The position numbers and the translations under genes are program-made. Positions 1-64,000 of a DNA stretch of 64,000 nucleotides are shown here, in pieces. The DNA is from an uncultured Pseudobdellovibrionaceae bacterium (GTDB taxonomy: Bacteria > Bdellovibrionota > Bdellovibrionia > Bdellovibrionales > UBA1609), in NCBI GenBank assembly GCA_964389375.1, contig CAYMDP010000005.1:765-64764 (forward strand). The letters run 5' to 3'. A model generated the notes under the pieces. That model had not been told where the DNA came from and did no database searches. It was given only the letters and a program-made list of their open reading frames with translations. Each line of letters starts with the position of its first letter. Position 1 is the stretch's first letter.

Positions 1-385
1 GACCGATAAAGGGAGCATTAGAGCCAACGGTTGCTAAAAAACTTAAATGTTTTTCGAGGCTCTGTTTTTCGATTAGAGAGTAAGAGTTAAAGATTTCATC
101 TAATCCCTGTGCGCCTTTTTCTTTGATGTGTCTGAAGGCCAGCCCCATGGCACGACCTTCGAGGCTATCGCGATCTTTTCCAAGCTCCTCAAGGTCACCC
201 CAATTTAGAGTCTGAAGAACTTCTCGCATCCTTTCGGAGATACGTTCACTTTGACTTTTAATTTTTCCGAGCACAAGAGCGCGCTCCATAATAAAAGCCA
301 AGCTGAAAATACTCAGAAGTATTAGAATTATCAGGGTAAAGTCATGGCCCCATTCTGCGATTACGAAAAACTGATCCGTTAACAT
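1..385 (-). CDS. MotA/TolQ/ExbB-family proton-channel protein, N-terminal part (3' end lies outside the window)
   Basis: Not in the ORF track because no stop falls inside the window. Hand translation from the ATG at 385 gives MLTDQFFVIAEWGHDFTLIILILLSIFSLAFIMERALVLGK...SLEKHLSFLATVGSNAPFIG. It has an N-terminal TM helix and the LATVGSxAPFIG signature typical of TolQ/ExbB. Confidence 0.7.
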   Translation of the reverse strand, partial: MLTDQFFVIAEWGHDFTLIILILLSIFSLAFIMERALVLGKIKSQSERISERMREVLQTLNWGDLEELGKDRDSLEGRAMGLAFRHIKEKGAQGLDEIFNSYSLIEKQSLEKHLSFLATVGSNAPFIG

Positions 386-506
386 GCGCTCTCCTGTCTT
401 GCATCATCGAGAATTCGTGTCTATTCTCACCTTCAAGATTATCTCTAGTGTTAAATTACTTGGTCAAGGTTACAGTCGTCATGAGGCCTGCTGATTAGCG
501 TTATAT

Positions 507-2354
507 TTGGTGATCACATTGAACATAGCTCGCATTCAAATTTTGGCCCTGCTTATGAGCTCTTTGATGTTGCAGAGTTGTGGTCTGCCACGTGACCCAA
601 ACCCCTCGATCTTAGTCATAGCAATTGAAAACTTGGGCTTTCAGTCTGTGGCCTGTGGGACGGAAGTCATGGCCCATCGGGAGATGAGCGGCTTTCGAAT
701 ATTTTGCGAAGAAAGCGTTCGCTTTACCCATGCATTTACTCCGTCTTTAATGACCCAGTCTGCCCTGGCTTCGGTGATGACGGGACTTTACCCCTTCGAG
801 CACGGACTTCGCCATAATGGAAATCAGTTTCTTTCGGCAGAATATAAAACTCTAGCAGAGGTGGCCTTAGAAGAGGGCTACCGAACTGCACTTTTTTCTG
901 GCGGCCCGCCCTTACTTCGCAGCTCGGGTCTAAATCAAGGCTTCGAGGTTTTTGATGAGGGGCCTGGTCCTCGCTTGGGTTTGATCCATCGGCCCAGTCG
1001 ACAGCTTGCGAGATCTTTTGACCGCTGGTTAAGTGCTGAAGTTTCGGGCCGAAGATTTTTTGCGACAATATTCTTTGCAGACTTGCAGTTTCCTAAAGCT
1101 CCCACCCGTTCAGATTTAGGCGAGTTAAGAGAGAGCTCTGTAGAAGCGCAGCTTTTCGAAATCGGCGAGACCTTGGACCAAATGATTCGAAAGCTGAAAG
1201 AACAGAAGCGTTGGGATAACACCTATGTCTTTTTATTTGGAACGAATGGTCGTTTGGATAAAAAAAAGTTGGGTGACCCAGAGGGGGCCGAGAATGTAGG
1301 GCTGCAAAGTTTTAATACTCAGGTTCCCTTGTTTATAAAACCCGCAAGAAAAAGTCGAGATCTCGGGATCGAGTGGAAAATTGACAAGAACGTTTCCCTC
1401 GCGGATGCCGGTGCTACGGTATTTGATATATTGGGGACGGGTGCACCAAAAGGTAAAAACCCAGAGGTCCATACGATTTCTCTAAGACCAGCTTTAATCA
1501 GAGCCGAGTCTCCTTGGCGAAGTGATCGTTTAATCTATTCCGAAACGGCCTGGCCAGATTGGATGGGCTGGGGAGGGATCCGTTTTTCTCTACGAAAAGA
1601 TCAATATCTTTACATTCACGACAGTCAGCCAAAGCTTTTTAATTCTTTGATCGATCGCTTCGAGCAAACTCCCTTTCAGTCGACGGATCCCTTTTATCAA
1701 GACCTCTTTGATTCCTTCCAAAGAAGTGCAAAAAACTTAGGAAAAACTTTTTCCTATAAGCGCAAAGAAATGATTTCGGCTCAATATTCGAAAGCCCTTT
1801 ATTCCCCAGAAGGTCTTGAGGGCTTCGAGGCGCAATTAAGTGTTTATCTTCAAAGAAATCCCAGGGACCGAAGTCTGATGCGAACTCTCGCAGAGCGTGC
1901 GATTCGAAAAGGGGACTGGAAAGAACTCGAAAAGTTAGGACGTCAGGCTCGAATTACCTCTTGGATCTATGTTGCGAAAAAAAATCTTCGCAGTCGCGTT
2001 CGCTGGCGACCCAGGGCCTGTTATAAGCTCATGGTTTCCAGGGCCTCTTCCTTAAGTCTTGAGGATTTAAGCCAGTGTGACGACCGACTTTTGCTTAGGA
2101 TGGTGAACTGGCTTCGCGAGCGAGACGAGACTCAACGAGAATTAATTTTCCAGGCCTTCCTAACGGATTTTTCGGCCCTTCGATTAAGACGCCAGATAGC
2201 AGAAGATAATATTCAGTCCTTCTATTCTTGGCTAAAGCCCGATGAGAATGCTGACACAATTCCCTTGATTGATCTTTATCTGGCCTTGCCTGAAAATGTC
2301 AGAATTCGAAATTTTGTTGAATCTCGACTGTGCTCCGGAGCGGACTCTTGTTAG
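507..2354 (+). CDS. Sulfatase-like hydrolase/transferase (alkaline-phosphatase superfamily) lipoprotein with a helical C-terminal region
   Basis: 615-aa ORF with a TTG start at 507; the true start may be slightly downstream. It has a lipobox (LMLQSCG) and the sulfatase-like segment AFTPSLMTQSALASVMTGLYPFEHGLR. Confidence 0.5.
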   Translation: MVITLNIARIQILALLMSSLMLQSCGLPRDPNPSILVIAIENLGFQSVACGTEVMAHREMSGFRIFCEESVRFTHAFTPSLMTQSALASVMTGLYPFEHGLRHNGNQFLSAEYKTLAEVALEEGYRTALFSGGPPLLRSSGLNQGFEVFDEGPGPRLGLIHRPSRQLARSFDRWLSAEVSGRRFFATIFFADLQFPKAPTRSDLGELRESSVEAQLFEIGETLDQMIRKLKEQKRWDNTYVFLFGTNGRLDKKKLGDPEGAENVGLQSFNTQVPLFIKPARKSRDLGIEWKIDKNVSLADAGATVFDILGTGAPKGKNPEVHTISLRPALIRAESPWRSDRLIYSETAWPDWMGWGGIRFSLRKDQYLYIHDSQPKLFNSLIDRFEQTPFQSTDPFYQDLFDSFQRSAKNLGKTFSYKRKEMISAQYSKALYSPEGLEGFEAQLSVYLQRNPRDRSLMRTLAERAIRKGDWKELEKLGRQARITSWIYVAKKNLRSRVRWRPRACYKLMVSRASSLSLEDLSQCDDRLLLRMVNWLRERDETQRELIFQAFLTDFSALRLRRQIAEDNIQSFYSWLKPDENADTIPLIDLYLALPENVRIRNFVESRLCSGADSC

Positions 2355-2362
2355 GACGCGCC

Positions 2363-3184
2363 CTAAACAGAGACTACAATTTCAGTTTCCACTTTTCGCT
2401 TCAGTAAAGAGGCAATGCGATATAAGTCATCTTCCGAAACGGCTTCGAGCCGAGGATTTGTCGGTGCTTTATTTATAGTCGTAATGTGAACAGATTTAGG
2501 TTGAGTAATGCCAACAGCCTCGATCCATTCATCAAGCATCGTTTGAGTCGTGTTGTCGACTTCGCCGCGCACAAAAAGGGACTGAACATGCCGACTCTTT
2601 AGGCGTGAAAACTCCTCCAGCATCCTAGAGATCGTCGTTCGTATCAGGGGCTGATTGAGGCTGCGAAATAGGTTTTCATTCCCAGCATCCAGTTTTAAAA
2701 AAGTTTTGTCCACTCGGTCTAGCCCGGCAACCACGCGCTTGCTATCCAGATGAGCCCCATTTGTTAAAACCAAGACGGGGAGGCCTGAGCTGATTTCATC
2801 TCTAACGCTAAGGATAACTTTTACGAGTTCATCGAATTGAGGATAAAGTGTGGGCTCTCCGTGACCAGAGATCGTCAAGGCCTGAGGTGGAGTGTCTTTG
2901 GTAATAAGCTCTCGGATCATGGCTCTTAAGGGCTCAACAAAATCTTGTGGTTGAGCAAAGACAATATCCTTTTTAACTTGGTTCATCTTAATAGTTGTTG
3001 GACCAAGGTTACAATAGACACAATCAAAAGAACAAATCTTTGCGTCGCCAAGTGGGTTAATGCCAATGCTTAAGCCGAAGCGCCGACTTGGAATAGGGCC
3101 GTAGACTAGCTCTGTTGGAGCCTCACTTTTTGGAAATGGATGATTCATGTTTATGATTGTCTTCGATGAAAGAAGAGAATTCAA
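2363..3184 (-). CDS. Radical SAM protein
   Basis: CSFDCVYCNLG (CxxxCxxC cluster motif) near the N-terminus, and ISGHGEPTLYP further on. Confidence 0.8.
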   Translation of the reverse strand: MNSLLSSKTIINMNHPFPKSEAPTELVYGPIPSRRFGLSIGINPLGDAKICSFDCVYCNLGPTTIKMNQVKKDIVFAQPQDFVEPLRAMIRELITKDTPPQALTISGHGEPTLYPQFDELVKVILSVRDEISSGLPVLVLTNGAHLDSKRVVAGLDRVDKTFLKLDAGNENLFRSLNQPLIRTTISRMLEEFSRLKSRHVQSLFVRGEVDNTTQTMLDEWIEAVGITQPKSVHITTINKAPTNPRLEAVSEDDLYRIASLLKRKVETEIVVSV

Positions 3185-3232
3185 GGCCTAGCCAGGCGGA
3201 GTCTGTTCGGGGGCTTAGGGTCTAGATGTCAG

Positions 3233-3931
3233 TTAGCCTGCGTTTTGATCCAATTGAAGACTCGCAAGCCAGAAGGGCATATCCACATTGTCCTTCGAAA
3301 GACGGCGTGAAAGCTCTTCGAGTCGGCGCTCATTCTTTGTTGCAGCCAGAAAGTATGGAGTAATAAAAGATCTGCTGGTCAAGATCAGTTGATCTCCGGG
3401 AAGAGGCTTAAATCCATGAACAGAGAAATTTGAAGTTGAGTAAAGTCCCAAAAGTTGAGAGGGAAGGGGCGCAAGGCTAGCCTTTAGGTCAGCGCTATGG
3501 GCGCCCGCGAGGTCCGTTGAAGAGGATAAAGCGGTGAGATAGTTTGGGTGCCGATCTAAAAAAATTTGTGGTTGTCCAATCTGAGCCCAGACACACTCTT
3601 GTCGATTCCAAAACAGAACACAAAGTTCATAGCCAGAGTTATACTCGGAACCATTTTCTTCGCGGTAAATCATGTCATTTGCAAGCATAATTGCGGCTCG
3701 AAGATTATTCGCCATTGGGCTGACACAGGTGAGTTTTTGAAAGGGACTTGTCACTTCTTGGTCTTGAATGACGGACATTAAAAAATCTCGAATAGACTCG
3801 GAGATCTTTTTTGCCCCTTGGCGAGGACCCCAAGGGGTCGTGATGATCAAGAGTCCATTTTCAGGCTCACACAGAATCTCTGGAGTCGGTCGAAAATATT
3901 TTCCACTATAAGAGCGTTCAAGAAACTTCAT
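3233..3931 (-). CDS. PP2C-fold protein lacking the catalytic Asp motifs (putative pseudophosphatase)
   Basis: By-eye alignment to bacterial PP2C (PrpC/PstP type). LLIITTPWGPRQGAKKISESI aligns with xxVADGMGGHxAGxxAS, AQIGQPQIFL with AxxGDSRxYL, GDQLILTSRSF with GDxLLLCSDGL, and KDNVDM with xDNxT. The start lies 2 nt after the upstream stop. Confidence 0.45.
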   Translation of the reverse strand: MKFLERSYSGKYFRPTPEILCEPENGLLIITTPWGPRQGAKKISESIRDFLMSVIQDQEVTSPFQKLTCVSPMANNLRAAIMLANDMIYREENGSEYNSGYELCVLFWNRQECVWAQIGQPQIFLDRHPNYLTALSSSTDLAGAHSADLKASLAPLPSQLLGLYSTSNFSVHGFKPLPGDQLILTSRSFITPYFLAATKNERRLEELSRRLSKDNVDMPFWLASLQLDQNAG

Positions 3932-3933
3932 CG

Positions 3934-5895
3934 CTAAAGTCCAATGCCGTGACTTCTTAGTTTACTTCGGGCCTTTAAGAAATATTCCCCACCCTTGATG
4001 TCGGCTTCCATAATTTTTTTCCATTTTTCTTTGGCTTGATCTACGTTTCCAAGACTTTCCTCAAGAATGCTGTCTTCGTAAACGAGTTTGAGCTCTCGTT
4101 TTAACTCGGACAAGGCAAGATCTTGGTTCGATTTGGCTTCTTGATGGCTTGGGTCCTCTTCCGATGCCTTCTTACAGGCCAGGTAGGCGGACTTAAATTG
4201 AGCACTTTCTAAATTCTGTTGGCAAGTCGCCAATAACTCTGAAACCTTTTTGGTAAGCTCGCTTTGAATCGATGCAAGTTCTCTACGGGCTGTGCTTTCC
4301 AGATCAGAAAGTCCAGAATAAGAACCGCGCAAGAATTTTTGATATTCTTTAATCGATTTCGAAAGTTCTCCTTGTCCATAGAGGGATTTTGCCAAACTGT
4401 ACTGCCTGCGTCCTGCCTGAGCGAGCTGTCTTTGTTCATTCGCAATTTCTCTTTTTCGAGCCTTTTCAAGTTCTCGCTCTTGCAGCTCTCCAATTAGACC
4501 TAGGATCCCCTCGTTGCCTGGGTCTCTTTCGCGTGCAGCAGAAAGACAGGATTCGATGTCTTCAAGACTTGTCGTCGGCGTCAGTTCTGCCCGACATCGA
4601 ACAACTTCCTCTGCTATAAATTCTTTTGTTTTTTCGGCTTCTTGTCGCTCGCGCTCGTTGGCTTGTGCTTTGGCTAAAAGTTTAGATCCGTTTTCGCAAA
4701 AATCTTGAAGCTCTTTCGAATTTTGAAACTGCGGCGTTAAATCATGAAGTTTTTTAAGTTCGGCTAAACATAATTCGTATTTTCCTTGGCGGTATAAAGA
4801 TCCCGCGAGGTTTAAAGCATCCTTAATCGCGGATTGTTGTCCGGGAGTCAGATTTTCGACTAGAGGACTTCCCTCTTCAGAGGAATTCAATGTGGCCTGA
4901 TCGCTGGACTGCTGCGGGTCCCGAAGAATTCCCCAGATTAAAATGGGAATCATCAACGCAATGGCCCCACGGGTGGCCATTTTTTTGTTCATGAACTTTT
5001 GAAAGCGTCCACCGAAATAATTTTGCGCGGGAATTCGAACGACACCAGGACCAGAGTCTGCGGAGAAAGCTTCGAAGTTTGAAAAGTTCGCGACTTGTCC
5101 AGGCGCCTGGGCCGGCTGAGGGTAGACGGGCGACAGGGCTGCAGACATTTGCGCAAACTGTGGATTGCGAGATTCAAAATGCATCCGCACGGACTTAATT
5201 GAGAGCTGGTCGCCACTGACAATCTGAATGGGACTTTGGGGCTCGAGGGCCTCGCCATTTAATGAGAGTCCATTTGCGCTACCGAGATCTTTAATAAAAA
5301 AGCCGTCTTGGGTGCGAATGATTTCGAAATGTTTGCGGCTGACATGCTGACAATTGATATAGATATCACAACCTGGATCTCTTCCCCCAAGCCAGCGCTG
5401 ACCCTCAAGTTTAAAGACTTCAGCCTGCCCAGTCTCTTCGATCTGAATTTTCAGATAGGATTCAAGTCGGACCTGGCCAATCATTGTGCGTTCATCTTGA
5501 TCTGTGGGGCTCTGATTTACCTGTGCTTGATCCCGTGATACGGGCGCTGTGACGACCAAGCTTTTTTCAGAGAAATCAATTGGAGCTTCCAGCTCTTCAG
5601 ATACAGCCATGACACATTCAAAAACAAAGGGAGGAATCGAAAATACGGATCCATTTTTAAGCTCGATACTGTCATGAGCTGCGGAATCAACAAAAAGCCG
5701 ACCATGTTTTGAAGTGACACTGACTCTCCAGACTGCATTTTCTTCAACAACCTTTGCATGCTGTCTAGAGATCCCACGTGGTCCTTCGACCACAATATCA
5801 CACTCGGGCGCGCGTCCGATCACGTACTCGCGGCCTGATTCTAATTTAAGCCGACTGACTTCGATCCCGTTATGTTTGACGATAAGTTCTAACAT
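3934..5895 (-). CDS. Membrane protein with two FHA domains and a C-terminal TPR/coiled-coil region
   Basis: FHA1 is IGRAPECDIVVEGPRGISRQHAKV. FHA2 is LGGRDPGCDIYINCQHVSRKHFEI...GSANGLSLNG. The TM helix is GAIALMIPILIWGIL, followed by TPR-like repeats. I prefer the ATG at 5895, which overlaps the upstream TGA as TGATG, over the TTG at 5925 used in the ORF track. Confidence 0.8.
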   Translation of the reverse strand: MLELIVKHNGIEVSRLKLESGREYVIGRAPECDIVVEGPRGISRQHAKVVEENAVWRVSVTSKHGRLFVDSAAHDSIELKNGSVFSIPPFVFECVMAVSEELEAPIDFSEKSLVVTAPVSRDQAQVNQSPTDQDERTMIGQVRLESYLKIQIEETGQAEVFKLEGQRWLGGRDPGCDIYINCQHVSRKHFEIIRTQDGFFIKDLGSANGLSLNGEALEPQSPIQIVSGDQLSIKSVRMHFESRNPQFAQMSAALSPVYPQPAQAPGQVANFSNFEAFSADSGPGVVRIPAQNYFGGRFQKFMNKKMATRGAIALMIPILIWGILRDPQQSSDQATLNSSEEGSPLVENLTPGQQSAIKDALNLAGSLYRQGKYELCLAELKKLHDLTPQFQNSKELQDFCENGSKLLAKAQANERERQEAEKTKEFIAEEVVRCRAELTPTTSLEDIESCLSAARERDPGNEGILGLIGELQERELEKARKREIANEQRQLAQAGRRQYSLAKSLYGQGELSKSIKEYQKFLRGSYSGLSDLESTARRELASIQSELTKKVSELLATCQQNLESAQFKSAYLACKKASEEDPSHQEAKSNQDLALSELKRELKLVYEDSILEESLGNVDQAKEKWKKIMEADIKGGEYFLKARSKLRSHGIGL

Positions 5896-6875
5896 CAGAA
5901 TCTCTCCTGAAGTCGGATACGACAATCATCATGGTTTCGTTTGGCCTCTTGATAGACTGTGCTACTTGTATCTTTCACTAAAATCATGACATCTCGAAAT
6001 GCGGCGATACAAGAGCTGAATTGATTTTGATCTTTGTAGGATCGTCCCAGAAGCATTTGTTTTTGGATCAACTCGGAGTTTCTTCTTTGAGAAAGTCTAA
6101 GGTAGCGATTGCATAAGGAGTGGCTGGGGTCGAGCGATAGACAGGCTTGAAAACTTTCACTCGCTCGCCCAAACTGACCTTTTTTATAGTCCCGAAATCC
6201 TCGGATATAAACAGACTGAGCTTCCCGCTCGGCAGGTGACTTGGGTCGTCTGGCATCGAATTCGGTTCGAGCCTCTTCAATGGATTGATTCACTTCTTCC
6301 ATTGCAGCGGTGACCTGCTCTTCGGTTCTAAGTTGGACCTCTTCCTTTTTGTCCGATGGTGAAGAAAGCAAAAGATAAAGCATGAATCCGATTCCGGCAT
6401 AAATGGCAAAACGAGGAATTGGGGACTTTGAGCCCTTTGGACGTCGAGTCTTTCGTGGACTTCCGGCCTTGGGTAAAGGGGACTGGACCGCCTCATAAGA
6501 AGCCATGGTTTGAGGTCCCATCGGGACTTGAACCAACTCTTGAGGAAGATGGGATTGAGCCCGAAACTGAAGTTGAGTATCACCAATCGAGATTAAACTA
6601 TTGTCATGTAGAATTGCAGTTTCACAATGAACCCCGTCGACCAGCAAACGATTTTTTTCGCTTTTGCCGGAGATGGTGAATACACCCTCTTTGTATTGGA
6701 TGATGGCATGTTGACGACTGCATTTAGGATCATAGGGTATCGCGATGTCGTTTTCGGGGTCTCGTCCAATAGAGATTTTTGGGCTTACCAATTTAAAGCT
6801 GACGCCTTGCTCGGGACCATTCAGCAGACGAAGGTGAAATTCAAGACCTGCCACAGGAGCGATGGCATTTTTCAT
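5895..6875 (-). CDS. FHA-domain membrane protein with a TPR-like C-terminus
   Basis: IGRDPENDIAIPYDPKCSRQHAII (FHA), a Pro/Lys-rich linker, the TM helix FAIYAGIGFMLYLLL, and a TPR-like tail. There is an ATGA overlap with the upstream gene. Confidence 0.8.
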   Translation of the reverse strand: MKNAIAPVAGLEFHLRLLNGPEQGVSFKLVSPKISIGRDPENDIAIPYDPKCSRQHAIIQYKEGVFTISGKSEKNRLLVDGVHCETAILHDNSLISIGDTQLQFRAQSHLPQELVQVPMGPQTMASYEAVQSPLPKAGSPRKTRRPKGSKSPIPRFAIYAGIGFMLYLLLSSPSDKKEEVQLRTEEQVTAAMEEVNQSIEEARTEFDARRPKSPAEREAQSVYIRGFRDYKKGQFGRASESFQACLSLDPSHSLCNRYLRLSQRRNSELIQKQMLLGRSYKDQNQFSSCIAAFRDVMILVKDTSSTVYQEAKRNHDDCRIRLQERF

Positions 6876-8452
6876 ACACCACCTCCGTGTTCAAGAGGAG
6901 CAAGGACCACAATAAAGTAAGAAATTCGATTCGAGCCGGAGACCGCCTGAATTGCGATCTGAAAATTTTGGCCAGAGAACTCGAGTTCATTCGTAAGTAT
7001 CTGGTCAGGACTTTGTTTTGATCTTTGGATCAAATCAACAAGACTTAGTTTTAGGGATTGATCAGAAACACTTTCGACGTGCAGATTAATGATATTCTCG
7101 GACCGGATCCCAGTTCGTTCTTCAAAAGCAGAATTAACCGCATAAATCGAAAGGTCCTCGGCATGAATGGCAATCGCCCCATAACCGATGAGTTCAATTA
7201 AATTACTCATTTCAAATCGACGGTCGGATTCAACAATCGGAGCGGCGCCGCTGTTTTCTGGCTGGACCCGGGCAAGAGCACTTCCAATGTTTGAAACAAG
7301 TTTTTCTAAAGCGGGAAATTGAAAGGGAACGTGCACATTGTCTCGACCCTCTTTAAGAGCCGCATCGACTTGCTCATTTAAAGAAAGAATTGGATATTCG
7401 ATGAGTTTATAAAGAAAGAAAAATAGGATCGTACCGAGGATCAGGGCGATCAGCAGAGTCTTAATAAAAAGACTTAAGATCTTTTCGTTACCGACGGAGA
7501 GGGAGGTCATGTCATACTCCACGACAGCAAAAGCCGTGGCAGACTGAACACCGGTTTCTGAGTTGAAAAACTCAATTGGGACAACCGCAACAATAGTTTG
7601 GCTGTCGACCTTTTGTACGGCCTCTCGTGAAGCTCCCGTTCGCTTGCGGGCTTCATGTGCGAAGGGAATATTTGGATAGGATCCAGCCTGTGCGGCGGGA
7701 GCCATGATGCTCCCATCCCCTTCAGAGATAATCAGTGCTTTTTTTACTCCGTTGAGATTGCTAGCGGATTGAACCGATAGTGCGGATTCAATCCCTTGCA
7801 TGACGGCACTGCGATTCACGACGGCTAGATTTCTGGCAATCGTCAGTGCGTGTTGCTCGCTTTCGACCTCGACACTTTCCTGAAGAATCTGAATCAGTGG
7901 GATTGTGGATAAACTTGTTAATAGAATCCCAAAGGTTCCAAGAAACAGAACCAAGACCCACTTAAACTCCATGAGTTCTGCAAGTTTGTAAACTCCGGGC
8001 AGCAAAGCTTTGTTGAGATAATTTTCAATAAACCGCTTCCAGTTTTGGACGGGCTCTTGTTCACTCTCGGGAGCAGAGTCTTGATTTGGATGTGATGAAG
8101 CCTGAAAGGGATCGGATTTATAAGCCACATTCCCATGATAGCTGGGAGCGACGGCCATGCTTCTGTTAAAGGGAATGATTTCAAACAAAATGTCATGAAC
8201 GCCAATGCGATCTCCCGGCTGTATGCGGGTCGATCGGACTTGAACTCCGTTGACGAATGATCCATTGCGCGAGTTCATGTCAGTCAAAATTATTTTATCC
8301 GAATAGATCTCGATCTGAAGGTGCTCTTTTGAAGCCCCGGGACTTAGGATTTTAACATCACAGTCCAAGGCCCGACCTAGGGTATTGGTCCCATCTTTAA
8401 GTGGAAAAGCTTGGCCCGTTTGGGGGCCAGATAAAAATCTAATGCCCCACAT
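6872..8452 (-). CDS. FHA-domain protein with two TM helices, an extracytoplasmic loop, a HAMP-like linker and a PAS-like C-terminus (no output domain)
   Basis: N-terminal FHA (LGRALDCDVKILSPGASKEHLQI...NSRNGSFVNG). TM1 is WVLVLFLGTFGILLTSL and TM2 is LLIALILGTILFFFLY. A PAS-like segment (AIHAEDLSIYAVNSAFEERTGIRSENI) follows. Confidence 0.7.
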   Translation of the reverse strand: MWGIRFLSGPQTGQAFPLKDGTNTLGRALDCDVKILSPGASKEHLQIEIYSDKIILTDMNSRNGSFVNGVQVRSTRIQPGDRIGVHDILFEIIPFNRSMAVAPSYHGNVAYKSDPFQASSHPNQDSAPESEQEPVQNWKRFIENYLNKALLPGVYKLAELMEFKWVLVLFLGTFGILLTSLSTIPLIQILQESVEVESEQHALTIARNLAVVNRSAVMQGIESALSVQSASNLNGVKKALIISEGDGSIMAPAAQAGSYPNIPFAHEARKRTGASREAVQKVDSQTIVAVVPIEFFNSETGVQSATAFAVVEYDMTSLSVGNEKILSLFIKTLLIALILGTILFFFLYKLIEYPILSLNEQVDAALKEGRDNVHVPFQFPALEKLVSNIGSALARVQPENSGAAPIVESDRRFEMSNLIELIGYGAIAIHAEDLSIYAVNSAFEERTGIRSENIINLHVESVSDQSLKLSLVDLIQRSKQSPDQILTNELEFSGQNFQIAIQAVSGSNRISYFIVVLAPLEHGGGV

Positions 8453-8786
8453 GAAGTTGATCTCCGGGTTCTACAAAGTTTTCAGGGATCGCCCCTGTTG
8501 AAAATTCAAAAACAGATTTGGCTTTCCAAATGGGACCGCGGATTCTCCAGGGCCGAACATTGCGATGAACGGCGCAGACCTTAAGGTCTCGGTCGACAAA
8601 AATTAGATCCAAAGAGAACTTCATAAAAAATGTATGAATGCTGTTGCAATCCGAAATCCAAAGTGTGGTCTGTTGGGGCAAAGTTTTTCGACCCAACAAT
8701 CCTTTTGCGCGGCTCCAAAAACTGTTCGCAGTGATGACCTCTGCGGCCAGTGTTTTTTGTTTGCTTGTGTTTTTTAAAGAGGGCAT
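8439..8786 (-). CDS. DUF192-family protein
   Basis: 115 aa. KGLLGRKTLPQQTTLWISDCNSIHTFFMKFSLDLIFVDRDLKV matches the DUF192 (COG1430) pattern. There is a TAATG overlap with the upstream gene. Confidence 0.65.
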   Translation of the reverse strand: MPSLKNTSKQKTLAAEVITANSFWSRAKGLLGRKTLPQQTTLWISDCNSIHTFFMKFSLDLIFVDRDLKVCAVHRNVRPWRIRGPIWKAKSVFEFSTGAIPENFVEPGDQLHVGH

Positions 8787-9697
8787 TAAACATCCCCTCC
8801 GTAAAAGAACTGAAGTATCACTGGTGCGAAGACCATAATAAAAACGGCTGGAAGGATTAAGAAAAACATGGGCAGCATCATCAACTGTGAAGCTTTTGCG
8901 CCCGCTTTTTCTGCGCGAACAAAGCGCTCAAGCCTCATTTGCTCGGATTGATCTTTGAGGACTTTCGAAATGCTTGCTCCGGTTTCATCCGCGTCGCGGA
9001 CGACCGCGACAAAAGAGGTGATCTCGGACATATCAAGACGGTCGGCCAGCGCGGCAAGGGCATCTTTGCGCGATCGGCCAAGTTTGATGTCTTTCAGGAC
9101 AATTGCAAATTCGTCAGCCAGAACACTGTTTTCAGCTTTTTCTGTGATCCGTTGAAGGGCTCCGATAAAATCAAGACCTGCTTCTGTAGATAGGGCCATC
9201 AGGTCAATAAAGAAGGGAAGGTCCACCACCACCGAATTGTAGCGAGAGGATTTTTGTTGCTGGCAGTACAGGTGGGGAAAATAAAAGCCAAATAGCCCAA
9301 ATAAAAAACAAAACAAATAGGGATATCCCAGCTGAAGGGCAAAATTCAAAATCAACAAGGCGATAGGAAACATCACGCCCCAAAGAATTTGCAAACCGAT
9401 AAACTCGTCCACGTTGATTTCTTGAGAAAGACCTGCGGTCAAAATTTTCTTTTGTACATTTTCACGATAGTCATGATTGCGGATCCGCAGAGCATGCTGA
9501 AGAGTGAAGTTGTGCACCAGGGGTCTTGAAAAGTTGATTAAGCCGGATTTCGACTTCTGTGGTTCGTCTCCAGAAGCCCAGGCCAAGGCATCGGCGTCAG
9601 CATTATTTGAAAAGATGGCAGTGACAAACAGGTAAACACTCAAGGCGGCAAAGCCAAGCCCAGCTAAAAGCAAAATGATTAAATCAAAACTTAACAT
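8786..9697 (-). CDS. Type II secretion system F-domain protein (TadC/TadB-like pilus platform protein)
   Basis: N-terminal TM helix, central TM pair, then LPFFIDLMALSTEAGLDFIGALQRI...ETGASISKVLKDQSEQMR and a terminal TM helix. This is the T2SSF domain architecture of Tad platform proteins. Confidence 0.75.
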   Translation of the reverse strand: MLSFDLIILLLAGLGFAALSVYLFVTAIFSNNADADALAWASGDEPQKSKSGLINFSRPLVHNFTLQHALRIRNHDYRENVQKKILTAGLSQEINVDEFIGLQILWGVMFPIALLILNFALQLGYPYLFCFLFGLFGFYFPHLYCQQQKSSRYNSVVVDLPFFIDLMALSTEAGLDFIGALQRITEKAENSVLADEFAIVLKDIKLGRSRKDALAALADRLDMSEITSFVAVVRDADETGASISKVLKDQSEQMRLERFVRAEKAGAKASQLMMLPMFFLILPAVFIMVFAPVILQFFYGGDV

Positions 9698-9725
9698 CTT
9701 CGCCCTTTTCGTGCAGTAAAGGGGG

Positions 9726-10340
9726 ATGTACCAGTTGATCTTGGCCTCTCAATCTCCACGGCGTCGCGAGCTTCTCGAGAAAGCGGGTTATCAATTTGGT
9801 ACTTACCCAGTTAAACTATCGGAAATAATTGATAAAAACCTGAATCTGGAAGAGGCCTTAAAGAAGCTCAGTCGGGATAAGGTGTTGGCCTGCCTGGATC
9901 AGAATAAGCAATTGAAATCTAAGGGCTTTTTGGTATTAGGGGCGGATACAGAGGTGGCTCTAGAGGGGGAGTTTCTTGGAAAACCCAAAAATCTGGACCA
10001 AGCGAGAGAGTTTTTGAATAGGCTGTCAGATAAATCGCATAGCGTCATGACAGCCATTGCACTTTTGGACGTTGGCGCTAACCGCTGGGTCCAGGACCTC
10101 GTCCGGACAGAGGTCCAGTTTAAAAAGCTCAGCGCTGCTGAAATTGAAAGGTATGTTCAAAGTGGGGAACCGATGGACAAGGCCGGGGGCTATGCTATTC
10201 AAGGTCTGGGAAAAAACCTGGTCGAGGGTTTCAAGGGCTCGTGGACCAATGTTGTTGGCCTACCCATGGAGCGGTTCGAAGAACTGATGAGTGAAAATGA
10301 CTGGAAACGACATTGCAAGCCGGCTCAGCAAAATTCGTAG
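9726..10340 (+). CDS. maf: Maf-family nucleoside-triphosphate pyrophosphatase
   Basis: LILASQSPRRRELL at the N-terminus and AGGYAIQG near the C-terminus. Confidence 0.85.
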   Translation: MYQLILASQSPRRRELLEKAGYQFGTYPVKLSEIIDKNLNLEEALKKLSRDKVLACLDQNKQLKSKGFLVLGADTEVALEGEFLGKPKNLDQAREFLNRLSDKSHSVMTAIALLDVGANRWVQDLVRTEVQFKKLSAAEIERYVQSGEPMDKAGGYAIQGLGKNLVEGFKGSWTNVVGLPMERFEELMSENDWKRHCKPAQQNS

Positions 10341-11001
10341 GCGCATTGAATCCGCAGCTTTGCGGACCAACAGGGATCCGCACGAAATTCAATTGATCGC
10401 AGTTTCAAAAGGTCAGCCTGCAGAAAAAATTCGCAAGGCTTTTGACCTAGGTCTTCGCCACTTCGGAGAAAATTATGTTCAAGAGGCTACTGCGAAGCAG
10501 ATTGAACTTCGGGATCTAAATATTCAGTGGCATTTTATCGGTGGCCTGCAAAGTAATAAAGCAAAGCAAGTCGTCGGAGCTTTTGAGTGGATTCACTCGG
10601 TGGACCGTGCCTCCTTGTTGGAGCGACTGAATGGAATTGCTCAAACTCAAAATACGAAACAAAAAATTCTGATTGAAGTTCTGCTTGCCGATGAAAGCTC
10701 AAAGTCCGGGGCAAAGCTTGATGAGGCCGAGAGTTTAATTCGGAATCTTCACAAGATGGATCACCTCATTCCCTGCGGACTGATGGTGATGCCTCCGGCC
10801 CTAAAAAATCCCGAAGAGGTCAGGCCTTATTTTAATCAGGCAAAGTCGCTTCTTAGTCAGTGGAGATCCCTTTTGCCAATGAGTCTGCAAGAGGGATTTA
10901 AGGAGCTTTCAATGGGCACAAGTCATGATTTTGAAATTGCAATTGAAGAAGGATCTAGCTTCGTTCGCATAGGGACGGCATTAATGGGAGAGAGGGTTTA
11001 G
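10297..11001 (+). CDS. yggS: YggS-family pyridoxal-phosphate homeostasis protein
   Basis: IQLIAVSKGQP, HFGENYVQEA, WHFIGGLQSNK. I prefer the ATG at 10297; the ORF track starts at the GTG at 10291. Confidence 0.85.
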   Translation: MTGNDIASRLSKIRRRIESAALRTNRDPHEIQLIAVSKGQPAEKIRKAFDLGLRHFGENYVQEATAKQIELRDLNIQWHFIGGLQSNKAKQVVGAFEWIHSVDRASLLERLNGIAQTQNTKQKILIEVLLADESSKSGAKLDEAESLIRNLHKMDHLIPCGLMVMPPALKNPEEVRPYFNQAKSLLSQWRSLLPMSLQEGFKELSMGTSHDFEIAIEEGSSFVRIGTALMGERV

Positions 11002-11002
11002 C

Positions 11003-11830
11003 GTGGCATATCTTGTACAAAAAAATATAGGATTTATCGGAACCGGAAATATGGCCCAAGCGATCATGAGGACTTGGGTGGATTCTAAAGTAATTAAACC
11101 GGATCAAATTTTTGCCTGCAATCGAACCCCAGGAAAGCTAAAGAAAGTTGTCGATCAGTTTGGCATTCGTGGTGTGCAAAATGCCGAAGAACTTATTGAG
11201 TCTTGTGAAGTTATAATCTTAGCGATGAAACCCCAAGATCTGCACCTTGCGATTGAGTCGATTTCTTCAAGCTTTCAGTCTCACCAAATCGTGATCAGTC
11301 TTGCGGCGGGAATCAGTTTATCCCAGCTAAAAAAACTTCTTCCGGATGTGGGTTCACTGGCCCGAGTAATGCCAAATACCGCGTCTCAAATCGGGCAGTC
11401 GGTGGTCGGTTATTGCACCAACCAGAGAGAAAAAGATGTGGACTCCTTGATCGAGGAACTTTTGTCTCCACTAGGATTAGTCGTTCGTGCCGAAGAAGGT
11501 GAAGAGTTCGAAGCATTAACAGTCGCGTGTAGCAGCGGTATAGGCTTTGTTTTAGAGTTGATGCTTTATTGGCAAGAGTGGCTTGAGGAGCATGGCTTCG
11601 AAGCCAAAATCGCAAAAGCGATGACAGTAAAAACATTTTTAGGAGCCTCACAACTCGCGGAACATTCAAAGGATATTTCTTTAGAAGAGCTTCAGGCGAA
11701 AGTGGTTTCTAAAAAAGGAGTGACGGGCGCGGGCCTCGATTCAATGAGAGAACTAGAGCTTGAGCGCGCCCTTCGTTACAGTTTCGAAAAAGCGGTTTTA
11801 CGCGACCGAGAACTAGGCAAGCAGTCTTAA
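11003..11830 (+). CDS. proC: Pyrroline-5-carboxylate reductase
   Basis: IGFIGTGNMAQAI Rossmann motif and full-length ProC-like sequence. The start is GTG. Confidence 0.85.
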   Translation: MAYLVQKNIGFIGTGNMAQAIMRTWVDSKVIKPDQIFACNRTPGKLKKVVDQFGIRGVQNAEELIESCEVIILAMKPQDLHLAIESISSSFQSHQIVISLAAGISLSQLKKLLPDVGSLARVMPNTASQIGQSVVGYCTNQREKDVDSLIEELLSPLGLVVRAEEGEEFEALTVACSSGIGFVLELMLYWQEWLEEHGFEAKIAKAMTVKTFLGASQLAEHSKDISLEELQAKVVSKKGVTGAGLDSMRELELERALRYSFEKAVLRDRELGKQS

Positions 11831-11850
11831 GGTTCCAAATACCCAGATGG

Positions 11851-12020
11851 CTTTTGCCCGAGAAATCTTTTTCATTTTAATAAGTGTCCGCCGAAGACTA
11901 GTTCCGCAGGGCGGCCCAAAATTAGACCTGGTTATCAAACTAAATTCGAAGGGCCGACCGAGGATGTTCGACGGCTGAGGCGGAGCACTTATTAAAATGA
12001 AAAAGATTTCTCGGGCAAAG
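11851..12020. repeat. Palindromic intergenic element, copy A (core in reverse orientation)
   Basis: 33-34 bp self-complementary arms (ttgcccgagaaatctttttcattttaataagtg). They flank the shared core aagtgtccgccgaagactagttccgcagg ... ccgaggatgttcgacggctgaggcggagcactt. Confidence 0.9.
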
Positions 12021-12095
12021 AGCTGGACTTAAGTCCCATTGCATCTCTTTGAGAGCTAACATTCCTGATAAATTGAGGAGCGTCGGGAAGACTTC

Positions 12096-12124
12096 TTGAT
12101 TCGGCGCGGAATCTTTTCTATTCT
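12096..12124 (+). promoter_or_regulatory. Candidate sigma70-type promoter for divIVA
   Basis: TTGATT (12096-12101), a 17-nt spacer, then TATTCT (12119-12124). It lies about 22 nt upstream of the divIVA ATG, with an AAGGGGG Shine-Dalgarno in between. Confidence 0.35.
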
Positions 12125-12146
12125 AGAGATGGGTTAAGGGGGAAAT

Positions 12147-12719
12147 ATGAAGATCGCTCCAATAGATATCGCTCATAAGACATTCGGCCGGAAAATGATG
12201 GGACTGGATCCCGATGAAGTGACGGATTTTTTACGCGCCATTGCTGACGAGATGGAAAGTTTAGTGCGCGAGCGTAACAATCTTCGTGAAGCAATCCGAG
12301 ACCGCGACTTAACTTTGGCTGAATACAAAGAGCGTGATGAGTTACTAAAAAGCACAATCACTACAGCGACTAAGATGGCCGATAAACTTCAGCATGATGC
12401 GGATCGTGAAGCCCGCTTGATCTTGAACGATGCAAATCAAAAGGCCGATCTGATTGTCCGTGATGCTCGTGATAGTTTGAAAAAGATCTATCAAGAAATT
12501 ACTGATTTAAAGCGTCTTCGTATGCAGTTCGAAAACAATATGAAAGCGCTGGTTCAGTCTCATTTGACGATGTTAGAACAAGGTCAAAAGTATATGCCAA
12601 ACCCTTTGCTAGAGCCTCGAATCAACGCAGAGATGCAGGATAACAATTCCGAAGAGCAAATGATTAAGGCCCGCATGAGTGAGGCAGTTTCAAGAGCCAC
12701 TCGAGACAGCGAGTTCTAA
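12147..12719 (+). CDS. divIVA: DivIVA-domain cell-division/polarity protein
   Basis: MKIAPIDIAHKTFGRKMMGLDPDEVTDFL is the canonical DivIVA N-terminus, followed by coiled coil. Confidence 0.85.
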   Translation: MKIAPIDIAHKTFGRKMMGLDPDEVTDFLRAIADEMESLVRERNNLREAIRDRDLTLAEYKERDELLKSTITTATKMADKLQHDADREARLILNDANQKADLIVRDARDSLKKIYQEITDLKRLRMQFENNMKALVQSHLTMLEQGQKYMPNPLLEPRINAEMQDNNSEEQMIKARMSEAVSRATRDSEF

Positions 12720-12727
12720 TAAAAGCT

Positions 12728-12750
12728 GGAGCGACTGATCCAGTCGCTCC
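12728..12750. terminator. Hairpin between convergent genes (possible bidirectional terminator)
   Basis: ggagcgactg-atc-cagtcgctcc, a perfect 10-bp stem, starting 9 nt after the divIVA stop. No clear U-tract. Confidence 0.45.
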
Positions 12751-12761
12751 GCAACTTCAAT

Positions 12762-13136
12762 CTAGTTCGAAGAACACTCCACGATTTCCATTTGGCAGCC
12801 CCAGTTTTTTCTAACGGCATCAAAAGCAGCCTGTTTGGCCTCCGTTTCTGTGCGACCTTCGCCGCCTGCAGAAGTTGAGCTGTTGCTTTCACACTGAGCG
12901 ATACAGTAGAAGCGTTTTTCTACGGGACGGCCGCTTCGCTCGAGTTCACTCACTCTCCACATCAGCGCATTGATGTCTCTGGTCGTGAGCTCATTTTGTC
13001 GCTCAAGATTATCGACTTTTCTTTCGAGTTCCTGAACGCTGTGAAGAATTGGAGATTCTCTTCCTGGACCCGTTCTTTGGGCAAAGGCAGAAGTTGAGAA
13101 AACGGACATTAAAACAAAGGCGAGAACTAGACGCAT
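12762..13136 (-). CDS. Small secreted protein with a coiled coil and a Cys-containing C-terminus (hypothetical)
   Basis: Signal peptide MRLVLAFVLMSVFSTSAFA, with a GAGGGGG Shine-Dalgarno before the ATG at 13136. Four Cys residues lie in the last 50 aa. Confidence 0.55.
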   Translation of the reverse strand: MRLVLAFVLMSVFSTSAFAQRTGPGRESPILHSVQELERKVDNLERQNELTTRDINALMWRVSELERSGRPVEKRFYCIAQCESNSSTSAGGEGRTETEAKQAAFDAVRKNWGCQMEIVECSSN

Positions 13137-13313
13137 AAAGACCCCCTCTTTATATTGCATTTAAAATCTGCTTTGACGTGCTAGCCAAGATAGGGGTTTG
13201 ATTCAAGAAAAACTTCTTTATTGAAATAGAAACTGAGGACAATTTGGCCTTGGGTCCATCGGATTCGAATAGAGGATATTCTCCATTCGATCAGATGGAC
13301 TGTAGGGCCTAAT

Positions 13314-14816
13314 TTAGTTCGCTCCGCCTTTTTGTGTTGGCGCCGAGTCAGAGGGGAGAACCCTTGCTGATCCGTGGTTTAAGTCACAAAGCAGCTTTGC
13401 TAGGGGGTAAGTGTGTTGGATCGCCAAAAGGCTACGGCCAACGGCACAGCGCTGTTGCTGCGGAAGCGCTGAGGCCTGAAGGTCGGACTCGATCAGCTCT
13501 TTCATATTTCTGCAGCTGCTTAAGTAGGATCGGATCAAAGTTGCATTATCGATGGAAGAAGATCCTTCGATCTGGCTGTTCCACTGGGAAGTTAAAACTT
13601 CGGGTCGCCCGATCTCGAGACGATCATTTAGTTTAAAGGTCATTCTATTTTCAGGTTTGTTGCTACCGCGAATAAACTCGGATTCAACCGATAGATTTTT
13701 GCCTTCCTCTTTTATCCAATATTGAACCTTTTTATCGCCAACTTTAGCCTGTACTTCTCCGCTGCTACAGTTGGGAAGATCAAGTAAGTCGACCTCTGCC
13801 AAAAATCTTTTTTCTGCGGCCTCTTTGCTTTTCTGCAAAGTCGTGCAAAGAGCCGGGGAGGCAGGAGTCTTGCTGTCGATGGACTTATTTAAGATTGATA
13901 GAAGTTGCTCAGGGTCGAATTGAAGAGAGTCACAAGATCCGGATACGCCCGCGCCAAAACTCAAGTCATCTTTTAGAATTTCTAGATCCGCGGGGCTCAG
14001 TTGTGGGAAGCACTTTGCAAGCTTGTCCGAATTCAATTTTGAGGCCGCCGCTTGTCCTGCAGCCATTGCTCCAACCGCAAGAGCTCCGACTTTTGCGCCC
14101 TTCACGATTCGATTTTTTTGCGCTTTTTGTTTTAGTGTTTGTTCAATTTTTTTAACATCAGTTTGTCTTAGGCCCTCGCGAGATTCCCAAAGTGCGATGG
14201 CTCGATTAGATTCGCGAATCTGAGCCTCTAGAGCTTGAAGCTGTATTCTCTTCTTTGGTCCGTCCTTAATTTTACTTTTTTCCTGTTCAAGGCTGGTTTT
14301 GTGGGCCTCAAGCATCAAACGATGTTTTACCGTAAGCTCCACGGCGCTACGATATTGGGTCCATTCCCAGACTTGTGCGGCCGCCGGGGATTTTGCAAGA
14401 GTCGTCTTATTTTGAGTTTTGAAGCCAGCAATTTTATCCTGAAGAGTCGGGAGTTTTAATTTTTTTGAAAAAGGCCCTGAGCGCCGAACTTCGGCTATGT
14501 AGCTGCGAAACTCGGCAGCATGGGTTTTTAAAACGGCTTCGATACCTTTCACAAACTGTTGAGCGGCCGGGTCACTGGCCAAAGCTTTTGCAAAGCCAGG
14601 TCTATTTCCAAGACCAATCGATCCGATCCGCGATTTTTGGCTAGAGTAGGTTATTCCCAAAGCTCCAAGGGCACAGGCCGCTGCATTGGCGCCTTGAAAG
14701 CAATCGGCCTGGCTGATCAAATCGACGATTTCGTCACCGAGATCGCAATTTTGAGTCTCGGCTAAGGCGGGGCTTGCGAAAAAAAGAAGGGCAAGAAGTG
14801 AGAGAAGTTGCTTCAT
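13314..14816 (-). CDS. Secreted hypothetical protein
   Basis: Long ORF with signal peptide MKQLLSLLALLFFASPALA (ATG at 14816). No recognisable domain. Confidence 0.6.
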   Translation of the reverse strand: MKQLLSLLALLFFASPALAETQNCDLGDEIVDLISQADCFQGANAAACALGALGITYSSQKSRIGSIGLGNRPGFAKALASDPAAQQFVKGIEAVLKTHAAEFRSYIAEVRRSGPFSKKLKLPTLQDKIAGFKTQNKTTLAKSPAAAQVWEWTQYRSAVELTVKHRLMLEAHKTSLEQEKSKIKDGPKKRIQLQALEAQIRESNRAIALWESREGLRQTDVKKIEQTLKQKAQKNRIVKGAKVGALAVGAMAAGQAAASKLNSDKLAKCFPQLSPADLEILKDDLSFGAGVSGSCDSLQFDPEQLLSILNKSIDSKTPASPALCTTLQKSKEAAEKRFLAEVDLLDLPNCSSGEVQAKVGDKKVQYWIKEEGKNLSVESEFIRGSNKPENRMTFKLNDRLEIGRPEVLTSQWNSQIEGSSSIDNATLIRSYLSSCRNMKELIESDLQASALPQQQRCAVGRSLLAIQHTYPLAKLLCDLNHGSARVLPSDSAPTQKGGAN

Positions 14817-14913
14817 AAAAATCCTATCCAGAAAATGAGATAAAGAGCCAACCACTATTGTAGCTAAATATTCTCATCTCGTTCAGAAGAATTTGAGAGG
14901 TAGACCTTATAGT

Positions 14914-16053
14914 CTAGAAGTTTTCCAAAGCCTTCTGAGTATCGTCGAGCATCTTGTCCACATTCGGTGGTGGAGCCGCCTTGGGCTTTGGTTTAGCTTT
15001 CGGCCGTGGTCGGGCCTTTCGCCCGGTGCGCTTCTTTTGCGGAAGCGGATTGGATTGCTCAAAAAGTTCTTCATCATATTTTTGTTCAGCCGGCTGAAAT
15101 TGATCCCCTCTTCGTTCGCGAAATCTTGAAGGAGGAATATCGTCTTGAAAGCCAGAGGGTGACAACTCTTGAGGGGAAGAGCCGAAATACCAGGGAAGTT
15201 TTAAATTTACAAAGACACTTAAGCCGTGGGCTGTATTCTCTCCGTCTAAAGTTTGCTCTATCCCAAGGCGCAGATCGAAAGCCTGTCCTTTCCATCCAGT
15301 CCAAGCTCGCGCTGCCATCCAAGTTGGGTTTACTGAATAGTAACGAAGACTGCTGCCATTCACACGAGTTGTGACTGTCGTGCGAGGGCCAATATTCGCA
15401 GAATCTTTATCATCCGAAATTTTTTGTGCCCCATTGACCTCGGCTCCTCCGATCCAGCTGCTGTCGATGGCTTGAAGCCCTAAGCGCCACGGCAGAAGGC
15501 TGGCCCGGTCTTCATCTTGATAGCGATATCCGACAAATGCATAAGCCTGAAGAGCCCAAATATTGACTGTGCTCCAAAGGCCCGGCTGAAGAACCATCAC
15601 ACCTTCTCCGGTCAGACTGGCATCTGTCGCAGGATCAATTTTATTCAATGGAAATAAAAAGATAAACTCAGTAAATAAGCTAAAGTCTGAGTCGATCAAA
15701 GTGTATCTGGCCCCAGCGCCCAATTCGGTGATTTCGGAATTGCTGCGATCAAATTGAGAGTCAAAGCTTTGCGAATATCCAAATCCGACAGAGGTCATCA
15801 GCTCCCAGCTGCGGCTTGGGTGAAAAGACATAGACACATCGCCTCGTAAAACGCGGTAGTATCGTCCGCCACCAAGCTCTTGGTAGCTTCCTCCGCCGGC
15901 CAAATAGTTGGATTCGGTCATAAAATAATCCAGGCCAGTCTCGAAGATGACAGCCTGGTTTTTTGGAGAGGGAGCCCACTGCGTCGAGGAGAAGTCTGAT
16001 CCTTGGACCCAAGGGCTAATTAGGGCTAAACATGTAAAAGCAAGTTTTCGCAT
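14914..16053 (-). CDS. Putative outer-membrane beta-barrel protein with a basic Lys/Pro-rich C-terminal tail
   Basis: Signal peptide MRKLAFTCLALISPWVQG, then alternating hydrophobic beta-strand patterns ending in LKLPWYF. About 90 hydrophilic residues follow, including KKRTGRKARPRPKAKPKPKAAPPP. The start is uncertain (16053 or 16083). Confidence 0.5.
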   Translation of the reverse strand: MRKLAFTCLALISPWVQGSDFSSTQWAPSPKNQAVIFETGLDYFMTESNYLAGGGSYQELGGGRYYRVLRGDVSMSFHPSRSWELMTSVGFGYSQSFDSQFDRSNSEITELGAGARYTLIDSDFSLFTEFIFLFPLNKIDPATDASLTGEGVMVLQPGLWSTVNIWALQAYAFVGYRYQDEDRASLLPWRLGLQAIDSSWIGGAEVNGAQKISDDKDSANIGPRTTVTTRVNGSSLRYYSVNPTWMAARAWTGWKGQAFDLRLGIEQTLDGENTAHGLSVFVNLKLPWYFGSSPQELSPSGFQDDIPPSRFRERRGDQFQPAEQKYDEELFEQSNPLPQKKRTGRKARPRPKAKPKPKAAPPPNVDKMLDDTQKALENF

Positions 16054-16107
16054 ACCCCAATAGTGTAACGGATAGATCTTCAAGAGAGAAGTTTTGGTGA
16101 TAAAAAT

Positions 16108-17346
16108 ATGAAAACAAAGCCGCTTTTAGTCCTATTCGTAACTGTCTTTGTGGATTTAGTCGGGTTTGGAATTATCATCCCTTTAAATCCCTATCTAAGT
16201 CGAGAATTCGGAGCAAGTCCCCTCCAGGTCGGGCTATTGATGGCCATTTATTCTTTGATGCAATTTTTGTTTTCTCCCTTCTGGGGACAGCTGAGTGATT
16301 ATTTTGGACGACGCCCAATAATTTTGATGAGTCTTCTGGGTGCAAGTCTATCTCATCTGGGATTCGCTTTTGGAACCGACCTTTCGCATTTGTTTATCGC
16401 AAGAGCTTTTGCTGGCATCTGTGGTGCAAATATTTCTACCGCCATGGCGGCCATCGCCGACATCACAAAAGAAAAAGATCGAGCAAAGGGCATGGGCTTA
16501 ATTGGCGCGGCCTTTGGTCTTGGTTTTATGCTGGGGCCCTTTATTGGAGGAATCGTGGGCCACTGGGGCGAAATGCTTGGTGATGCTCCACCATTCGGTC
16601 CAAGCCTTGCGGCCGTTGCCGCAGCGGTGATCTGCTTTGCGAATTTTGTTTTTGCCTATACTTCATTGCCCGAAAGTTTGGCCTCTAAACTTTCCAAGCA
16701 GTCCTCGGTATCAGTTTGGGAGGCCTATAAAAATCGTCCTGCGCGATTAAAAAGAGTGTGGCAAGCTTTGTCTCGGCCAACCCTGGGATGTTTGATGGGA
16801 ATGTATTTTATGTCGAGCCTTGCAATGGCTCATATGGAAGCCTCCTTGTTTATGTTTGTACAAGATCGATTCACTTGGACCTTGGCTCAAGCCAGTATGG
16901 GTTTTGCTTATGTGGGATTAATCATGGTGCTGACTCAAGGGGTATTGATTCGAAGACTTCTGCCGGTATTTGGCGAAAGAAAGTTGCTCTTTATGGGGCT
17001 TGCTCTGTCTGCATTTAGTTTGGCCGGCATAGGTTTTTCCCACTCTATTCCGATCCTAGCTGTGATGGTGACTCTACTTGGATTGGGTTCGGGTTTGTCG
17101 TCTCCCTCGCTGATGGCAAGTGTGAGCTTGCTTTCTTCTGAAGCCGAGCAGGGCGGGCACCTTGGTGTCAATCAAAGTCTTGCGGCCTTGGGAAGAATCC
17201 TTGGACCCGCTGCCGGTGGATATTTTTATCAGCAGCTGGGTGTGTCTTCACCATTTTGGATTGCGGGCGGCCTGATGTTTATATCCATCTTAATGGGTCT
17301 AAGTATTTATTCACGAATCCCTGAAAAAGCGAGAATGACAAAATGA
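16108..17346 (+). CDS. MFS transporter (TetA/TCR-like)
   Basis: 12-TM pattern, with GQLSDYFGRRP (MFS motif A) after TM2. Confidence 0.85.
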   Translation: MKTKPLLVLFVTVFVDLVGFGIIIPLNPYLSREFGASPLQVGLLMAIYSLMQFLFSPFWGQLSDYFGRRPIILMSLLGASLSHLGFAFGTDLSHLFIARAFAGICGANISTAMAAIADITKEKDRAKGMGLIGAAFGLGFMLGPFIGGIVGHWGEMLGDAPPFGPSLAAVAAAVICFANFVFAYTSLPESLASKLSKQSSVSVWEAYKNRPARLKRVWQALSRPTLGCLMGMYFMSSLAMAHMEASLFMFVQDRFTWTLAQASMGFAYVGLIMVLTQGVLIRRLLPVFGERKLLFMGLALSAFSLAGIGFSHSIPILAVMVTLLGLGSGLSSPSLMASVSLLSSEAEQGGHLGVNQSLAALGRILGPAAGGYFYQQLGVSSPFWIAGGLMFISILMGLSIYSRIPEKARMTK

Positions 17347-17666
17347 GTTTAGATTACCTAGAGCTTGATACCTTTCAGTTTGAGTCCGTCGTCATGAGTT
17401 ACGCAAGCTTTCGCTTGTTTGTGTTTGAAGAGGACCTAGAAGTTCCTGAGACAAAAAGAATCTTCTTCGAAAGAGCAGAAAAAGTCGAACCCCGTGCGCT
17501 TACAAAAAAGCTTCAAGAAGAGGCTGTGGCTTTAGAGTTTCCAATTGTTTTGATTTGTTCGGATGGGCATATCTCGGCGCAAATTGCCGAGGACTTATCG
17601 AACTTAGGTTATAAAAATATCTGTATACTCTCGGGCGGTGCGCGCGCCTTCCGCGAAGAAAATTAA
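17343..17666 (+). CDS. Rhodanese-homology domain protein
   Basis: IVLICSDGHISAQIAEDLSNLGYKNICILSGG resembles the rhodanese active-site loop region. There is an ATGA overlap with the MFS gene. Confidence 0.5.
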   Translation: MSLDYLELDTFQFESVVMSYASFRLFVFEEDLEVPETKRIFFERAEKVEPRALTKKLQEEAVALEFPIVLICSDGHISAQIAEDLSNLGYKNICILSGGARAFREEN

Positions 17667-17691
17667 AATCCCAAGGCCTCTATCGCGGCCT

Positions 17692-18093
17692 CTATGGGTT
17701 AACCTGAGGCTTGGATTCTTGCTGTGGGGCCTTTTTCGAGTCGCTGATAAGAAAGTAAGCTACGACATAGGCCAAGATCACTCCACCGAAAGACATAAAA
17801 CAAAGGCTTAGGGCTAAGAAGCGGACGATGCCAACTTCAATTTCAAGCCGCTGAGCTAGTTTTGAACACACCCCTAAAATTTTTGAATCCAGAGCTTGAT
17901 CCAAGCGGTCAGCGCGAGGAAGTGAGAAGGCAAGGCCGAGGTAAACGAAAAGTCCAAAGCCGCCAAAAAGCACGGCAACTAAAAGCAAGACGCGGAGGAT
18001 GCCTACTTCCAGATCCAATGTGTCGGCCAGGCCAGAGCAAACTCCAGCAATAACCCCTTCTTCAGAGCGCTTCCACTTCATCTGTTGAGTCAT
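17692..18093 (-). CDS. PspC-domain membrane protein (two PspC-like repeats)
   Basis: GVIAGVCSGLADTLDLEVGILRVLLLV and KILGVCSKLAQRLEIEVGIVRFLAL. The ATG at 18093 is preceded by a GGGAGG Shine-Dalgarno. Confidence 0.7.
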   Translation of the reverse strand: MTQQMKWKRSEEGVIAGVCSGLADTLDLEVGILRVLLLVAVLFGGFGLFVYLGLAFSLPRADRLDQALDSKILGVCSKLAQRLEIEVGIVRFLALSLCFMSFGGVILAYVVAYFLISDSKKAPQQESKPQVNP

Positions 18094-18228
18094 ATTAAAT
18101 CCTCCCAAAGAGTCGGACTTTAGCAGGTCAGAGGTCCAAAAGAAAAGAAAAAAGACCAGCTTGCCTTTTGCCATCTTTAGCCCTGCTTGGTATGGGTATA
18201 GGTACAGCCCTTTATGCTCGGAGAGTTT

Positions 18229-20907
18229 ATGTCTTTGTCAGATCGATATTCGCCACAAGATGTTGAAGACCGCACCTATGCTTGGTGGTTAAGCCAAGGC
18301 TACCTTAAGGCTGAAGATGTCTCGACGAAGCCTCCTTACTCAATTATTTTACCGCCGCCGAATGTCACGGGCTCTCTTCATATGGGACATGCCTTGGATC
18401 ACACAATCCAGGATGTACTCACCCGTTGGAAGCGCATGTCGGGCTTTAATACTTTATGGCTTCCGGGAACGGATCACGCGGGGATTGCGACTCAATCTGT
18501 TGTCGAGCGTGAACTTAAAAAAAATGAAAAGCTCAACCGAAAAGATCTGGGACGAGAAAAGTTTGTCGAAAAAGTATGGGATTGGAAAAAGCAATACGGG
18601 GATCGCATCGCCCATCAAATGCAAAAGCTTGGAGATTCCTGTGATTGGGATCGCCATGTTTTTACACTTGATGAAGGGGTGTCCAAAGCAGTTCGAAAAG
18701 TATTTGTTTCTCTTTACGAGAAAAAATGGATCTACAAAGGACAAAAACTGATCAACTGGAGTCCGGCCCTTGAATCCGCTATCTCGGATCTTGAGGTTGA
18801 GCACCAAGAAGTTAAAGGAAGTCTTTGGCATCTGGCTTATCCCTTAAGTGATGGTTCGGGACAAATTATTGTCGCGACAACTCGTCCAGAAACCATGCTT
18901 GGCGATACCGCCGTTGCGGTTCATCCAGATGATGAACGTTACAGAGCGATGATCGGAAAAAAAATTAAGCTTCCGCTGACCCAACGTGAGATTCCCATTA
19001 TTGCGGACTCCGAGGTCAATCAAGAATTCGGAAGTGGAGCTGTAAAAATCACTCCAGCCCATGACTTTAACGATTACAAGATGGGTCTTCGCCACAAGTT
19101 GCCGATGATCAACATCCTTAACAAAGATGGAAGTTTAAACGACCAGGCTGGAGCTTATCAGGGGCTTAAGGTCGCAGAGGCACGAAAAAAAATCTTGATC
19201 GATTTAGAAGCCGGTCAAGTTTTAGTTAAAACCGAGCCACATACGCTTCAGGTGGGGCATTGTTCTAGAAGTGGTTGCGTCGTTGAGCCTTTTCTTTCTG
19301 AACAGTGGTTTGTAAAGATGGAAGAATTGGCGGTTCCAGCTCGGCGGGTGGTCGAAAATGGAAGCATCCGCTTTGAGCCGGAGCAGTGGACCAAAACTTA
19401 TCTGCACTGGATGAGTATCATCGAAGACTGGTGTATTTCACGGCAGCTTTGGTGGGGACATAGAATTCCCGCCTGGAACTGTGCCGATTGCGGAAAAATC
19501 ACGGTGAGCGAAAGTGATCCATCAGAATGCCAGGCCTGTAAGAGTAAAAAAATCTCTCAGGATGAAGACGTTTTGGACACCTGGTTTAGTTCAGCCCTTT
19601 GGCCTTTTAGCACCATGGGCTGGCCCGAAGACACTGAAGCACAGAAAACTTTTTATCCCACAAATGTCTTAGTCACTGGCCACGATATTATCTTCTTTTG
19701 GGTCGCTCGTATGATCGTCATGGGCCTTGAGTTTAAAAAAGATGTTCCTTTTCGAACAGTCTACGTTCACGGCCTCGTCCGAGATGCACAGGGTAAAAAA
19801 ATGTCGAAGTCTTCTGGGAATGCGGAAGACCCTGTGGCTTTGATCGAAAGCCACGGGGCAGATGCCTTAAGGTTTTCTTTGATGGCATCGGTCGCCTCTG
19901 GACGTGACTTAAAGTTTTCGATGCAGCGTCTTGAGGGCTACAGAAACTTTATGAATAAAATTTGGAATGCGACGCGGTTTTCGTTAACGGCGCTCGAAGG
20001 CTTTAAGGCGCCTGATGAAGGGACAGCTGCGCTTCCGGTAAAGTCGGATCTGACTTCTGCGGATCATTGGATTATTCATAAAACTGCACTTTGTGAAAAA
20101 GAAGTCGATCAGGCTTTGACGGCCTATCGTTTTTCGGATGCCGCGCTTTCGATTTACTCCTTTGTTTGGAATGATTTTTGTGACTGGTATCTAGAGTTTA
20201 TTAAGCCCATTATCTACGGAGAGGATTCAAAAGAAAAGCAGGCCACTCAACTTGTCTTGGCGCAAACCTTAAATCGAATCATGCGATTGCTTCATCCTTT
20301 TTGCCCATTTATCTCGGAAGAGATTTTTCAAAAACTTCCGATCAAGTCTGAGGCCCTTATTGTTGATTCTTTTCCAAACTTAAGAAATGATAAAGAGTGG
20401 CTGGCCTGTGGATCTTCAGAAGCAGCCTTTGAGTTAGATGTTGTTCGAGAGGTCATTGCGGCGATTCGAAACATTCGCGGAGAAAACCGCATTAAGCCGG
20501 GTGAAAAATTAAAAGTTCGCCTCGCACCAAGTGAAGATCAGGCGCAAAAGATCTTAGGGAATAATAAACAAGCGATTATGACTTTAGCAAAACTGGAGTC
20601 CTGTGATATCGGAGAGCCCGGGTCTTTAAGCAAATGCGCATTGACTCCGGTGCGAGTGGGTTCGGTGCAGGTGGATGTGATTGTACCTCTTGAGGGCTTG
20701 GTTGATATCGAGGAAGAGGTAAAACGAATCTCTAAAACCCTCGAGAAGCAACAGCGCGAGATCATGGGTCTTGTGAAGCGCCTAGGAAACGAAGAGTTTG
20801 TTAGAAATGCTCCAGAAGAAGTCGTAGAACAAGGAAAGGCTCAGCTTGAAGAGCTTAAGGGTCAGGTCCATGCTCTTCAAGAAAGTCTAGCTCGCTTAAC
20901 GAGCTAG
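18229..20907 (+). CDS. valS: Valine--tRNA ligase
   Basis: PPPNVTGSLHMGHAL (HIGH-type motif), KMSKS, and a C-terminal coiled coil. The start is at 18229 or 18214. Confidence 0.95.
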   Translation: MSLSDRYSPQDVEDRTYAWWLSQGYLKAEDVSTKPPYSIILPPPNVTGSLHMGHALDHTIQDVLTRWKRMSGFNTLWLPGTDHAGIATQSVVERELKKNEKLNRKDLGREKFVEKVWDWKKQYGDRIAHQMQKLGDSCDWDRHVFTLDEGVSKAVRKVFVSLYEKKWIYKGQKLINWSPALESAISDLEVEHQEVKGSLWHLAYPLSDGSGQIIVATTRPETMLGDTAVAVHPDDERYRAMIGKKIKLPLTQREIPIIADSEVNQEFGSGAVKITPAHDFNDYKMGLRHKLPMINILNKDGSLNDQAGAYQGLKVAEARKKILIDLEAGQVLVKTEPHTLQVGHCSRSGCVVEPFLSEQWFVKMEELAVPARRVVENGSIRFEPEQWTKTYLHWMSIIEDWCISRQLWWGHRIPAWNCADCGKITVSESDPSECQACKSKKISQDEDVLDTWFSSALWPFSTMGWPEDTEAQKTFYPTNVLVTGHDIIFFWVARMIVMGLEFKKDVPFRTVYVHGLVRDAQGKKMSKSSGNAEDPVALIESHGADALRFSLMASVASGRDLKFSMQRLEGYRNFMNKIWNATRFSLTALEGFKAPDEGTAALPVKSDLTSADHWIIHKTALCEKEVDQALTAYRFSDAALSIYSFVWNDFCDWYLEFIKPIIYGEDSKEKQATQLVLAQTLNRIMRLLHPFCPFISEEIFQKLPIKSEALIVDSFPNLRNDKEWLACGSSEAAFELDVVREVIAAIRNIRGENRIKPGEKLKVRLAPSEDQAQKILGNNKQAIMTLAKLESCDIGEPGSLSKCALTPVRVGSVQVDVIVPLEGLVDIEEEVKRISKTLEKQQREIMGLVKRLGNEEFVRNAPEEVVEQGKAQLEELKGQVHALQESLARLTS

Positions 20908-20952
20908 CTGATTTTGAACTATTCTGATTTTGGGCGTGCTTGCGAAGGGTCT

Positions 20953-20981
20953 ATCGGACGAGGCCGAATGGCTCGTCCGAT
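20953..20981. terminator. Hairpin between convergent valS and the next gene
   Basis: atcggacgaggcc-gaat-ggctcgtccgat, a stem of about 12 bp with one bulge. No clear U-tract. Confidence 0.4.
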
Positions 20982-20987
20982 GTAAAA

Positions 20988-21719
20988 CTAAAGCTCTGTG
21001 ATTTGTCCGTCGCCCTGAACAAAATAGGATTTGCTCATCTGGTGACTCTTAAGGGGAGTTTTAACGGACCACTGAAGTTCTAATTCCATTCCTGCTTTTG
21101 GGAAGGCTGATGAACCTAGGTTAAGGATCTGGCCAACTCTAACCTGAGCATCAAAGTTGTAGCCCCAAACCACATCCAATTGAGTCGGAATGACCTGAGC
21201 ATTGGCGATATACTGTCCTTGTCCAAACATCCCACCGCCGTGAGAGAACACAACTTTAAATTCAAAGCCGACAACTCTGGATCCGAGTAAGTTCTTATAA
21301 GAAACATTGTAGGTCGCGACTTTGGGAACTTGCCAGCCATCAAGATCCGTCCAGCACTTCACTCCTCGAGGAAGAGCGTGCGAGCTGACTCCGCGAACAT
21401 TGACCACGGGCCGCCCTTTTTCGATGATCTGCCAAAGTTGTTTTCCGTAGCCGATGATCTGATCCATAACAACAGTACCATCAACCTGGGGCGTGAAATC
21501 ATCTGGAGCCATCGCACTACAGTCGCCGGCATAAGATAAAGTCTGAAACAAGGCAGATCCCGGAAGTAATTCACCTTCGGAAACCTTCTGAATCTCGATC
21601 GAATCAACCGTGAAATACTGTTCTTGATCCAATGTCGGTTGTTGTGGATTGGACTCAGCAGCGAAGCTGGATGCGCTTAAGAAAGCGCCTAAGGCGAAAA
21701 CAAGTATAGACCGAAACAT
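20988..21719 (-). CDS. Secreted hypothetical protein
   Basis: ATG at 21719 preceded by an AAGGGGGA Shine-Dalgarno. Signal peptide MFRSILVFALGAFLSASSFA. No recognisable domain. Confidence 0.6.
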   Translation of the reverse strand: MFRSILVFALGAFLSASSFAAESNPQQPTLDQEQYFTVDSIEIQKVSEGELLPGSALFQTLSYAGDCSAMAPDDFTPQVDGTVVMDQIIGYGKQLWQIIEKGRPVVNVRGVSSHALPRGVKCWTDLDGWQVPKVATYNVSYKNLLGSRVVGFEFKVVFSHGGGMFGQGQYIANAQVIPTQLDVVWGYNFDAQVRVGQILNLGSSAFPKAGMELELQWSVKTPLKSHQMSKSYFVQGDGQITEL

Positions 21720-21831
21720 AAATCCCCCTTTTGGTTCATGGATCTTATGACCCAATGCACGAATTGAGTTTTAAGTCTGTGAAGAGCTTTCCGGTTATGA
21801 AAATTGTATATTTGAAATAAATACAGGGCCC

Positions 21832-22833
21832 TTAAGTGAGCCCTATTTCCTTAAGACGTTGCTTTAGGAAGTCACCGGCCGTGATGTCCGGGTATTTTGC
21901 CCCATTGCCGCGGCAAGACTCAAGACAAGTCAAAAGGGCATCCGGGTTTGGGTGCATGAAAAATGGCATCGAGTAGCGGCTGGTGTTTGCTCCTGCGGGA
22001 TTCACCACTCGGTGAGTCGTCGATGGGATCACATCATTGGTAATCCGTGCGAGCATGTCTCCTGAATCTACAATAAGATTGTTCGCACTGGTCTCAATCG
22101 CAAGCCACTTTCCATCGCGGTCCAGAAGTTCAAGACCCGAGGCAGAGGCGCTAACTAAAATTGTAATCAAGTTGATGTCTTCATGGGCCGCCGCACGAAT
22201 ACAACGAGGGTCAACTCCCTCGGGAATTGGGGGATAGTGAAGAAGACGCAAAACCGAACTTCCGTAATCGACTTTGGTTTCAAAGTAGTCGGCTTCAAGC
22301 TTTAGGGGTCCCGTTAGGGCTTCAAGAAGAACTCTGCCAACATCGTCGAGACGTTTGTACATTTCTTGGAAGGTCGGTTTGAATTCGGGCAAAGCCGCGG
22401 GCCAAATATTTTCAGGATAGTCGGCCTTCAGCGGATGGCTTGGATCAAGATCGCGTCCGACATGCCAAAATTCTTTCAAATCTGGAACCTTGGCGTCCTT
22501 TGCATGTTCTTTTCCAAAGGGGGTATAACCTCTTTGACCTCCACCTGCGGGACTAATTAACTTTAATTTTTCTTCAACTGGGAGCTCGAATAATTTTTGA
22601 GAAAGTTGGTAGGCTTGACGTAACAGTTCCACGTCAATCGGGTGGTCTTTTAATACGATAAACCCATAATGTTTAAGACCCGCAAAAAAATCTTGAATAA
22701 ATTCTTGGCGTTCGGAGTCTTTTCCCTCGAGGTAGCTTTTCAAGCTGAGTTCAGGGACCTTCAAGTACTCACGGACTTGTGGCTTTCCCTTGTGCTCCAT
22801 TTGATCTTTTGCTGGCGTTTGATTCATATCCAT
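21832..22833 (-). CDS. 2-oxoglutarate/Fe(II)-dependent oxygenase (isopenicillin-N-synthase-like)
   Basis: AAHEDINLITIL (HxD) and STTHRV (distal His/Arg), embedded in a full-length 2OG-oxygenase-like sequence. Confidence 0.75.
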   Translation of the reverse strand: MDMNQTPAKDQMEHKGKPQVREYLKVPELSLKSYLEGKDSERQEFIQDFFAGLKHYGFIVLKDHPIDVELLRQAYQLSQKLFELPVEEKLKLISPAGGGQRGYTPFGKEHAKDAKVPDLKEFWHVGRDLDPSHPLKADYPENIWPAALPEFKPTFQEMYKRLDDVGRVLLEALTGPLKLEADYFETKVDYGSSVLRLLHYPPIPEGVDPRCIRAAAHEDINLITILVSASASGLELLDRDGKWLAIETSANNLIVDSGDMLARITNDVIPSTTHRVVNPAGANTSRYSMPFFMHPNPDALLTCLESCRGNGAKYPDITAGDFLKQRLKEIGLT

Positions 22834-23061
22834 AGATCTTTCCCCCCGGATTGCCAGCTTCTAGGCCGACTCTGGGGATGGGTCAAGGGCAATTTAAAAG
22901 CGAATAGCTATACAAGCAGCTGTCAAAGCATCCGACGTTTCATCTTGAGAGAATCTCACATTGAGACACTCTAGAGGTCTTAAATTCCGTTTGGGGATTT
23001 GGCCCTCGCGGTATGTCCGTTGCATTGTTTAAGTCATAGGAACTTAATTTGAGGGGGCATA

Positions 23062-24006
23062 ATGTTACTCGTAAAGAACCTGTATATTAGATTTAAAGTT
23101 GGCCAGGCTTCTGAGGCTTATCAATTTGCAGCCCTCGTCCTTTTAACAATGTTTTTATTAAGCTTTCAGAATTGCGCTAAGGCTAAATTCACATCTTTAG
23201 ATGATGTTTCTGCGAAGTCGAACCTGGCTGTTGATTTAGACCCACCAGTTAACGGCGGGGACGTCCCGAACCCTACTGACGGAGATGCCGGAGGCAACGG
23301 GGGAGATGGGAACGGTGGCGGCAATGATGATGACCAGGATAATGGAAATGATGACGACAATGATGATGACGGAAATGATGATGACGACCAGGGTTCAAAT
23401 CCTGATGATGACCAGGAAGATCCAAACGAGTCCATTTGTTCAGCGGATGCCATCGTGAATGGGAGCTTCGAACTCACCGACTCAAGAAAGGGTTTAGTTC
23501 ACAATATCCAGCTCGACAATCTGGCGAATAGTTCTCAGCGCTGGGATGTTTTCCATAAACTTCCTGGAGTGAAGCCGAATTCCTTCTCTTGGTATACAGT
23601 CAAGGGATCTGGCATCGAAGTTCAGGCCAGTCTTTTAGGTCCGGCCTATGATGGAGTGAATTATGTAGAGTTGGATTCTCACCCAACAAGTCTGGATCAG
23701 TCGCGAACGAATTCAACGATGTCTCAACAAATCTATCTTCAGAAATCTGGTAAGTACCGTTTGGTGTTTTACTATAAGGCTAGAACTAAGAATGTGGCAG
23801 AAAACGACATCGAGGTCCTTATCAATGACAAGCTGGTTAAAGTTGTGAAAAGTCAAAATGAGCCGAACTGGAGAAAAGTCATTGTGAACTTAAACAATGT
23901 CAGTTCGGGTCACCACAAAGTCTCTTTTCGGGCGGCAGGCAAAGAAACAACTTACGGTGGTTTAATCGATAAGGTCAGTCTGCATAAGGTTTGTGCGAAG
24001 AAATAA
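23062..24006 (+). CDS. Secreted protein: lipobox, Asp/Asn/Gly-rich linker, DUF642-like (galactose-binding-like) domain
   Basis: SFQNCAK lipobox-like site. The low-complexity region GGDVPNPTDGDAGGNGGDGNGGGNDDDQDNGNDDDNDDDGNDDDDQG is encoded by nt 23254-23430. The C-terminal part has IVNGSFE...VNYVELD...YRLVFYYKAR. Confidence 0.55.
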   Translation: MLLVKNLYIRFKVGQASEAYQFAALVLLTMFLLSFQNCAKAKFTSLDDVSAKSNLAVDLDPPVNGGDVPNPTDGDAGGNGGDGNGGGNDDDQDNGNDDDNDDDGNDDDDQGSNPDDDQEDPNESICSADAIVNGSFELTDSRKGLVHNIQLDNLANSSQRWDVFHKLPGVKPNSFSWYTVKGSGIEVQASLLGPAYDGVNYVELDSHPTSLDQSRTNSTMSQQIYLQKSGKYRLVFYYKARTKNVAENDIEVLINDKLVKVVKSQNEPNWRKVIVNLNNVSSGHHKVSFRAAGKETTYGGLIDKVSLHKVCAKK

Positions 24007-24026
24007 AGTGAAATTCTGGGCTAGCG

Positions 24027-24061
24027 ATGTGGGTTAAGGTATGTTAAATCTTAACCCACAT
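24027..24061 (+). other. Hairpin ending on the rnr start codon
   Basis: atgtgggttaag-(11 nt)-cttaacccacat, a 12-bp perfect stem. The last two stem bases are the A and T of the rnr ATG (24060). Confidence 0.6.
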
Positions 24062-26252
24062 GCGACATAGAAAAGGCTCAAAGGGCTCAAAAGGCTTCAA
24101 GAAATCGAAAGATAACTTTCACAGCAAAAAACCACAAAAAATTCTTCAGGGGATCGTCAAGCGCCACCCGGATGGCTTCGGATTCTTTATTGCAGACGAT
24201 GCAGATCAGGTCGACGTCTATATCCCGCGAAATTTTATGAGCGGGGTTATGGCGAATGATCGTGTAGAGATCTCGATGGAAAGAGAAAGCGGTGGGGATC
24301 GATTCCGCGGAGAGATTCTAGAGATTCTTCAGCGCGCGACAAATCAGGCGGCGGGCCAATACACCGCCTTGCCCGATGGTAAAGGAATTCTTAAAGACAA
24401 AAGCTTCGCCTGGGGAAGTGACCTGATCGTAGAGAACCCAGAAAATATTCCGGTAAAAGATAAAGACTGGGTTGCGGTTCGGTTGACCGATTATCCGGAT
24501 TCAGCGCGGGGTTTTCGAGGAGTCCTTGTTAAGGTCATCGGAGACATATTAGATCCCTTAAATGACTCTCCTAGGGTTCTTCATCTTCATCGAATTCCAG
24601 ATGAATTTAGCAAAAAAACAATTCAAGAGGCCGCCCGTTTCGGTGAAGAGGTTGATCCTCGTGACATCGAAGGACGAGTCGATTTGCGCGAGATGCCCTT
24701 GATCACTATTGATGGGCAAACGGCAAAAGATTTTGACGATGCTATTTTAGTGCAGAATCAACCAACTGGATTTCGCTTGATCGTAGCGATTGCGGACGTC
24801 AGTCATTACGTCAAGTTGAACACGGCCATTGATGAAGATGCTTACGAGCGGGGAACGAGCACTTATTTTCCAAACTTCGTCTCTCCCATGCTTCCAAAAA
24901 ACTTAAGTGATCATTTGTGTTCACTAAAGCCCAATGTGGATCGTCTATGTCTAGTGGCGGACATGACCTTTGATTTTCAGGGAGAAAAAACGAGTTCTAA
25001 GTTTTACGAAGCCGTGATGCGCAGTCACGCCCGAGTCACTTATGGGCAAGCCCAAGAAGTGATTGATGGCAGTGTGCCCGAAAGTCTTCGGCACGTGGCG
25101 GACTGTATTTTGCGGGCCTCAGACTTAGCCAAGATATTGATGGCCAAAAGATTTCGCGAAGGATCTTTAAATTTAGAGATTCCGCAGACAGAAATTGAAG
25201 TGGATGAAACGGGACAGCCAGTAGATATCATGCAGGCCGAAAGAATTTTTTCTCATCGTTTGATTGAAGAGATGATGTTGGCCGCCAACGTGGCCGTTGC
25301 CGAATTTTTAAATCAAAATGAGCGCGCGGTTTTATTTCGGATTCACGAAGAGCCAAATCCTGAAGCCATTATGAATTTGGTCAACTACCTTCACACTTTA
25401 GGCTTTCAAAAAACGATTTCTGGAGGAGACCTTCAGAAAAAAATTACCAAAGCGCTTCAGGAATTTTCGGGCCATCCTCATGAGCATATTTTGAATGTGC
25501 TGACCTTAAGATCGATGGCTCAGGCGAAATATTCTCCTCATAATGTGGGGCATTTTGGTTTGGGTTTTGCGAATTATGCTCACTTCACAAGTCCTATTCG
25601 AAGATACCCGGATTTAATTGTTCACCGAGTTTTAAAGTCAGTGATTTGCCCCGGCAAGGGTTACGGGGCTTACAGCATGGACGAGCTTGAGTCTGCTGGA
25701 ACTGTCTTAAGTGCTGCTGAGCAAAGGTCGGTCAAAGCAGAGCGTCATATCCAGGCCATTAAAAAAGCCCGCTTTATGAGTAAACATCTGGGACAGGTTT
25801 TTGAGGGCTTCATCAGCTCGGTTACAAAATTTGGACTTTTTGTATTGCTTAGACAATTCGACGTCGATGGCCTTATTCGTCTTGAGGACCTCGGTGGAGA
25901 TCGCTTTGAATTTGATCCCGAAAAACTTATCCTGGTTGGCCGAAAATCTGGTATGAAATACGTCATCGGAGACCCTCTTATGATTCAAGTGGCTGCAGCC
26001 CATATTGATGAAGGACGGGTGGATTTCGTATTGGCTCCGGTTGAGGGTGCAAAGCCAAAATCAGTTCGGGATAGATTTTTAGAAGAATCTTCTTCTGGGC
26101 CAACGGAAAAACTAGGTTTTAGATCGAAGAAAAGGGAGAACGGTAAGGGTGGCAAACGGGCGCGTCAGCAAACTGAAAAACGCGGGAAGGCTGAAGACAA
26201 TTCTGGGCATCTTCGCTCGTCACGGTTTTCAAAGCCTACTCGAAAGAGCTAA
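24060..26252 (+). CDS. rnr: Ribonuclease R
   Basis: OB/cold-shock-like N-terminus, RNB region (ITIDGQTAKDFDDAI, HFGLGFANYAHFTSPIRRYPD), an S1 domain, and a Lys/Arg-rich tail. Confidence 0.9.
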   Translation: MRHRKGSKGSKGFKKSKDNFHSKKPQKILQGIVKRHPDGFGFFIADDADQVDVYIPRNFMSGVMANDRVEISMERESGGDRFRGEILEILQRATNQAAGQYTALPDGKGILKDKSFAWGSDLIVENPENIPVKDKDWVAVRLTDYPDSARGFRGVLVKVIGDILDPLNDSPRVLHLHRIPDEFSKKTIQEAARFGEEVDPRDIEGRVDLREMPLITIDGQTAKDFDDAILVQNQPTGFRLIVAIADVSHYVKLNTAIDEDAYERGTSTYFPNFVSPMLPKNLSDHLCSLKPNVDRLCLVADMTFDFQGEKTSSKFYEAVMRSHARVTYGQAQEVIDGSVPESLRHVADCILRASDLAKILMAKRFREGSLNLEIPQTEIEVDETGQPVDIMQAERIFSHRLIEEMMLAANVAVAEFLNQNERAVLFRIHEEPNPEAIMNLVNYLHTLGFQKTISGGDLQKKITKALQEFSGHPHEHILNVLTLRSMAQAKYSPHNVGHFGLGFANYAHFTSPIRRYPDLIVHRVLKSVICPGKGYGAYSMDELESAGTVLSAAEQRSVKAERHIQAIKKARFMSKHLGQVFEGFISSVTKFGLFVLLRQFDVDGLIRLEDLGGDRFEFDPEKLILVGRKSGMKYVIGDPLMIQVAAAHIDEGRVDFVLAPVEGAKPKSVRDRFLEESSSGPTEKLGFRSKKRENGKGGKRARQQTEKRGKAEDNSGHLRSSRFSKPTRKS

Positions 26253-27789
26253 TCTAGGGCGCTTTGTTTTAGAGCGCTTCCTATCTTCAGAAATAGAAAA
26301 CAAATCCGTTCCAGAGCGTTTGCGATTGGCCTTCGAACAGCTCGGCCCAACTTTTGTCAAACTAGGTCAGCTTCTTGCTACTCGTCCGGATTTAATCCCC
26401 ACAGATTTTGTAGAAGAGTTTAGAAAACTTCAACATCAGGTGGCTCCGATTTCGTTTCAAGAAATCGAAAAAGTTTTGACCGGCCATTTTGGTCAAGACC
26501 TTGAAGTTGTTTTTGAGTCCTTTGACCAACGCCCCTTGGCCGCCGCCAGTATTGCACAAGTGCATCGAGCCGTGTTGAGAACCGGCGAGCCTGTTGTTGT
26601 CAAAGTTCAGCGCCCTGGGATAGGCCCGATTATTCAAGAAGACACAGGCGTTCTTTATACCTTGGCGGATTTAATTGAAAAATATGTTCCCGAAGCAAGA
26701 CCCTATAATCCCGTAGGAATCGTCGACGAGTTTACAAAAAATTTGGCCCTCGAGACCAATTTTATCGTCGAAGCCAATAATATTCGCCGCTTTGCCGAAA
26801 ATTTTTCCTCTCAACCAGAAATCAAGATCCCTCATGTGTATCGTGAATTCACGGGACGAAAAGTTTTGGTTATGGAAGAGCTTCAGGGGATTCCCTTAAG
26901 CCAAAGAAACGCTCTCGATCAAGAAGGCATTAATCCAGAACTTGTTTTAAAGCGCGGATTGAAGGCCTATTTAAAAATGGTTTTCTCTGACGGTCTTTTT
27001 CACGGCGATCTTCACGCCGGCAATATGTTTGTCTTACCTGATAATCGAATCGGTTTAATAGATTTCGGAATGGTCGGAAGGCTCAATCGAAAAACCCAAA
27101 GTGCGATCGCGAATATGCTTTTGGCATTAGCGGAAGAAGACTACGATCGCCTCGCATACAGTTATATAGATCTTGCGCCCTTTACCGAGCAGTCCGACGT
27201 GGATGTCTTTGCAAGACAACTTCGAGATTTAATTGCTCCGTATTTTGGTCTAACAATGAAGCACATGAATGTCGGTCGCCTCTTGTTGGACTCAACGGGA
27301 GTTGCCGCACGCCAAGGGCTGGTCTTGCCAGCGGATCTAGTTTTATTCTTCAAGTCCATTGTCACAATTGAAGGCATGGGCCGCATTATCGTGGAAGATT
27401 TTGATTTTCTTCAACACTCCCTCCAATTCGCAGACGAATTGGTAAAGTCGCGTTACGAGCCGCAAAAAATCGCAAAAGATTTGAGTTTCTTAGCCCGAGA
27501 CATGAATGTCCTATTAAGCGGACTACCAAGGCAAATCAGGCAAAGCCTACGAAAATTCAACAGCCCCGAATACGCCTCTAAAATCGAGGTCCGTGGCTCC
27601 GAAGATTTTTTGAAAACACTTCGCTCTGGTTTTGCACTAATGTTTTTAGGCCTCATCTTAGGCAGCTTAATTTTGGGATCTTCACTTCTTTTGTCCCAAG
27701 CTTCAGACCCCCAAAGCTTCTGGCTAGCCATCGGTGGGCTGGGATTGTCGATAGGCCTAGGGATATTTTCCTATCTCCGTGGCCACTAA
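26149..27789 (+). CDS. ubiB: ABC1/UbiB-family atypical kinase
   Basis: FEQLGPTFVKLGQLLATRPDLIP, AAASIAQVHRA, HGDLHAGN, and two C-terminal TM helices. The GTG start at 26149 implies a 104-nt overlap with rnr. Confidence 0.8.
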   Translation: MANGRVSKLKNAGRLKTILGIFARHGFQSLLERANLGRFVLERFLSSEIENKSVPERLRLAFEQLGPTFVKLGQLLATRPDLIPTDFVEEFRKLQHQVAPISFQEIEKVLTGHFGQDLEVVFESFDQRPLAAASIAQVHRAVLRTGEPVVVKVQRPGIGPIIQEDTGVLYTLADLIEKYVPEARPYNPVGIVDEFTKNLALETNFIVEANNIRRFAENFSSQPEIKIPHVYREFTGRKVLVMEELQGIPLSQRNALDQEGINPELVLKRGLKAYLKMVFSDGLFHGDLHAGNMFVLPDNRIGLIDFGMVGRLNRKTQSAIANMLLALAEEDYDRLAYSYIDLAPFTEQSDVDVFARQLRDLIAPYFGLTMKHMNVGRLLLDSTGVAARQGLVLPADLVLFFKSIVTIEGMGRIIVEDFDFLQHSLQFADELVKSRYEPQKIAKDLSFLARDMNVLLSGLPRQIRQSLRKFNSPEYASKIEVRGSEDFLKTLRSGFALMFLGLILGSLILGSSLLLSQASDPQSFWLAIGGLGLSIGLGIFSYLRGH

Positions 27790-27803
27790 CCTAAATAGCC
27801 CCA

Positions 27804-27948
27804 CTTTTTAAAGAAATTTATTCGATCCGAGAAGTGCTCCGCCTCAGCCGTCGAACATTCTCGCTTCTCCTTCGGCTTTGCCGAAGGAGAAGCTGCGAAA
27901 CTAGTCTTCGGCGGACACTTCTCGGATCGAATAAATTTATTTAAAAAG
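27804..27948. repeat. Palindromic intergenic element, copy B (forward)
   Basis: Arms ctttttaaaGaaatttattcgatccgagaagtg and its complement, with one mismatch. Core is aagtgctccgcctcagccgtcgaacattctcg, a 12-bp apical hairpin, then ctgcgaaactagtcttcggcggacactt. Confidence 0.9.
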
Positions 27949-28091
27949 ATACATGGGCAGACAAATTTTTTTGATTCAAAGAAGCGGCGCTTCTTCGTAG
28001 CGAAGAAACGTCGCGGCAAGATATTTTCTGTTTGAGAGTCGTCAGTCTCGAAACTCTGGATCCACTAAGGACCTATGTTAGACTTTACGGG

Positions 28092-28565
28092 ATGAAGATA
28101 TTATTTGTTTGCCTTGGAAATATTTGTCGAAGTCCTGCCGCTGAGGGGGTTTTTCTTTCGCTTCTAGAAAAAGAAGGTGTGTCTAAAAACTTTGTTGTCG
28201 ATTCGGCTGGAACTTCTGCCCATCATGCAGGGGAGCCTGCAGATGCTCGTATGAGAAAGCATGCTTTGAAGCGGGGAATTGAGCTTCGCAGCATCTCTAG
28301 GCAATTCAATCCAGACGAAGATTTTGAGAGATTTGATTTGATCCTTGCGATGGACGAAATTAACGCTCAAGACATGATGGACGAGGCGCCAGACGCACAG
28401 GCTAAAGCCAAAATTAAGACGATGGTGTCTTACTGCAAAAAACATAAAGTTCCTCGGGTCCCAGATCCCTATTACGGGGGGCCAGAGGGGTTCGAAACGG
28501 TTTTGGATATACTAGAAGACGCTTGCTGGGAATTACTCGCCGAAATCAAGAAAAAGTCTTACTGA
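28092..28565 (+). CDS. Low-molecular-weight protein tyrosine phosphatase
   Basis: MKILFVCLGNICRSPAAE (CX5R-S P-loop) and the DPYYG motif near the C-terminus. Confidence 0.85.
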   Translation: MKILFVCLGNICRSPAAEGVFLSLLEKEGVSKNFVVDSAGTSAHHAGEPADARMRKHALKRGIELRSISRQFNPDEDFERFDLILAMDEINAQDMMDEAPDAQAKAKIKTMVSYCKKHKVPRVPDPYYGGPEGFETVLDILEDACWELLAEIKKKSY

Positions 28566-30697
28566 GTTTTTCGAAGTCTCATTTCGAGATCTATCGCTGT
28601 TGCGCGAAGCATTTCGAGGAGTGCACTTTCGTCATTTAGGTTGGTGTAGATCTTATCCAAGCGGCAAGCGTCGTCTGAGCGGCTAACACTTCGGTTTAAA
28701 GAAAAGGCCATTATCTTTTCAGAAAAACAAGCTCTGGTGGTCTCCTGTTGAGAAACGAGCTGACTCAACTCTATGGCGCCGTTTGCTCGAGCCCCTGGGC
28801 CTAAAATCGCACTTAAGTCCACTTGTGAATCGATAGGCACATAGGTTTGTATCGCATTTTGAGTTAGGCTGACGATTGGTTCTTGAGTCATGTGCATTCC
28901 GAAAGCATTGAAATTTGAAAGGCCAAAACCAAGCGGATTAATTTGGTTATGACAAGAGACGCAAGACGCACCCGAAGTCTTAATGTCAACTTTATCTCGC
29001 ATAGAAAGCACATGAGGAACTTCTGTCCCATTGAAAACATCAAGGGCGTTGGCCGGAGCGGATCCCGAGAGATCTAAACACAAAACGTCTTTTCTTAAAT
29101 GAACGGCTCTTAGAATTGGGCTGGTAATTTCACTTCCTGAAACCAGCATCGCTGCGCGTGTTAATATCCCGCCCCGCTCTTGGCTTGCTGGAAAACGCAC
29201 AGCATTGGACTCAGTCAGATTTTGAAAACTCGGGGAAGGTGTGGCTTGAGCGTAGATGCTCATAAGGTTTGAGCCTCTGGCTAAAGAGATATTGGAGGTA
29301 AATAGATCATTAAAGGTTCCACCGGAGGTCAAGGTGAAAGATCCAAACTCTTCCACCTCTTGAATCATCTCGGATCTTAAACTGTCGTTAAAACTAATGC
29401 CCGGAGCAAGTAGACCAAATCTTTCGTTTGGATTGAATCGTGGAGTTCGAGAGAGCTTTAGCCAATCATGCATATACTCTCTCATCGCATCATCGACTTT
29501 AGCTCGCTGAGAAAGAACATAGTTGAGGGTATTTAGATAGGCGGTTTCGGTCGAAAAATCTTCGCTTTGCGCTCTTCTCCAGAGTTCGTTATCGGGCATC
29601 GTATTCCATAAGCGATAGCTTAAGCGACTGACAAAGGCGTGAGGGGATAAGACGTAGGTATTTGCGGCCAGTTGCTGACTGGTCAAAAGATCCTGGTCTT
29701 CGATTTGAAATATAAAGTGGGGCGCCATCAACACTCTAAATACCAAGCGGTTTACCGCCTCTTGAGTGGTTACAGAATTAAATTCTGCAGAGTAAGTGGC
29801 TAGCTCATCTATGACTTCGCCAGTGTTTGTGGTGAGGTTGTGTTGTGGCTCGCGAATGGGGCGCCTGAAGGCTCGGCCGGCGAAGTTGCGGATCAGTTGA
29901 CCTCTGCAGGCTGCGGACAAGCTAGAGACATTAATGCTGCTACATGTGCCCGGATTTAGATTAATAAACTGAGTGACGAAATTATTAAGGTGCTGGCCCG
30001 AGATAGTTGTAGCAATTCTGTCGGCCACTTCGAAATGAGCGGTCGCATGGTCTCCAACAAAAGTGTTATTTTCCCTGCGAAAGCTTTGTCCCGTATCAGC
30101 TGGAAAGTTTGTTGCAGCCATCGCACTATCAACCATGGAAACCGCAGTATTTCTGGCGATGGAAAGGCTTAAAAGATCTTTTAAGGTGTTTGAGTACTGC
30201 CGCACACTTAGGCGTTTGGCGTGATTCGATCGCAACTTTTCGTTGTCGAACTGGTCAATGTCGCAGCGAAATGGAGATTGTCCCGAGGGCATGTCACCAA
30301 TCCAACTGTAAATCGCTTGGTAGTCCGAGTCCGGAATCGGACCCCGGCCTGTGGGCATATTATTCGCGACAGCACCAGCCTCATTGTAATTACTAAGTCG
30401 ATAGATCAGCTTAGACCTTCGGGGCTGGCCCGGAACGATAAGTCCCGCGCTGATAAATTGTTCTGCCGTATCAAATTCAAAGGAGATCGCGCTGCCTCCC
30501 GCTCTGTGGCAGGACATACAGTCCCGAGCAAGAATGGCCTTTGTGCTTTCAAAGAGTCGGTCACTGATGCCGGCCGATGAACTTTCTTGGGTTTGCATCT
30601 TCATCACGTCAAATTTAGAGCAAGCGTTCATTGAGGAAACCAACATTCCCAAGGGAAAAACAATGATTATGAAAAGTTTCACTTTAGAACTCATCAT
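28559..30697 (-). CDS. DUF1592/DUF1588-type protein with two CxxCH haem-binding motifs
   Basis: Signal or lipoprotein N-terminus (SSMNACS), CMSCH near the N-terminus, and CVSCHNQINPLGFGLSNFNAFG near the C-terminus. This matches the Planctomycete-cytochrome-like family architecture. Confidence 0.65.
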   Translation of the reverse strand: MMSSKVKLFIIIVFPLGMLVSSMNACSKFDVMKMQTQESSSAGISDRLFESTKAILARDCMSCHRAGGSAISFEFDTAEQFISAGLIVPGQPRRSKLIYRLSNYNEAGAVANNMPTGRGPIPDSDYQAIYSWIGDMPSGQSPFRCDIDQFDNEKLRSNHAKRLSVRQYSNTLKDLLSLSIARNTAVSMVDSAMAATNFPADTGQSFRRENNTFVGDHATAHFEVADRIATTISGQHLNNFVTQFINLNPGTCSSINVSSLSAACRGQLIRNFAGRAFRRPIREPQHNLTTNTGEVIDELATYSAEFNSVTTQEAVNRLVFRVLMAPHFIFQIEDQDLLTSQQLAANTYVLSPHAFVSRLSYRLWNTMPDNELWRRAQSEDFSTETAYLNTLNYVLSQRAKVDDAMREYMHDWLKLSRTPRFNPNERFGLLAPGISFNDSLRSEMIQEVEEFGSFTLTSGGTFNDLFTSNISLARGSNLMSIYAQATPSPSFQNLTESNAVRFPASQERGGILTRAAMLVSGSEITSPILRAVHLRKDVLCLDLSGSAPANALDVFNGTEVPHVLSMRDKVDIKTSGASCVSCHNQINPLGFGLSNFNAFGMHMTQEPIVSLTQNAIQTYVPIDSQVDLSAILGPGARANGAIELSQLVSQQETTRACFSEKIMAFSLNRSVSRSDDACRLDKIYTNLNDESALLEMLRATAIDLEMRLRKTQ

Positions 30698-32385
30698 GCG
30701 GCATTGGATCCTGGCATGGGGAGAGGGTCTTTATAGTGATGGTAGTTTGTTCGTGCATACTCCTGAGAGTACATCTGCTGATTGGTATAGTACCAAACGC
30801 CACTCGTTGAAGCACCGATATGGCCGTAGCCTCCGACTCGGGCGACTCCATTATTATGTGCGCCCAGCAAACCATCCATTCGGTTCTGAAAGAATAGATT
30901 GATTTCGGGATCCTCATATTCATTTGGGTTTAATCCGAGGGCACGAAGGATGGTGGTTAGCGAGCGATTGTAATGGGCTCCATGGTAGCAGTGTCCAAAT
31001 CGGGGATTAGATGGATCCGGTTCAAAGTTGTCGCCCTGATTGACGTGAGGACCAAGCTCTCTGCGGGAATAGTCAATGAGGTGACCCGTTGTGATCGCCC
31101 CATTCGCACTTCCGATTAGCAAACAGGGCTTATTCATATCTGAATGGACTGTTGAGCATTCTAAAGTCAGGTGGACCAATGAATTATCAAGGGCACTTCG
31201 CCCGTTGGCTTCTATGACTTGATCTAGACCGGAAACAAGAGGAACTAAGAAACCATCGATAAAAAGGCGCCAAATTTCTCCCATATAAGCATGATTTATT
31301 TTGTTTCCGTTTGATGCCACTTGCGCCCAAGGTTGATGGCTGTGGCCTTGGTGAAAATCTTCGGTGTTATGGCGATCAAAATAATGGTCGAGCATGCCCG
31401 TGTGAAAATCAAAGACTCGGTGCAGATCACAAGAGGCCGCAGCTACAAATATTTTTGCAAATAGGTCGTAGGCATAGGCGTGTTGTTCGGGATTGTATTG
31501 ATGGCCAAAAGAGACGCCATCGTTTCGAGTTCTGTTTCCGTCAATGCTAGAGTAACTGCAGCCCGTCGTTGTCTGATTGGACCCAAGGCGACTTTGAATA
31601 TCTGAGAAGCGGTCCAGAGCATTATCCAAAACCTGAGCGTCTTCGCTACTGATATGCCGGCCTCTTCGAATTCTTTGATAGTCTTCAAGGACTCTAGATA
31701 GGGCATCCCGTCTGGGGTGGGCTTGGCTTGAGCCACCCGATTCTGGAATGGGCACGCCCCCTCGGGTAAAGAGTTGGTCAAAAAGCTGGTGGGGTTTCGG
31801 CCATCTTCCGCTGGCACGCTGGACGGTTCCGTTTTGATCTCTAAGAAATGACCAGGCCTCTCCAAGAATCAGTGGGTCATTGGAGTGCGGGGTAAATCTT
31901 CTATTGGCCGCAAGAACTTGATCTATTGTAGGGAGTCTTTTGAGTGCAGTGACGGTCGTGTCGTGTCCATCGGTCGCAGCAATATTTCCAAGCATGTGTC
32001 CCTGACCGTGACCAATCCGGGTATGAAGATTGAGGCCGCGAAAGAGATTCATCTTATTCACAAAAGGGTTCAGCCGATTTCCAAAAATCGGCGAAAGCAT
32101 GGAGTTCGTCTGCGGAAGAAAAGTGTTCAATCTTTGATAGCGATAGCTTAAATCAGTACCGGAGGACCCAACCAGAGGAAGTTCGTTTAAAGTTGGAAAC
32201 CAGTTTTGATGGTGCCCATAGTCGTAGTTTCCGACCATGCTAAAGTATCTCTTAATTACAGCAGGGCTTTGGCCCCAAGCTTCGCGAGGTAACAGAGAGG
32301 GAAGTAGCGGAATGGCTAGTGTAAAACCACCCATTCCCTTTAAAAACATACGACGCGGATAAGTCTGCTTTTTGTATTTACCCAT
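30694..32385 (-). CDS. DUF1552-family protein with a twin-arginine signal
   Basis: YPRRMFLKGMGGFTLAIPLLPSL (Tat-like). There is an ATGA-type 4-nt overlap with the downstream DUF1592-like gene, the usual pairing for these families. Confidence 0.65.
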   Translation of the reverse strand: MGKYKKQTYPRRMFLKGMGGFTLAIPLLPSLLPREAWGQSPAVIKRYFSMVGNYDYGHHQNWFPTLNELPLVGSSGTDLSYRYQRLNTFLPQTNSMLSPIFGNRLNPFVNKMNLFRGLNLHTRIGHGQGHMLGNIAATDGHDTTVTALKRLPTIDQVLAANRRFTPHSNDPLILGEAWSFLRDQNGTVQRASGRWPKPHQLFDQLFTRGGVPIPESGGSSQAHPRRDALSRVLEDYQRIRRGRHISSEDAQVLDNALDRFSDIQSRLGSNQTTTGCSYSSIDGNRTRNDGVSFGHQYNPEQHAYAYDLFAKIFVAAASCDLHRVFDFHTGMLDHYFDRHNTEDFHQGHSHQPWAQVASNGNKINHAYMGEIWRLFIDGFLVPLVSGLDQVIEANGRSALDNSLVHLTLECSTVHSDMNKPCLLIGSANGAITTGHLIDYSRRELGPHVNQGDNFEPDPSNPRFGHCYHGAHYNRSLTTILRALGLNPNEYEDPEINLFFQNRMDGLLGAHNNGVARVGGYGHIGASTSGVWYYTNQQMYSQEYARTNYHHYKDPLPMPGSNAA

Positions 32386-32523
32386 AGGTCTATCTTATCG
32401 TCGCGAATCGGACTTCGCTTTATCAAAAGACACATTGAATCGTTTTGAGACAGCTCTCCCTAAACTAAATTCTATGAGCTAAGAAAGTGAAGAAATTTTA
32501 GACAGTCTGGGTGAATGAAAGCT

Positions 32524-32604
32524 TTAAAAATAAAGGCCGAGACCCATAACAAAAGCAGTCAATGCAGAGCCAGCAAGTGGAAGAATCCATTCGTTTAAAA
32601 ACAT
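32524..32604 (-). CDS. Candidate 26-aa hydrophobic micro-protein
   Basis: Not in the ORF track because it is too short. ATG at 32604 is preceded by GGAGG at a 5-nt spacing. The product is MFLNEWILPLAGSALTAFVMGLGLYF, a single TM helix. Confidence 0.25.
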   Translation of the reverse strand: MFLNEWILPLAGSALTAFVMGLGLYF

Positions 32605-32638
32605 TTTTGCCTCCGTGCAAAATCCTATTTTAAAATTT

Positions 32639-32661
32639 CCCAGCCCCTTAAGAGGGCTGGG
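32639..32661 (-). terminator. Candidate intrinsic terminator after fliC (32685)
   Basis: cccagccc-cttaaga-gggctggg, an 8-bp GC-rich stem. On the minus strand it is followed by aaattttaaaa. Confidence 0.5.
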
Positions 32662-32684
32662 AGTCCAGTTCACTGCTATTAGAT

Positions 32685-33518
32685 TTAGCCTAAAAGTTTT
32701 AAGGCCATTTGTTGCATCGAGTTTGTCTGACCTAAAATCGAAACCGCAGCTTGCTTTAGAATCGTGTTTCGTGTCAGCTCCGCTGTTTCTTCTGCGATAT
32801 CCGCATCACGGATTCGAGAGTTTGCAGCAGATAAGTTCTCGTGTGCAATTGCCAAGTTATTAATTGTCGATGTCAGTCTATTTTGCATGGCTCCGAAGTT
32901 CGCTCGCATCGCGTTTACAGAGATCATCGCATTGTCCACAACATCTAAACTTAACTGGGCTTGCTCTTTCGTCGCTAAAGATTCAGCGACTAGACCAAGT
33001 GACTCAAGAGTTGAGTTGGCCGCCGAAGAGTTAAAAGATATTCGATCTTTAAAGTTGTCGTTTTGAACTCCAACTTGAATATCCATCACTCCGCCGGTTC
33101 CGTTCAGAAGATCTCGACCGTTAAAAGTCGTGACTTCTGCAACCCTCTGAATTTCAGACTTTAGCTGTTGATATTCAACGTCAGTAAACTTTCGTTCAAT
33201 ATCTCCGACCGTGTCTGAAGCCGCTTGGATCGCGAGCTCTCTCAAACGAATCAACATTGCTGAGATTTCGTTCAAACCACCTTCTGCAACTTGAACGAGG
33301 GAAATACCGTCGTTCGCGTTTCGGCTAGCTTGTTTTAAGCCTCGGATCTGTCCTTTCAGGTTTTCGCTGATGGCCAGACCTGCGGCATCATCTGCCGCTT
33401 GGTTGATTCTAAAACCGGAACTCAATCGGGCGAGCGATGTATCCAAAGCTCGATTTGTTGAGAACAGATTTTTTTGGGCGTTGAGAGATGCAACGTTCGT
33501 TGCTATTCTTAATCCCAT
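32685..33518 (-). CDS. fliC: Flagellin
   Basis: MGLRIATNVASLNAQKNL... ends ...LGQTNSMQQMALKLLG. The ATG at 33518 has an AAGGAGGA Shine-Dalgarno. The ORF-track start at 33608 is an upstream extension. Confidence 0.9.
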   Translation of the reverse strand: MGLRIATNVASLNAQKNLFSTNRALDTSLARLSSGFRINQAADDAAGLAISENLKGQIRGLKQASRNANDGISLVQVAEGGLNEISAMLIRLRELAIQAASDTVGDIERKFTDVEYQQLKSEIQRVAEVTTFNGRDLLNGTGGVMDIQVGVQNDNFKDRISFNSSAANSTLESLGLVAESLATKEQAQLSLDVVDNAMISVNAMRANFGAMQNRLTSTINNLAIAHENLSAANSRIRDADIAEETAELTRNTILKQAAVSILGQTNSMQQMALKLLG

Positions 33519-33807
33519 ACTTATCCTCCTTGCATTTTCCGTCCTCCTTGACTGTTGCCATCCATTGGCTACGAGCACATTCTGTGCCGCGGTTATTATT
33601 ATGGACATACGATTTGCTACAACAGCAAAGCCTATGTCAGGCTCTCCTTCTGAAACTCAGAGCGAAGTCACCCAATAACGAATCGGTATTTTTCGAAGAT
33701 TTTTTGAGTCCAGTTTTTTGTTATTTTTGTGGCGTAGATTTTTTGAGAGAAAGAAGAAATTAAAAACTTCCCGTTAAGATTCGGGATTCATGTTTACCTT
33801 TAAGGAA

Positions 33808-33838
33808 TTTGGGCTTCGTCTTTTCAGACGAGCCCAAA
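33808..33838 (-). terminator. Hairpin downstream of fliC (33967)
   Basis: tttgggcttcgtc-ttttca-gacgagcccaaa, a 12-bp stem with one bulge. Confidence 0.4.
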
Positions 33839-33892
33839 AACTTCGCAGGAAACAAGTTATCATTCAGTACCGTCCGAGTTCGCCTCGGGTTC

Positions 33893-33915
33893 AGAAGGAC
33901 AATCCTTGTCCTTCT
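33893..33915 (-). terminator. Hairpin downstream of fliC (33967)
   Basis: agaaggacaa-tcc-ttgtccttct, perfect 10-nt arms, about 52 nt after the stop codon. Confidence 0.35.
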
Positions 33916-33966
33916 GGTGAGCTAAAGTTCTATGAACCAGGCTCGGTTAGTCGGAAGTGATTCCGA

Positions 33967-34812
33967 TTAACCGAAGGTCTTGTTCAAGAGCGAGAGAGCC
34001 GTTTGAGCCGTCTGGTTCGCTTGTGCGAGCACAGAAGTTCCTGCGTTCAACAAGATATTATTCTTGGTGAGCTCAGCGGTCTCTTCAGCAACATCAACAT
34101 CTCGAATACGACTATTTGCAGCCGACATATTTTCAACCGACACCGCTAAGTTGCTGATGGTCGATTGTAAACGGTTTTGGATTGCTCCAAAGTCCGCTCT
34201 CATCGCGGAAACACTTACAATCGATGAATCGATCGCAGAAAGTGCGTTTTGAGCAGAGGCTTTATCAGCCACACTGGTCAAATTCACTCCCAATGCCGCA
34301 GCATTGGCATCTGCTTTTGATGCATCAAAAGAAAGTCTGTCAATATTTGGATCGTTTCGAGTTCCAACTTGGAAATCGAGGATAGATCCGGTTCCGCTAA
34401 GGAGTTGAGTTCCGTTGAACTCAGTTCCGTCGGCAATTCGATCAATCTCAGACACAAGCTGATCATATTCCACGTTTAGGAATTGTCTTTCTACAGGCCC
34501 GATCGTATCTGAAGCGGCTTGTACGGACAATTCTCTAAGGCGGATCAGAATCGAGCTGATCTCGTTTAGCGCTCCTTCTGCCACTTGGACAAGGGAGACC
34601 CCATCCTGAGCATTTCTCGAAGCTTGCTTTAAGCCTCGAATTTGAGCTTTTAAGTTTTCGGATATCGCGAGACCGGCGGCATCGTCGCCCGCGCGATTGA
34701 TACGGAAGCCCGAAGACAACCGTTCTAATGATTTATCCAATCCTAACTTCGTGCCCATCAGATTTCTCTGGGCATTCAACGAAGCCGTATTGGTGTTAAT
34801 TCTCAAACCCAT
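33967..34812 (-). CDS. fliC: Flagellin
   Basis: MGLRINTNTASLNAQRNL... ends ...LAQANQTAQTALSLLNKTFG. The Shine-Dalgarno is AAGGAGGAGGA. Confidence 0.9.
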   Translation of the reverse strand: MGLRINTNTASLNAQRNLMGTKLGLDKSLERLSSGFRINRAGDDAAGLAISENLKAQIRGLKQASRNAQDGVSLVQVAEGALNEISSILIRLRELSVQAASDTIGPVERQFLNVEYDQLVSEIDRIADGTEFNGTQLLSGTGSILDFQVGTRNDPNIDRLSFDASKADANAAALGVNLTSVADKASAQNALSAIDSSIVSVSAMRADFGAIQNRLQSTISNLAVSVENMSAANSRIRDVDVAEETAELTKNNILLNAGTSVLAQANQTAQTALSLLNKTFG

Positions 34813-34838
34813 TTTTCCTCCTCCTTGAAGAACTTGTC

Positions 34839-34859
34839 AGGCATCGATCCGTGATGCCT
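34839..34859 (-). promoter_or_regulatory. 5'-leader hairpin presenting GGA in its loop (CsrA-type site candidate)
   Basis: On the minus strand: aggcatc-acGGAtc-gatgcct. It lies about 27 nt upstream of the GGA-rich Shine-Dalgarno. Confidence 0.35.
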
Positions 34860-34899
34860 CCTGGAACAACTCCAGGGGGTTACTCTTCTGTCATAGCTC

Positions 34900-34926
34900 T
34901 CTTCGGCGTCTCATTCTGAGTCTTAA
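34900..34926 (-). promoter_or_regulatory. Candidate sigma28 (FliA) promoter for fliC (34812)
   Basis: On the minus strand: TAAG, 14 nt, GCCGAAGA. The consensus is TAAA, 15 nt, GCCGATAA. Confidence 0.4.
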
Positions 34927-35011
34927 TGGCAATGTCTCAAAATTAGACTAAAGCCCTTGGTTTTTTTAAAAGAAGTCCCGTTTCAGAGTTTTTGGGACTA
35001 GCATCTTAAGA

Positions 35012-35797
35012 GTGATCAAAGCCGTTCTCTTATTATTAGTCCTCTTTCAATTTCCGGCATGGGCCATTGCTTTGGACATGGCGCCCTCTGCGTGGCGGGA
35101 TCCTGATACAAAGTCGAGTTCGATTCTTGCCCGAGAATTGATTCATGCAGAACGGGGGTCCGCTCTACAGCGTCGTCGTCCTTATAATAGGATGGATTTT
35201 TCTAAACTCCCTCACTGGACTTTCGAGCAGATGATGGAGGCCTTTGTTTTTTTAAGAGACCTGCGATTTGTCCAGACGGAAGAGAGGCCAGATTTTTTAA
35301 GACGACTGTCTTGGTTGTATCCTGATGATGGCTGCAGTACTCGGGCAGGATTTATGTCTCATCTTCTATTTCAACAGAGCGGTCTTTTGCAGCCCATGAG
35401 GATTTTCGTTTTCGGCGATCTTAAAGTCGAAACAGCAAACCACCCACGGGGCCAAGTGACTTGGTGGTACCATACGGCTTTAGTCCTAAGAGTCGATTCT
35501 GAAATCTACGTCTTGGATCCAAGTCTTTCTATTCAAAGGCCCCTAACTTTAGAGGACTGGCTTTATCTTCAAGTGGAAAGTACGGAAGACATTCAGCTGA
35601 GTCTTTGTCTTGCGGGGGCATATTCCCCAAGATCTTTATGTGATTTAGAACAGCTCCAAACCCCAGAGACACTTACAAAACATCAGAGCCTTTATCTAAA
35701 AGCCGAGTGGTCCAGGCAGTTAGAGCTAAAAAGAAACCCAGAACAAGTTCTGGGTGATGATCCGCCATGGCTCCAGTGGAGCAGCAGTTTTTATTGA
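35012..35797 (+). CDS. Secreted protein, possibly of the protein-glutamine glutaminase family
   Basis: Signal peptide. YPDDGCSTRAGFMSHLL and TWWYHTALVL resemble the Cys and His regions of protein-glutaminase-like enzymes. This is motif-level similarity only. Confidence 0.35.
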   Translation: MIKAVLLLLVLFQFPAWAIALDMAPSAWRDPDTKSSSILARELIHAERGSALQRRRPYNRMDFSKLPHWTFEQMMEAFVFLRDLRFVQTEERPDFLRRLSWLYPDDGCSTRAGFMSHLLFQQSGLLQPMRIFVFGDLKVETANHPRGQVTWWYHTALVLRVDSEIYVLDPSLSIQRPLTLEDWLYLQVESTEDIQLSLCLAGAYSPRSLCDLEQLQTPETLTKHQSLYLKAEWSRQLELKRNPEQVLGDDPPWLQWSSSFY

Positions 35798-36555
35798 ATC
35801 CTTGGAATCGTCAGTTGAAGAGGCTCATGAATGGGAAGCTCTTCGGATTTAACGATAACTAAAGTTTTGTAGCCCCACTTTTTAATTGGCTGACCATCAA
35901 CTCCAAGACTGCGAAATCCATTGGCATTGATTTCATCAACATAGCCAGCTCCAGAATTCCCAATCAGGTGAAACAGTGCGCGGGCGCGATTTGGCTCTAG
36001 ACGAACACAGCCCGCAGAAGCCCGGGTACCCAGACGATCTATGTTCGTGTCGAAAACCCCGTGAGTGGCTATGTTTCCATTAAAAAAGACGGCCCAAGGC
36101 ATAGGGGCATTGTCGTAAAGACTAGATTGGTGTCTGGAAGAAAATCCTTCGACTCTAAAGTAGCCATTTGGAGTTACTTTTCCAGCACGAGCGGTAGAGG
36201 ATTTCCAAAAATATCGAAGACCCGCTTGTCGGTCGTAAACTCGTACAGTTTGCCCGGGCTCACCTTTGAGATCTTCTTGGTTAGCCACTACAATAACTTC
36301 GTAGCTTTCGAAGCGTTGGTCTAAAAGTGGAGAGGGCAAAGCCAGGGCGATATTAAAGTCAGGGTCGGTATATTTTCTTGGATTTTCAAAATCCTCTTCG
36401 ATCGACAGATCAAAGACCGCCTGAGGATCTGCCTGGTAATCAGGAACGGGATAGGTTCGCTTTTGTGCAAATGCCGTTAACGAAAACAGCATCAAAGCAG
36501 ATGAGGCAAAAAATCGAATACAGCTCTGGTTCATTGGCCCCCCTAAAAATTTCAA
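35791..36555 (-). CDS. L,D-transpeptidase (YkuD domain)
   Basis: IATHGVFDTNIDRLGTRASAGCVRL matches the HG...G...S-x-GC-[IV]-R-L catalytic motif. A signal peptide is present. Confidence 0.8.
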   Translation of the reverse strand: MKFLGGPMNQSCIRFFASSALMLFSLTAFAQKRTYPVPDYQADPQAVFDLSIEEDFENPRKYTDPDFNIALALPSPLLDQRFESYEVIVVANQEDLKGEPGQTVRVYDRQAGLRYFWKSSTARAGKVTPNGYFRVEGFSSRHQSSLYDNAPMPWAVFFNGNIATHGVFDTNIDRLGTRASAGCVRLEPNRARALFHLIGNSGAGYVDEINANGFRSLGVDGQPIKKWGYKTLVIVKSEELPIHEPLQLTIPRIQ

Positions 36556-36847
36556 AATTTTTGCATGAGGAGATTTGCGGGCTCGATCTCTCTTTTATGC
36601 TTTGAGAAGGTTCTAACTAGGAAGACCACATAATGAAATTAGTATATGATGAATGAAAAACTTACTTGAATTTCACTGGGTCCCTCGTGGGACGGAATGG
36701 GTCGAATATTATTCCCGGGGGCTTTGCTTCGAACAGATTTTCGGGCTTGTCGATCTTAGGGTTTAGAGAAAAAGCAGAAAGGGTGACCCGGAGCATTTGC
36801 CCGAGGTGACTTATGAAAGAAGGAGAAGGGGGGATCTTCCCGCGCCT

Positions 36848-37342
36848 CTAGGTTTTCTTGCGGGAATAAGTTAAAAATGAAAAGGGAACTGGTTCATCTC
36901 GATCTCTTCTTTCGACTTCGACGAACTGGCTTTTATCGACTTCCGGGTAGGTGATATCGCCCGGAAAATCCTTATGGATTCTAGTAAGATAAATCAAATC
37001 CACCTGGTTCATGGTTTCCCTAAAAATTTCGCCACCACCGATGATAAAGATCTCTTCCCCGTACTGAGCTTTCTGACTTTTACAGAACTCGATAGCCTCT
37101 TTAATACTTTTGAACACATGGGCGCCTTCGGGCTTATAGCCTTCTTGCCTTGTTACAACCACGTTCAACCGATGAGGTAGGGGGTGACCAACGGATTCAA
37201 AGGTCTTTCGGCCCATGATGAGGGCTTTGCCCTTCGTTTTATCCCGAAAGAATTTTAAGTCTTCCGGGATATGCCAGGGCAAAGTGTTGTCTTTGCCGAT
37301 GACGCCGTTTTTGCTTGCGGCCACGATATGGGACAAAATCAT
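36848..37342 (-). CDS. folA: Dihydrofolate reductase
   Basis: [32 protein letters not shown], with a 4-nt overlap with thyA. Confidence 0.9.
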
Positions 37343-38133
37343 ACGGCCACCTCGGCCTTAATGTGAGGCTCTGGATCGTAGCCCGACAGTTCAAAATCTT
37401 CGTAAGTGAAATCAAAAATGGATTTTATATTTGGATTTAGCTTCATTTGCGGAAGAGGCTTTGGCGTTCTTGTCAGTTGCAGGCGAGCTTGATCCAAGTG
37501 ATTTGAATAAAGATGAGCGTCGCCAAGAGTGTGAATAAACTCACCGGGCTCAAAACCACAGACTTGCGCCATCATCAAATTTAACAAGGCGTAGCTTGCG
37601 ATATTAAAGGGAACACCCAAGAAGACATCGGCGCTGCGCTGATACATCTGACAACTTAAGCGACCTTTTGCGACGTAAAACTGAAAGAAAGCATGGCAAG
37701 GAGGCAAAGCCATTTTGTCAATTTCTCCGGGATTAAAAGCTACGACTAAATGTCTTCTCGAGTTTGGATCTTTTTTAAGACTTTCAACGACATTTGCAAT
37801 CTGATCGATTTGTTTTCCTTCAGGGGATTTCCAAGATCTCCACTGAGATCCATAAACCGGCCCAAGGTTTCCATCTTTATCCGCCCATTCATTCCAGATA
37901 TTGACTTTGTTTTCGGTCAAATACTTGATGTTTGTTTCGCCCTTTAAAAACCAAAGCAGCTCGTGAATGATGGATCTTGTATGAAGCTTTTTGGTTGTGA
38001 TTAAAGGAAAGCCTTCTTTTAAATCAAAGCGCATTTGGTGGCCAAACACACTTAAGGTTCCAGTCCCTGTGCGGTCTTCTTTGTCGACTCCATTTTCGAG
38101 AATATGTCGGAGTAAATTTTGGTATTGCTGCAT
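37339..38133 (-). CDS. thyA: Thymidylate synthase
   Basis: 264 aa. [23 protein letters not shown] and DAHLYSNH motifs. Confidence 0.95.
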
Positions 38134-38275
38134 TTTAAGACCCCCTTGTCCGTAAAGAGCTTTATCCCTTCTATCGCGATCAAGGAATCATCTCCAGTCT
38201 AGATACGCTGTGATATGCTATGCGGGCTGCGTTATTTTCTTTGACCCAGAGCGGGGAAGTCGGTACGAGAAGCCT

Positions 38276-39592
38276 ATGGAATTGCGCGATCCCGTTCATG
38301 GCTCGATGGAGCTCTCAGATGCTGAAGTAAAAGTCCTCGATAGCGTCGCGTATCAGCGTCTTCGTCAAATTAAGCAGCTTGGTTTTGCAGAATTTAGTTT
38401 TCCCGGAGCGACTCATAATCGTTACCTTCATTCGATTGGTGTTAGTTACTTGGCGGGAGTCGCCTTTGACGAGATTTTTAAAAAGTTCCCCTTCTCGAGT
38501 TCAAAAGTTAAAGAGAAATATCGCGTTCTTGTGAAGCTTGCCGCCTTACTTCACGATATCGGGCATGGCCCCTTAAGCCATACAACAGAAGAAGTTATGC
38601 CTCGCCTTAGCGAGCTTAAAATTAAAGCCTACGAAAAACGAAGAACAGATCTTAAGTTTGCCCTGCCAAAAGAAAATCCAGAGCGTCAGGCCAACCATGA
38701 AGATTACACCATCAAATTTATTACGGATTCTTCTTTGACCAAAGTCATTGAAGATGAATTTGCAGATTTTTCCCCGATTCATGTGGCCTGCCTAGTGGAT
38801 AAAACTTTGCAGTGCCCAGATGATTTCTTTAAAGACGGGGATTTTGGCTTTCGCACGATTTTAAGTCAGATCATTAGTTCCGAAATGGACGTTGATCGTA
38901 TGGATTATTTAGAGCGAGACGCCTATTTTTGTGGGACCAACTACGGCAAGGTCGAACAGAATTGGCTGTTAAGTAATCTGTCTTATCATTCGGTCGAAGG
39001 AGAACTTCACCTCGCCCTTAGTCGCAGAGCTTTGTACACTTTCGATGATTTTCTTTTAGCCCGCCATCATATGCATTTGATGGTGTACTTTCATCACAAG
39101 GCGATCATTTATGAAGAGATGCTTTATCGCTACCTGACTTCTAAAGAGTGCAGTTTTAAACTTCCGGCGAACATCGAAGAGTATATTAAATTTACCGACT
39201 ATTCTCTTTATCAGCATTTAGCTTCTGTAGATCACGAGTGGGCGAGACGTATTTCTGAGCGGCGTCCATTTCGAATGCTTTTTGAACTTCACTCGACCGG
39301 AGAAACTCCTAGACCCGAGGCCATGAAGGTCCATTTGGAAGGCGAGGGGATTCCGGTTATATTAGCGGGATCTCAAACGCGGCTAAGCAAGTACCACACA
39401 CTCACTCCCGAGGAGCGCTCCTTTGAGATCTACGTGGTCGATGCCTATGATCGTCTTTCGACGCCTTTTCCTATTCAAGAAAGTACCCAGATTTTCCAAA
39501 AATATGAGGAAATTCGAAGGATTGACCGTCTTTACGTGGCTCCAGAGAACTTTGATCGGGCTGAGCAAATTATCATCCAGCATAAACTTTAA
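38276..39592 (+). CDS. HD-domain phosphohydrolase (COG1078/SAMHD1-like family)
   Basis: RDPVHGSMEL, THNRYLHSIGV, AALLHDIGHGPLSHTTE. ATG at 38276. Confidence 0.75.
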   Translation: MELRDPVHGSMELSDAEVKVLDSVAYQRLRQIKQLGFAEFSFPGATHNRYLHSIGVSYLAGVAFDEIFKKFPFSSSKVKEKYRVLVKLAALLHDIGHGPLSHTTEEVMPRLSELKIKAYEKRRTDLKFALPKENPERQANHEDYTIKFITDSSLTKVIEDEFADFSPIHVACLVDKTLQCPDDFFKDGDFGFRTILSQIISSEMDVDRMDYLERDAYFCGTNYGKVEQNWLLSNLSYHSVEGELHLALSRRALYTFDDFLLARHHMHLMVYFHHKAIIYEEMLYRYLTSKECSFKLPANIEEYIKFTDYSLYQHLASVDHEWARRISERRPFRMLFELHSTGETPRPEAMKVHLEGEGIPVILAGSQTRLSKYHTLTPEERSFEIYVVDAYDRLSTPFPIQESTQIFQKYEEIRRIDRLYVAPENFDRAEQIIIQHKL

Positions 39593-39713
39593 ATATTCGG
39601 TCCTTCCAGTATCTTAATGCTTAGCATCATAAAACTCATCGTTCAGGCCTTGAGACCCATCGGGGTTTTGATATTCTATTGGTCCGGGTCAGATTCAAAA
39701 TATTTGATCCCTC

Positions 39714-40871
39714 TTGGTCGCCCTTTTTATAAGTGATTGCGACGAAAGGAACTGCTTGAGGCCACTGAATCGTTTTTTGATCGGCGTTTCGTTCGAACAG
39801 GACATAGTTTCAGCAACTCTCCTTAAAGACAGCCAAACTCTCGCCAGGCTTTCCTTGGGCCTTCGCCCGGGCCAAGCCAGGGACCTTTTATTGAATCAGC
39901 TTATTCGCTCTGCTTTGCTTGAGGCTAAAATTCAAGGCCCCATCGAGCTACAAGTTGTATTAGTGGAAGATCCCGAGCTTGAAGTGAAGACAAAAAGTCG
40001 TCTTAGTTTTTGGCCAAAATTAAGGCCCCGTCCGGTTCAGGTACTTGGCTCAAAATTAGTTCGAAAGCTTTTAAAAACCCCCGGCTCAGAAGCTTTTCAG
40101 ATTCAAAAAATTTCTTGGAAGGAAATTCCTTTTGCGAAAGCGTGGGCCTTAGATAGTTTCGCGCAAATACAAACGCGGGATGCGGCGATCTGGCTTTTTC
40201 CAAATGATGTTTTTAGACAAACCGAGCTTTGGATTGGCCATAAAGGTGTGGATCCTGTGTCGAGTTTTTCAAAGGCCTGGGAGTTGAACTTACTTCTTCA
40301 GGCGATGTGCCGATTTTGTGGATTTACTGAGAGTCGCGGAGAGCATCAGTTTATGTCTCTCGCAGGCCTTGGCGAGCCTCGTTTTGTTGAGCAAATCAAA
40401 GCTCTAGTTGAAGTGGACGAGAGTTCTGGATTTTTTAATGTAGATATGTCCATCGTGGAGCCGGCCCTTCAAGAACTTCCAAACTGGCATGATTGGGAGC
40501 AGTTGTTTGGTGGGGAGGCCCGAGACCTGTCGAAGCCGGTCTCTGTTCGCGAGTTGGATATGGCCTGTTCTTTTGAATTAGTCTTAAAAGAATTATTTTT
40601 AAATTTTGGAAAATCCATTCGAAGAGATCTGGGATCAAGTCATTTGGTTATAAGTGGAAACACAACTTTTTCTCGCCTCGCATTCCGGGTCCTAAGTGAA
40701 AGCGGCCTATTTGATAAAGTTGTCTTAAACGCGGAAGATTTAAATCTTACATTGTCTAGAGGGGCGGCCCTTTCTGCTCGCAGCGAACTTGCTGGGCCTG
40801 TGGAAAAGGTTTGGCCCAAGTTATTTGGGGTGAAGTCCTTAGATTCACCTCGAGTTTCTTTGGATGTCTAA
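39714..40871 (+). CDS. Hypothetical protein, possibly a degenerate carbamoyltransferase N-terminal (ASKHA-fold) domain
   Basis: FLIGVSFEQDIVSATLL, FMSLAGLGEPRF and HLVISGNTTFSRLAF...SRGAAL resemble the NodU/CmcH N-domain pattern, but conserved residues are replaced. The start is uncertain; a TTG at 39756 has a better Shine-Dalgarno. Confidence 0.3.
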   Translation: MVALFISDCDERNCLRPLNRFLIGVSFEQDIVSATLLKDSQTLARLSLGLRPGQARDLLLNQLIRSALLEAKIQGPIELQVVLVEDPELEVKTKSRLSFWPKLRPRPVQVLGSKLVRKLLKTPGSEAFQIQKISWKEIPFAKAWALDSFAQIQTRDAAIWLFPNDVFRQTELWIGHKGVDPVSSFSKAWELNLLLQAMCRFCGFTESRGEHQFMSLAGLGEPRFVEQIKALVEVDESSGFFNVDMSIVEPALQELPNWHDWEQLFGGEARDLSKPVSVRELDMACSFELVLKELFLNFGKSIRRDLGSSHLVISGNTTFSRLAFRVLSESGLFDKVVLNAEDLNLTLSRGAALSARSELAGPVEKVWPKLFGVKSLDSPRVSLDV

Positions 40872-41262
40872 ATTTGACCGGGTTCTTTACTTCGACGGCG
40901 TCTGCAATCTGTGTAATCACTTTGTCGATTGGGTGATCCGAAGAAATAATTTTGCGCAAATTCGAGTTGCTTCCCTGCAAGGGGAGCACGCAAAAAATCA
41001 TTTACCATTAGAGCTGCGGGAAAATATGACTTCCGTCGTCTATCAACGTGAGGGAAAAAATTTATTAAAATCAGATGCCGCCCTTTGGATTCTTAAAGAC
41101 CTTCAGGTTTTCGGAGCTCTTCCGAGCCTTCTACTGTGGACTCCATCATCTCTGAGAAATTTCATTTACGATCTTATCGCCAAGTCCAGATACTCAGTCT
41201 TCGGAAAAAGAGAAAGCTGCCGCTTGCCGACTCCTCAAGAAAAAGAATATTTTTTAGACTAG
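40864..41262 (+). CDS. DCC-family thiol-disulfide oxidoreductase (DUF393)
   Basis: LYFDGVCNLCNHFVDWV (DGxCxLC motif). Confidence 0.75.
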   Translation: MSKFDRVLYFDGVCNLCNHFVDWVIRRNNFAQIRVASLQGEHAKNHLPLELRENMTSVVYQREGKNLLKSDAALWILKDLQVFGALPSLLLWTPSSLRNFIYDLIAKSRYSVFGKRESCRLPTPQEKEYFLD

Positions 41263-41295
41263 AGCTCGGTGAAGCCAGGTCCTTGCTTTTGGGCG

Positions 41296-41577
41296 GAGAA
41301 ATTCTTTCCCTTTTATAAGTGCTCCGCCTCAGCCGTCGAACATTCTCGGTCGGCCCTTTGGGCCGCCCTGCGAAACGGGGTTGTATCCTGCAATTTCAAG
41401 CCACAGCTGACTTGTTATTTTTGCTTATGGCTTCGTTGCTCCTCCTTGAATTAGCTTGCGCTAGTCCATCGTCGTCGCGCCTCACCATAAGCAAAAATCC
41501 CTGCCTCATCTGTGGCTTGAAATTGCAGGATACAACCCAGTCTTCGGCGGACACTTATAAAAGGGAAAGAATTTCTC
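41296..41577. repeat. Palindromic intergenic element, copy C (forward), interrupted by a nested palindrome
   Basis: Arms gagaaattctttcccttttataagtg and its complement. The core is intact except that ctgcgaaac|...|agtcttcggcgg is split by 162 bp. Confidence 0.9.
41377..41538. repeat. Nested 162-bp palindromic insertion inside copy C
   Basis: Perfect 29-bp terminal inverted repeats, gggttgtatcctgcaatttcaagccacag and ctgtggcttgaaattgcaggatacaaccc. There is a further inner inverted repeat, tttttgcttatgg and ccataagcaaaaa. Confidence 0.85.
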
Positions 41578-41695
41578 TGACACAATGTTGGGGCAAGGGA
41601 GTATTGCGGGAACTAGGATATTGACATATTCCTCCCGTTTTCATCGCACATTTATATTATTTTAGTTCCGGACTTACTATTTACAAGCGTCTCGT

Positions 41696-41820
41696 CCGGA
41701 AAGTCTGTTCCCATTTTTTAAGTGTCCGCCGAAGACTAGTTTCGCAGGGCTGCCGCAGGCAGACCGAGAATGTTCGACGGCTGAGGCGGAGCACTTAAAA
41801 AATGGGAACAGACTTTTCGG
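41696..41820. repeat. Palindromic intergenic element, copy D (reverse)
   Basis: Arms ccgGaaagtctgttcccattttttaagtg and its complement, with one mismatch. The full core is present. It ends 6 nt before the stop of the SDR gene. Confidence 0.9.
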
Positions 41821-41826
41821 TCAAAG

Positions 41827-42645
41827 TTAGAGACCGGCGTTGGCTATTAGCATTTGGCCGCTGACGGCGGAATTAAGTGGGCTTACGAGGTATGCAATAA
41901 AGTGCGCGATTTCGGTGGGCTCAATAATTCTGGCCCAGGGTTTTTCTTTTCGAAATTGCTCTAAGGCTTGCTGAATGGTTAATCCGTTTTGAGTTTGTTG
42001 CATCAACACATCTTCGGTTAATCCTAAGCAAACTCCGTTCATCGTGATCCCTTTTTCAAATACAGATCTTGCGGTTTCAGAAACAAAGCGAGCCATCTCA
42101 CTTTGAATTTCTTTGCCCGAGGTCAGGGCTTCATCGTGGGCTAAAATCAAAATGTGACCACGCTGGCGGCCCTTTAAAAAAGGCAGTCCCGCTTCGGCCA
42201 TCAGTTGAGCTTGCTTCCACTCGATCATGGCCTCTTCCATTTTTGCATTTAGACTGCGAAGCATTCGAGCGTCGATCAAGGCATCAATACCTCCGAAAGA
42301 CTCGGCCACTCTTCCGATTGCCTCTTGGGCTGAGGCAAGATCGGTAACTTGTGCATCAACCACTAGTCCTCGTCCATGGCGGGCGTGGACTTCTCGGACA
42401 TCGTTGATATTTTCCATAAAGCGCCGAGACTCGTTACTGGCTTGGGTAACAAAGCCCACGTCTGCGCCGTGTTCCGCTAAAACATGAATGATCCCCTGAG
42501 TTAGGGGGCTTAAGTGGCCACTAAGGACGATGGTCTTATCGCTGAGTTTAAAGCCGGATTCGCGCAAAGCAGAGCCTCCAGTCATAAGTGTCTTCGAATT
42601 GAGGCGAAGTTTTTTAAGTGTAGGGGGCTTAAGAAGTCCAGTCAA
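41827..42645 (-). CDS. Short-chain dehydrogenase/reductase-like protein (divergent)
   Basis: Rossmann-like TIVLSGHLSPLTQGIIHVLAEHGADVGFV and a C-terminal ...VSGQMLIANAGL typical of SDRs. The glycine motif is atypical. Confidence 0.55.
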   Translation of the reverse strand: MTGLLKPPTLKKLRLNSKTLMTGGSALRESGFKLSDKTIVLSGHLSPLTQGIIHVLAEHGADVGFVTQASNESRRFMENINDVREVHARHGRGLVVDAQVTDLASAQEAIGRVAESFGGIDALIDARMLRSLNAKMEEAMIEWKQAQLMAEAGLPFLKGRQRGHILILAHDEALTSGKEIQSEMARFVSETARSVFEKGITMNGVCLGLTEDVLMQQTQNGLTIQQALEQFRKEKPWARIIEPTEIAHFIAYLVSPLNSAVSGQMLIANAGL

Positions 42646-42697
42646 TTGACCCCAAACAGATTGTGCCTTATGACCTGGGCTTTAAAGGAGATCAGGC

Positions 42698-43954
42698 ATG
42701 CGTGTAGTCGTAGTGGGTTCAGGCGGAAGAGAGCATGCCCTTGTGCGCGCTTTAAAACACTCGCCCTCGGTGACTGAGGTGCATGCCCTTCCAGGTAGTG
42801 CCGGGATGTCTCAAGAAGCTCTTTGCCACAATATTGACCCGATGGACCAGGATGCCGTTTTAGCTTATGTGAAGCGAGCTGCTGTAGATTTAGTGGTCAT
42901 TGGGCCCGAGGTTTATTTGGCTCGGGGGTTAGCGGATCAATTAAGGGCCCAGGGGGTCTTTGTGTTTGGTCCCAATCAAGAGGCCGCTCGTCTTGAAGCA
43001 AGTAAAGTCTTTGCTAAAGAATTTATGATGGAAGCTCAGGTTCCTACCGCGAGATACCATGTGGTGGTTTCTGTCGAAGAGACTTTAAAAGCTGCCGAGT
43101 CCTTTGCGCCGCCTTATGTTTTGAAGGCAGATGGACTAGCTGCCGGCAAAGGGGTCTTTATTTGTAAGGACCTAGTGGAGTTAAAGCTTGAAGCAGAAAA
43201 CTTGTTTGTTAAAAAAACTTTGGGTGCAGCTGGGGAAAAAGCCTTACTTGAAGAGTTTCAGCCGGGTGCCGAACTTTCGTTTTTAGTATTAACCAACGGA
43301 CATGATTTTAGGGCTCTTCCTCTTGCACAAGATCATAAGCGCTTAAAAAATAAAGATCAGGGACCCAATACCGGTGGAATGGGAGTCGTAGCACCCCTTC
43401 AAATTTCTGAAGAGTTGCGGACTGTGATTGAAGAACAGCTTGTCCGCCCTTCGATTCAACAAATAGAACGCAAAGGTTTAATGTACAGAGGCCTTTTGTA
43501 TGTTGGGGTCATTTTTTCCGAGTCCGGCCCTAAAGTCTTGGAATATAATGTTCGCTTTGGAGACCCCGAAGCCCAGGCCCTTTTGCCTTTACTGAATGGG
43601 GATTGGGGGCAGACTTTACTCGAGATCGCCAAGGGGAACTTACCCACTGTGAAATGGAACTCTCTTTTTTCGGCCTGTGTCGTTCTTGCGGCGAAAGGTT
43701 ATCCGGACAAGCCTGAAAAGGGCAGCGAGATTTCGGGGGATCTTTTTTTCCAAACGGCTTCGAGTTATTTTCTTCATGCGGGAACCAGTCGTGGCACAGA
43801 TCAAAAGTGGACTGTCAGTGGCGGACGAGTTTTAAATGCGATTGGCCTGGGCTCTTCTTCGGATGAAGCCGTTCGCAATGCCTACGCTCAAGCTGAAAAA
43901 GCATCCTGGGATGGATTGCAAAAACGCACCGATATCGGCGCCTACCAGAGGTAA
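42698..43954 (+). CDS. purD: Phosphoribosylamine--glycine ligase
   Basis: MRVVVVGSGGREHAL, an ATP-grasp core, and a full-length PurD-like sequence. Confidence 0.95.
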   Translation: MRVVVVGSGGREHALVRALKHSPSVTEVHALPGSAGMSQEALCHNIDPMDQDAVLAYVKRAAVDLVVIGPEVYLARGLADQLRAQGVFVFGPNQEAARLEASKVFAKEFMMEAQVPTARYHVVVSVEETLKAAESFAPPYVLKADGLAAGKGVFICKDLVELKLEAENLFVKKTLGAAGEKALLEEFQPGAELSFLVLTNGHDFRALPLAQDHKRLKNKDQGPNTGGMGVVAPLQISEELRTVIEEQLVRPSIQQIERKGLMYRGLLYVGVIFSESGPKVLEYNVRFGDPEAQALLPLLNGDWGQTLLEIAKGNLPTVKWNSLFSACVVLAAKGYPDKPEKGSEISGDLFFQTASSYFLHAGTSRGTDQKWTVSGGRVLNAIGLGSSSDEAVRNAYAQAEKASWDGLQKRTDIGAYQR

Positions 43955-44064
43955 CAGTTCCCTTTTCCCGTCTCAGCGCATCACCCACGAAAGATACTCC
44001 GATCCAGGAGATCCTTGAAAAAGCTCCGTGATGCGTTGAGACGGGAAAAGGGAACTGTTACCTC
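43948..44064. terminator. 117-bp palindrome between convergent purD and the GT2 gene (37-nt arms, 43-nt loop)
   Basis: The left arm is gaggtaacagttcccttttcccgtctcagcgcatcac (43948-43984). The right arm is its complement (44028-44064), with a single G/T difference. The left arm includes the purD stop codon. Confidence 0.7.
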
Positions 44065-45135
44065 TTAACGAGATTTTAAAAATTTTAGAGGGGACTTCAG
44101 TTTTTTTGATTCTATGACAGAGGTCGGTACGCGTCTTAATTTTGCCATCATCTCTTGGCATTGTCCTCGAGCATAACCAGAATGAGTCAGAAAAAAAGCA
44201 AATGCAGTCATAAGGATTTTTTTAAAGTTCGGCTCGGACCGGTTTAAACGGGTACTTTCTGCGAGAACTCCAAAGAAGTACAGCCAAAAAGGCAAAGCCA
44301 AGACAAGACTATAAAATGAAAAAGTAAAATTAAACATCAAAAGGACATAGGCGGGTCCAAGATAAAAAGCCATTCCATCAGAACTGGAGGATTGAAACTG
44401 TGTTCGGATCGAGTTTTCTCCAAAACGCTCCATGCGTAAAAACCACTCTTTCCAGTTTTCTGCACAATTGTTTAAGACCATGGGGCTTGGGCATAGACGA
44501 AGCTCGTAGCCATAGGCGCTAAGTCTACGTCCAATGTCGACATCTTCTCCGACATTATTTTGAGTGCTGCGAAAGTTTCCAACTCTTAAGACCGCTTCTT
44601 TGCTGAGCAAGATGTTTGTGGTGGCGAGATGAAAAACAGATTGTGAATGCTGAGGCCAAAATGCTTGAGGCGAGTGACCGTGTCCGAGGGGTGAAGACAA
44701 ACTTAAGTTTAGAGCCGAGTGAAACAAAGTCTTTTCAGGGAGGCGGTTTGGACCTCCGACGGCGGCGGTGTCACGGTTACTGAACTGATTTTCATTCAAC
44801 TGCTGGACAAGAGATTCGATCCAATTTGGTGGAAGGATGCAATCGCCATCAGTAAAGGCGATCCAAGGGGTGCGAGAGGCACTGACTATTCCTGCGCGGC
44901 CGAGACCCAAATCATTGACCGAGGATTCGAAGATCTCGATGGGCCAAGGGGATTTACCTTTAAGGCCTTCGATGATTTGTAAGGTTTGATCCTCAGATCC
45001 ATTGTCGACAATAATAATTTCGCGGACAAGTTGTGTTTGGCTTTGATCAAACAAAGACTCCAGCAAGGGGCCAATATTCTTGGCTTCATTTCTTAGGACA
45101 AGTCCGATGGTGATCTGCTGTGGCTCTTGGATCAT
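44065..45135 (-). CDS. Family 2 glycosyltransferase with C-terminal TM segments
   Basis: IIIVDNGSEDQT and AFTDGDC (DxD) motifs, followed by hydrophobic helices. Confidence 0.8.
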   Translation of the reverse strand: MIQEPQQITIGLVLRNEAKNIGPLLESLFDQSQTQLVREIIIVDNGSEDQTLQIIEGLKGKSPWPIEIFESSVNDLGLGRAGIVSASRTPWIAFTDGDCILPPNWIESLVQQLNENQFSNRDTAAVGGPNRLPEKTLFHSALNLSLSSPLGHGHSPQAFWPQHSQSVFHLATTNILLSKEAVLRVGNFRSTQNNVGEDVDIGRRLSAYGYELRLCPSPMVLNNCAENWKEWFLRMERFGENSIRTQFQSSSSDGMAFYLGPAYVLLMFNFTFSFYSLVLALPFWLYFFGVLAESTRLNRSEPNFKKILMTAFAFFLTHSGYARGQCQEMMAKLRRVPTSVIESKKLKSPLKFLKSR

Positions 45136-45209
45136 AAAAATGTGAGACCTTTATCCGTTCAAGTTTTTCGAATGACCGACATCTTAATCGAAAAGATCTT
45201 CAGTGGGTA

Positions 45210-45923
45210 TTAATTATTGAAGAAACGATATCTGAAAATTGTGAATAAAAATGAAAGCCCATCTTTTAAGACATTCAGCTTGGATTGCCCTTTGCGTTCT
45301 TCGTACCGAATCTGAATTTCTTGAATAGGGTAGGCCTGCCTTAAATAAAGCACGGTCATAGCCAGGGTGAAATTCAGTTGACCCGGAAGCTGATCGAGGT
45401 GCTTAAGAAGACTTTGTTTTTCTAAAACTCGAAATCCAGAACAGCAATCTGTGATGCGCCGACCGCTAAAACACCAAACAAGCATCTGATAGCTGAGATT
45501 TCCGATCCTGCGGATCATTGGCATTTTACTATTTGGATTAAGTCTAATCCCGATGCTCATTTTTAAGTTGGGATCCTTTTGAAACAAATGAACCAATGGA
45601 ATCAAATCTTCGGGTTGGCAGGTCCCATCAAGGTCATAAAAACTGAGCAGATCCCCGTTGGCCCTTCGAAATCCGGTTTTAAGGGCCTCTCCGTAACCCA
45701 TGTTCCGTGGGTGGCGAAGCACTTCAATTTGTCCAAGGAAGGGCTGTAGGCGATCAACAGACTGGTCCGTTGATCCGTCATCAACCACTAGAATTTCAAA
45801 CTTCGAAAGTCCACAGGCCCTCATGATCGAGACCTTGTGGTGTAAGAGCTGACTTAAGACCTCGGGAAGAGCTTCTTCCTCGTTATAGCAGGGCAAAATA
45901 ACTGAGAGGGACTGAATCGCCAT
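45210..45923 (-). CDS. Family 2 glycosyltransferase (polyprenol-phosphate sugar transferase-like)
   Basis: LSVILPCYNEEEAL, ILVVDDGSTDQS, FYDLDGT. Confidence 0.85.
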   Translation of the reverse strand: MAIQSLSVILPCYNEEEALPEVLSQLLHHKVSIMRACGLSKFEILVVDDGSTDQSVDRLQPFLGQIEVLRHPRNMGYGEALKTGFRRANGDLLSFYDLDGTCQPEDLIPLVHLFQKDPNLKMSIGIRLNPNSKMPMIRRIGNLSYQMLVWCFSGRRITDCCSGFRVLEKQSLLKHLDQLPGQLNFTLAMTVLYLRQAYPIQEIQIRYEERKGQSKLNVLKDGLSFLFTIFRYRFFNN

Positions 45924-45995
45924 AGAGAATTTGTGTAGCAGACTTATTTAAGGATGGGGAGAAGAATTAGAGGTATCGTGAAATGAGGACAGGCT

Positions 45996-46679
45996 CTAGA
46001 AGCTCATTTGAAGGCTAAGCATCTCGCGACTTTCGTCAGGAACAGAGACGTGATTTAAAACAAGCTGGCTGGTCTCAGATAACTTTTGGGTAACTCGAAA
46101 CTCGAATTGTTGACCGGCAACGGCATAGATCATTTCTGCATTCATCAAGCCTTCGTATTGGATTCGGGCCTGGGTGGAACCGGCATCAACATTAAACTTC
46201 ACTTTGTGCTGCGTGCGCATCGGGCTTAATAACTCTGATCCTGAGGCGCCCGGTGCATTTGCAGAGACATCCGATGGGCTTGATCCACCAAAGCTCATTT
46301 CAGTCCTTAGTGGCGCCTCGATTCTTCGAACTAAGTTTGTGATATAAAGATTTTGAGCTTGAGGACTTTTCATCCAGTTATTCAAGGAGTGTCCAATAAT
46401 TCTGCCCGCAAGGTCTTCTCCGTTAGCCGTTGGAGAAAGATTTAAAGGGATATAGTCTTCACCGCGAAACTTAGGTTGAGCATTTGCGATCTCAACAAGC
46501 TGTTGAAAGTAGGCTAAGTCTAATTCTTTAGAGTCAGAAGTTTGTGTGGCTTGGATTCTTTCTGGAATCATGGCGGCCGTTGGAAGAGAGATCAAAAACG
46601 ACATAGCAATCACCAAGCTCTTAAAGCAGAAGCTTTGGATGTTTTTGATTGCGTTTAATGTTGTCTCAATTTGATTCAT
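45996..46679 (-). CDS. Secreted hypothetical protein
   Basis: ATG at 46679. It has a hydrophobic signal-anchor (SLVIAMSFLISLPTAAM). No recognisable domain. Confidence 0.5.
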   Translation of the reverse strand: MNQIETTLNAIKNIQSFCFKSLVIAMSFLISLPTAAMIPERIQATQTSDSKELDLAYFQQLVEIANAQPKFRGEDYIPLNLSPTANGEDLAGRIIGHSLNNWMKSPQAQNLYITNLVRRIEAPLRTEMSFGGSSPSDVSANAPGASGSELLSPMRTQHKVKFNVDAGSTQARIQYEGLMNAEMIYAVAGQQFEFRVTQKLSETSQLVLNHVSVPDESREMLSLQMSF

Positions 46680-46706
46680 TTCCCCAGTCCCCTTACTGAT
46701 TATAGA

Positions 46707-46722
46707 AGCAAAGTTGAGGCCA
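46707..46722 (-). promoter_or_regulatory. Candidate sigma54 (-24/-12) promoter
   Basis: On the minus strand: TGGCCT-CAACT-TTGCT, with GG-N10-GC spacing. It lies about 28 nt upstream of the ATG at 46679. A TATAAT hexamer (46699-46704) follows directly, so sigma70 use cannot be excluded. Confidence 0.4.
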
Positions 46723-47014
46723 AGCAGAGTCCAGAACTGGGCCTTTATAAGGCATCTTAATAACTTAAACTGTCTACAGAGCGCCACCTGCTGAAGACTT
46801 TGACAGAATCAATTCTTCTACATCGCTTTTCAAATCAGAATAAACAAGTGCCCACTAGACTCTGGTCCCAGTGAATTTCCATAAGTTACACTTACCTTAT
46901 TGCGAAGAAAACAAGGGCTCAAAATGAATTTGAAATGCATTTGCAGAGTTAAGTTTAGGTGCATCGGATCAGTTTGAGACTGAGTTATAGTCGTGGGCAT
47001 TTTTACTAATTGTG

Positions 47015-47048
47015 GACCCGGCAAACGAGTTGATAGAGGTGCCGGGTC
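47015..47048 (-). terminator. Hairpin downstream of the lipoprotein gene
   Basis: gacccggca-(16 nt)-tgccgggtc, a 9-bp stem with no U-tract. Confidence 0.3.
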
Positions 47049-47064
47049 AAGTCCGAAAAGTATT

Positions 47065-47625
47065 TTAGATTTGATTTACAAGTTCCTGAAGTCGTTCGTC
47101 GCTAAGTTGCACGGTGTGAGGGTTTTTTCCACAGAAACCGGCAAACTTGGCTTCTTTGACTGAGAACTTTTGACTTACGATTTCTTCACAGGCGCTCTTA
47201 CTCATGCAAACTGTGTCAGGCGTGTTGCCATTTTTAAAAAGCTCTATGTTGACCACACCGAGGTTTTTAGATTTCCCAGGTCCCTCAAGAATACATTTAT
47301 AGACCAAACCGAGTTGATCTTCTGACTGATCTTCATCTCTTGAGACGACTGGTGGTCGGTTAGAATCTTTCTTCTCTTTGTCGCACTCCTTTTCTTCTTC
47401 CGGCAATGTATCGGGATCATCTATAGAGTGGTCTGTGTTATCTGTTAGGTCAGGACCACTTCCGTCGATGAGATCGTCCACTGGATCGACAAAAGAATCC
47501 TCGCCCTCGGCCTTTTCTACAAGGGCGAAGTCACCATTTGGAGTGAAAGAGACTTCTCCGCAGTTTTGAAATAATAGAGTCGAAGTAGAAACGAATCCGA
47601 TGGCTAATAATAAACGCACATTCAT
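47065..47625 (-). CDS. Lipoprotein, hypothetical (acidic linker and a Cys-containing C-terminal domain)
   Basis: MNVRLLLAIGFVSTSTLLFQNCG lipobox. The ATG at 47625 has an AGGGGG Shine-Dalgarno. The ORF-track start at 47646 would lie at the predicted transcription start. Confidence 0.6.
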   Translation of the reverse strand: MNVRLLLAIGFVSTSTLLFQNCGEVSFTPNGDFALVEKAEGEDSFVDPVDDLIDGSGPDLTDNTDHSIDDPDTLPEEEKECDKEKKDSNRPPVVSRDEDQSEDQLGLVYKCILEGPGKSKNLGVVNIELFKNGNTPDTVCMSKSACEEIVSQKFSVKEAKFAGFCGKNPHTVQLSDERLQELVNQI

Positions 47626-47658
47626 AAGTGACCCCCTAAAAAGCATACAAAGCTATTT

Positions 47659-47674
47659 TGCAAGCTGGGGGCCA
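47659..47674 (-). promoter_or_regulatory. Candidate sigma54 (-24/-12) promoter
   Basis: On the minus strand: TGGCCC-CCAGC-TTGCA, with GG-N10-GC spacing. The predicted +1 is near 47648, giving a leader of about 23 nt with a Shine-Dalgarno before the ATG at 47625. Confidence 0.5.
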
Positions 47675-47816
47675 GCGGGGAGCACTTAAAATCGATGCTG
47701 GGCCTGAATTGGCTGTCTAACTAAAAATTTTGTATAAATGTTGGTGTCTCAAAACTCGAGACAGTGACTCAAAGTGAGACGTCTTCGGGCTGCATTCAGC
47801 TTTGAAGAAGTTGATC

Positions 47817-49037
47817 TTATTGACCCTGACTTATAGACCTCTGTCTCATTTGTAGATCAAGATCTTTCGACTCCATAAGACTGTTTAAGATCCGATTTTT
47901 TTTTGAAGTGGGAAGAGGGCCATGCTGAAGTTCGACTTGTTTTATCAGCAAGTTCGTAAACTGGCGAAGCAGTCGAAAGTAGTAAATGGCATTTTCTTCC
48001 TTTTTTTCCGATTCCAGTTTCACTTCGTCTTTGCGACTCCTACTTCCTTCCTCAATTTGATTTCGGAAACTCTCAGTGAAGGTATCGACAAATGGCTTAA
48101 AGCTTTCTGCCATGGCTTGGGTTCCAATGATCTCTTTCATTTGCCAGAGGACATTAGAAAAAAGAACAGAAATTTCATGAGCGCCTCGGCCGTCAAAATC
48201 CTGATAGGTCAGATCTGGACGAAGAGCGATATTTCTGAGATTTCCAATTTTTGGAGAGTTAAAGAACAAAGCCGAACCAAAATCTGCTAAGGCTTCATCG
48301 ATCGCCTCGTTAATTCGGTGAAGCTTTGTTCGGGGAAAAGTTCGGCCGGTAAGAATATGAAAGCGTTCGTGCATAAGAATGCTTCGATCTATATTCGTAA
48401 GATCGAGGGGTGCAAGGGGAAAGACGATATAGTTTTTGTTTGGATCTTCATCATCCCAAATGGCCGAGGGGCTGATTTTTTCTGAGGAATGGGTTTTTGT
48501 GCTGACCTCTTCGTGAAATGGAAAGATCACATCTAAAACTGTCGTCGGGCTTGAGGGGGTCCCAGTAGAGGCTCGCACTTTGTTTCCAAGAATGACGGTT
48601 GTTAAGGGGGGGACAATAAATCCGAGAGTTCGGTAAAAGTTATCAAATTCATTAATATCGGATTGTAGTATGCCTAGGGCTTCATGTTCTTCGGCAGGTC
48701 CCCATGCGTAGAATTGGAGCTGATCGCTTTGAAGATGAATCTGGTATTTTGGATTAAGACGAATGGTTGAGCGGACGACCCCGTTTTTTGAGTCAATCTC
48801 TTGATTCAGCCATACTCCTGGCCCGAGGGCTCTAGGGCGGGAGACTTCGATCCTGTTATCAAAACATTCCCGAATTCCCCCTAAGGTCAGCTGACAGGCA
48901 TTTAAGATAGATTGACAGGCGCCTGGTTGGACAAGGTCAATGTGGACAATTTTGCTTCCGCTGCTTAGAGAAGGGAAAAGGCTCAAAACAAGTACAAGGC
49001 CCAAGCCCATGATCTTAAAGTGACTAAATTTGTCCAT
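47817..49037 (-). CDS. Secreted protein with an HExxH motif (putative zinc metalloprotease)
   Basis: The ATG at 49037 has a TAGGAG Shine-Dalgarno. The signal peptide is MDKFSHFKIMGLGLVLVLSLFPSLSSG. ILMHERFHILTG is encoded at 48357-48371. Confidence 0.5.
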   Translation of the reverse strand: MDKFSHFKIMGLGLVLVLSLFPSLSSGSKIVHIDLVQPGACQSILNACQLTLGGIRECFDNRIEVSRPRALGPGVWLNQEIDSKNGVVRSTIRLNPKYQIHLQSDQLQFYAWGPAEEHEALGILQSDINEFDNFYRTLGFIVPPLTTVILGNKVRASTGTPSSPTTVLDVIFPFHEEVSTKTHSSEKISPSAIWDDEDPNKNYIVFPLAPLDLTNIDRSILMHERFHILTGRTFPRTKLHRINEAIDEALADFGSALFFNSPKIGNLRNIALRPDLTYQDFDGRGAHEISVLFSNVLWQMKEIIGTQAMAESFKPFVDTFTESFRNQIEEGSRSRKDEVKLESEKKEENAIYYFRLLRQFTNLLIKQVELQHGPLPTSKKNRILNSLMESKDLDLQMRQRSISQGQ

Positions 49038-49061
49038 CCTCGGACTCCTAAGCTGAATATT

Positions 49062-49078
49062 TGCGAGATCGCTGCCAA
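49062..49078 (-). promoter_or_regulatory. Candidate sigma54 (-24/-12) promoter
   Basis: On the minus strand: TTGGCAG-CGATC-TCGCA, with GG-N10-GC spacing. It lies about 25 nt upstream of the ATG at 49037. Confidence 0.45.
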
Positions 49079-49176
49079 CGTAGATCATTCTACCCACGTC
49101 AATGCAAGGTCTATGCGAAAGAGAAGCTTGCCGATCGGCACCCTATCTTCTTTTTTTGGCTTATGGCGCCTGTAGA

Positions 49177-50226
49177 TCACTGATTTTTACGGATTTGTTG
49201 GATCAGGCTGCGAACTTGCTTTCGCTTTTCTTCCTCAGATATATGATCCAGCAGAACCTGTTTGATAGTGGCCGTCATGCTGTCAGTTTTCTTTGAGTTC
49301 ATTCCCAGATAAATGGGGTGGTAGGGGATGTAGGGTCCACCGCTAAGTCTAAAGATGACCTTAAGGTATTCCTTAAGTTCATCTTGGTCTAATTTCCATA
49401 GGGATATTTTTTTTGCAAAGGCCTTGATGAATGGAGTCGATTCTTCGATAGGGCGCATTCGAATCCAATATAGATCTACAAGGATTTTTGTTCTAAGGTC
49501 GGAGGACTCTCGGGCCATAAATTCCAAGAATTCGTGAAGGATCTGGAGATCGCCAATGACCTTTATAAAAGATTTTTGTTTCTTTGGGCTGAGTTTCCGC
49601 ATGGACTTTACAAAGAGACTGGCTTCTATTCTCAGTCCACTAAGGCGTCCTAATCCGTAGTCAAAAATGACTTGAGTTTGACTGAGGTCGAAGCCTTGGG
49701 CCAGCAAATGTTCAGTTACTAAGTACATATGATAAGGGGTCGGCTGATAGTGCCCTGAGGCATCAATCAATTCTGTGATGTGTCCCTGATCAACATTCAT
49801 GGACCAAGCGGCGTAAACAGGTTGGTTGTTGTTAAAAGAAGAGTGGCGAAAGTCTCCAATTTGTCGACTGGACTCTTCGGCCACGGCATAAAGCTTTCCA
49901 ATCGAACCTGGGGTCGAGCTCGGAGCCCAAACTGAAATCATGGTTTCGTCGGTTTGACTGTGAAGGGGCTGATTCGAAGTCAGATAAGTGGCCAATCCGG
50001 ATTTGTCCGGGCCCCACTCGTAGCCAGAGATTTGATGTGGTCCCAGATGGATGATTTTTCCACGATCCCTAACATCCGAATAGAGGATTTCATTTTCAGC
50101 AGCCTTAAGAATGACTTCGCAAGCCCGAGCCTTCAAAGAGGTCTTTGTCTCAGCCCACAGAGGCTGAGAACAGACGGTCATCGTGAAGATAAGGGGAACA
50201 AGTTTTTTAAATCTTAGCCAAAGCAT
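49177..50226 (-). CDS. Secreted hypothetical protein
   Basis: Signal peptide MLWLRFKKLVPLIFTMTVCSQPLWA. No recognisable domain. Confidence 0.55.
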   Translation of the reverse strand: MLWLRFKKLVPLIFTMTVCSQPLWAETKTSLKARACEVILKAAENEILYSDVRDRGKIIHLGPHQISGYEWGPDKSGLATYLTSNQPLHSQTDETMISVWAPSSTPGSIGKLYAVAEESSRQIGDFRHSSFNNNQPVYAAWSMNVDQGHITELIDASGHYQPTPYHMYLVTEHLLAQGFDLSQTQVIFDYGLGRLSGLRIEASLFVKSMRKLSPKKQKSFIKVIGDLQILHEFLEFMARESSDLRTKILVDLYWIRMRPIEESTPFIKAFAKKISLWKLDQDELKEYLKVIFRLSGGPYIPYHPIYLGMNSKKTDSMTATIKQVLLDHISEEEKRKQVRSLIQQIRKNQ

Positions 50227-50350
50227 CGCGTCCTTAAACCTTTGCCCTTTTACAATCCCGACTAAAAAATAGACAAAGGAGTGCTCTCAATTGCGGGAGA
50301 AGATGGTTTCAAGGAAGGGGTCTGCTTAAACTATGCCAGACCCAGGGGCT

Positions 50351-51745
50351 TTAAAGATCGGATTCGGCGGGGCGAAGGCCTTTCTTTTTGATTTTTTCAA
50401 CCAGAGTCGTGCGGTTTAAGCCTAAAAGAAGAGCGGCTTGGTTTCGGTTCCAGCCGGTTTTTTCGAGGGCTCTTAGGATCAAAGCGTTTTCATAGTTATC
50501 AACGGCAGAGTTAAAATCTAATCCGCTGTCAGGAAGCTCGATTTGGTTTCCGGGAAGGGGAGCAGCTTGTGATTTGTAGCGAGGTGGAAGATCCGCAACT
50601 TCGACAATCCCTGAGCCCTTTAAAATTGCAAGGCGCTCGACAAGGTTTTCAAGCTCTCGAATGTTTCCGGGCCAAGAATATTCACACAGCATATTTAGGG
50701 CTTCGGGACTAACGCCTTTAAGTTCGCGCGAACGCGAGCGGTTAAAGCCTTCCATGAAATGATGAAACAAAAGCGGGATATCAGACTTGCGCTCGCGCAA
50801 AGCCGGAATATGAATCGGAATCACATTTAATCGGTAGTAAAGATCTTCTCGAAACCGACCATCTTGCACGGCCTCTTCAAGATTGACATTGCTTGCAGCT
50901 ATGATGCGAACATTCGATCTTTGAGACTTGGCACTGCCAACGGGCTCGAAGCATTTTTCTTGAAGGACTCTTAGTATTTTGACTTGAAGACTTGCGGCCA
51001 TGTCGCCAATTTCGTCTAAAAATAAAGTTCCTGACTCAGCAAGTTCAAAGCGTCCAACCCGATTGCTGATGGCGCCAGTGAATGAACCTTTCACGTGTCC
51101 GAAAAGCTCACTTTCTAAAAGCTCACCAGGAATGGCGCCACAGTTAATTGGAATAAAGGGGCGGGCCGAGCGGTCCGAGTTATAATGAATCGCTTTTGCC
51201 ACAAGTTCTTTTCCAGTTCCGCTTTCGCCAGAAACTAAAACAGTAGAATCAGAGGCCGCAACTTTTTCGATCAGCTCTAAAACTCCGTGAACGGCATCAC
51301 TTTGTCCGATGATATTGTCGAACTGATATTTTTTATGAAGAGCCGATCGCAGTTGTTGGTTTTCGTCTTCAAGTTTTCTATGAGAAAGAGCGCGTTCAAC
51401 AAGGGACAAAATTTCGTCTAAATTGAAGGGCTTCGTTGCAAAATGAAAAGCCCCTTTTCGAGTGGCTTCGATTGCCGATTCGATACTTCCAAATCCCGTT
51501 AATATAATGACTTGGGTTTGTTTGTTCCAAGCCTTCAGTTGAGTCATTAACTCAAGACCATCTCCGTCGGGAAGGCGAAGGTCGACGAGGGCTAGATCAA
51601 TTCCTTTTTCAGTTTGTGAAACCATCTCGGCTTCGGCCTTGGAGGCGGCTGTGACGACCTGGTATCCTCTTCTATCTAGTGCTCTGAACAGTGCGGTTCG
51701 TAGACTGGCTTCGTCGTCAACAATAAGAATTCTTTGAGCCTGCAT
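50351..51745 (-). CDS. Sigma54-dependent response regulator (NtrC family)
   Basis: MQAQRILIVDDE receiver domain, AAA+ module with GESGTGKE and GSFTGA (GAFTGA variant), and a Fis-type HTH (NRNQAALLLGLNRTTL). Confidence 0.9.
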   Translation of the reverse strand: MQAQRILIVDDEASLRTALFRALDRRGYQVVTAASKAEAEMVSQTEKGIDLALVDLRLPDGDGLELMTQLKAWNKQTQVIILTGFGSIESAIEATRKGAFHFATKPFNLDEILSLVERALSHRKLEDENQQLRSALHKKYQFDNIIGQSDAVHGVLELIEKVAASDSTVLVSGESGTGKELVAKAIHYNSDRSARPFIPINCGAIPGELLESELFGHVKGSFTGAISNRVGRFELAESGTLFLDEIGDMAASLQVKILRVLQEKCFEPVGSAKSQRSNVRIIAASNVNLEEAVQDGRFREDLYYRLNVIPIHIPALRERKSDIPLLFHHFMEGFNRSRSRELKGVSPEALNMLCEYSWPGNIRELENLVERLAILKGSGIVEVADLPPRYKSQAAPLPGNQIELPDSGLDFNSAVDNYENALILRALEKTGWNRNQAALLLGLNRTTLVEKIKKKGLRPAESDL

Positions 51746-51889
51746 GCCTCTCCCTTCCTTGGTGCATGAGTTTTCCATCTTGGAAAACATTGTTTTGAGC
51801 GCGAGCAAATCTCAAGATGCCGTCTATTTCATGGTAAGAGAGGAGCTTTGGCGGTGTCAAATTTTCCCGTCAAAATCTTGTCTGACAAC

Positions 51890-53785
51890 TTACAAATCTA
51901 GACGTTGGAGAGAAATTCTTGCCGTGCTGCCCTCAGACTTCTGGGAAAAAAGCTCCAACCTCCCACCATGGTCTGTAATAATTTTTAGGGCCACCGTAAG
52001 ACCTAGGCCTGGATTGGCTCCCGAGCTTTTTGTTGTGAACAAAGGATTGAAGGCTTGACGCAAAACGGACTCGGGCATTCCGCATCCGTTGTCCTTGATA
52101 TTTAAAAACAATTTTGATTTTTCGACTTCAATTTGAATTTGAATTCGACCAACAAAGCGCGGATTTTCAGACATTTTTTGAGAAATTGCTTCGATGGAAT
52201 TATGAATAATATTATTCAGCGCCTGGACTAAAAGGTTAAATTGTCCCTTAATTTCTAAGCTTTCCGCTGGTAAATCAACGTCGATCTGAATGCCCTTAGC
52301 CCGCGAAATCAGTTCGGTAATTTTAAGAGACTGAAGAATCACTTCTTTAAGGTCGAGGTCCTGAAACTCAAGGGCCGAGCTGCGTCTAGCAAAACCCAAA
52401 AGACTTTGGACAATATCCCGACACTTTAAAACTGCGGCTTCCATTTGATCCACATCGGTCCTGCGCGGGTCCGCTTTGGCGAGGTCCATTTTAATCAACT
52501 GAAGAAAAGACAGCATGCCTGCCAAGGGGTTGTTTAACTCATGGGCAATGCTACTGCCGATGGTTCCAATTTCAGCAACCTTTGAGGACTCTAGGACTTG
52601 CCGTTCGAGTTTAAGCTGCTCGGTGATGTCTTCAAATAAAATTAGACTTAAAGGCCTGCGTCCGTCCTCACTGCTCAGGGGCTCTATTTGAATTTCGAAG
52701 CTGCTCATTTTTTCTAAATTCTTTGAAGTTAACTGAATGGATTTCGGCAAAGCGCGAAGTTCTAGATCCGGAACAAAACCCAACAGAGGCGTGAAGCAGT
52801 TTTGACCGATTAAACTTTTAAAGTCTTTTCCAGCGGCCTTGGCAAAGGCTTGGTTGGCTTTAAGAACGTGAAACTCTTCGTCCACCAAACAAAGAGGTCG
52901 TGCAATGGCATCAAAGGTCGACTCCCACTGGCGCTTTAGACTTTCTGATTGTTCAAGCTTGCTCATGCGATCTACGGCTAAGGCGGCGGCATCTGCGATT
53001 TGTTCTAAAAAATTTTTCTCGGCTTTGGTGAAACGTTTGGGTTTGGTTTTCGCAAAATAAATATCTCCCGGAACTTGCTGGCCCAATCGAATCGGAACTT
53101 GATAGGTTGCCGTGTTTTCTGCAAGCTGAGACTGCACCGAGAGATTGCTTAGAGAACGAAAAACGATCTTCACCCAAGACAGATCTAAGGTCTGAGTCAG
53201 AATTCGGTTTAATAAAGATTCCATTTCGCCAACGGATCGCGCCTGATGAACAGCAAGAAGGCAGCTATGAAGAGCCGTGATCTGAGCTTTTGAGCTGCGC
53301 AGTTTGTCTTCAGAAGTTTTAAGGGACTTCAGGCGTTTATTCACCCGCGACTCAAGATCATTGTTTAAAATTTCTAAATTTTCGTTTTGTTCTTGGACGA
53401 CTTTAAGCAGTTCACGATGTTGTCTGTGATAATCGAATTTTTCGAGGGCTTTTTTTAAGACTTCCTCGAGGCCCTCATTTTTAAGGTTCTGTAAAATTCG
53501 AAAAACTTTTTTTTGATTGACCAGCTCAAGGGCTCTCTCAAGGGGGATTTCTTCTGCACACAGGACACGAACTGTATTTGGCGAGACGCGATCAAGTTGA
53601 TCGATAAAATTCTTTAAGCCTGGATCTTTGGGATCTTTTCCGAACACGACAACTGGGATTTTATTTTTTGCGAGAAGTTCTAGGGCCGCTTGGTGGTTGG
53701 GAACAAATTGCACGCCCCAGCACTCAGCCTCGGGAAGTGGTGAGGAAATAATTAAAGCCTGCTCAAAATTTTCTCGCGAGGGCAC
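51890..53785 (-). CDS. Cytoplasmic sensor histidine kinase (receiver-like N-terminus, coiled coil, PAS/GAF-like region, HisKA, HATPase)
   Basis: SIAHELNNPL H-box, and the HATPase motifs NIIHNSIEA, DNGCGM and GLGLTV. No TM helix. GTG start. Confidence 0.85.
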   Translation of the reverse strand: MPSRENFEQALIISSPLPEAECWGVQFVPNHQAALELLAKNKIPVVVFGKDPKDPGLKNFIDQLDRVSPNTVRVLCAEEIPLERALELVNQKKVFRILQNLKNEGLEEVLKKALEKFDYHRQHRELLKVVQEQNENLEILNNDLESRVNKRLKSLKTSEDKLRSSKAQITALHSCLLAVHQARSVGEMESLLNRILTQTLDLSWVKIVFRSLSNLSVQSQLAENTATYQVPIRLGQQVPGDIYFAKTKPKRFTKAEKNFLEQIADAAALAVDRMSKLEQSESLKRQWESTFDAIARPLCLVDEEFHVLKANQAFAKAAGKDFKSLIGQNCFTPLLGFVPDLELRALPKSIQLTSKNLEKMSSFEIQIEPLSSEDGRRPLSLILFEDITEQLKLERQVLESSKVAEIGTIGSSIAHELNNPLAGMLSFLQLIKMDLAKADPRRTDVDQMEAAVLKCRDIVQSLLGFARRSSALEFQDLDLKEVILQSLKITELISRAKGIQIDVDLPAESLEIKGQFNLLVQALNNIIHNSIEAISQKMSENPRFVGRIQIQIEVEKSKLFLNIKDNGCGMPESVLRQAFNPLFTTKSSGANPGLGLTVALKIITDHGGRLELFSQKSEGSTARISLQRLDL

Positions 53786-54499
53786 TTAGGACCGCCTCAA
53801 TATTTTTTTAAAGCCCTCTGCAAATCTAGGCCAGATCTCGGCACTTGGGACGCGCTCGGCTTCTTCGACGCAAATTATGGGCAGCTTGTTGTCCACCCAA
53901 CCATAATGGCTAAGGCTTCCAGGAGTTGGGTAGCCAATCGTATTTTCTATGGGGTAACCCGAGGCCTGGCTTAAGGCTTCGGCATCGCGAAGCGCCGGGG
54001 GCCCAGTTAAAACAATCATCGGCTTCCAAGAGTGGCAGTGAATCACAAGGCGTGGGACCGTTTGTTGAATCAAGTCAACCACAGCCAAAGTTTCTGGTTC
54101 GCTACCGGCTTTGGGGCCTGGAAAATAACGGGACTCCTTGTAGTCCGGGGACCAATTTGAAGAGGGGTAGTTGCGATTCAGGTCGACGCCATTTCCATTG
54201 GTTCTTTGATTCAGCTTAAAGCCATCGATGTTAAGACAGGGAATCACAGCCCAAGGCTGAATTTGATCTTCGGATTCATTGCTTTGGATCAGCCAATTTA
54301 ATAGCTCAGAGGCCAGAGTGACTCCCTCAGGTTCGTCTCCGTGGACTCCACCGATGACGATCACCGGAGAGAGGCCTTTTTTAAACACAAAGTGTCCGCT
54401 GTGAACCAGTTCAATGTTTTGACCTGTTGCGGATTTACACCAGTTTGGATGCCGATTGACTCGCAAGGCTAACCCTGTCCTTTCTTGACCTTTTTTCAA
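53786..54499 (-). CDS. M14-family metallopeptidase-like protein (MpaA/succinylglutamate-desuccinylase-like)
   Basis: VIGGVHGDEPEG (HxxE zinc motif) and DLNRNYP. Its stop abuts the kinase start. Confidence 0.65.
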   Translation of the reverse strand: MKKGQERTGLALRVNRHPNWCKSATGQNIELVHSGHFVFKKGLSPVIVIGGVHGDEPEGVTLASELLNWLIQSNESEDQIQPWAVIPCLNIDGFKLNQRTNGNGVDLNRNYPSSNWSPDYKESRYFPGPKAGSEPETLAVVDLIQQTVPRLVIHCHSWKPMIVLTGPPALRDAEALSQASGYPIENTIGYPTPGSLSHYGWVDNKLPIICVEEAERVPSAEIWPRFAEGFKKILRRS

Positions 54500-54518
54500 G
54501 CTCCGTTAAAAGCATAGC

Positions 54519-55892
54519 ATGTCTCAGCCCTCATTCTCCGCCATAATATTGGCCGCTGGCAAAGGAACTCGCATGAAGTCCCCCCTGCCAAAGGTCCTGC
54601 ATCCCGTCGCGGGTCATCCGATGATCTATCGCACGGTGCGTAGTGTTCAGGCCGCAGGCGCAGAAGAGATCCGCATGGTCGTGGGTTTTGGAGAAGAACT
54701 GGTTCGCCGAGTTGTTGAGCCCCTTGGCAGCCGATGTTTTAGGCAGGCCAATCAATGGGGCACCGGGGACGCAGTAAAGGCGGCTCAGCCGGATAGTCTT
54801 TCTGGCCCAGTTCTAATTTTAAACGGCGACCACCCCTTGATCGAAGCTTCGGATCTTAAAAAAATTATGAAGGAATTCGTCAGTCGAAAGGCAGACATGG
54901 CGGTTGTAACCTGTCGCCTCGAAGAGCCGGGCTCTTTTGGACGAATCGTTCGCTATCATGGTCAAGTTAAGGCGATCGTCGAAGCCAAAGATGCAAGTGC
55001 AGAGGCCAAAAAAATTAATGAAGTGAATACTGGAATTTATGTTGTCGACGCCGTTTTGCTTGCCGAGCTTTTACCAAAAGTAAAAAGTCACAACGCCCAG
55101 AACGAATACTACCTGACGGATATTGTGTCCCTGTTTGTTGAAGAGGGAGGACGAGTGGAAGGAATTGAGATGGACAAAAAAGTTGCCTTTGGAGTGAATT
55201 CACAAAAGGAGTTGGCCATGGCCACAGAGACAGTGTTTCAAAAAACTGCCGAGCGCCTGCTTGAAGCCGGAGTGATTTTAATTGATCCCAAAAGAACCTA
55301 CATCGAGGAAGATGCTGAAATCGGTGAAGGCACTGTGATTTATCCAGGATGCTATCTCAAAGGAAAAACAAAAATTGGAAAGCTTTGTGTTCTTGAACCG
55401 AATTGTTTTATCGATTCATCAACAATTGGTGACAGCTGCCAAATCAAAGCCGGATCTTATTTAGACCACGCAGATGTTCAGACCTTAAGCCAAATTGGAC
55501 CCTATGCTCACCTTCGCCCGGGTTCTGAGATCGGAAAAAACTGTAAAGTCGGAAACTTCGTCGAAATGAAGAAGGTTAAGTTTGGGGACGGTTCAAAAGC
55601 CTCTCATCTGACGTACCTCGGTGATGCGATTGTGGGTAAAGACGTGAACATTGGTTGTGGAACGATTACCTGCAACTATGCAGCCGACAAAAAGAAATAT
55701 ATCACGCGAATTGAAGACGAAGTATTTGTAGGAAGTGATACCCAATTTGTTGCTCCCGTCGTTATCGGAAAGGGCGCGGTTATTGGATCGGGCTCGACAA
55801 TTACAAAAGATGTTCCAGAGGGAGCCCTTGCGGTCACCCGTGCAAAACAAGTCATTAAAGAAAATTACAGAAGCAGACTCAGCGAGAGTTAG
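54519..55892 (+). CDS. glmU: Bifunctional GlcNAc-1-P uridyltransferase / GlcN-1-P acetyltransferase
   Basis: ILAAGKGTRMKS, with C-terminal hexapeptide-repeat beta-helix sequence. Confidence 0.95.
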   Translation: MSQPSFSAIILAAGKGTRMKSPLPKVLHPVAGHPMIYRTVRSVQAAGAEEIRMVVGFGEELVRRVVEPLGSRCFRQANQWGTGDAVKAAQPDSLSGPVLILNGDHPLIEASDLKKIMKEFVSRKADMAVVTCRLEEPGSFGRIVRYHGQVKAIVEAKDASAEAKKINEVNTGIYVVDAVLLAELLPKVKSHNAQNEYYLTDIVSLFVEEGGRVEGIEMDKKVAFGVNSQKELAMATETVFQKTAERLLEAGVILIDPKRTYIEEDAEIGEGTVIYPGCYLKGKTKIGKLCVLEPNCFIDSSTIGDSCQIKAGSYLDHADVQTLSQIGPYAHLRPGSEIGKNCKVGNFVEMKKVKFGDGSKASHLTYLGDAIVGKDVNIGCGTITCNYAADKKKYITRIEDEVFVGSDTQFVAPVVIGKGAVIGSGSTITKDVPEGALAVTRAKQVIKENYRSRLSES

Positions 55893-55913
55893 AAAAGATT
55901 CGGAGTATTTTGA

Positions 55914-57800
55914 ATGTGTGGAATTGTTGGCTACCTTGGACCTAAAGATCCGAAACAAATTATTGTCTCTGGCTTAAAGGCCTTAGAGTATCGTGGCTAT
56001 GACAGTGCCGGAGTCGCGATCCTTCATCATGGAAAATTTAAACGGGTTCGCGCCGAGGGCAAGCTTTTAAATCTTGAAAGCCGACTTTTAAACGAAGAGT
56101 TTGATGGTCATCTGGGAATTGGACACACGCGCTGGGCGACCCATGGTCCCCCTTCCGAGCGAAATGCTCATCCTCATTGCGTGGGCGGAGTCAGCATTGT
56201 TCACAACGGGATCATCGAAAACTATTCCGAACTTCGTGAAGACCTGATTGATAATGGATCGATTCTAGAGTCAGATACGGATTCAGAACTTGTAGCTCAC
56301 CTGATTCATCGAGAAGTGAGCGCGGGCAAAGATCTTTTAAGCTCGGTCTTTGCGGTTCTTCCAAAACTTCGCGGAGCCTTTTCGATTCTGGCAGTCAGTG
56401 AAGATCAGCCCGATGAAATGGTGGCCTTTAAAAATGGACCACCTTTGATTGTGGGTGTTGGCGCAACCGAAACTCTGGTTGCAAGTGATATCCAGGCGAT
56501 TATGCCCTACACGCAAAATGTGATTTTTTTAGAAGACGATCAGATCGTACATGCACGCGGTATTCAACTTCAGATGTACTCTCCCGATGGAAAAAAACTT
56601 ACAGTAAAGCCTCGGATGATGGAGTGGAGCCCTGAGCTTGTCGAGAAAAAGGGCTATCCTCATTTTATGTTGAAAGAAATTTTCGAGCAGCCGCGGGCGG
56701 TGGCCTCGGCCATTACTCCACATATTGATCTCGAAAAACATGAGCTGAGTCTGAATAAGATTGGCTTTTCAGCAAATCATATTTCTGAACTTGATCAATT
56801 GGATGAAATGAAAGACCGAATTTTTACCAATCAAGTTTTTGCAGGCATCGAAAGAATTTTTATTGTGGCCTGTGGGACCAGTTTTTATGCAGGCATGGTT
56901 GGGGAGTATTTGATCGAGCGACTGTGTGGAGTTCCAGTTGAGGTGGATATTGCGAGTGAATTTCGCTACCGACATCCAGTGATTCCAAGCAATTCGATGG
57001 TGATCGTAATTTCTCAAAGTGGAGAAACTGCGGATACCTTGGCCGCACTCAGACTGGCCAAAGAAGTGGGCGCAAAAGTCTTAAGCATTTGCAATGTGAA
57101 GAACTCTTCTATCGATCGAGAATCTGATGGCCATATTTATATGAAGGCCGGAGTGGAAATCGGGGTTGCCAGCACAAAAGCTTTGACGGCGACCTTGGCC
57201 CTTTTAAATGTGCTGGCTTTGGCAATTGCAAAGGCGCGGGGGAGATTGTCGCACGCGGAAGAAAAGGAAGCGGTTCAAGAATTGTTGGCGACGCCAAGCC
57301 AGATGGAAAAGGTATTGGCCTACGATAAGTTTTTCTCTGAAGCCGCAAGCTCCCTACAAGACTTTAGAGGCTTTTTATACATGGGACGAGGGGCGAGCTA
57401 TGCCATGGCTCTTGAAGGCGCCTTAAAGCTTAAGGAGCTAGCCTATCTTCATGCTGAGGGCTACGCCGCGGGCGAAATGAAGCACGGCCCACTGGCTTTA
57501 ATTGATGAAAAAATGGCGATCGTGATGCTGGCTCCAAAAGATGAGCTTTACGAAAAAACCGTCAGCAATCTAGAAGAAGCCCGAGCTCGTGCTGGAAAGA
57601 TTATTTGTATCGGTACAGGAGAAGACGAGCGGCTTAAAAAAGTATCGCTTCATTATTTGGCCTTGCCTGAAGTGAGTTGGAATTTAAATCCTCTACTTCA
57701 AGTCATCCCTTTGCAGCTTTTGGCCTACCATATCGCCTCCTCCTTAGGTCTAGATGTGGACCAGCCCCGTAACCTCGCTAAGTCCGTGACAGTCGAATAG
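55914..57800 (+). CDS. glmS: Glutamine--fructose-6-phosphate aminotransferase
   Basis: MCGIVGY N-terminal nucleophile, two SIS domains, and the C-terminal ...KSVTVE. Confidence 0.95.
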
Positions 57801-57812
57801 CCTGATTCGACT

Positions 57813-57948
57813 CCTTGTCCGAGAAGTTCAATTTCATTTAATAAGTGTCCGCCTTAGCCGTCGAACATTCTCGGCCCGCCTGCGGCGGTCCTGCGAAACT
57901 AGTCTTCGGCGGGCACTTATTAAATGAAATTGAACTTCTCGGACAAGG
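57813..57948. repeat. Palindromic intergenic element, copy E (forward)
   Basis: 35-bp perfect arms, ccttgtccgagaagttcaatttcatttaataagtg and its complement. The core is aagtgtccgccttagccgtcgaacattctcgg, then ccgcc-tgc-ggcgg, then ctgcgaaactagtcttcggcgggcactt. Confidence 0.9.
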
Positions 57949-58080
57949 CATTGGTCTAGTTAAGGGTCCAGGCGGTCTAGATCTGGACCCGCCGACAAGC
58001 CCTTTAAGCTTAGGTTTTCCCTCAATTTTATCGATACATACATAGATGTATTGAATTTAAAACTGACGGAGTTGTGTTCT

Positions 58081-59550
58081 ATGTCTTTTGATTATCGAAA
58101 GAACAAAGAAGGATCCCACGCGGATAGCTTTTGGACGTCCTATTCCGATTTGTTTCTGGGATTGTCTACGATCTTTTTGCTTCTGTACGTTGTCTCTAGT
58201 TTGAGAAACGGCACGGAAGGAATCCGAAGTATGATCGAAAATAAGCGCCTCAGCACTGAGGTTCAGGATTTAAAAAATCAGATTCAAGCTTATGAGGCCA
58301 TTCGCTCGGACTACATGAAAAAAGAGGCAAGCCAAAGCGAAATCCAAGAGTACACCGAGTTGATGGATAAGCTGACTCTTCTTCAGGAAGAAGCCAAAGA
58401 CGAGAACGAGCGCCTGATGAGAGAGGCCATGGAGAATAAATCCAAAGAGGCGGCTTTAAACAAATATCAGCAGATGGTTCGAAATGTCATCAATGCCAAC
58501 AAACTCGCCAAGACAAAGATCACCTCACGTGATGATATCATTGGTGATCAAGATCAAGAGCTCAGTCAGCTAGATCGCGAAATTCAGGAAAAAAAGAAGC
58601 TGATCGAAGAAGGGGATCGTAAGATTGCCGAGGCCAACGCGACTCTCGAAAAGAAGATCGCAGATCTAGATCGCGCGCGAAAAAATAACAAACTGACGGC
58701 AAAAAAATATCGTGAAAGTGTTGAGCAGTTAAAGGCGCAAAACGAAAACCAAATCTCAGCACTTGAAGAAAAAAATAGCGCATACCAAAAGCAGTTGGCT
58801 GAAACTCAAAGCCAGTTGCAAGAAGTTGGCGGTCAACTTCGAGATACCGAAGGAAAGTTGATTGCAAAGCAAGGCGAAGCTGAGGGTTTAAAAAAGCAGG
58901 TGGGTGGCCTTTCTGGTCAGCTTCAAAGCACCAAAGGTCAGTTGGACAGCACTCGTGGAGAACTTGCAAAGGCAAAAGCTGAACTGGATGCACGTAAAAT
59001 GGTGGCGAAAGAAATTAAATCCGGATTGGCAAGGGCAGGAGTTAAAGCGGATGTAGATATGCAGTCTGGTGAAGTGGTCATCGATTTTGGTGATGCCTAC
59101 TTTAAGTCGGATTCAGCAAAGCTGAATGAGCAGATGAAGAACATCCTACAAAAAGCCATGCCCGCTTATTCGAAGTCTTTATTGGGCAATCCTAAGATTG
59201 CCAACAAGATTTCCGCAGTTGAGGTGATCGGATTTGCATCGCCAATATATCAAGGAAAGTACATTAACCCCCATTCTTCGGATCCCAAGGATCGTGAAGC
59301 CTTAAAATATAATATGGATCTAAGTTATCGCCGAGCGAACGCCATCTTTAAGCAGGTCGTTGATGGAAAAAGTATGGACTTTGAATACCAAAACGAACTG
59401 ATTCCATTAATGAAGGTTTCGGGACGAAGTTTTCTAGAGGTTTTTAAGACCAATCGGGACATCGCCTCAAGCGAGGATTTTTGTAAGGTGAACGACTGTA
59501 AGAAAACACAAAGAGTAATAATTCGTTTTAGCATGGATAATAAAAAGTAA
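58081..59550 (+). CDS. MotB-like protein: TM helix with a conserved Asp, long coiled coil, OmpA/MotB-like C-terminal domain
   Basis: FWTSYSDLFLGLSTIFLLLYVV resembles the MotB plug/TM region; the Asp codon is at 58147-58149. About 270 aa of coiled coil follow, and the C-terminus has VIGFASP...DLSYRRANAI. I prefer the ATG at 58081; the ORF track starts at the TTG at 58051. Confidence 0.65.
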   Translation: MSFDYRKNKEGSHADSFWTSYSDLFLGLSTIFLLLYVVSSLRNGTEGIRSMIENKRLSTEVQDLKNQIQAYEAIRSDYMKKEASQSEIQEYTELMDKLTLLQEEAKDENERLMREAMENKSKEAALNKYQQMVRNVINANKLAKTKITSRDDIIGDQDQELSQLDREIQEKKKLIEEGDRKIAEANATLEKKIADLDRARKNNKLTAKKYRESVEQLKAQNENQISALEEKNSAYQKQLAETQSQLQEVGGQLRDTEGKLIAKQGEAEGLKKQVGGLSGQLQSTKGQLDSTRGELAKAKAELDARKMVAKEIKSGLARAGVKADVDMQSGEVVIDFGDAYFKSDSAKLNEQMKNILQKAMPAYSKSLLGNPKIANKISAVEVIGFASPIYQGKYINPHSSDPKDREALKYNMDLSYRRANAIFKQVVDGKSMDFEYQNELIPLMKVSGRSFLEVFKTNRDIASSEDFCKVNDCKKTQRVIIRFSMDNKK

Positions 59551-59562
59551 GGAGAGATCGCT

Positions 59563-60498
59563 ATGCAGGAATCCATTTCTATAAATCAGATGATCCAGTG
59601 GTTCATCTACCTCTTGCCCTACGTCATGGGTGGGGTATTTGCGGTGGCGCTTGTGATGAGGGGTCTGATCTATTTTACCGTTCGGCGACACGAATGGTTT
59701 GCCCGCGAATTTGAGCGACGAGTGAATCGCTACGTCGATGGGGAGACCCCTGGAAAAACAAAGGGTGTGTCTTTCTATATATTGGCAAAACGTATGCTAG
59801 AGCGAACCTATTACGAGACTTTCGAAATTCGTGACCGCTCGACGCGCAGAAAGCCAGATAAAGTCATGGCGACAAGTGATCGTGTATTTTTAATTAAGCC
59901 AGGTTGTGCTTGGTTGGTTAAAGACATTCTTAAGCAGCTAAAGTTTTTGCGCTGGACTGATGATACTCCCAAATTACTAAATATCACTAAAGCGACTTTT
60001 ATGCACAACCCCTGCTTTAACCGGGTTTTTGGAATCATTCCGATTGGTCCAACCAACGATCTACTTAATATTCTTCCAGGACTTTTTGTGGTCGCTGGAA
60101 TCTTGGGAACCTTTTTGGGTATCAAAGGTGGTCTAACTTCTCTGGGAACAATGAACCTGGCGGATTTAGAAATGACCAAAAATGTGATGGACGCCTTCTT
60201 AAATGAAATCGCTTTTGCGATGGCCACTTCAATTGTGGGGATTACATTTTCACTATTGCTTCACTTGTGGAACACAGTTTTTTCTCCAGAAAGGGTATTT
60301 GTTTCGATGATCGATCGTTTTGAGAGCTCTTTAGATCTTCTTTGGTATCGCAGCGATAACAATGATTTTCCCTCTGCAGAACGACCTTTTGATGAAAGTC
60401 GAGATCCTCTCGAGGCTCTGGCTGAGCAAGCCTTGGACCTTGAAGTGGCTCGAAGTGGACACAGTCGAGAGGATTTCGTCAAACCGAAGGCCTCTTGA
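59563..60498 (+). CDS. MotA/TolQ/ExbB-like channel protein (3 TM helices)
   Basis: N-terminal TM helix (WFIYLLPYVMGGVFAVALVM), a soluble loop of about 130 aa, then LPGLFVVAGILGTFLGI and AFAMATSIVGITFSLLLHLWN. The last two match the MotA_ExbB signature region. Confidence 0.6.
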   Translation: MQESISINQMIQWFIYLLPYVMGGVFAVALVMRGLIYFTVRRHEWFAREFERRVNRYVDGETPGKTKGVSFYILAKRMLERTYYETFEIRDRSTRRKPDKVMATSDRVFLIKPGCAWLVKDILKQLKFLRWTDDTPKLLNITKATFMHNPCFNRVFGIIPIGPTNDLLNILPGLFVVAGILGTFLGIKGGLTSLGTMNLADLEMTKNVMDAFLNEIAFAMATSIVGITFSLLLHLWNTVFSPERVFVSMIDRFESSLDLLWYRSDNNDFPSAERPFDESRDPLEALAEQALDLEVARSGHSREDFVKPKAS

Positions 60499-60519
60499 GG
60501 GATATAAAGGATATGAAAT

Positions 60520-63066
60520 TTGGCTAAGCCCCTGAACTGTTTTCTGATTGAGATGCTGGAAGGCGCAGATGTGGCCCGTAGGGTCATTGACCGCAATCCC
60601 TTTTTGATCGGACGCTCTCTTGAGGCGGCCCTCCCCATTGCCGAAGCTTCGGTCAGTCGAAATCATTTAATGGTTAAGAACAAAAAGGGTGAGGTTTGGA
60701 TCTCGGATCAAGCCTCGACTCACGGAACTTTTTTGAATGGCGAGAAGATTGAAGCCAACAAGTGGATCAAAGTTGAACCTAAAGACTTTGTTCGTCTTGG
60801 CAAGACCGGTGTATTGTTAAAATTTTCTGCAGTTGAAAGAATGGTCTCTCATGACTTCATCGAGGGCCATCCAGATATTCCTGAAATCCAAAAAGAATCC
60901 ATTTTAGATGTCCTTGATGGCGCTCGATCGGATGCAGAAAAATTGGTCCGAGCGGCTCGAGACATTCACGACCAAGTTATTCATAAAGCCGAGGGTGACG
61001 CAAAGGCCATCGAGCAAGCTGCAGAAGTTCGAGAACAAGAGCTTTTAGCCGCGACAGAAACTAAGGTCCTTCAATATAAAGCAAAGCTTCTTGAAGAGGC
61101 CCAAAAAGAAATCGCAAAACTTCATGAGCCAGCAAAGGCCGAGGCCATTGCGATCAAGCAGAGGGCTGAAGAAGAGGCCGGCAGGCTTCTAAATGAGTCA
61201 AGACTTCAGGCTAAGAACGAGGCCGAAGAGCTAATTTCCTCGGCCAAAAAGGCTGCAAAGGAAGAAGTCCTAGCCTTAAAATCCAAGGCGAAAGTTGAAG
61301 TCGAAGAGGAGAGGGCGAAAGCGAAAGAAGAGATTGATGCATTAAAATCTAGAGTCGATGAGGAAGTCAAAAAGCTACGGTCCAACATTCAAGCCGAAGT
61401 AAAAAGTCTAAGGTCTGAAGCTCAGGAAGAAGTCCAAAAGCTTAAAGATCAGGCCAAGCTTGATATTGAAAGTGATCGACAAAAAATGATGACCGAGGTC
61501 CATCGGCAGCTTGCGCCTCTTCGCCAAGAAAAGGACTCCACACTAGCGAAGGTCGAAGAAGCAAAAAAAGAGCTTAAAGAGCTTCAGGATTTGATTCAAA
61601 AGCAGAAAAAGTTAGCCCAAGATGAAATCGCGCTTGAACAAGATGCCGCAAGAACGGCACTTGAGCTTGAACGAGAAGAGCAAGAGCTTCGTCTTAAAAC
61701 TTTGATCTCAGATAAGACCGAAGAGTGGGAGCGACAAAAAAAGTTAAAAGAAGAAACTCTTCAGGTCGATATCCAAACCAAGACTTTTGCCTTTGAAAAA
61801 ATAAAAATTCAAAGAGAAGAAGAAATTAAGGTCCTGAATCAAACCCTTGAAAAACTAACACCTCAGTGCCATGAGCTTTCACGTTCTTTGGCAGAGCTTC
61901 AAAATGGCCTACAAAGTCTTAGCGCTGAGAAGCAAAAACGTGAAGCCGAAGTTATAGATCTAAAGGCAGAACTTAGTGATATGGGCCAAAGAAAAGAAGA
62001 CTTGACCACAAGTCTTAGTGAACTCGAAAAAAAGATATCGGTCTTAAGCCAGTCGCGCTCAGAGTTAGAAGACTCTCTTAGAGAAGAAAAAATTCAGACA
62101 AAAAAATTGCTGGCTGAAGAAAGTCAGCGCAGAGACCAAGAGCTTAAGGCCCTGGTTGAGAAACAAAACAAAGAACTACACGAATTAAAACGCGTTCAGA
62201 TTGAAAGTTTACAGCGTGAGCGACAGATGGCGATCGAGGGTTTTAAAGAAGAGCGAGACCAATTGTCTTCAGAGATTTTAAGGATTTTATCAAAGGCTCA
62301 AGCTGCGGGCAGTCCGATTTCTTCGGATCTTTCTGGTTTAAAGAGTCAGATTTCTGGAAGCCTTGAAAAAGCTGGATTGTCCTTAGAGATTACAGGAGAA
62401 GTCGGCGACAGCGGAATTCAAAGTTCTAAAAAGAAGTGGCAAAGAGCGCAACGACAATTCCTTGCTCAAGGAATAGCGATGGGTCTTCTTCTTTTTGGTT
62501 TAGCCCGGTACGGCTACGATCAATTTATCGCGGACCCAAATCCAATGCAGACCATGGCCGAAGAGCAAGCGAAACGAATTCAAGAGGATTTAGCAAATCG
62601 ACGCTTTGATCCGGCACAAGACGCTGAGCTTCGCGAAACCTTTCGAGATGCCGTTATTTATACTAAGGGATTTACGGACATCTATTTAAGGCAAGACTTA
62701 AGGGATCAATTTAGAAAAGAACTTGTTGATTACAATCTTAGACAGTGGCGCATTGAAGAAGAGCGTTCGATTCAAGTTCTAGCGATGGTTCAAACCCTAG
62801 TGGAGTCCTTAATTGAGGCTAAAGCTGCGATTCATCCGGACTTCGTAGAATTGGGTTTAGAGAAGATGGAAAAGATGGAAACCGAAGTCGTAGAGCGTAT
62901 GGTTGAAACTCTGGGGTCTGAGGTTAGATTTGAAGCCTACAAGCGTTTTGAGCGTAAGTTTTTTGAAACCTCTATGGTCGAAGTAAGAATGCCTGCAGCT
63001 GGGGATGACCTTGAGTCTAAGACCGAAACAGAAGTCAACAGTGAAGTAGACAACGAAGATGAGTAG
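60520..63066 (+). CDS. FHA-domain protein with a ~540-aa charged coiled coil, one TM helix and a C-terminal domain
   Basis: IGRSLEAALPIAEASVSRNHLMV...STHGTFLNG (FHA). The TM helix is FLAQGIAMGLLLFGLARYGY. The start is a TTG with an AAGGA Shine-Dalgarno. Confidence 0.75.
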   Translation: MAKPLNCFLIEMLEGADVARRVIDRNPFLIGRSLEAALPIAEASVSRNHLMVKNKKGEVWISDQASTHGTFLNGEKIEANKWIKVEPKDFVRLGKTGVLLKFSAVERMVSHDFIEGHPDIPEIQKESILDVLDGARSDAEKLVRAARDIHDQVIHKAEGDAKAIEQAAEVREQELLAATETKVLQYKAKLLEEAQKEIAKLHEPAKAEAIAIKQRAEEEAGRLLNESRLQAKNEAEELISSAKKAAKEEVLALKSKAKVEVEEERAKAKEEIDALKSRVDEEVKKLRSNIQAEVKSLRSEAQEEVQKLKDQAKLDIESDRQKMMTEVHRQLAPLRQEKDSTLAKVEEAKKELKELQDLIQKQKKLAQDEIALEQDAARTALELEREEQELRLKTLISDKTEEWERQKKLKEETLQVDIQTKTFAFEKIKIQREEEIKVLNQTLEKLTPQCHELSRSLAELQNGLQSLSAEKQKREAEVIDLKAELSDMGQRKEDLTTSLSELEKKISVLSQSRSELEDSLREEKIQTKKLLAEESQRRDQELKALVEKQNKELHELKRVQIESLQRERQMAIEGFKEERDQLSSEILRILSKAQAAGSPISSDLSGLKSQISGSLEKAGLSLEITGEVGDSGIQSSKKKWQRAQRQFLAQGIAMGLLLFGLARYGYDQFIADPNPMQTMAEEQAKRIQEDLANRRFDPAQDAELRETFRDAVIYTKGFTDIYLRQDLRDQFRKELVDYNLRQWRIEEERSIQVLAMVQTLVESLIEAKAAIHPDFVELGLEKMEKMETEVVERMVETLGSEVRFEAYKRFERKFFETSMVEVRMPAAGDDLESKTETEVNSEVDNEDE
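61255..61485 (+). repeat. Seven tandem 11-residue (33-nt) repeats inside the FHA/coiled-coil gene
   Basis: The seven units are AKEEVLALKSK, AKVEVEEERAK, AKEEIDALKSR, VDEEVKKLRSN, IQAEVKSLRSE, AQEEVQKLKDQ and AKLDIESDRQK. Confidence 0.7.
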
Positions 63067-64000
63067 TGGACCTGCAGATCTGAATCAGTTGAATGAAACC
63101 GTCTCTGAGCTGAAGAGCTTTTCATTCTTCAGTGGATTTCCTGAAGAACTCCTCACCTCCTTTGCAGAAATGGTACAAAAGGTTCAATTCGATAAAGGTC
63201 ATTTGCTTTTACAGCAGGGCGAAAAAAACGAATCTCTTTATTTTTTACGAGAGGGAAAGCTCTCTGTAGAGGTCGACGGCGAAATGGTGTCCGAACTGAC
63301 TGTCCCGGGCGAAGTTGTCGGCGAGATGAGTCTGATCAGCCGCAGAGCCGTCACAGCAAGTGTCAGAGCTCAGACCGAGGTTTCGGTTTTCCAGGTCAGC
63401 GAAAGTCAACTGGCACATCGGCCCGAAGATGAGCGGAATCGCTTTCAGCATCTTCTTTATCGGGTCTATGCAAGTGTTCTGGCTGGTAGACTGAGTCGAA
63501 CAAATGATAAGGCCAAACGCTTTGAAATTGCCAATAGGCAACTTGAGGCCGCTCACGAATCCTTAAGACTAATGAATGAGAATCTTCAAACTGAGATCGG
63601 AAGACGTTCACAAGAATTGGTGCAAAAGGTTTTTAAATTGACCGAAACGCACCTTCAGCCGGCACAAAGTACTTTGTCTCGATGGGCCCAGAGCTCTGGA
63701 ATTGCCATCGATTCGGCGGAAGTCCATAAACTTTTGCGTTCTATTAGTGAAGTCGTGGATTTCTTAAAGCCAGTGGCAGAGTTTGGACAAAAGGGGAGAG
63801 CCTTAGAGTCTAGGAAGGTCCTTTTGTTTGATACCAATAAAAAACAGCAGACCGTGGCCCGATTGGCCCTGGGCGGAACAGGAGTGGACTTGACCATGGC
63901 CTCTTCTGTTGAAGAGCTTGAGACGGCCTTAAATCAAACGGAATTCGATCTTATTTTTTGTGATGCCGAAGTCAAAGAAGCCGTTGAAAAGGCGATCGCG
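63059..64000 (+). CDS. Cyclic-nucleotide-binding domain protein with a coiled coil and a receiver-like domain (3' end outside the window)
   Basis: Not in the ORF track because no stop falls inside the window. Hand translation gives MSSGPADLNQLNETVSELKSFSFFSGFPEELL...GEKNESLYFLREGKLSVEVDGEMVSELTVPGEVVGEMSLISRRAVTASVRA (cNMP-binding fold). Later comes KVLLFDTNKKQQTVARLAL...FDLIFCDAE (receiver-like). The ATG overlaps the upstream stop by 8 nt. Confidence 0.7.
   Translation, partial: MSSGPADLNQLNETVSELKSFSFFSGFPEELLTSFAEMVQKVQFDKGHLLLQQGEKNESLYFLREGKLSVEVDGEMVSELTVPGEVVGEMSLISRRAVTASVRAQTEVSVFQVSESQLAHRPEDERNRFQHLLYRVYASVLAGRLSRTNDKAKRFEIANRQLEAAHESLRLMNENLQTEIGRRSQELVQKVFKLTETHLQPAQSTLSRWAQSSGIAIDSAEVHKLLRSISEVVDFLKPVAEFGQKGRALESRKVLLFDTNKKQQTVARLALGGTGVDLTMASSVEELETALNQTEFDLIFCDAEVKEAVEKAIA

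What the first reader, a model, noticed from the sequence alone, without database searches (positions are those of the whole stretch)
58081..64000. Stator-like operon: coiled-coil MotB-like/OmpA-like protein, MotA/ExbB-like channel, giant FHA coiled-coil membrane protein and a cNMP-binding/receiver protein
Four genes are tightly packed, with gaps of 12 nt, 21 nt and an 8-nt overlap. (1) A MotB-like protein keeps the channel Asp (SYSDLFLGL). It inserts about 270 aa of coiled coil before an OmpA/MotB-type peptidoglycan-binding-like domain. (2) A 3-TM protein carries the MotA/TolQ/ExbB signature helices. (3) An 848-aa protein has a cytoplasmic FHA domain, about 540 aa of charged coiled coil, one TM helix and a C-terminal domain of about 190 aa. 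(4) A cNMP-binding protein has a coiled coil and a receiver-like domain, and continues beyond the window. Several features do not match flagellar MotAB, Tol-Pal, ExbBD, the Agl gliding motors or Zorya: the B-before-A order, the coiled coil on the B subunit, and the FHA and cyclic-nucleotide partners. In Zorya the long tail is on ZorA and ZorC/ZorD follow. This looks like an ion-driven envelope-spanning module gated by phosphothreonine and cyclic-nucleotide signals. Its function is unknown.
Basis: partly seen in the sequence, partly recalled or inferred. Interest (0 to 1): 0.8.

Follow-up and report, generated by a model that had tools for sequence, protein, structure and literature searches.

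The report
ZorAB-like motor operon of Bdellovibrio relatives
Predatory Bdellovibrio-type bacteria carry a conserved, unstudied three-gene operon for an ion-driven membrane motor related to the Zorya anti-phage motor, with a long stalk to the cell wall and a phosphothreonine-reading partner; the neighbouring cyclic-nucleotide gene is not conserved with it.

Summary
The four genes, their spacing and their domains are as described. The pair is real. g2 is a 3-TM MotA/ExbB-superfamily protein, and its only profile, sequence and fold matches of note are ZorA. g1 is a ZorB-like protein with the channel Asp, about 275 Pro-free heptad residues, and a ZorB-type peptidoglycan-binding domain. Every residue shown to matter in E. 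coli ZorAB (ion filter, Pro kink, Asp, PG-binding motif) is invariant in about 70 species.

The order g1-g2-g3 (B, A, FHA/coiled-coil/TM protein) is kept in all 80 related genome loci. All are from Bdellovibrionota-type organisms. It corresponds to Bd1167-Bd1169 of B. bacteriovorus HD100, whose three proteins rise and fall together and are highest in attack phase.

The cNMP gene and glmS are never adjacent elsewhere, so cyclic-nucleotide gating is not supported.

It fails the Zorya membership test: no ZorA tail, no effector genes, and no patchy or mobile distribution. It is also not MotAB, Tol or Ton.

Best reading: a lineage-specific, cell-wall-anchored 5:2 ion-driven motor with an FHA adaptor, serving an envelope or predation function rather than defence. 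The output is unknown. No paper was found that recognises it. Pfam's PF28082 'ZorA-like_t1' covers the A subunit.

The parts
58081..59550 (+). g1: ZorB/MotB-like B subunit (489 aa), orthologue of B. bacteriovorus Bd1167
   Evidence: PADLOC ZorB1 PDLC00609 1.8e-27. PDB sequence match only to type II ZorB 8vvi_A, covering both the TM and the C-domain. 915 homologues found; those with a source name are named after Bdellovibrio-type organisms and are mostly annotated 'microtubule-binding protein'.
58129..58203 (+). g1 N-terminal TM helix with channel Asp D23 (FWTSYSDLFLGLSTIFLLLYV)
   Evidence: Hydropathy. D23 present in 73/73 orthologues. Aligns with YWISLSDMMTSLMMLFLLI of ZorB 8vvi_A.
58231..59058 (+). 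g1 periplasmic coiled-coil stalk (residues about 51-326). The membrane-proximal part is conserved; the middle varies in length.
   Evidence: Pro-free and heptad-like. Conservation 0.54-0.78 for residues 81-160 and about 0.33 for 161-280. Indels in this region give g1 lengths of roughly 455-631 aa across loci; the start calls are mechanical and some are over-extended.
59059..59547 (+). g1 C-terminal ZorB-type peptidoglycan-binding-like domain with an invariant Cys pair
   Evidence: Profile A5 hits only ZorB 8vvi_A, 5e-4. Y410, N411, L414 and R418 have the same spacing as EcZorB PG-binding residues Y151, N152, L155 and R159 (PMC11946911) and are present in 74/74 orthologues. C468 and C473 are present in 74/74.
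59563..60498 (+). g2: ZorA-like A subunit (311 aa, 3 TM, no tail), orthologue of Bd1168
   Evidence: PADLOC ZorA1 5.9e-14; NCBIfam ZorA_2 8.3e-14, below cutoff. PDB profile hits are ZorA only. AF2 model pLDDT 74.6; top Foldseek hits are ZorA 8qyk/8qyd/8qyy/8qyh/8vvn, then ExbB and TolQ. Precomputed Pfam PF28082 'ZorA-like_t1'.
60061..60267 (+). g2 TM2-TM3 hairpin carrying the ion-path residues P172, G173, I180, T183, E215, S223
   Evidence: In the HMM alignment to EcZorA, EcZorA P136, I144, T147 and S184 (functional residues in PMC11946911) map to g2 P172, I180, T183 and S223. P172, G173, T183, E215 and S223 are present in 71/71 orthologues.
59602..59658 (+). g2 TM1, followed by a very conserved cytoplasmic helical domain (residues 33-165)
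   Evidence: Hydropathy. Conservation 0.62-0.82. Helices in the AF2 model.
60520..63066 (+). g3: FHA / long coiled coil / TM / periplasmic helical domain protein (848 aa), orthologue of Bd1169
   Evidence: Follows g2 in every locus where the contig reaches. Length mostly about 700-1180 aa.
60586..60819 (+). g3 FHA domain with canonical phosphothreonine-binding residues
   Evidence: Pfam FHA 6.1e-12. G31, R32, S46, H49 and G69 are present in 67/67 orthologues; R47 in 66, T70 in 65 and N73 in 62.
60850..62439 (+). g3 cytoplasmic charged helical/coiled-coil region (about 530 aa), poorly conserved and variable in length
   Evidence: 65% E/K/Q/R/A/L, with heptad-like segments. Conservation 0.07-0.22.
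62458..62517 (+). g3 predicted TM anchor (FLAQGIAMGLLLFGLARYGY), preceded by a K/R-rich stretch (N-in)
   Evidence: Hand-computed Kyte-Doolittle mean of about 1.3, below the 1.5 threshold used, which flagged no TM in g3. It aligns with hydrophobic segments scoring >=1.6 in most orthologues. The sequence itself is poorly conserved.
62518..63063 (+). g3 C-terminal (predicted periplasmic) all-helical domain of about 150 aa plus an acidic tail; no known family
   Evidence: Alignment A2. No Pfam or PDB sequence match. AF2 model of low confidence, pLDDT 54.
63059..64000 (+). g4: cNMP-binding / coiled-coil / receiver-like protein, cut by the window end. It is a neighbour, not part of the conserved module.
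   Evidence: cNMP_binding 1.1e-15; Response_reg 0.061. Absent next to the module in all related loci.

Best explanation
g1-g2-g3 is a self-contained operon, restricted as far as seen to Bdellovibrionota-type organisms. It encodes a ZorAB-type ion-driven motor with a dedicated partner.

Shown: g2 has the 3-TM MotA/ExbB/ZorA fold with an intact Thr/Ser ion filter, Pro kink and TM3 Glu. g1 has the single TM with the essential Asp and a ZorB-type peptidoglycan-binding domain with the PG-binding motif intact. g3 has an FHA domain competent for phosphothreonine binding. The three genes are always together, in this order.

Inferred from the solved ZorAB, MotAB, ExbBD and TolQR complexes: g2 forms a pentamer around a g1 dimer. 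The g1 C-domains anchor to the cell's own peptidoglycan. Ion flow past D23 turns the g2 ring relative to g1.

The module differs from Zorya in two ways. The B subunit carries a long periplasmic coiled-coil stalk of variable length between the channel and the PG anchor. The A subunit has no cytoplasmic tail.

The membrane-anchored g3 has a conserved periplasmic domain, a long cytoplasmic coiled coil and an FHA tip. I propose, as speculation, that it is the output or regulatory arm that links the motor to a phosphorylated cytoplasmic protein.

The module shows vertical-looking conservation, sits in housekeeping neighbourhoods and lacks any effector. In B. bacteriovorus the three proteins co-vary and are enriched in attack phase. 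I therefore read it as serving an envelope or predatory-lifestyle function rather than phage defence, for example envelope mechanics or sensing during attack or entry, or force generation. The cNMP gene downstream shows no conserved link to the module and looks like a local neighbour.
For: Family assignment: only ZorA/ZorB profiles match; no MotA, TolQ or ExbB NCBIfam hit; PDB sequence hits are ZorA/ZorB only; fold: ZorA first, then ExbB/TolQ.

Functional residues are invariant in about 70 species: mapped and PMC11946911.

Operon conservation. Only these three gene families are shared by 78-82 of 82 loci; the next real family, FtsY, is in 20.

Taxonomic range. All named sources are Bdellovibrio-type, apart from three MAG bins labelled Bacillota or Actinomycetota. 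There are 378 cluster representatives with E <= 1e-3 in 1.84 billion proteins.

Not mobile: no hit in viral contigs. Housekeeping neighbours glmU, glmS, a histidine kinase and a sigma-54 regulator.

Expression: Bd1167, Bd1168 and Bd1169 were all detected. Their log2 profiles are parallel: highest in attack phase, lower by 0.7-1.2 at 3-4 h, recovered by 6 h (PMC12546842 Suppl. Data 1). The Bd1167 transcript is down at 30 min of predation (PMC2797640).
Against: No complex model or stoichiometry could be computed. The g3-motor contact is inferred from gene linkage only, and the g3 TM is weakly hydrophobic and poorly conserved.

If the g1 stalk were a straight parallel coiled coil of 275 residues, it would be about 40 nm long. 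That is far longer than the roughly 9 nm between inner membrane and PG quoted for E. coli (PMC11946911), so the geometry of PG anchoring is unexplained.

The His of the ZorB/OmpA 'GH(T/S)' motif is Phe here.

Bd1167-69 do not appear in the held Tn-seq tables of predation genes, so there is no phenotype.

The attack-phase enrichment is modest (about 2-fold).

Whether every Bdellovibrionota genome has the module was not tested.
Confidence: 0.6

Rival explanations
1. It is a new type of Zorya anti-phage system. ZorAB-like sensing of envelope damage would be relayed through the FHA/coiled-coil protein instead of a ZorA tail and ZorC/D/E effectors.
For: ZorA and ZorB are the closest relatives by profile, sequence and fold. 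The residues needed for Zorya defence are conserved.
Against: There is no ZorA tail (75 residues after TM3). PADLOC finds nothing for g3. No nuclease or other effector is co-conserved. The module is present with the same order in all 80 loci of one lineage, at 59-77% identity for A, rather than patchily. There is no match in viral contigs, and the neighbours are housekeeping genes. Scores are far below the NCBIfam Zorya cutoffs.
Confidence: 0.08
2. It is an accessory stator or scaffold of a motility machine (the sheathed polar flagellum, the gliding apparatus or type IV pili). g1 would be a periplasmic spoke and g3 a cytoplasmic adaptor like the coiled-coil adaptors of myxobacterial gliding.
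For: The proteins peak in attack phase and late in the cycle, like motility functions. TM + periplasmic coiled coil + head-domain proteins are known flagellar scaffolds (FlbB, FlgY; PMC13023049). 5:2 motors drive flagella and gliding (PMC11890865).
Against: No flagellar, gliding or pilus gene is co-conserved next to the block in 82 loci. g2 has 3 TMs and matches ZorA/ExbB/TolQ, not MotA. From my own knowledge, B. bacteriovorus already has three MotAB pairs and AglRQS homologues.
Confidence: 0.15
3. It is a Tol/Ton-like energiser. g3 would play the TolA/TonB role (a single-TM partner docked on the A pentamer) and transmit pmf-derived force to an envelope process such as outer-membrane tethering or division.
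For: g2 has the 3-TM ExbB/TolQ topology and an invariant TM3 Glu. ExbB and TolQ (including TolQRA) structures are the next fold matches after ZorA. g3 has a conserved periplasmic domain. One distant A/B locus, L088, is followed by PBP, M15 peptidase and beta-lactamase genes.
Against: g1 is not ExbD/TolR-like: it has a PG-binding domain. The long helical part of g3 is cytoplasmic and its TM is C-terminal, the reverse of TolA/TonB. The g3 TM is not conserved and shows no evident SHLS-like motif. There is no TolB/Pal-like partner nearby.
Confidence: 0.1
4. g1 and g3 are essentially structural coiled-coil (cytoskeleton-like) proteins, as Bd1167 was described in 2010 ('crescentin-like'), and the channel features are relics.
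For: Most of the length of g1 and g3 is coiled coil. Bd1167 was interpreted this way in PMC2797640. In the proteome its normalised TMT value is about 4-fold above Bd1168, though TMT values are not comparable between proteins.
Against: The coiled coils are the least conserved parts. The TM Asp, ion filter and PG motif are invariant in about 70 species, which implies selection on the motor function. By MotB/ZorB topology and its conserved Cys pair, g1 is periplasmic, not cytoplasmic.
Confidence: 0.05

Closest known systems
ZorA/ZorB core of the Zorya anti-phage systems (E. coli type I, PDB 8qyd; Shewanella type I, 8vvn; Sulfuricurvum type II, 8vvi)
   Same: Best and nearly only matches by profile, sequence and fold. 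Same 3-TM A subunit with Pro kink, Thr/Ser ion filter and acidic TM3 residue. Same B subunit with a TM Asp and a PG-binding domain carrying the Y-N-x-x-L-x-x-x-R motif and disulfide-forming Cys.
   Different: The A subunit has no long pentameric cytoplasmic tail. The B subunit has about 275 residues of coiled coil between TM and PG-binding domain, whereas ZorB has no linker. The gene order is B-A. There is no ZorC/D/E/F/G; the partner is an FHA/coiled-coil/TM protein. The distribution is lineage-wide rather than patchy. Scores are far below the curated Zorya cutoffs.
ExbB-ExbD-TonB and TolQ-TolR-TolA
   Same: 3-TM A subunit topology with a large cytoplasmic domain between TM1 and TM2. A third, single-TM elongated partner is encoded alongside. 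These are the next-best fold matches.
   Different: The B subunit has an OmpA/ZorB-type PG anchor instead of the small ExbD/TolR domain. The partner's long helical region is cytoplasmic and carries an FHA domain. No TonB_C or TolA III domain is present.
Flagellar stator MotA-MotB / PomA-PomB
   Same: PG-anchored B subunit with a channel Asp. An ion-driven 5:2 rotary principle is presumed.
   Different: MotA has 4 TMs and a FliG-interacting loop. Pfam MotA_ExbB scores only E 0.17 here. The gene order is reversed. There are no flagellar neighbours.
GldL-GldM / PorL-PorM (type 9 secretion and gliding motor)
   Same: The B-type subunit carries a long periplasmic extension, suggesting transmission of force across the periplasm.
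   Different: GldM is built of globular domains and lacks a PG-binding domain. No sequence or fold match was seen here.

Membership tests
MotA/ExbB/TolQ/ZorA - MotB/ExbD/TolR/ZorB superfamily of 5:2 ion-driven motors | A subunit with the conserved TM hairpin (Pro/Gly kink, Thr/Ser facing the B helix) | tested here: met
   Profile hits, PDB profile hit and Foldseek. P172, G173, T183 and S223 invariant.
MotA/ExbB/TolQ/ZorA - MotB/ExbD/TolR/ZorB superfamily of 5:2 ion-driven motors | B subunit with a single N-terminal TM helix carrying the essential Asp | tested here: met
   D23 lies in the TM at 23-41, aligns to the ZorB Asp and is present in 73/73 orthologues.
MotA/ExbB/TolQ/ZorA - MotB/ExbD/TolR/ZorB superfamily of 5:2 ion-driven motors | A5B2 assembly and ion-driven rotation | not testable with these tools
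   No multimer prediction was available. This needs AlphaFold-Multimer, cryo-EM and mutant physiology.
Zorya anti-phage defence system | ZorA with a long C-terminal cytoplasmic tail, present in all Zorya types and required for defence (PMC11946911) | tested here: not met
   g2 is 311 aa, with about 75 residues after TM3. Orthologues are 300-317 aa.
Zorya anti-phage defence system | Adjacent effector genes (ZorC+ZorD, ZorE, or ZorF+ZorG) | tested here: not met
   PADLOC finds no family for g3 and only cNMP-domain-driven hits for g4. No further gene is co-conserved in 82 loci.
Zorya anti-phage defence system | ZorB with a PG-binding domain and the essential Asp | tested here: met
   However, a coiled coil of about 275 aa is inserted, which ZorB lacks.
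Zorya anti-phage defence system | Scores above the curated family thresholds (NCBIfam ZorA/ZorB models) | tested here: not met
   ZorA_2 scores 51.4 bits against a cutoff of 100. ZorB1 scores 22.1 against 400.
Zorya anti-phage defence system | Sporadic, strain-variable distribution typical of defence systems, and protection against phage | tested here: inconclusive
   The module is found with the same order in all 80 loci of one lineage, and there are no viral-contig hits. This argues against a sporadic distribution. Genomes lacking the module were not counted, and phage protection is untested.
Flagellar stator MotAB/PomAB | 4-TM MotA that passes the MotA_ExbB model, motA-motB order, flagellar gene context | tested here: not met
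   3 TMs. Pfam MotA_ExbB E 0.17, 12 bits against a cutoff of 22.9. Gene order is B-A. No flagellar neighbours.
Tol-Pal / Ton systems | ExbD/TolR-type B subunit and a TolA/TonB partner with an N-terminal TM and a periplasmic extended domain | tested here: not met
   g1 has a PG-binding domain and matches ZorB only. g3 has a cytoplasmic FHA domain and coiled coil and a C-terminal TM.
Pfam PF28082 'ZorA-like_t1' | Match to the family model | tested here: inconclusive
   A precomputed PF28082 hit is listed for many close homologues of g2 and is named. The model is not in the local Pfam copy, so g2 itself could not be scored.

The most novel reading that the evidence does not exclude
Bd1167-69-type operons encode a previously unrecognised functional class of 5:2 ion-driven motor, specific to predatory Bdellovibrionota. 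A ZorAB-like rotor would be tethered to peptidoglycan through a 35-60 nm coiled-coil stalk and wired to Ser/Thr-kinase signalling through an FHA-tipped cytoplasmic coiled coil. It would convert ion-motive force into mechanical work or mechanosensing during prey attack, entry or envelope remodelling. This would make Zorya a defence-specialised offshoot of a broader motor family.
Probability: 0.3. Interest if true: 0.85.

Novelty: new variant of a known kind. Interest (0 to 1): 0.6.

Why it matters
Five functional classes of 5:2 ion-driven motors are known: flagellar, Ton, Tol, gliding/T9SS and Zorya. Each one opened a field.

This module would show that the Zorya-type motor core also exists as a conserved chromosomal operon of a whole predatory lineage, with a different architecture: the stalk is on B, A has no tail, and the partner is an FHA protein.

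It offers a genetically tractable entry point (Bd1167-Bd1169 in B. bacteriovorus HD100) into two questions. One is what ZorAB-like motors sense or drive outside defence. The other is how Ser/Thr phosphorylation connects to envelope mechanics in Bdellovibrio.

It also corrects misleading annotations ('microtubule-binding protein', 'crescentin-like', 'Large Ala/Glu-rich protein', 'hypothetical').

Tried and rejected
1. cNMP gating. tblastn, ORF clustering and phmmer over 82-88 loci found the cNMP gene next to the module only in the window, plus one divergent gene in the distant locus L085. Rejected as part of the system.

2. 'ZorA tail supplied in trans by g3'. I looked at distant A variants of 511-626 aa. 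Their extensions are Pro/Glu/Ala-rich and look disordered, not coiled-coil tails. Their loci lack an FHA gene. The idea gains no support and stays speculative.

3. g3 C-domain identity. The protein search returned only 2 hits because of the word-index limit. Pfam and PDB profile searches found nothing. With a shallow alignment it gave pLDDT 54, so no fold search was run on that model.

4. Literature. Searches for Bdellovibrio with FHA/MotA, ZorA/ZorB with Bdellovibrio, 'ZorA-like', accession numbers and Bd1166-69 found no functional study. There were only passing mentions in PMC2797640.

5. Tn-seq tables of PMC6561027. The held files have no entry for Bd1167-69.

6. Promoter and terminator scan of 57700-64000. 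Counts were not above shuffled expectation.

7. Inverted repeat upstream of g1. It has no Rfam match and no second copy in the window.

8. Relative abundance of B versus A from the proteome. Not interpretable, because TMT values are not comparable between proteins.
Full report
**Observation**

The region holds four same-strand ORFs exactly as described:
- g1: 58081-59550
- g2: 59563-60498
- g3: 60520-63066
- g4: 63059 to beyond 64000

The gaps are 12 nt and 21 nt, and g3 and g4 overlap by 8 nt. Orthologues of g1 all begin MSFNY, so ATG 58081 is the start, not the upstream TTG at 58051.

Hydropathy and heptad analysis gives the following.
- g1 has one TM (residues 23-41, containing D23) and no proline between residues 42 and 360. 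It has a heptad-like segment at 51-326 and two Cys only in the C-terminal domain.
- g2 has three TMs (14-32, 167-185, 211-235).
- g3 has heptad-like segments through residues 122-598.

The hydrophobic segment of g3 at 647-666 is weak: a hand-computed Kyte-Doolittle mean of about 1.3, below the scan threshold. It aligns with stronger TM segments in most orthologues and is preceded by a Lys/Arg-rich stretch.

Pfam confirms FHA in g3 (6e-12) and cNMP_binding in g4 (1e-15). The receiver match in g4 is weak and truncated by the window end.

**What the pair is**

Generic Pfam models barely see the pair: MotA_ExbB E 0.17, OmpA 1.4e-3, MotB_plug 3.4e-3. Zorya-derived models do see it:
- PADLOC ZorB1 scores 1.8e-27 on g1 and ZorA1 scores 5.9e-14 on g2.
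- NCBIfam ZorA_2 scores 8.3e-14, though far below the curated cutoff. No MotA, TolQ or ExbB NCBIfam model matches at all.

Against all PDB sequences, the g2 family profile hits only ZorA chains (8vvn, 8qyd series, 8vvi). g1 and its C-domain profile hit only type II ZorB 8vvi_A, for both the TM segment and the periplasmic domain.

An AF2 model of g2 (pLDDT 74.6) finds ZorA first by Foldseek (8qyk/8qyd/8qyy/8qyh/8vvn, probability 1.0). ExbB and TolQ follow. No MotA chain appears among the 50 matches listed.

I used the HMM alignment and the mutational data of Hu et al. (PMC11946911). EcZorA Pro136, Ile144 and the ion-filter residues Thr147 and Ser184 map to g2 P172, I180, T183 and S223. ZorB Asp26 maps to g1 D23. 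The ZorB PG-binding residues Tyr151, Asn152, Leu155 and Arg159 map, with identical spacing, to g1 Y410, N411, L414 and R418.

Across about 70 orthologues, conservation is as follows:
- D23 is present in 73/73.
- The PG motif and a Cys pair (C468/C473) are present in 74/74.
- P172, G173, T183, E215 and S223 are present in 71/71.

Selection is therefore acting on the ion path and the PG anchor, not just on helices.

**The unit and its range**

Homologues of g2 and g1 number about 900 each. Those with a source name are annotated 'hypothetical' or 'microtubule-binding protein', and the names are those of Bdellovibrio-type organisms.

An exhaustive profile search of 1.84 billion cluster representatives finds only 378 with E <= 1e-3. 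The few distant ones that carry names are also Bdellovibrionota or Bdellovibrionales.

A scan of one genome per species found 110 species. The 80 loci returned are named as Bdellovibrio, Pseudobdellovibrionaceae, Bacteriovoracaceae, Bdellovibrionales, Oligoflexia and similar. Three MAG bins carry Bacillota or Actinomycetota labels. The closest locus (77% for g2) is a Pseudobdellovibrionaceae MAG.

In every locus where the contig reaches far enough, the order is g1-g2-g3, with a typical gap of 9-12 nt between g1 and g2. Clustering all flanking ORFs shows that only these three families are shared: 78, 82 and 81 of 82 loci. The next real family, FtsY, occurs in 20.

glmS and the cNMP gene are never adjacent elsewhere. 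A sensitive search finds a cNMP-like ORF in only one of 88 loci. The fourth gene of the finding is therefore a local neighbour.

More distant A/B pairs (L084-L088) keep B upstream of A but lack the FHA gene.

Conservation is uneven:
- g2 is 0.6-0.8 throughout.
- In g1, the TM is 0.89, the membrane-proximal coil 0.54-0.78, the middle coil about 0.33 with many indels, and the C-domain 0.55-0.76.
- In g3, FHA is 0.3-0.5, the coil 0.1-0.2 and the C-domain about 0.4.

The canonical pThr-binding residues of the g3 FHA domain are conserved: G31, R32, S46, H49 and G69 in all 67 orthologues, and R47, T70 and N73 in 62-66.

**Link to B. bacteriovorus**

The HD100 orthologues are Bd1167 (Q6MNS1, 'microtubule binding protein'), Bd1168 (Q6MNS0, uncharacterised) and Bd1169 (Q6MNR9, 'Large Ala/Glu-rich protein').

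In a 2025 TMT proteome, all three were quantified and follow the same course. They are highest in attack phase, lower by 0.7-1.2 log2 units at 3-4 h, and recovered by 6 h (PMC12546842).

The three genes are not in the held tables of the 109J Tn-seq study.

No paper in the searchable library recognises a stator-like or Zorya-like pair here. The only trace of recognition is the precomputed Pfam family PF28082, named 'ZorA-like_t1'.

**Mechanism**

Shown: the sequence features of an ion-conducting A/B motor, a PG anchor, a pThr reader and obligate gene linkage.

Inferred from solved ZorAB, MotAB, ExbBD and TolQR structures: a g2 pentamer around a g1 dimer, with torque generated by ion flow past D23 when g1 is fixed to peptidoglycan.

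Two architectural changes set it apart from Zorya.
- In ZorB, the PG-binding dimer is fused to the TM helices without a linker and sits about 9 nm from the membrane (PMC11946911). In g1, about 275 residues of coiled coil intervene, and 240-420 in orthologues. That would be 35-60 nm if straight, so the stalk must fold back, lie along the wall or act as a long tether. Its variable length argues against a fixed ruler.
- ZorA's signalling tail is absent.

g3 is the only other conserved component. It has a conserved periplasmic domain that could meet the conserved membrane-proximal part of the g1 stalk or the g2 loops, a long cytoplasmic coil and an FHA tip. I propose it as the output or regulatory arm, but this is inference from linkage alone. 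Its TM is poorly conserved, which speaks against TolA/TonB-like docking through the TM.

**Defence or not**

The module fails four of the six Zorya features listed in the membership table: tail, effector genes, curated score cutoffs, and patchy distribution (this last only indirectly).

It is found with conserved order and 59-77% identity for A across a whole lineage. It has no relatives in 2.9 million viral contigs. It sits among housekeeping genes here: glmU, glmS, a histidine kinase, a sigma-54 regulator and an M14 peptidase.

I therefore rank a housekeeping or predatory-lifestyle role well above defence. Motility-associated and Tol/Ton-like roles remain open, and no data here separate them.

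**Verdict**

This is a real, conserved three-gene ZorAB-like motor module that the literature searched here does not recognise. It is a new variant of a known kind of machine. The finding's fourth gene and its cyclic-nucleotide gating should be dropped.

Noticed in passing
window 57813-57948: A long, nearly perfect inverted repeat lies in the glmS-g1 intergenic region: 41-nt arms, 98% complementary, 54 nt apart. It is unique in the window and has no Rfam match. It could be an unusually long terminator or attenuator hairpin, or a small mobile-element remnant.
   Followed up: partly
L003:8492-9988 (B. bacteriovorus; RefSeq WP_157865652.1 = P0391): The RefSeq model of the B. bacteriovorus B subunit (498 aa) starts at MGLSTIFLLLY. 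This cuts off the conserved N-terminus MSFNY...FWTSYSD that holds the channel Asp, and it helps explain why the protein is annotated 'microtubule-binding protein' rather than MotB/ZorB-like.
   Followed up: partly
L085:5638-6147 (-), next to a distant B/A pair at L085:6321-8930: A 169-aa cNMP-binding protein is encoded divergently upstream of a distant member of the B/A family. This is the only other cNMP gene near the module in 88 loci. It is probably a coincidence, but it is a second independent adjacency.
   Followed up: partly
L088:7737-10863: In one distant locus, the A-like gene (549 aa) is followed by a PBP transpeptidase, an M15 peptidase and a beta-lactamase-fold gene. This cell-wall context is not seen in the main clade.
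   Followed up: no
P0252, P0310, P0318, P0275, P0274, P0331 (loci L084, L086-L088): Distant A-subunit variants of 511-626 aa carry long C-terminal extensions rich in Pro, Glu and Ala that look disordered, instead of a coiled-coil tail. Their B partners range from 197 to 703 aa.
   Followed up: partly
window 58831-58980 (g1 residues about 251-300): The distal part of the g1 coil consists of Gly-containing heptads (TEGKLIA KQGEAEG ... STKGQLD STRGELA). Orthologues expand or contract this region by tens to more than 100 residues. No DNA-level tandem repeat is detectable.
   Followed up: partly
window 50351-53785 (-) and 53786-54499 (-): Upstream, on the opposite strand, lie a PAS histidine kinase (631 aa), a sigma-54-dependent response regulator (485 aa) and an M14 zinc carboxypeptidase-like protein (237 aa). 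They are not conserved next to the module elsewhere.
   Followed up: no
window 45996-50226 (-): Four consecutive ORFs of 193-426 aa have no Pfam match at E <= 1e-5. They sit next to two family-2 glycosyltransferases.
   Followed up: no
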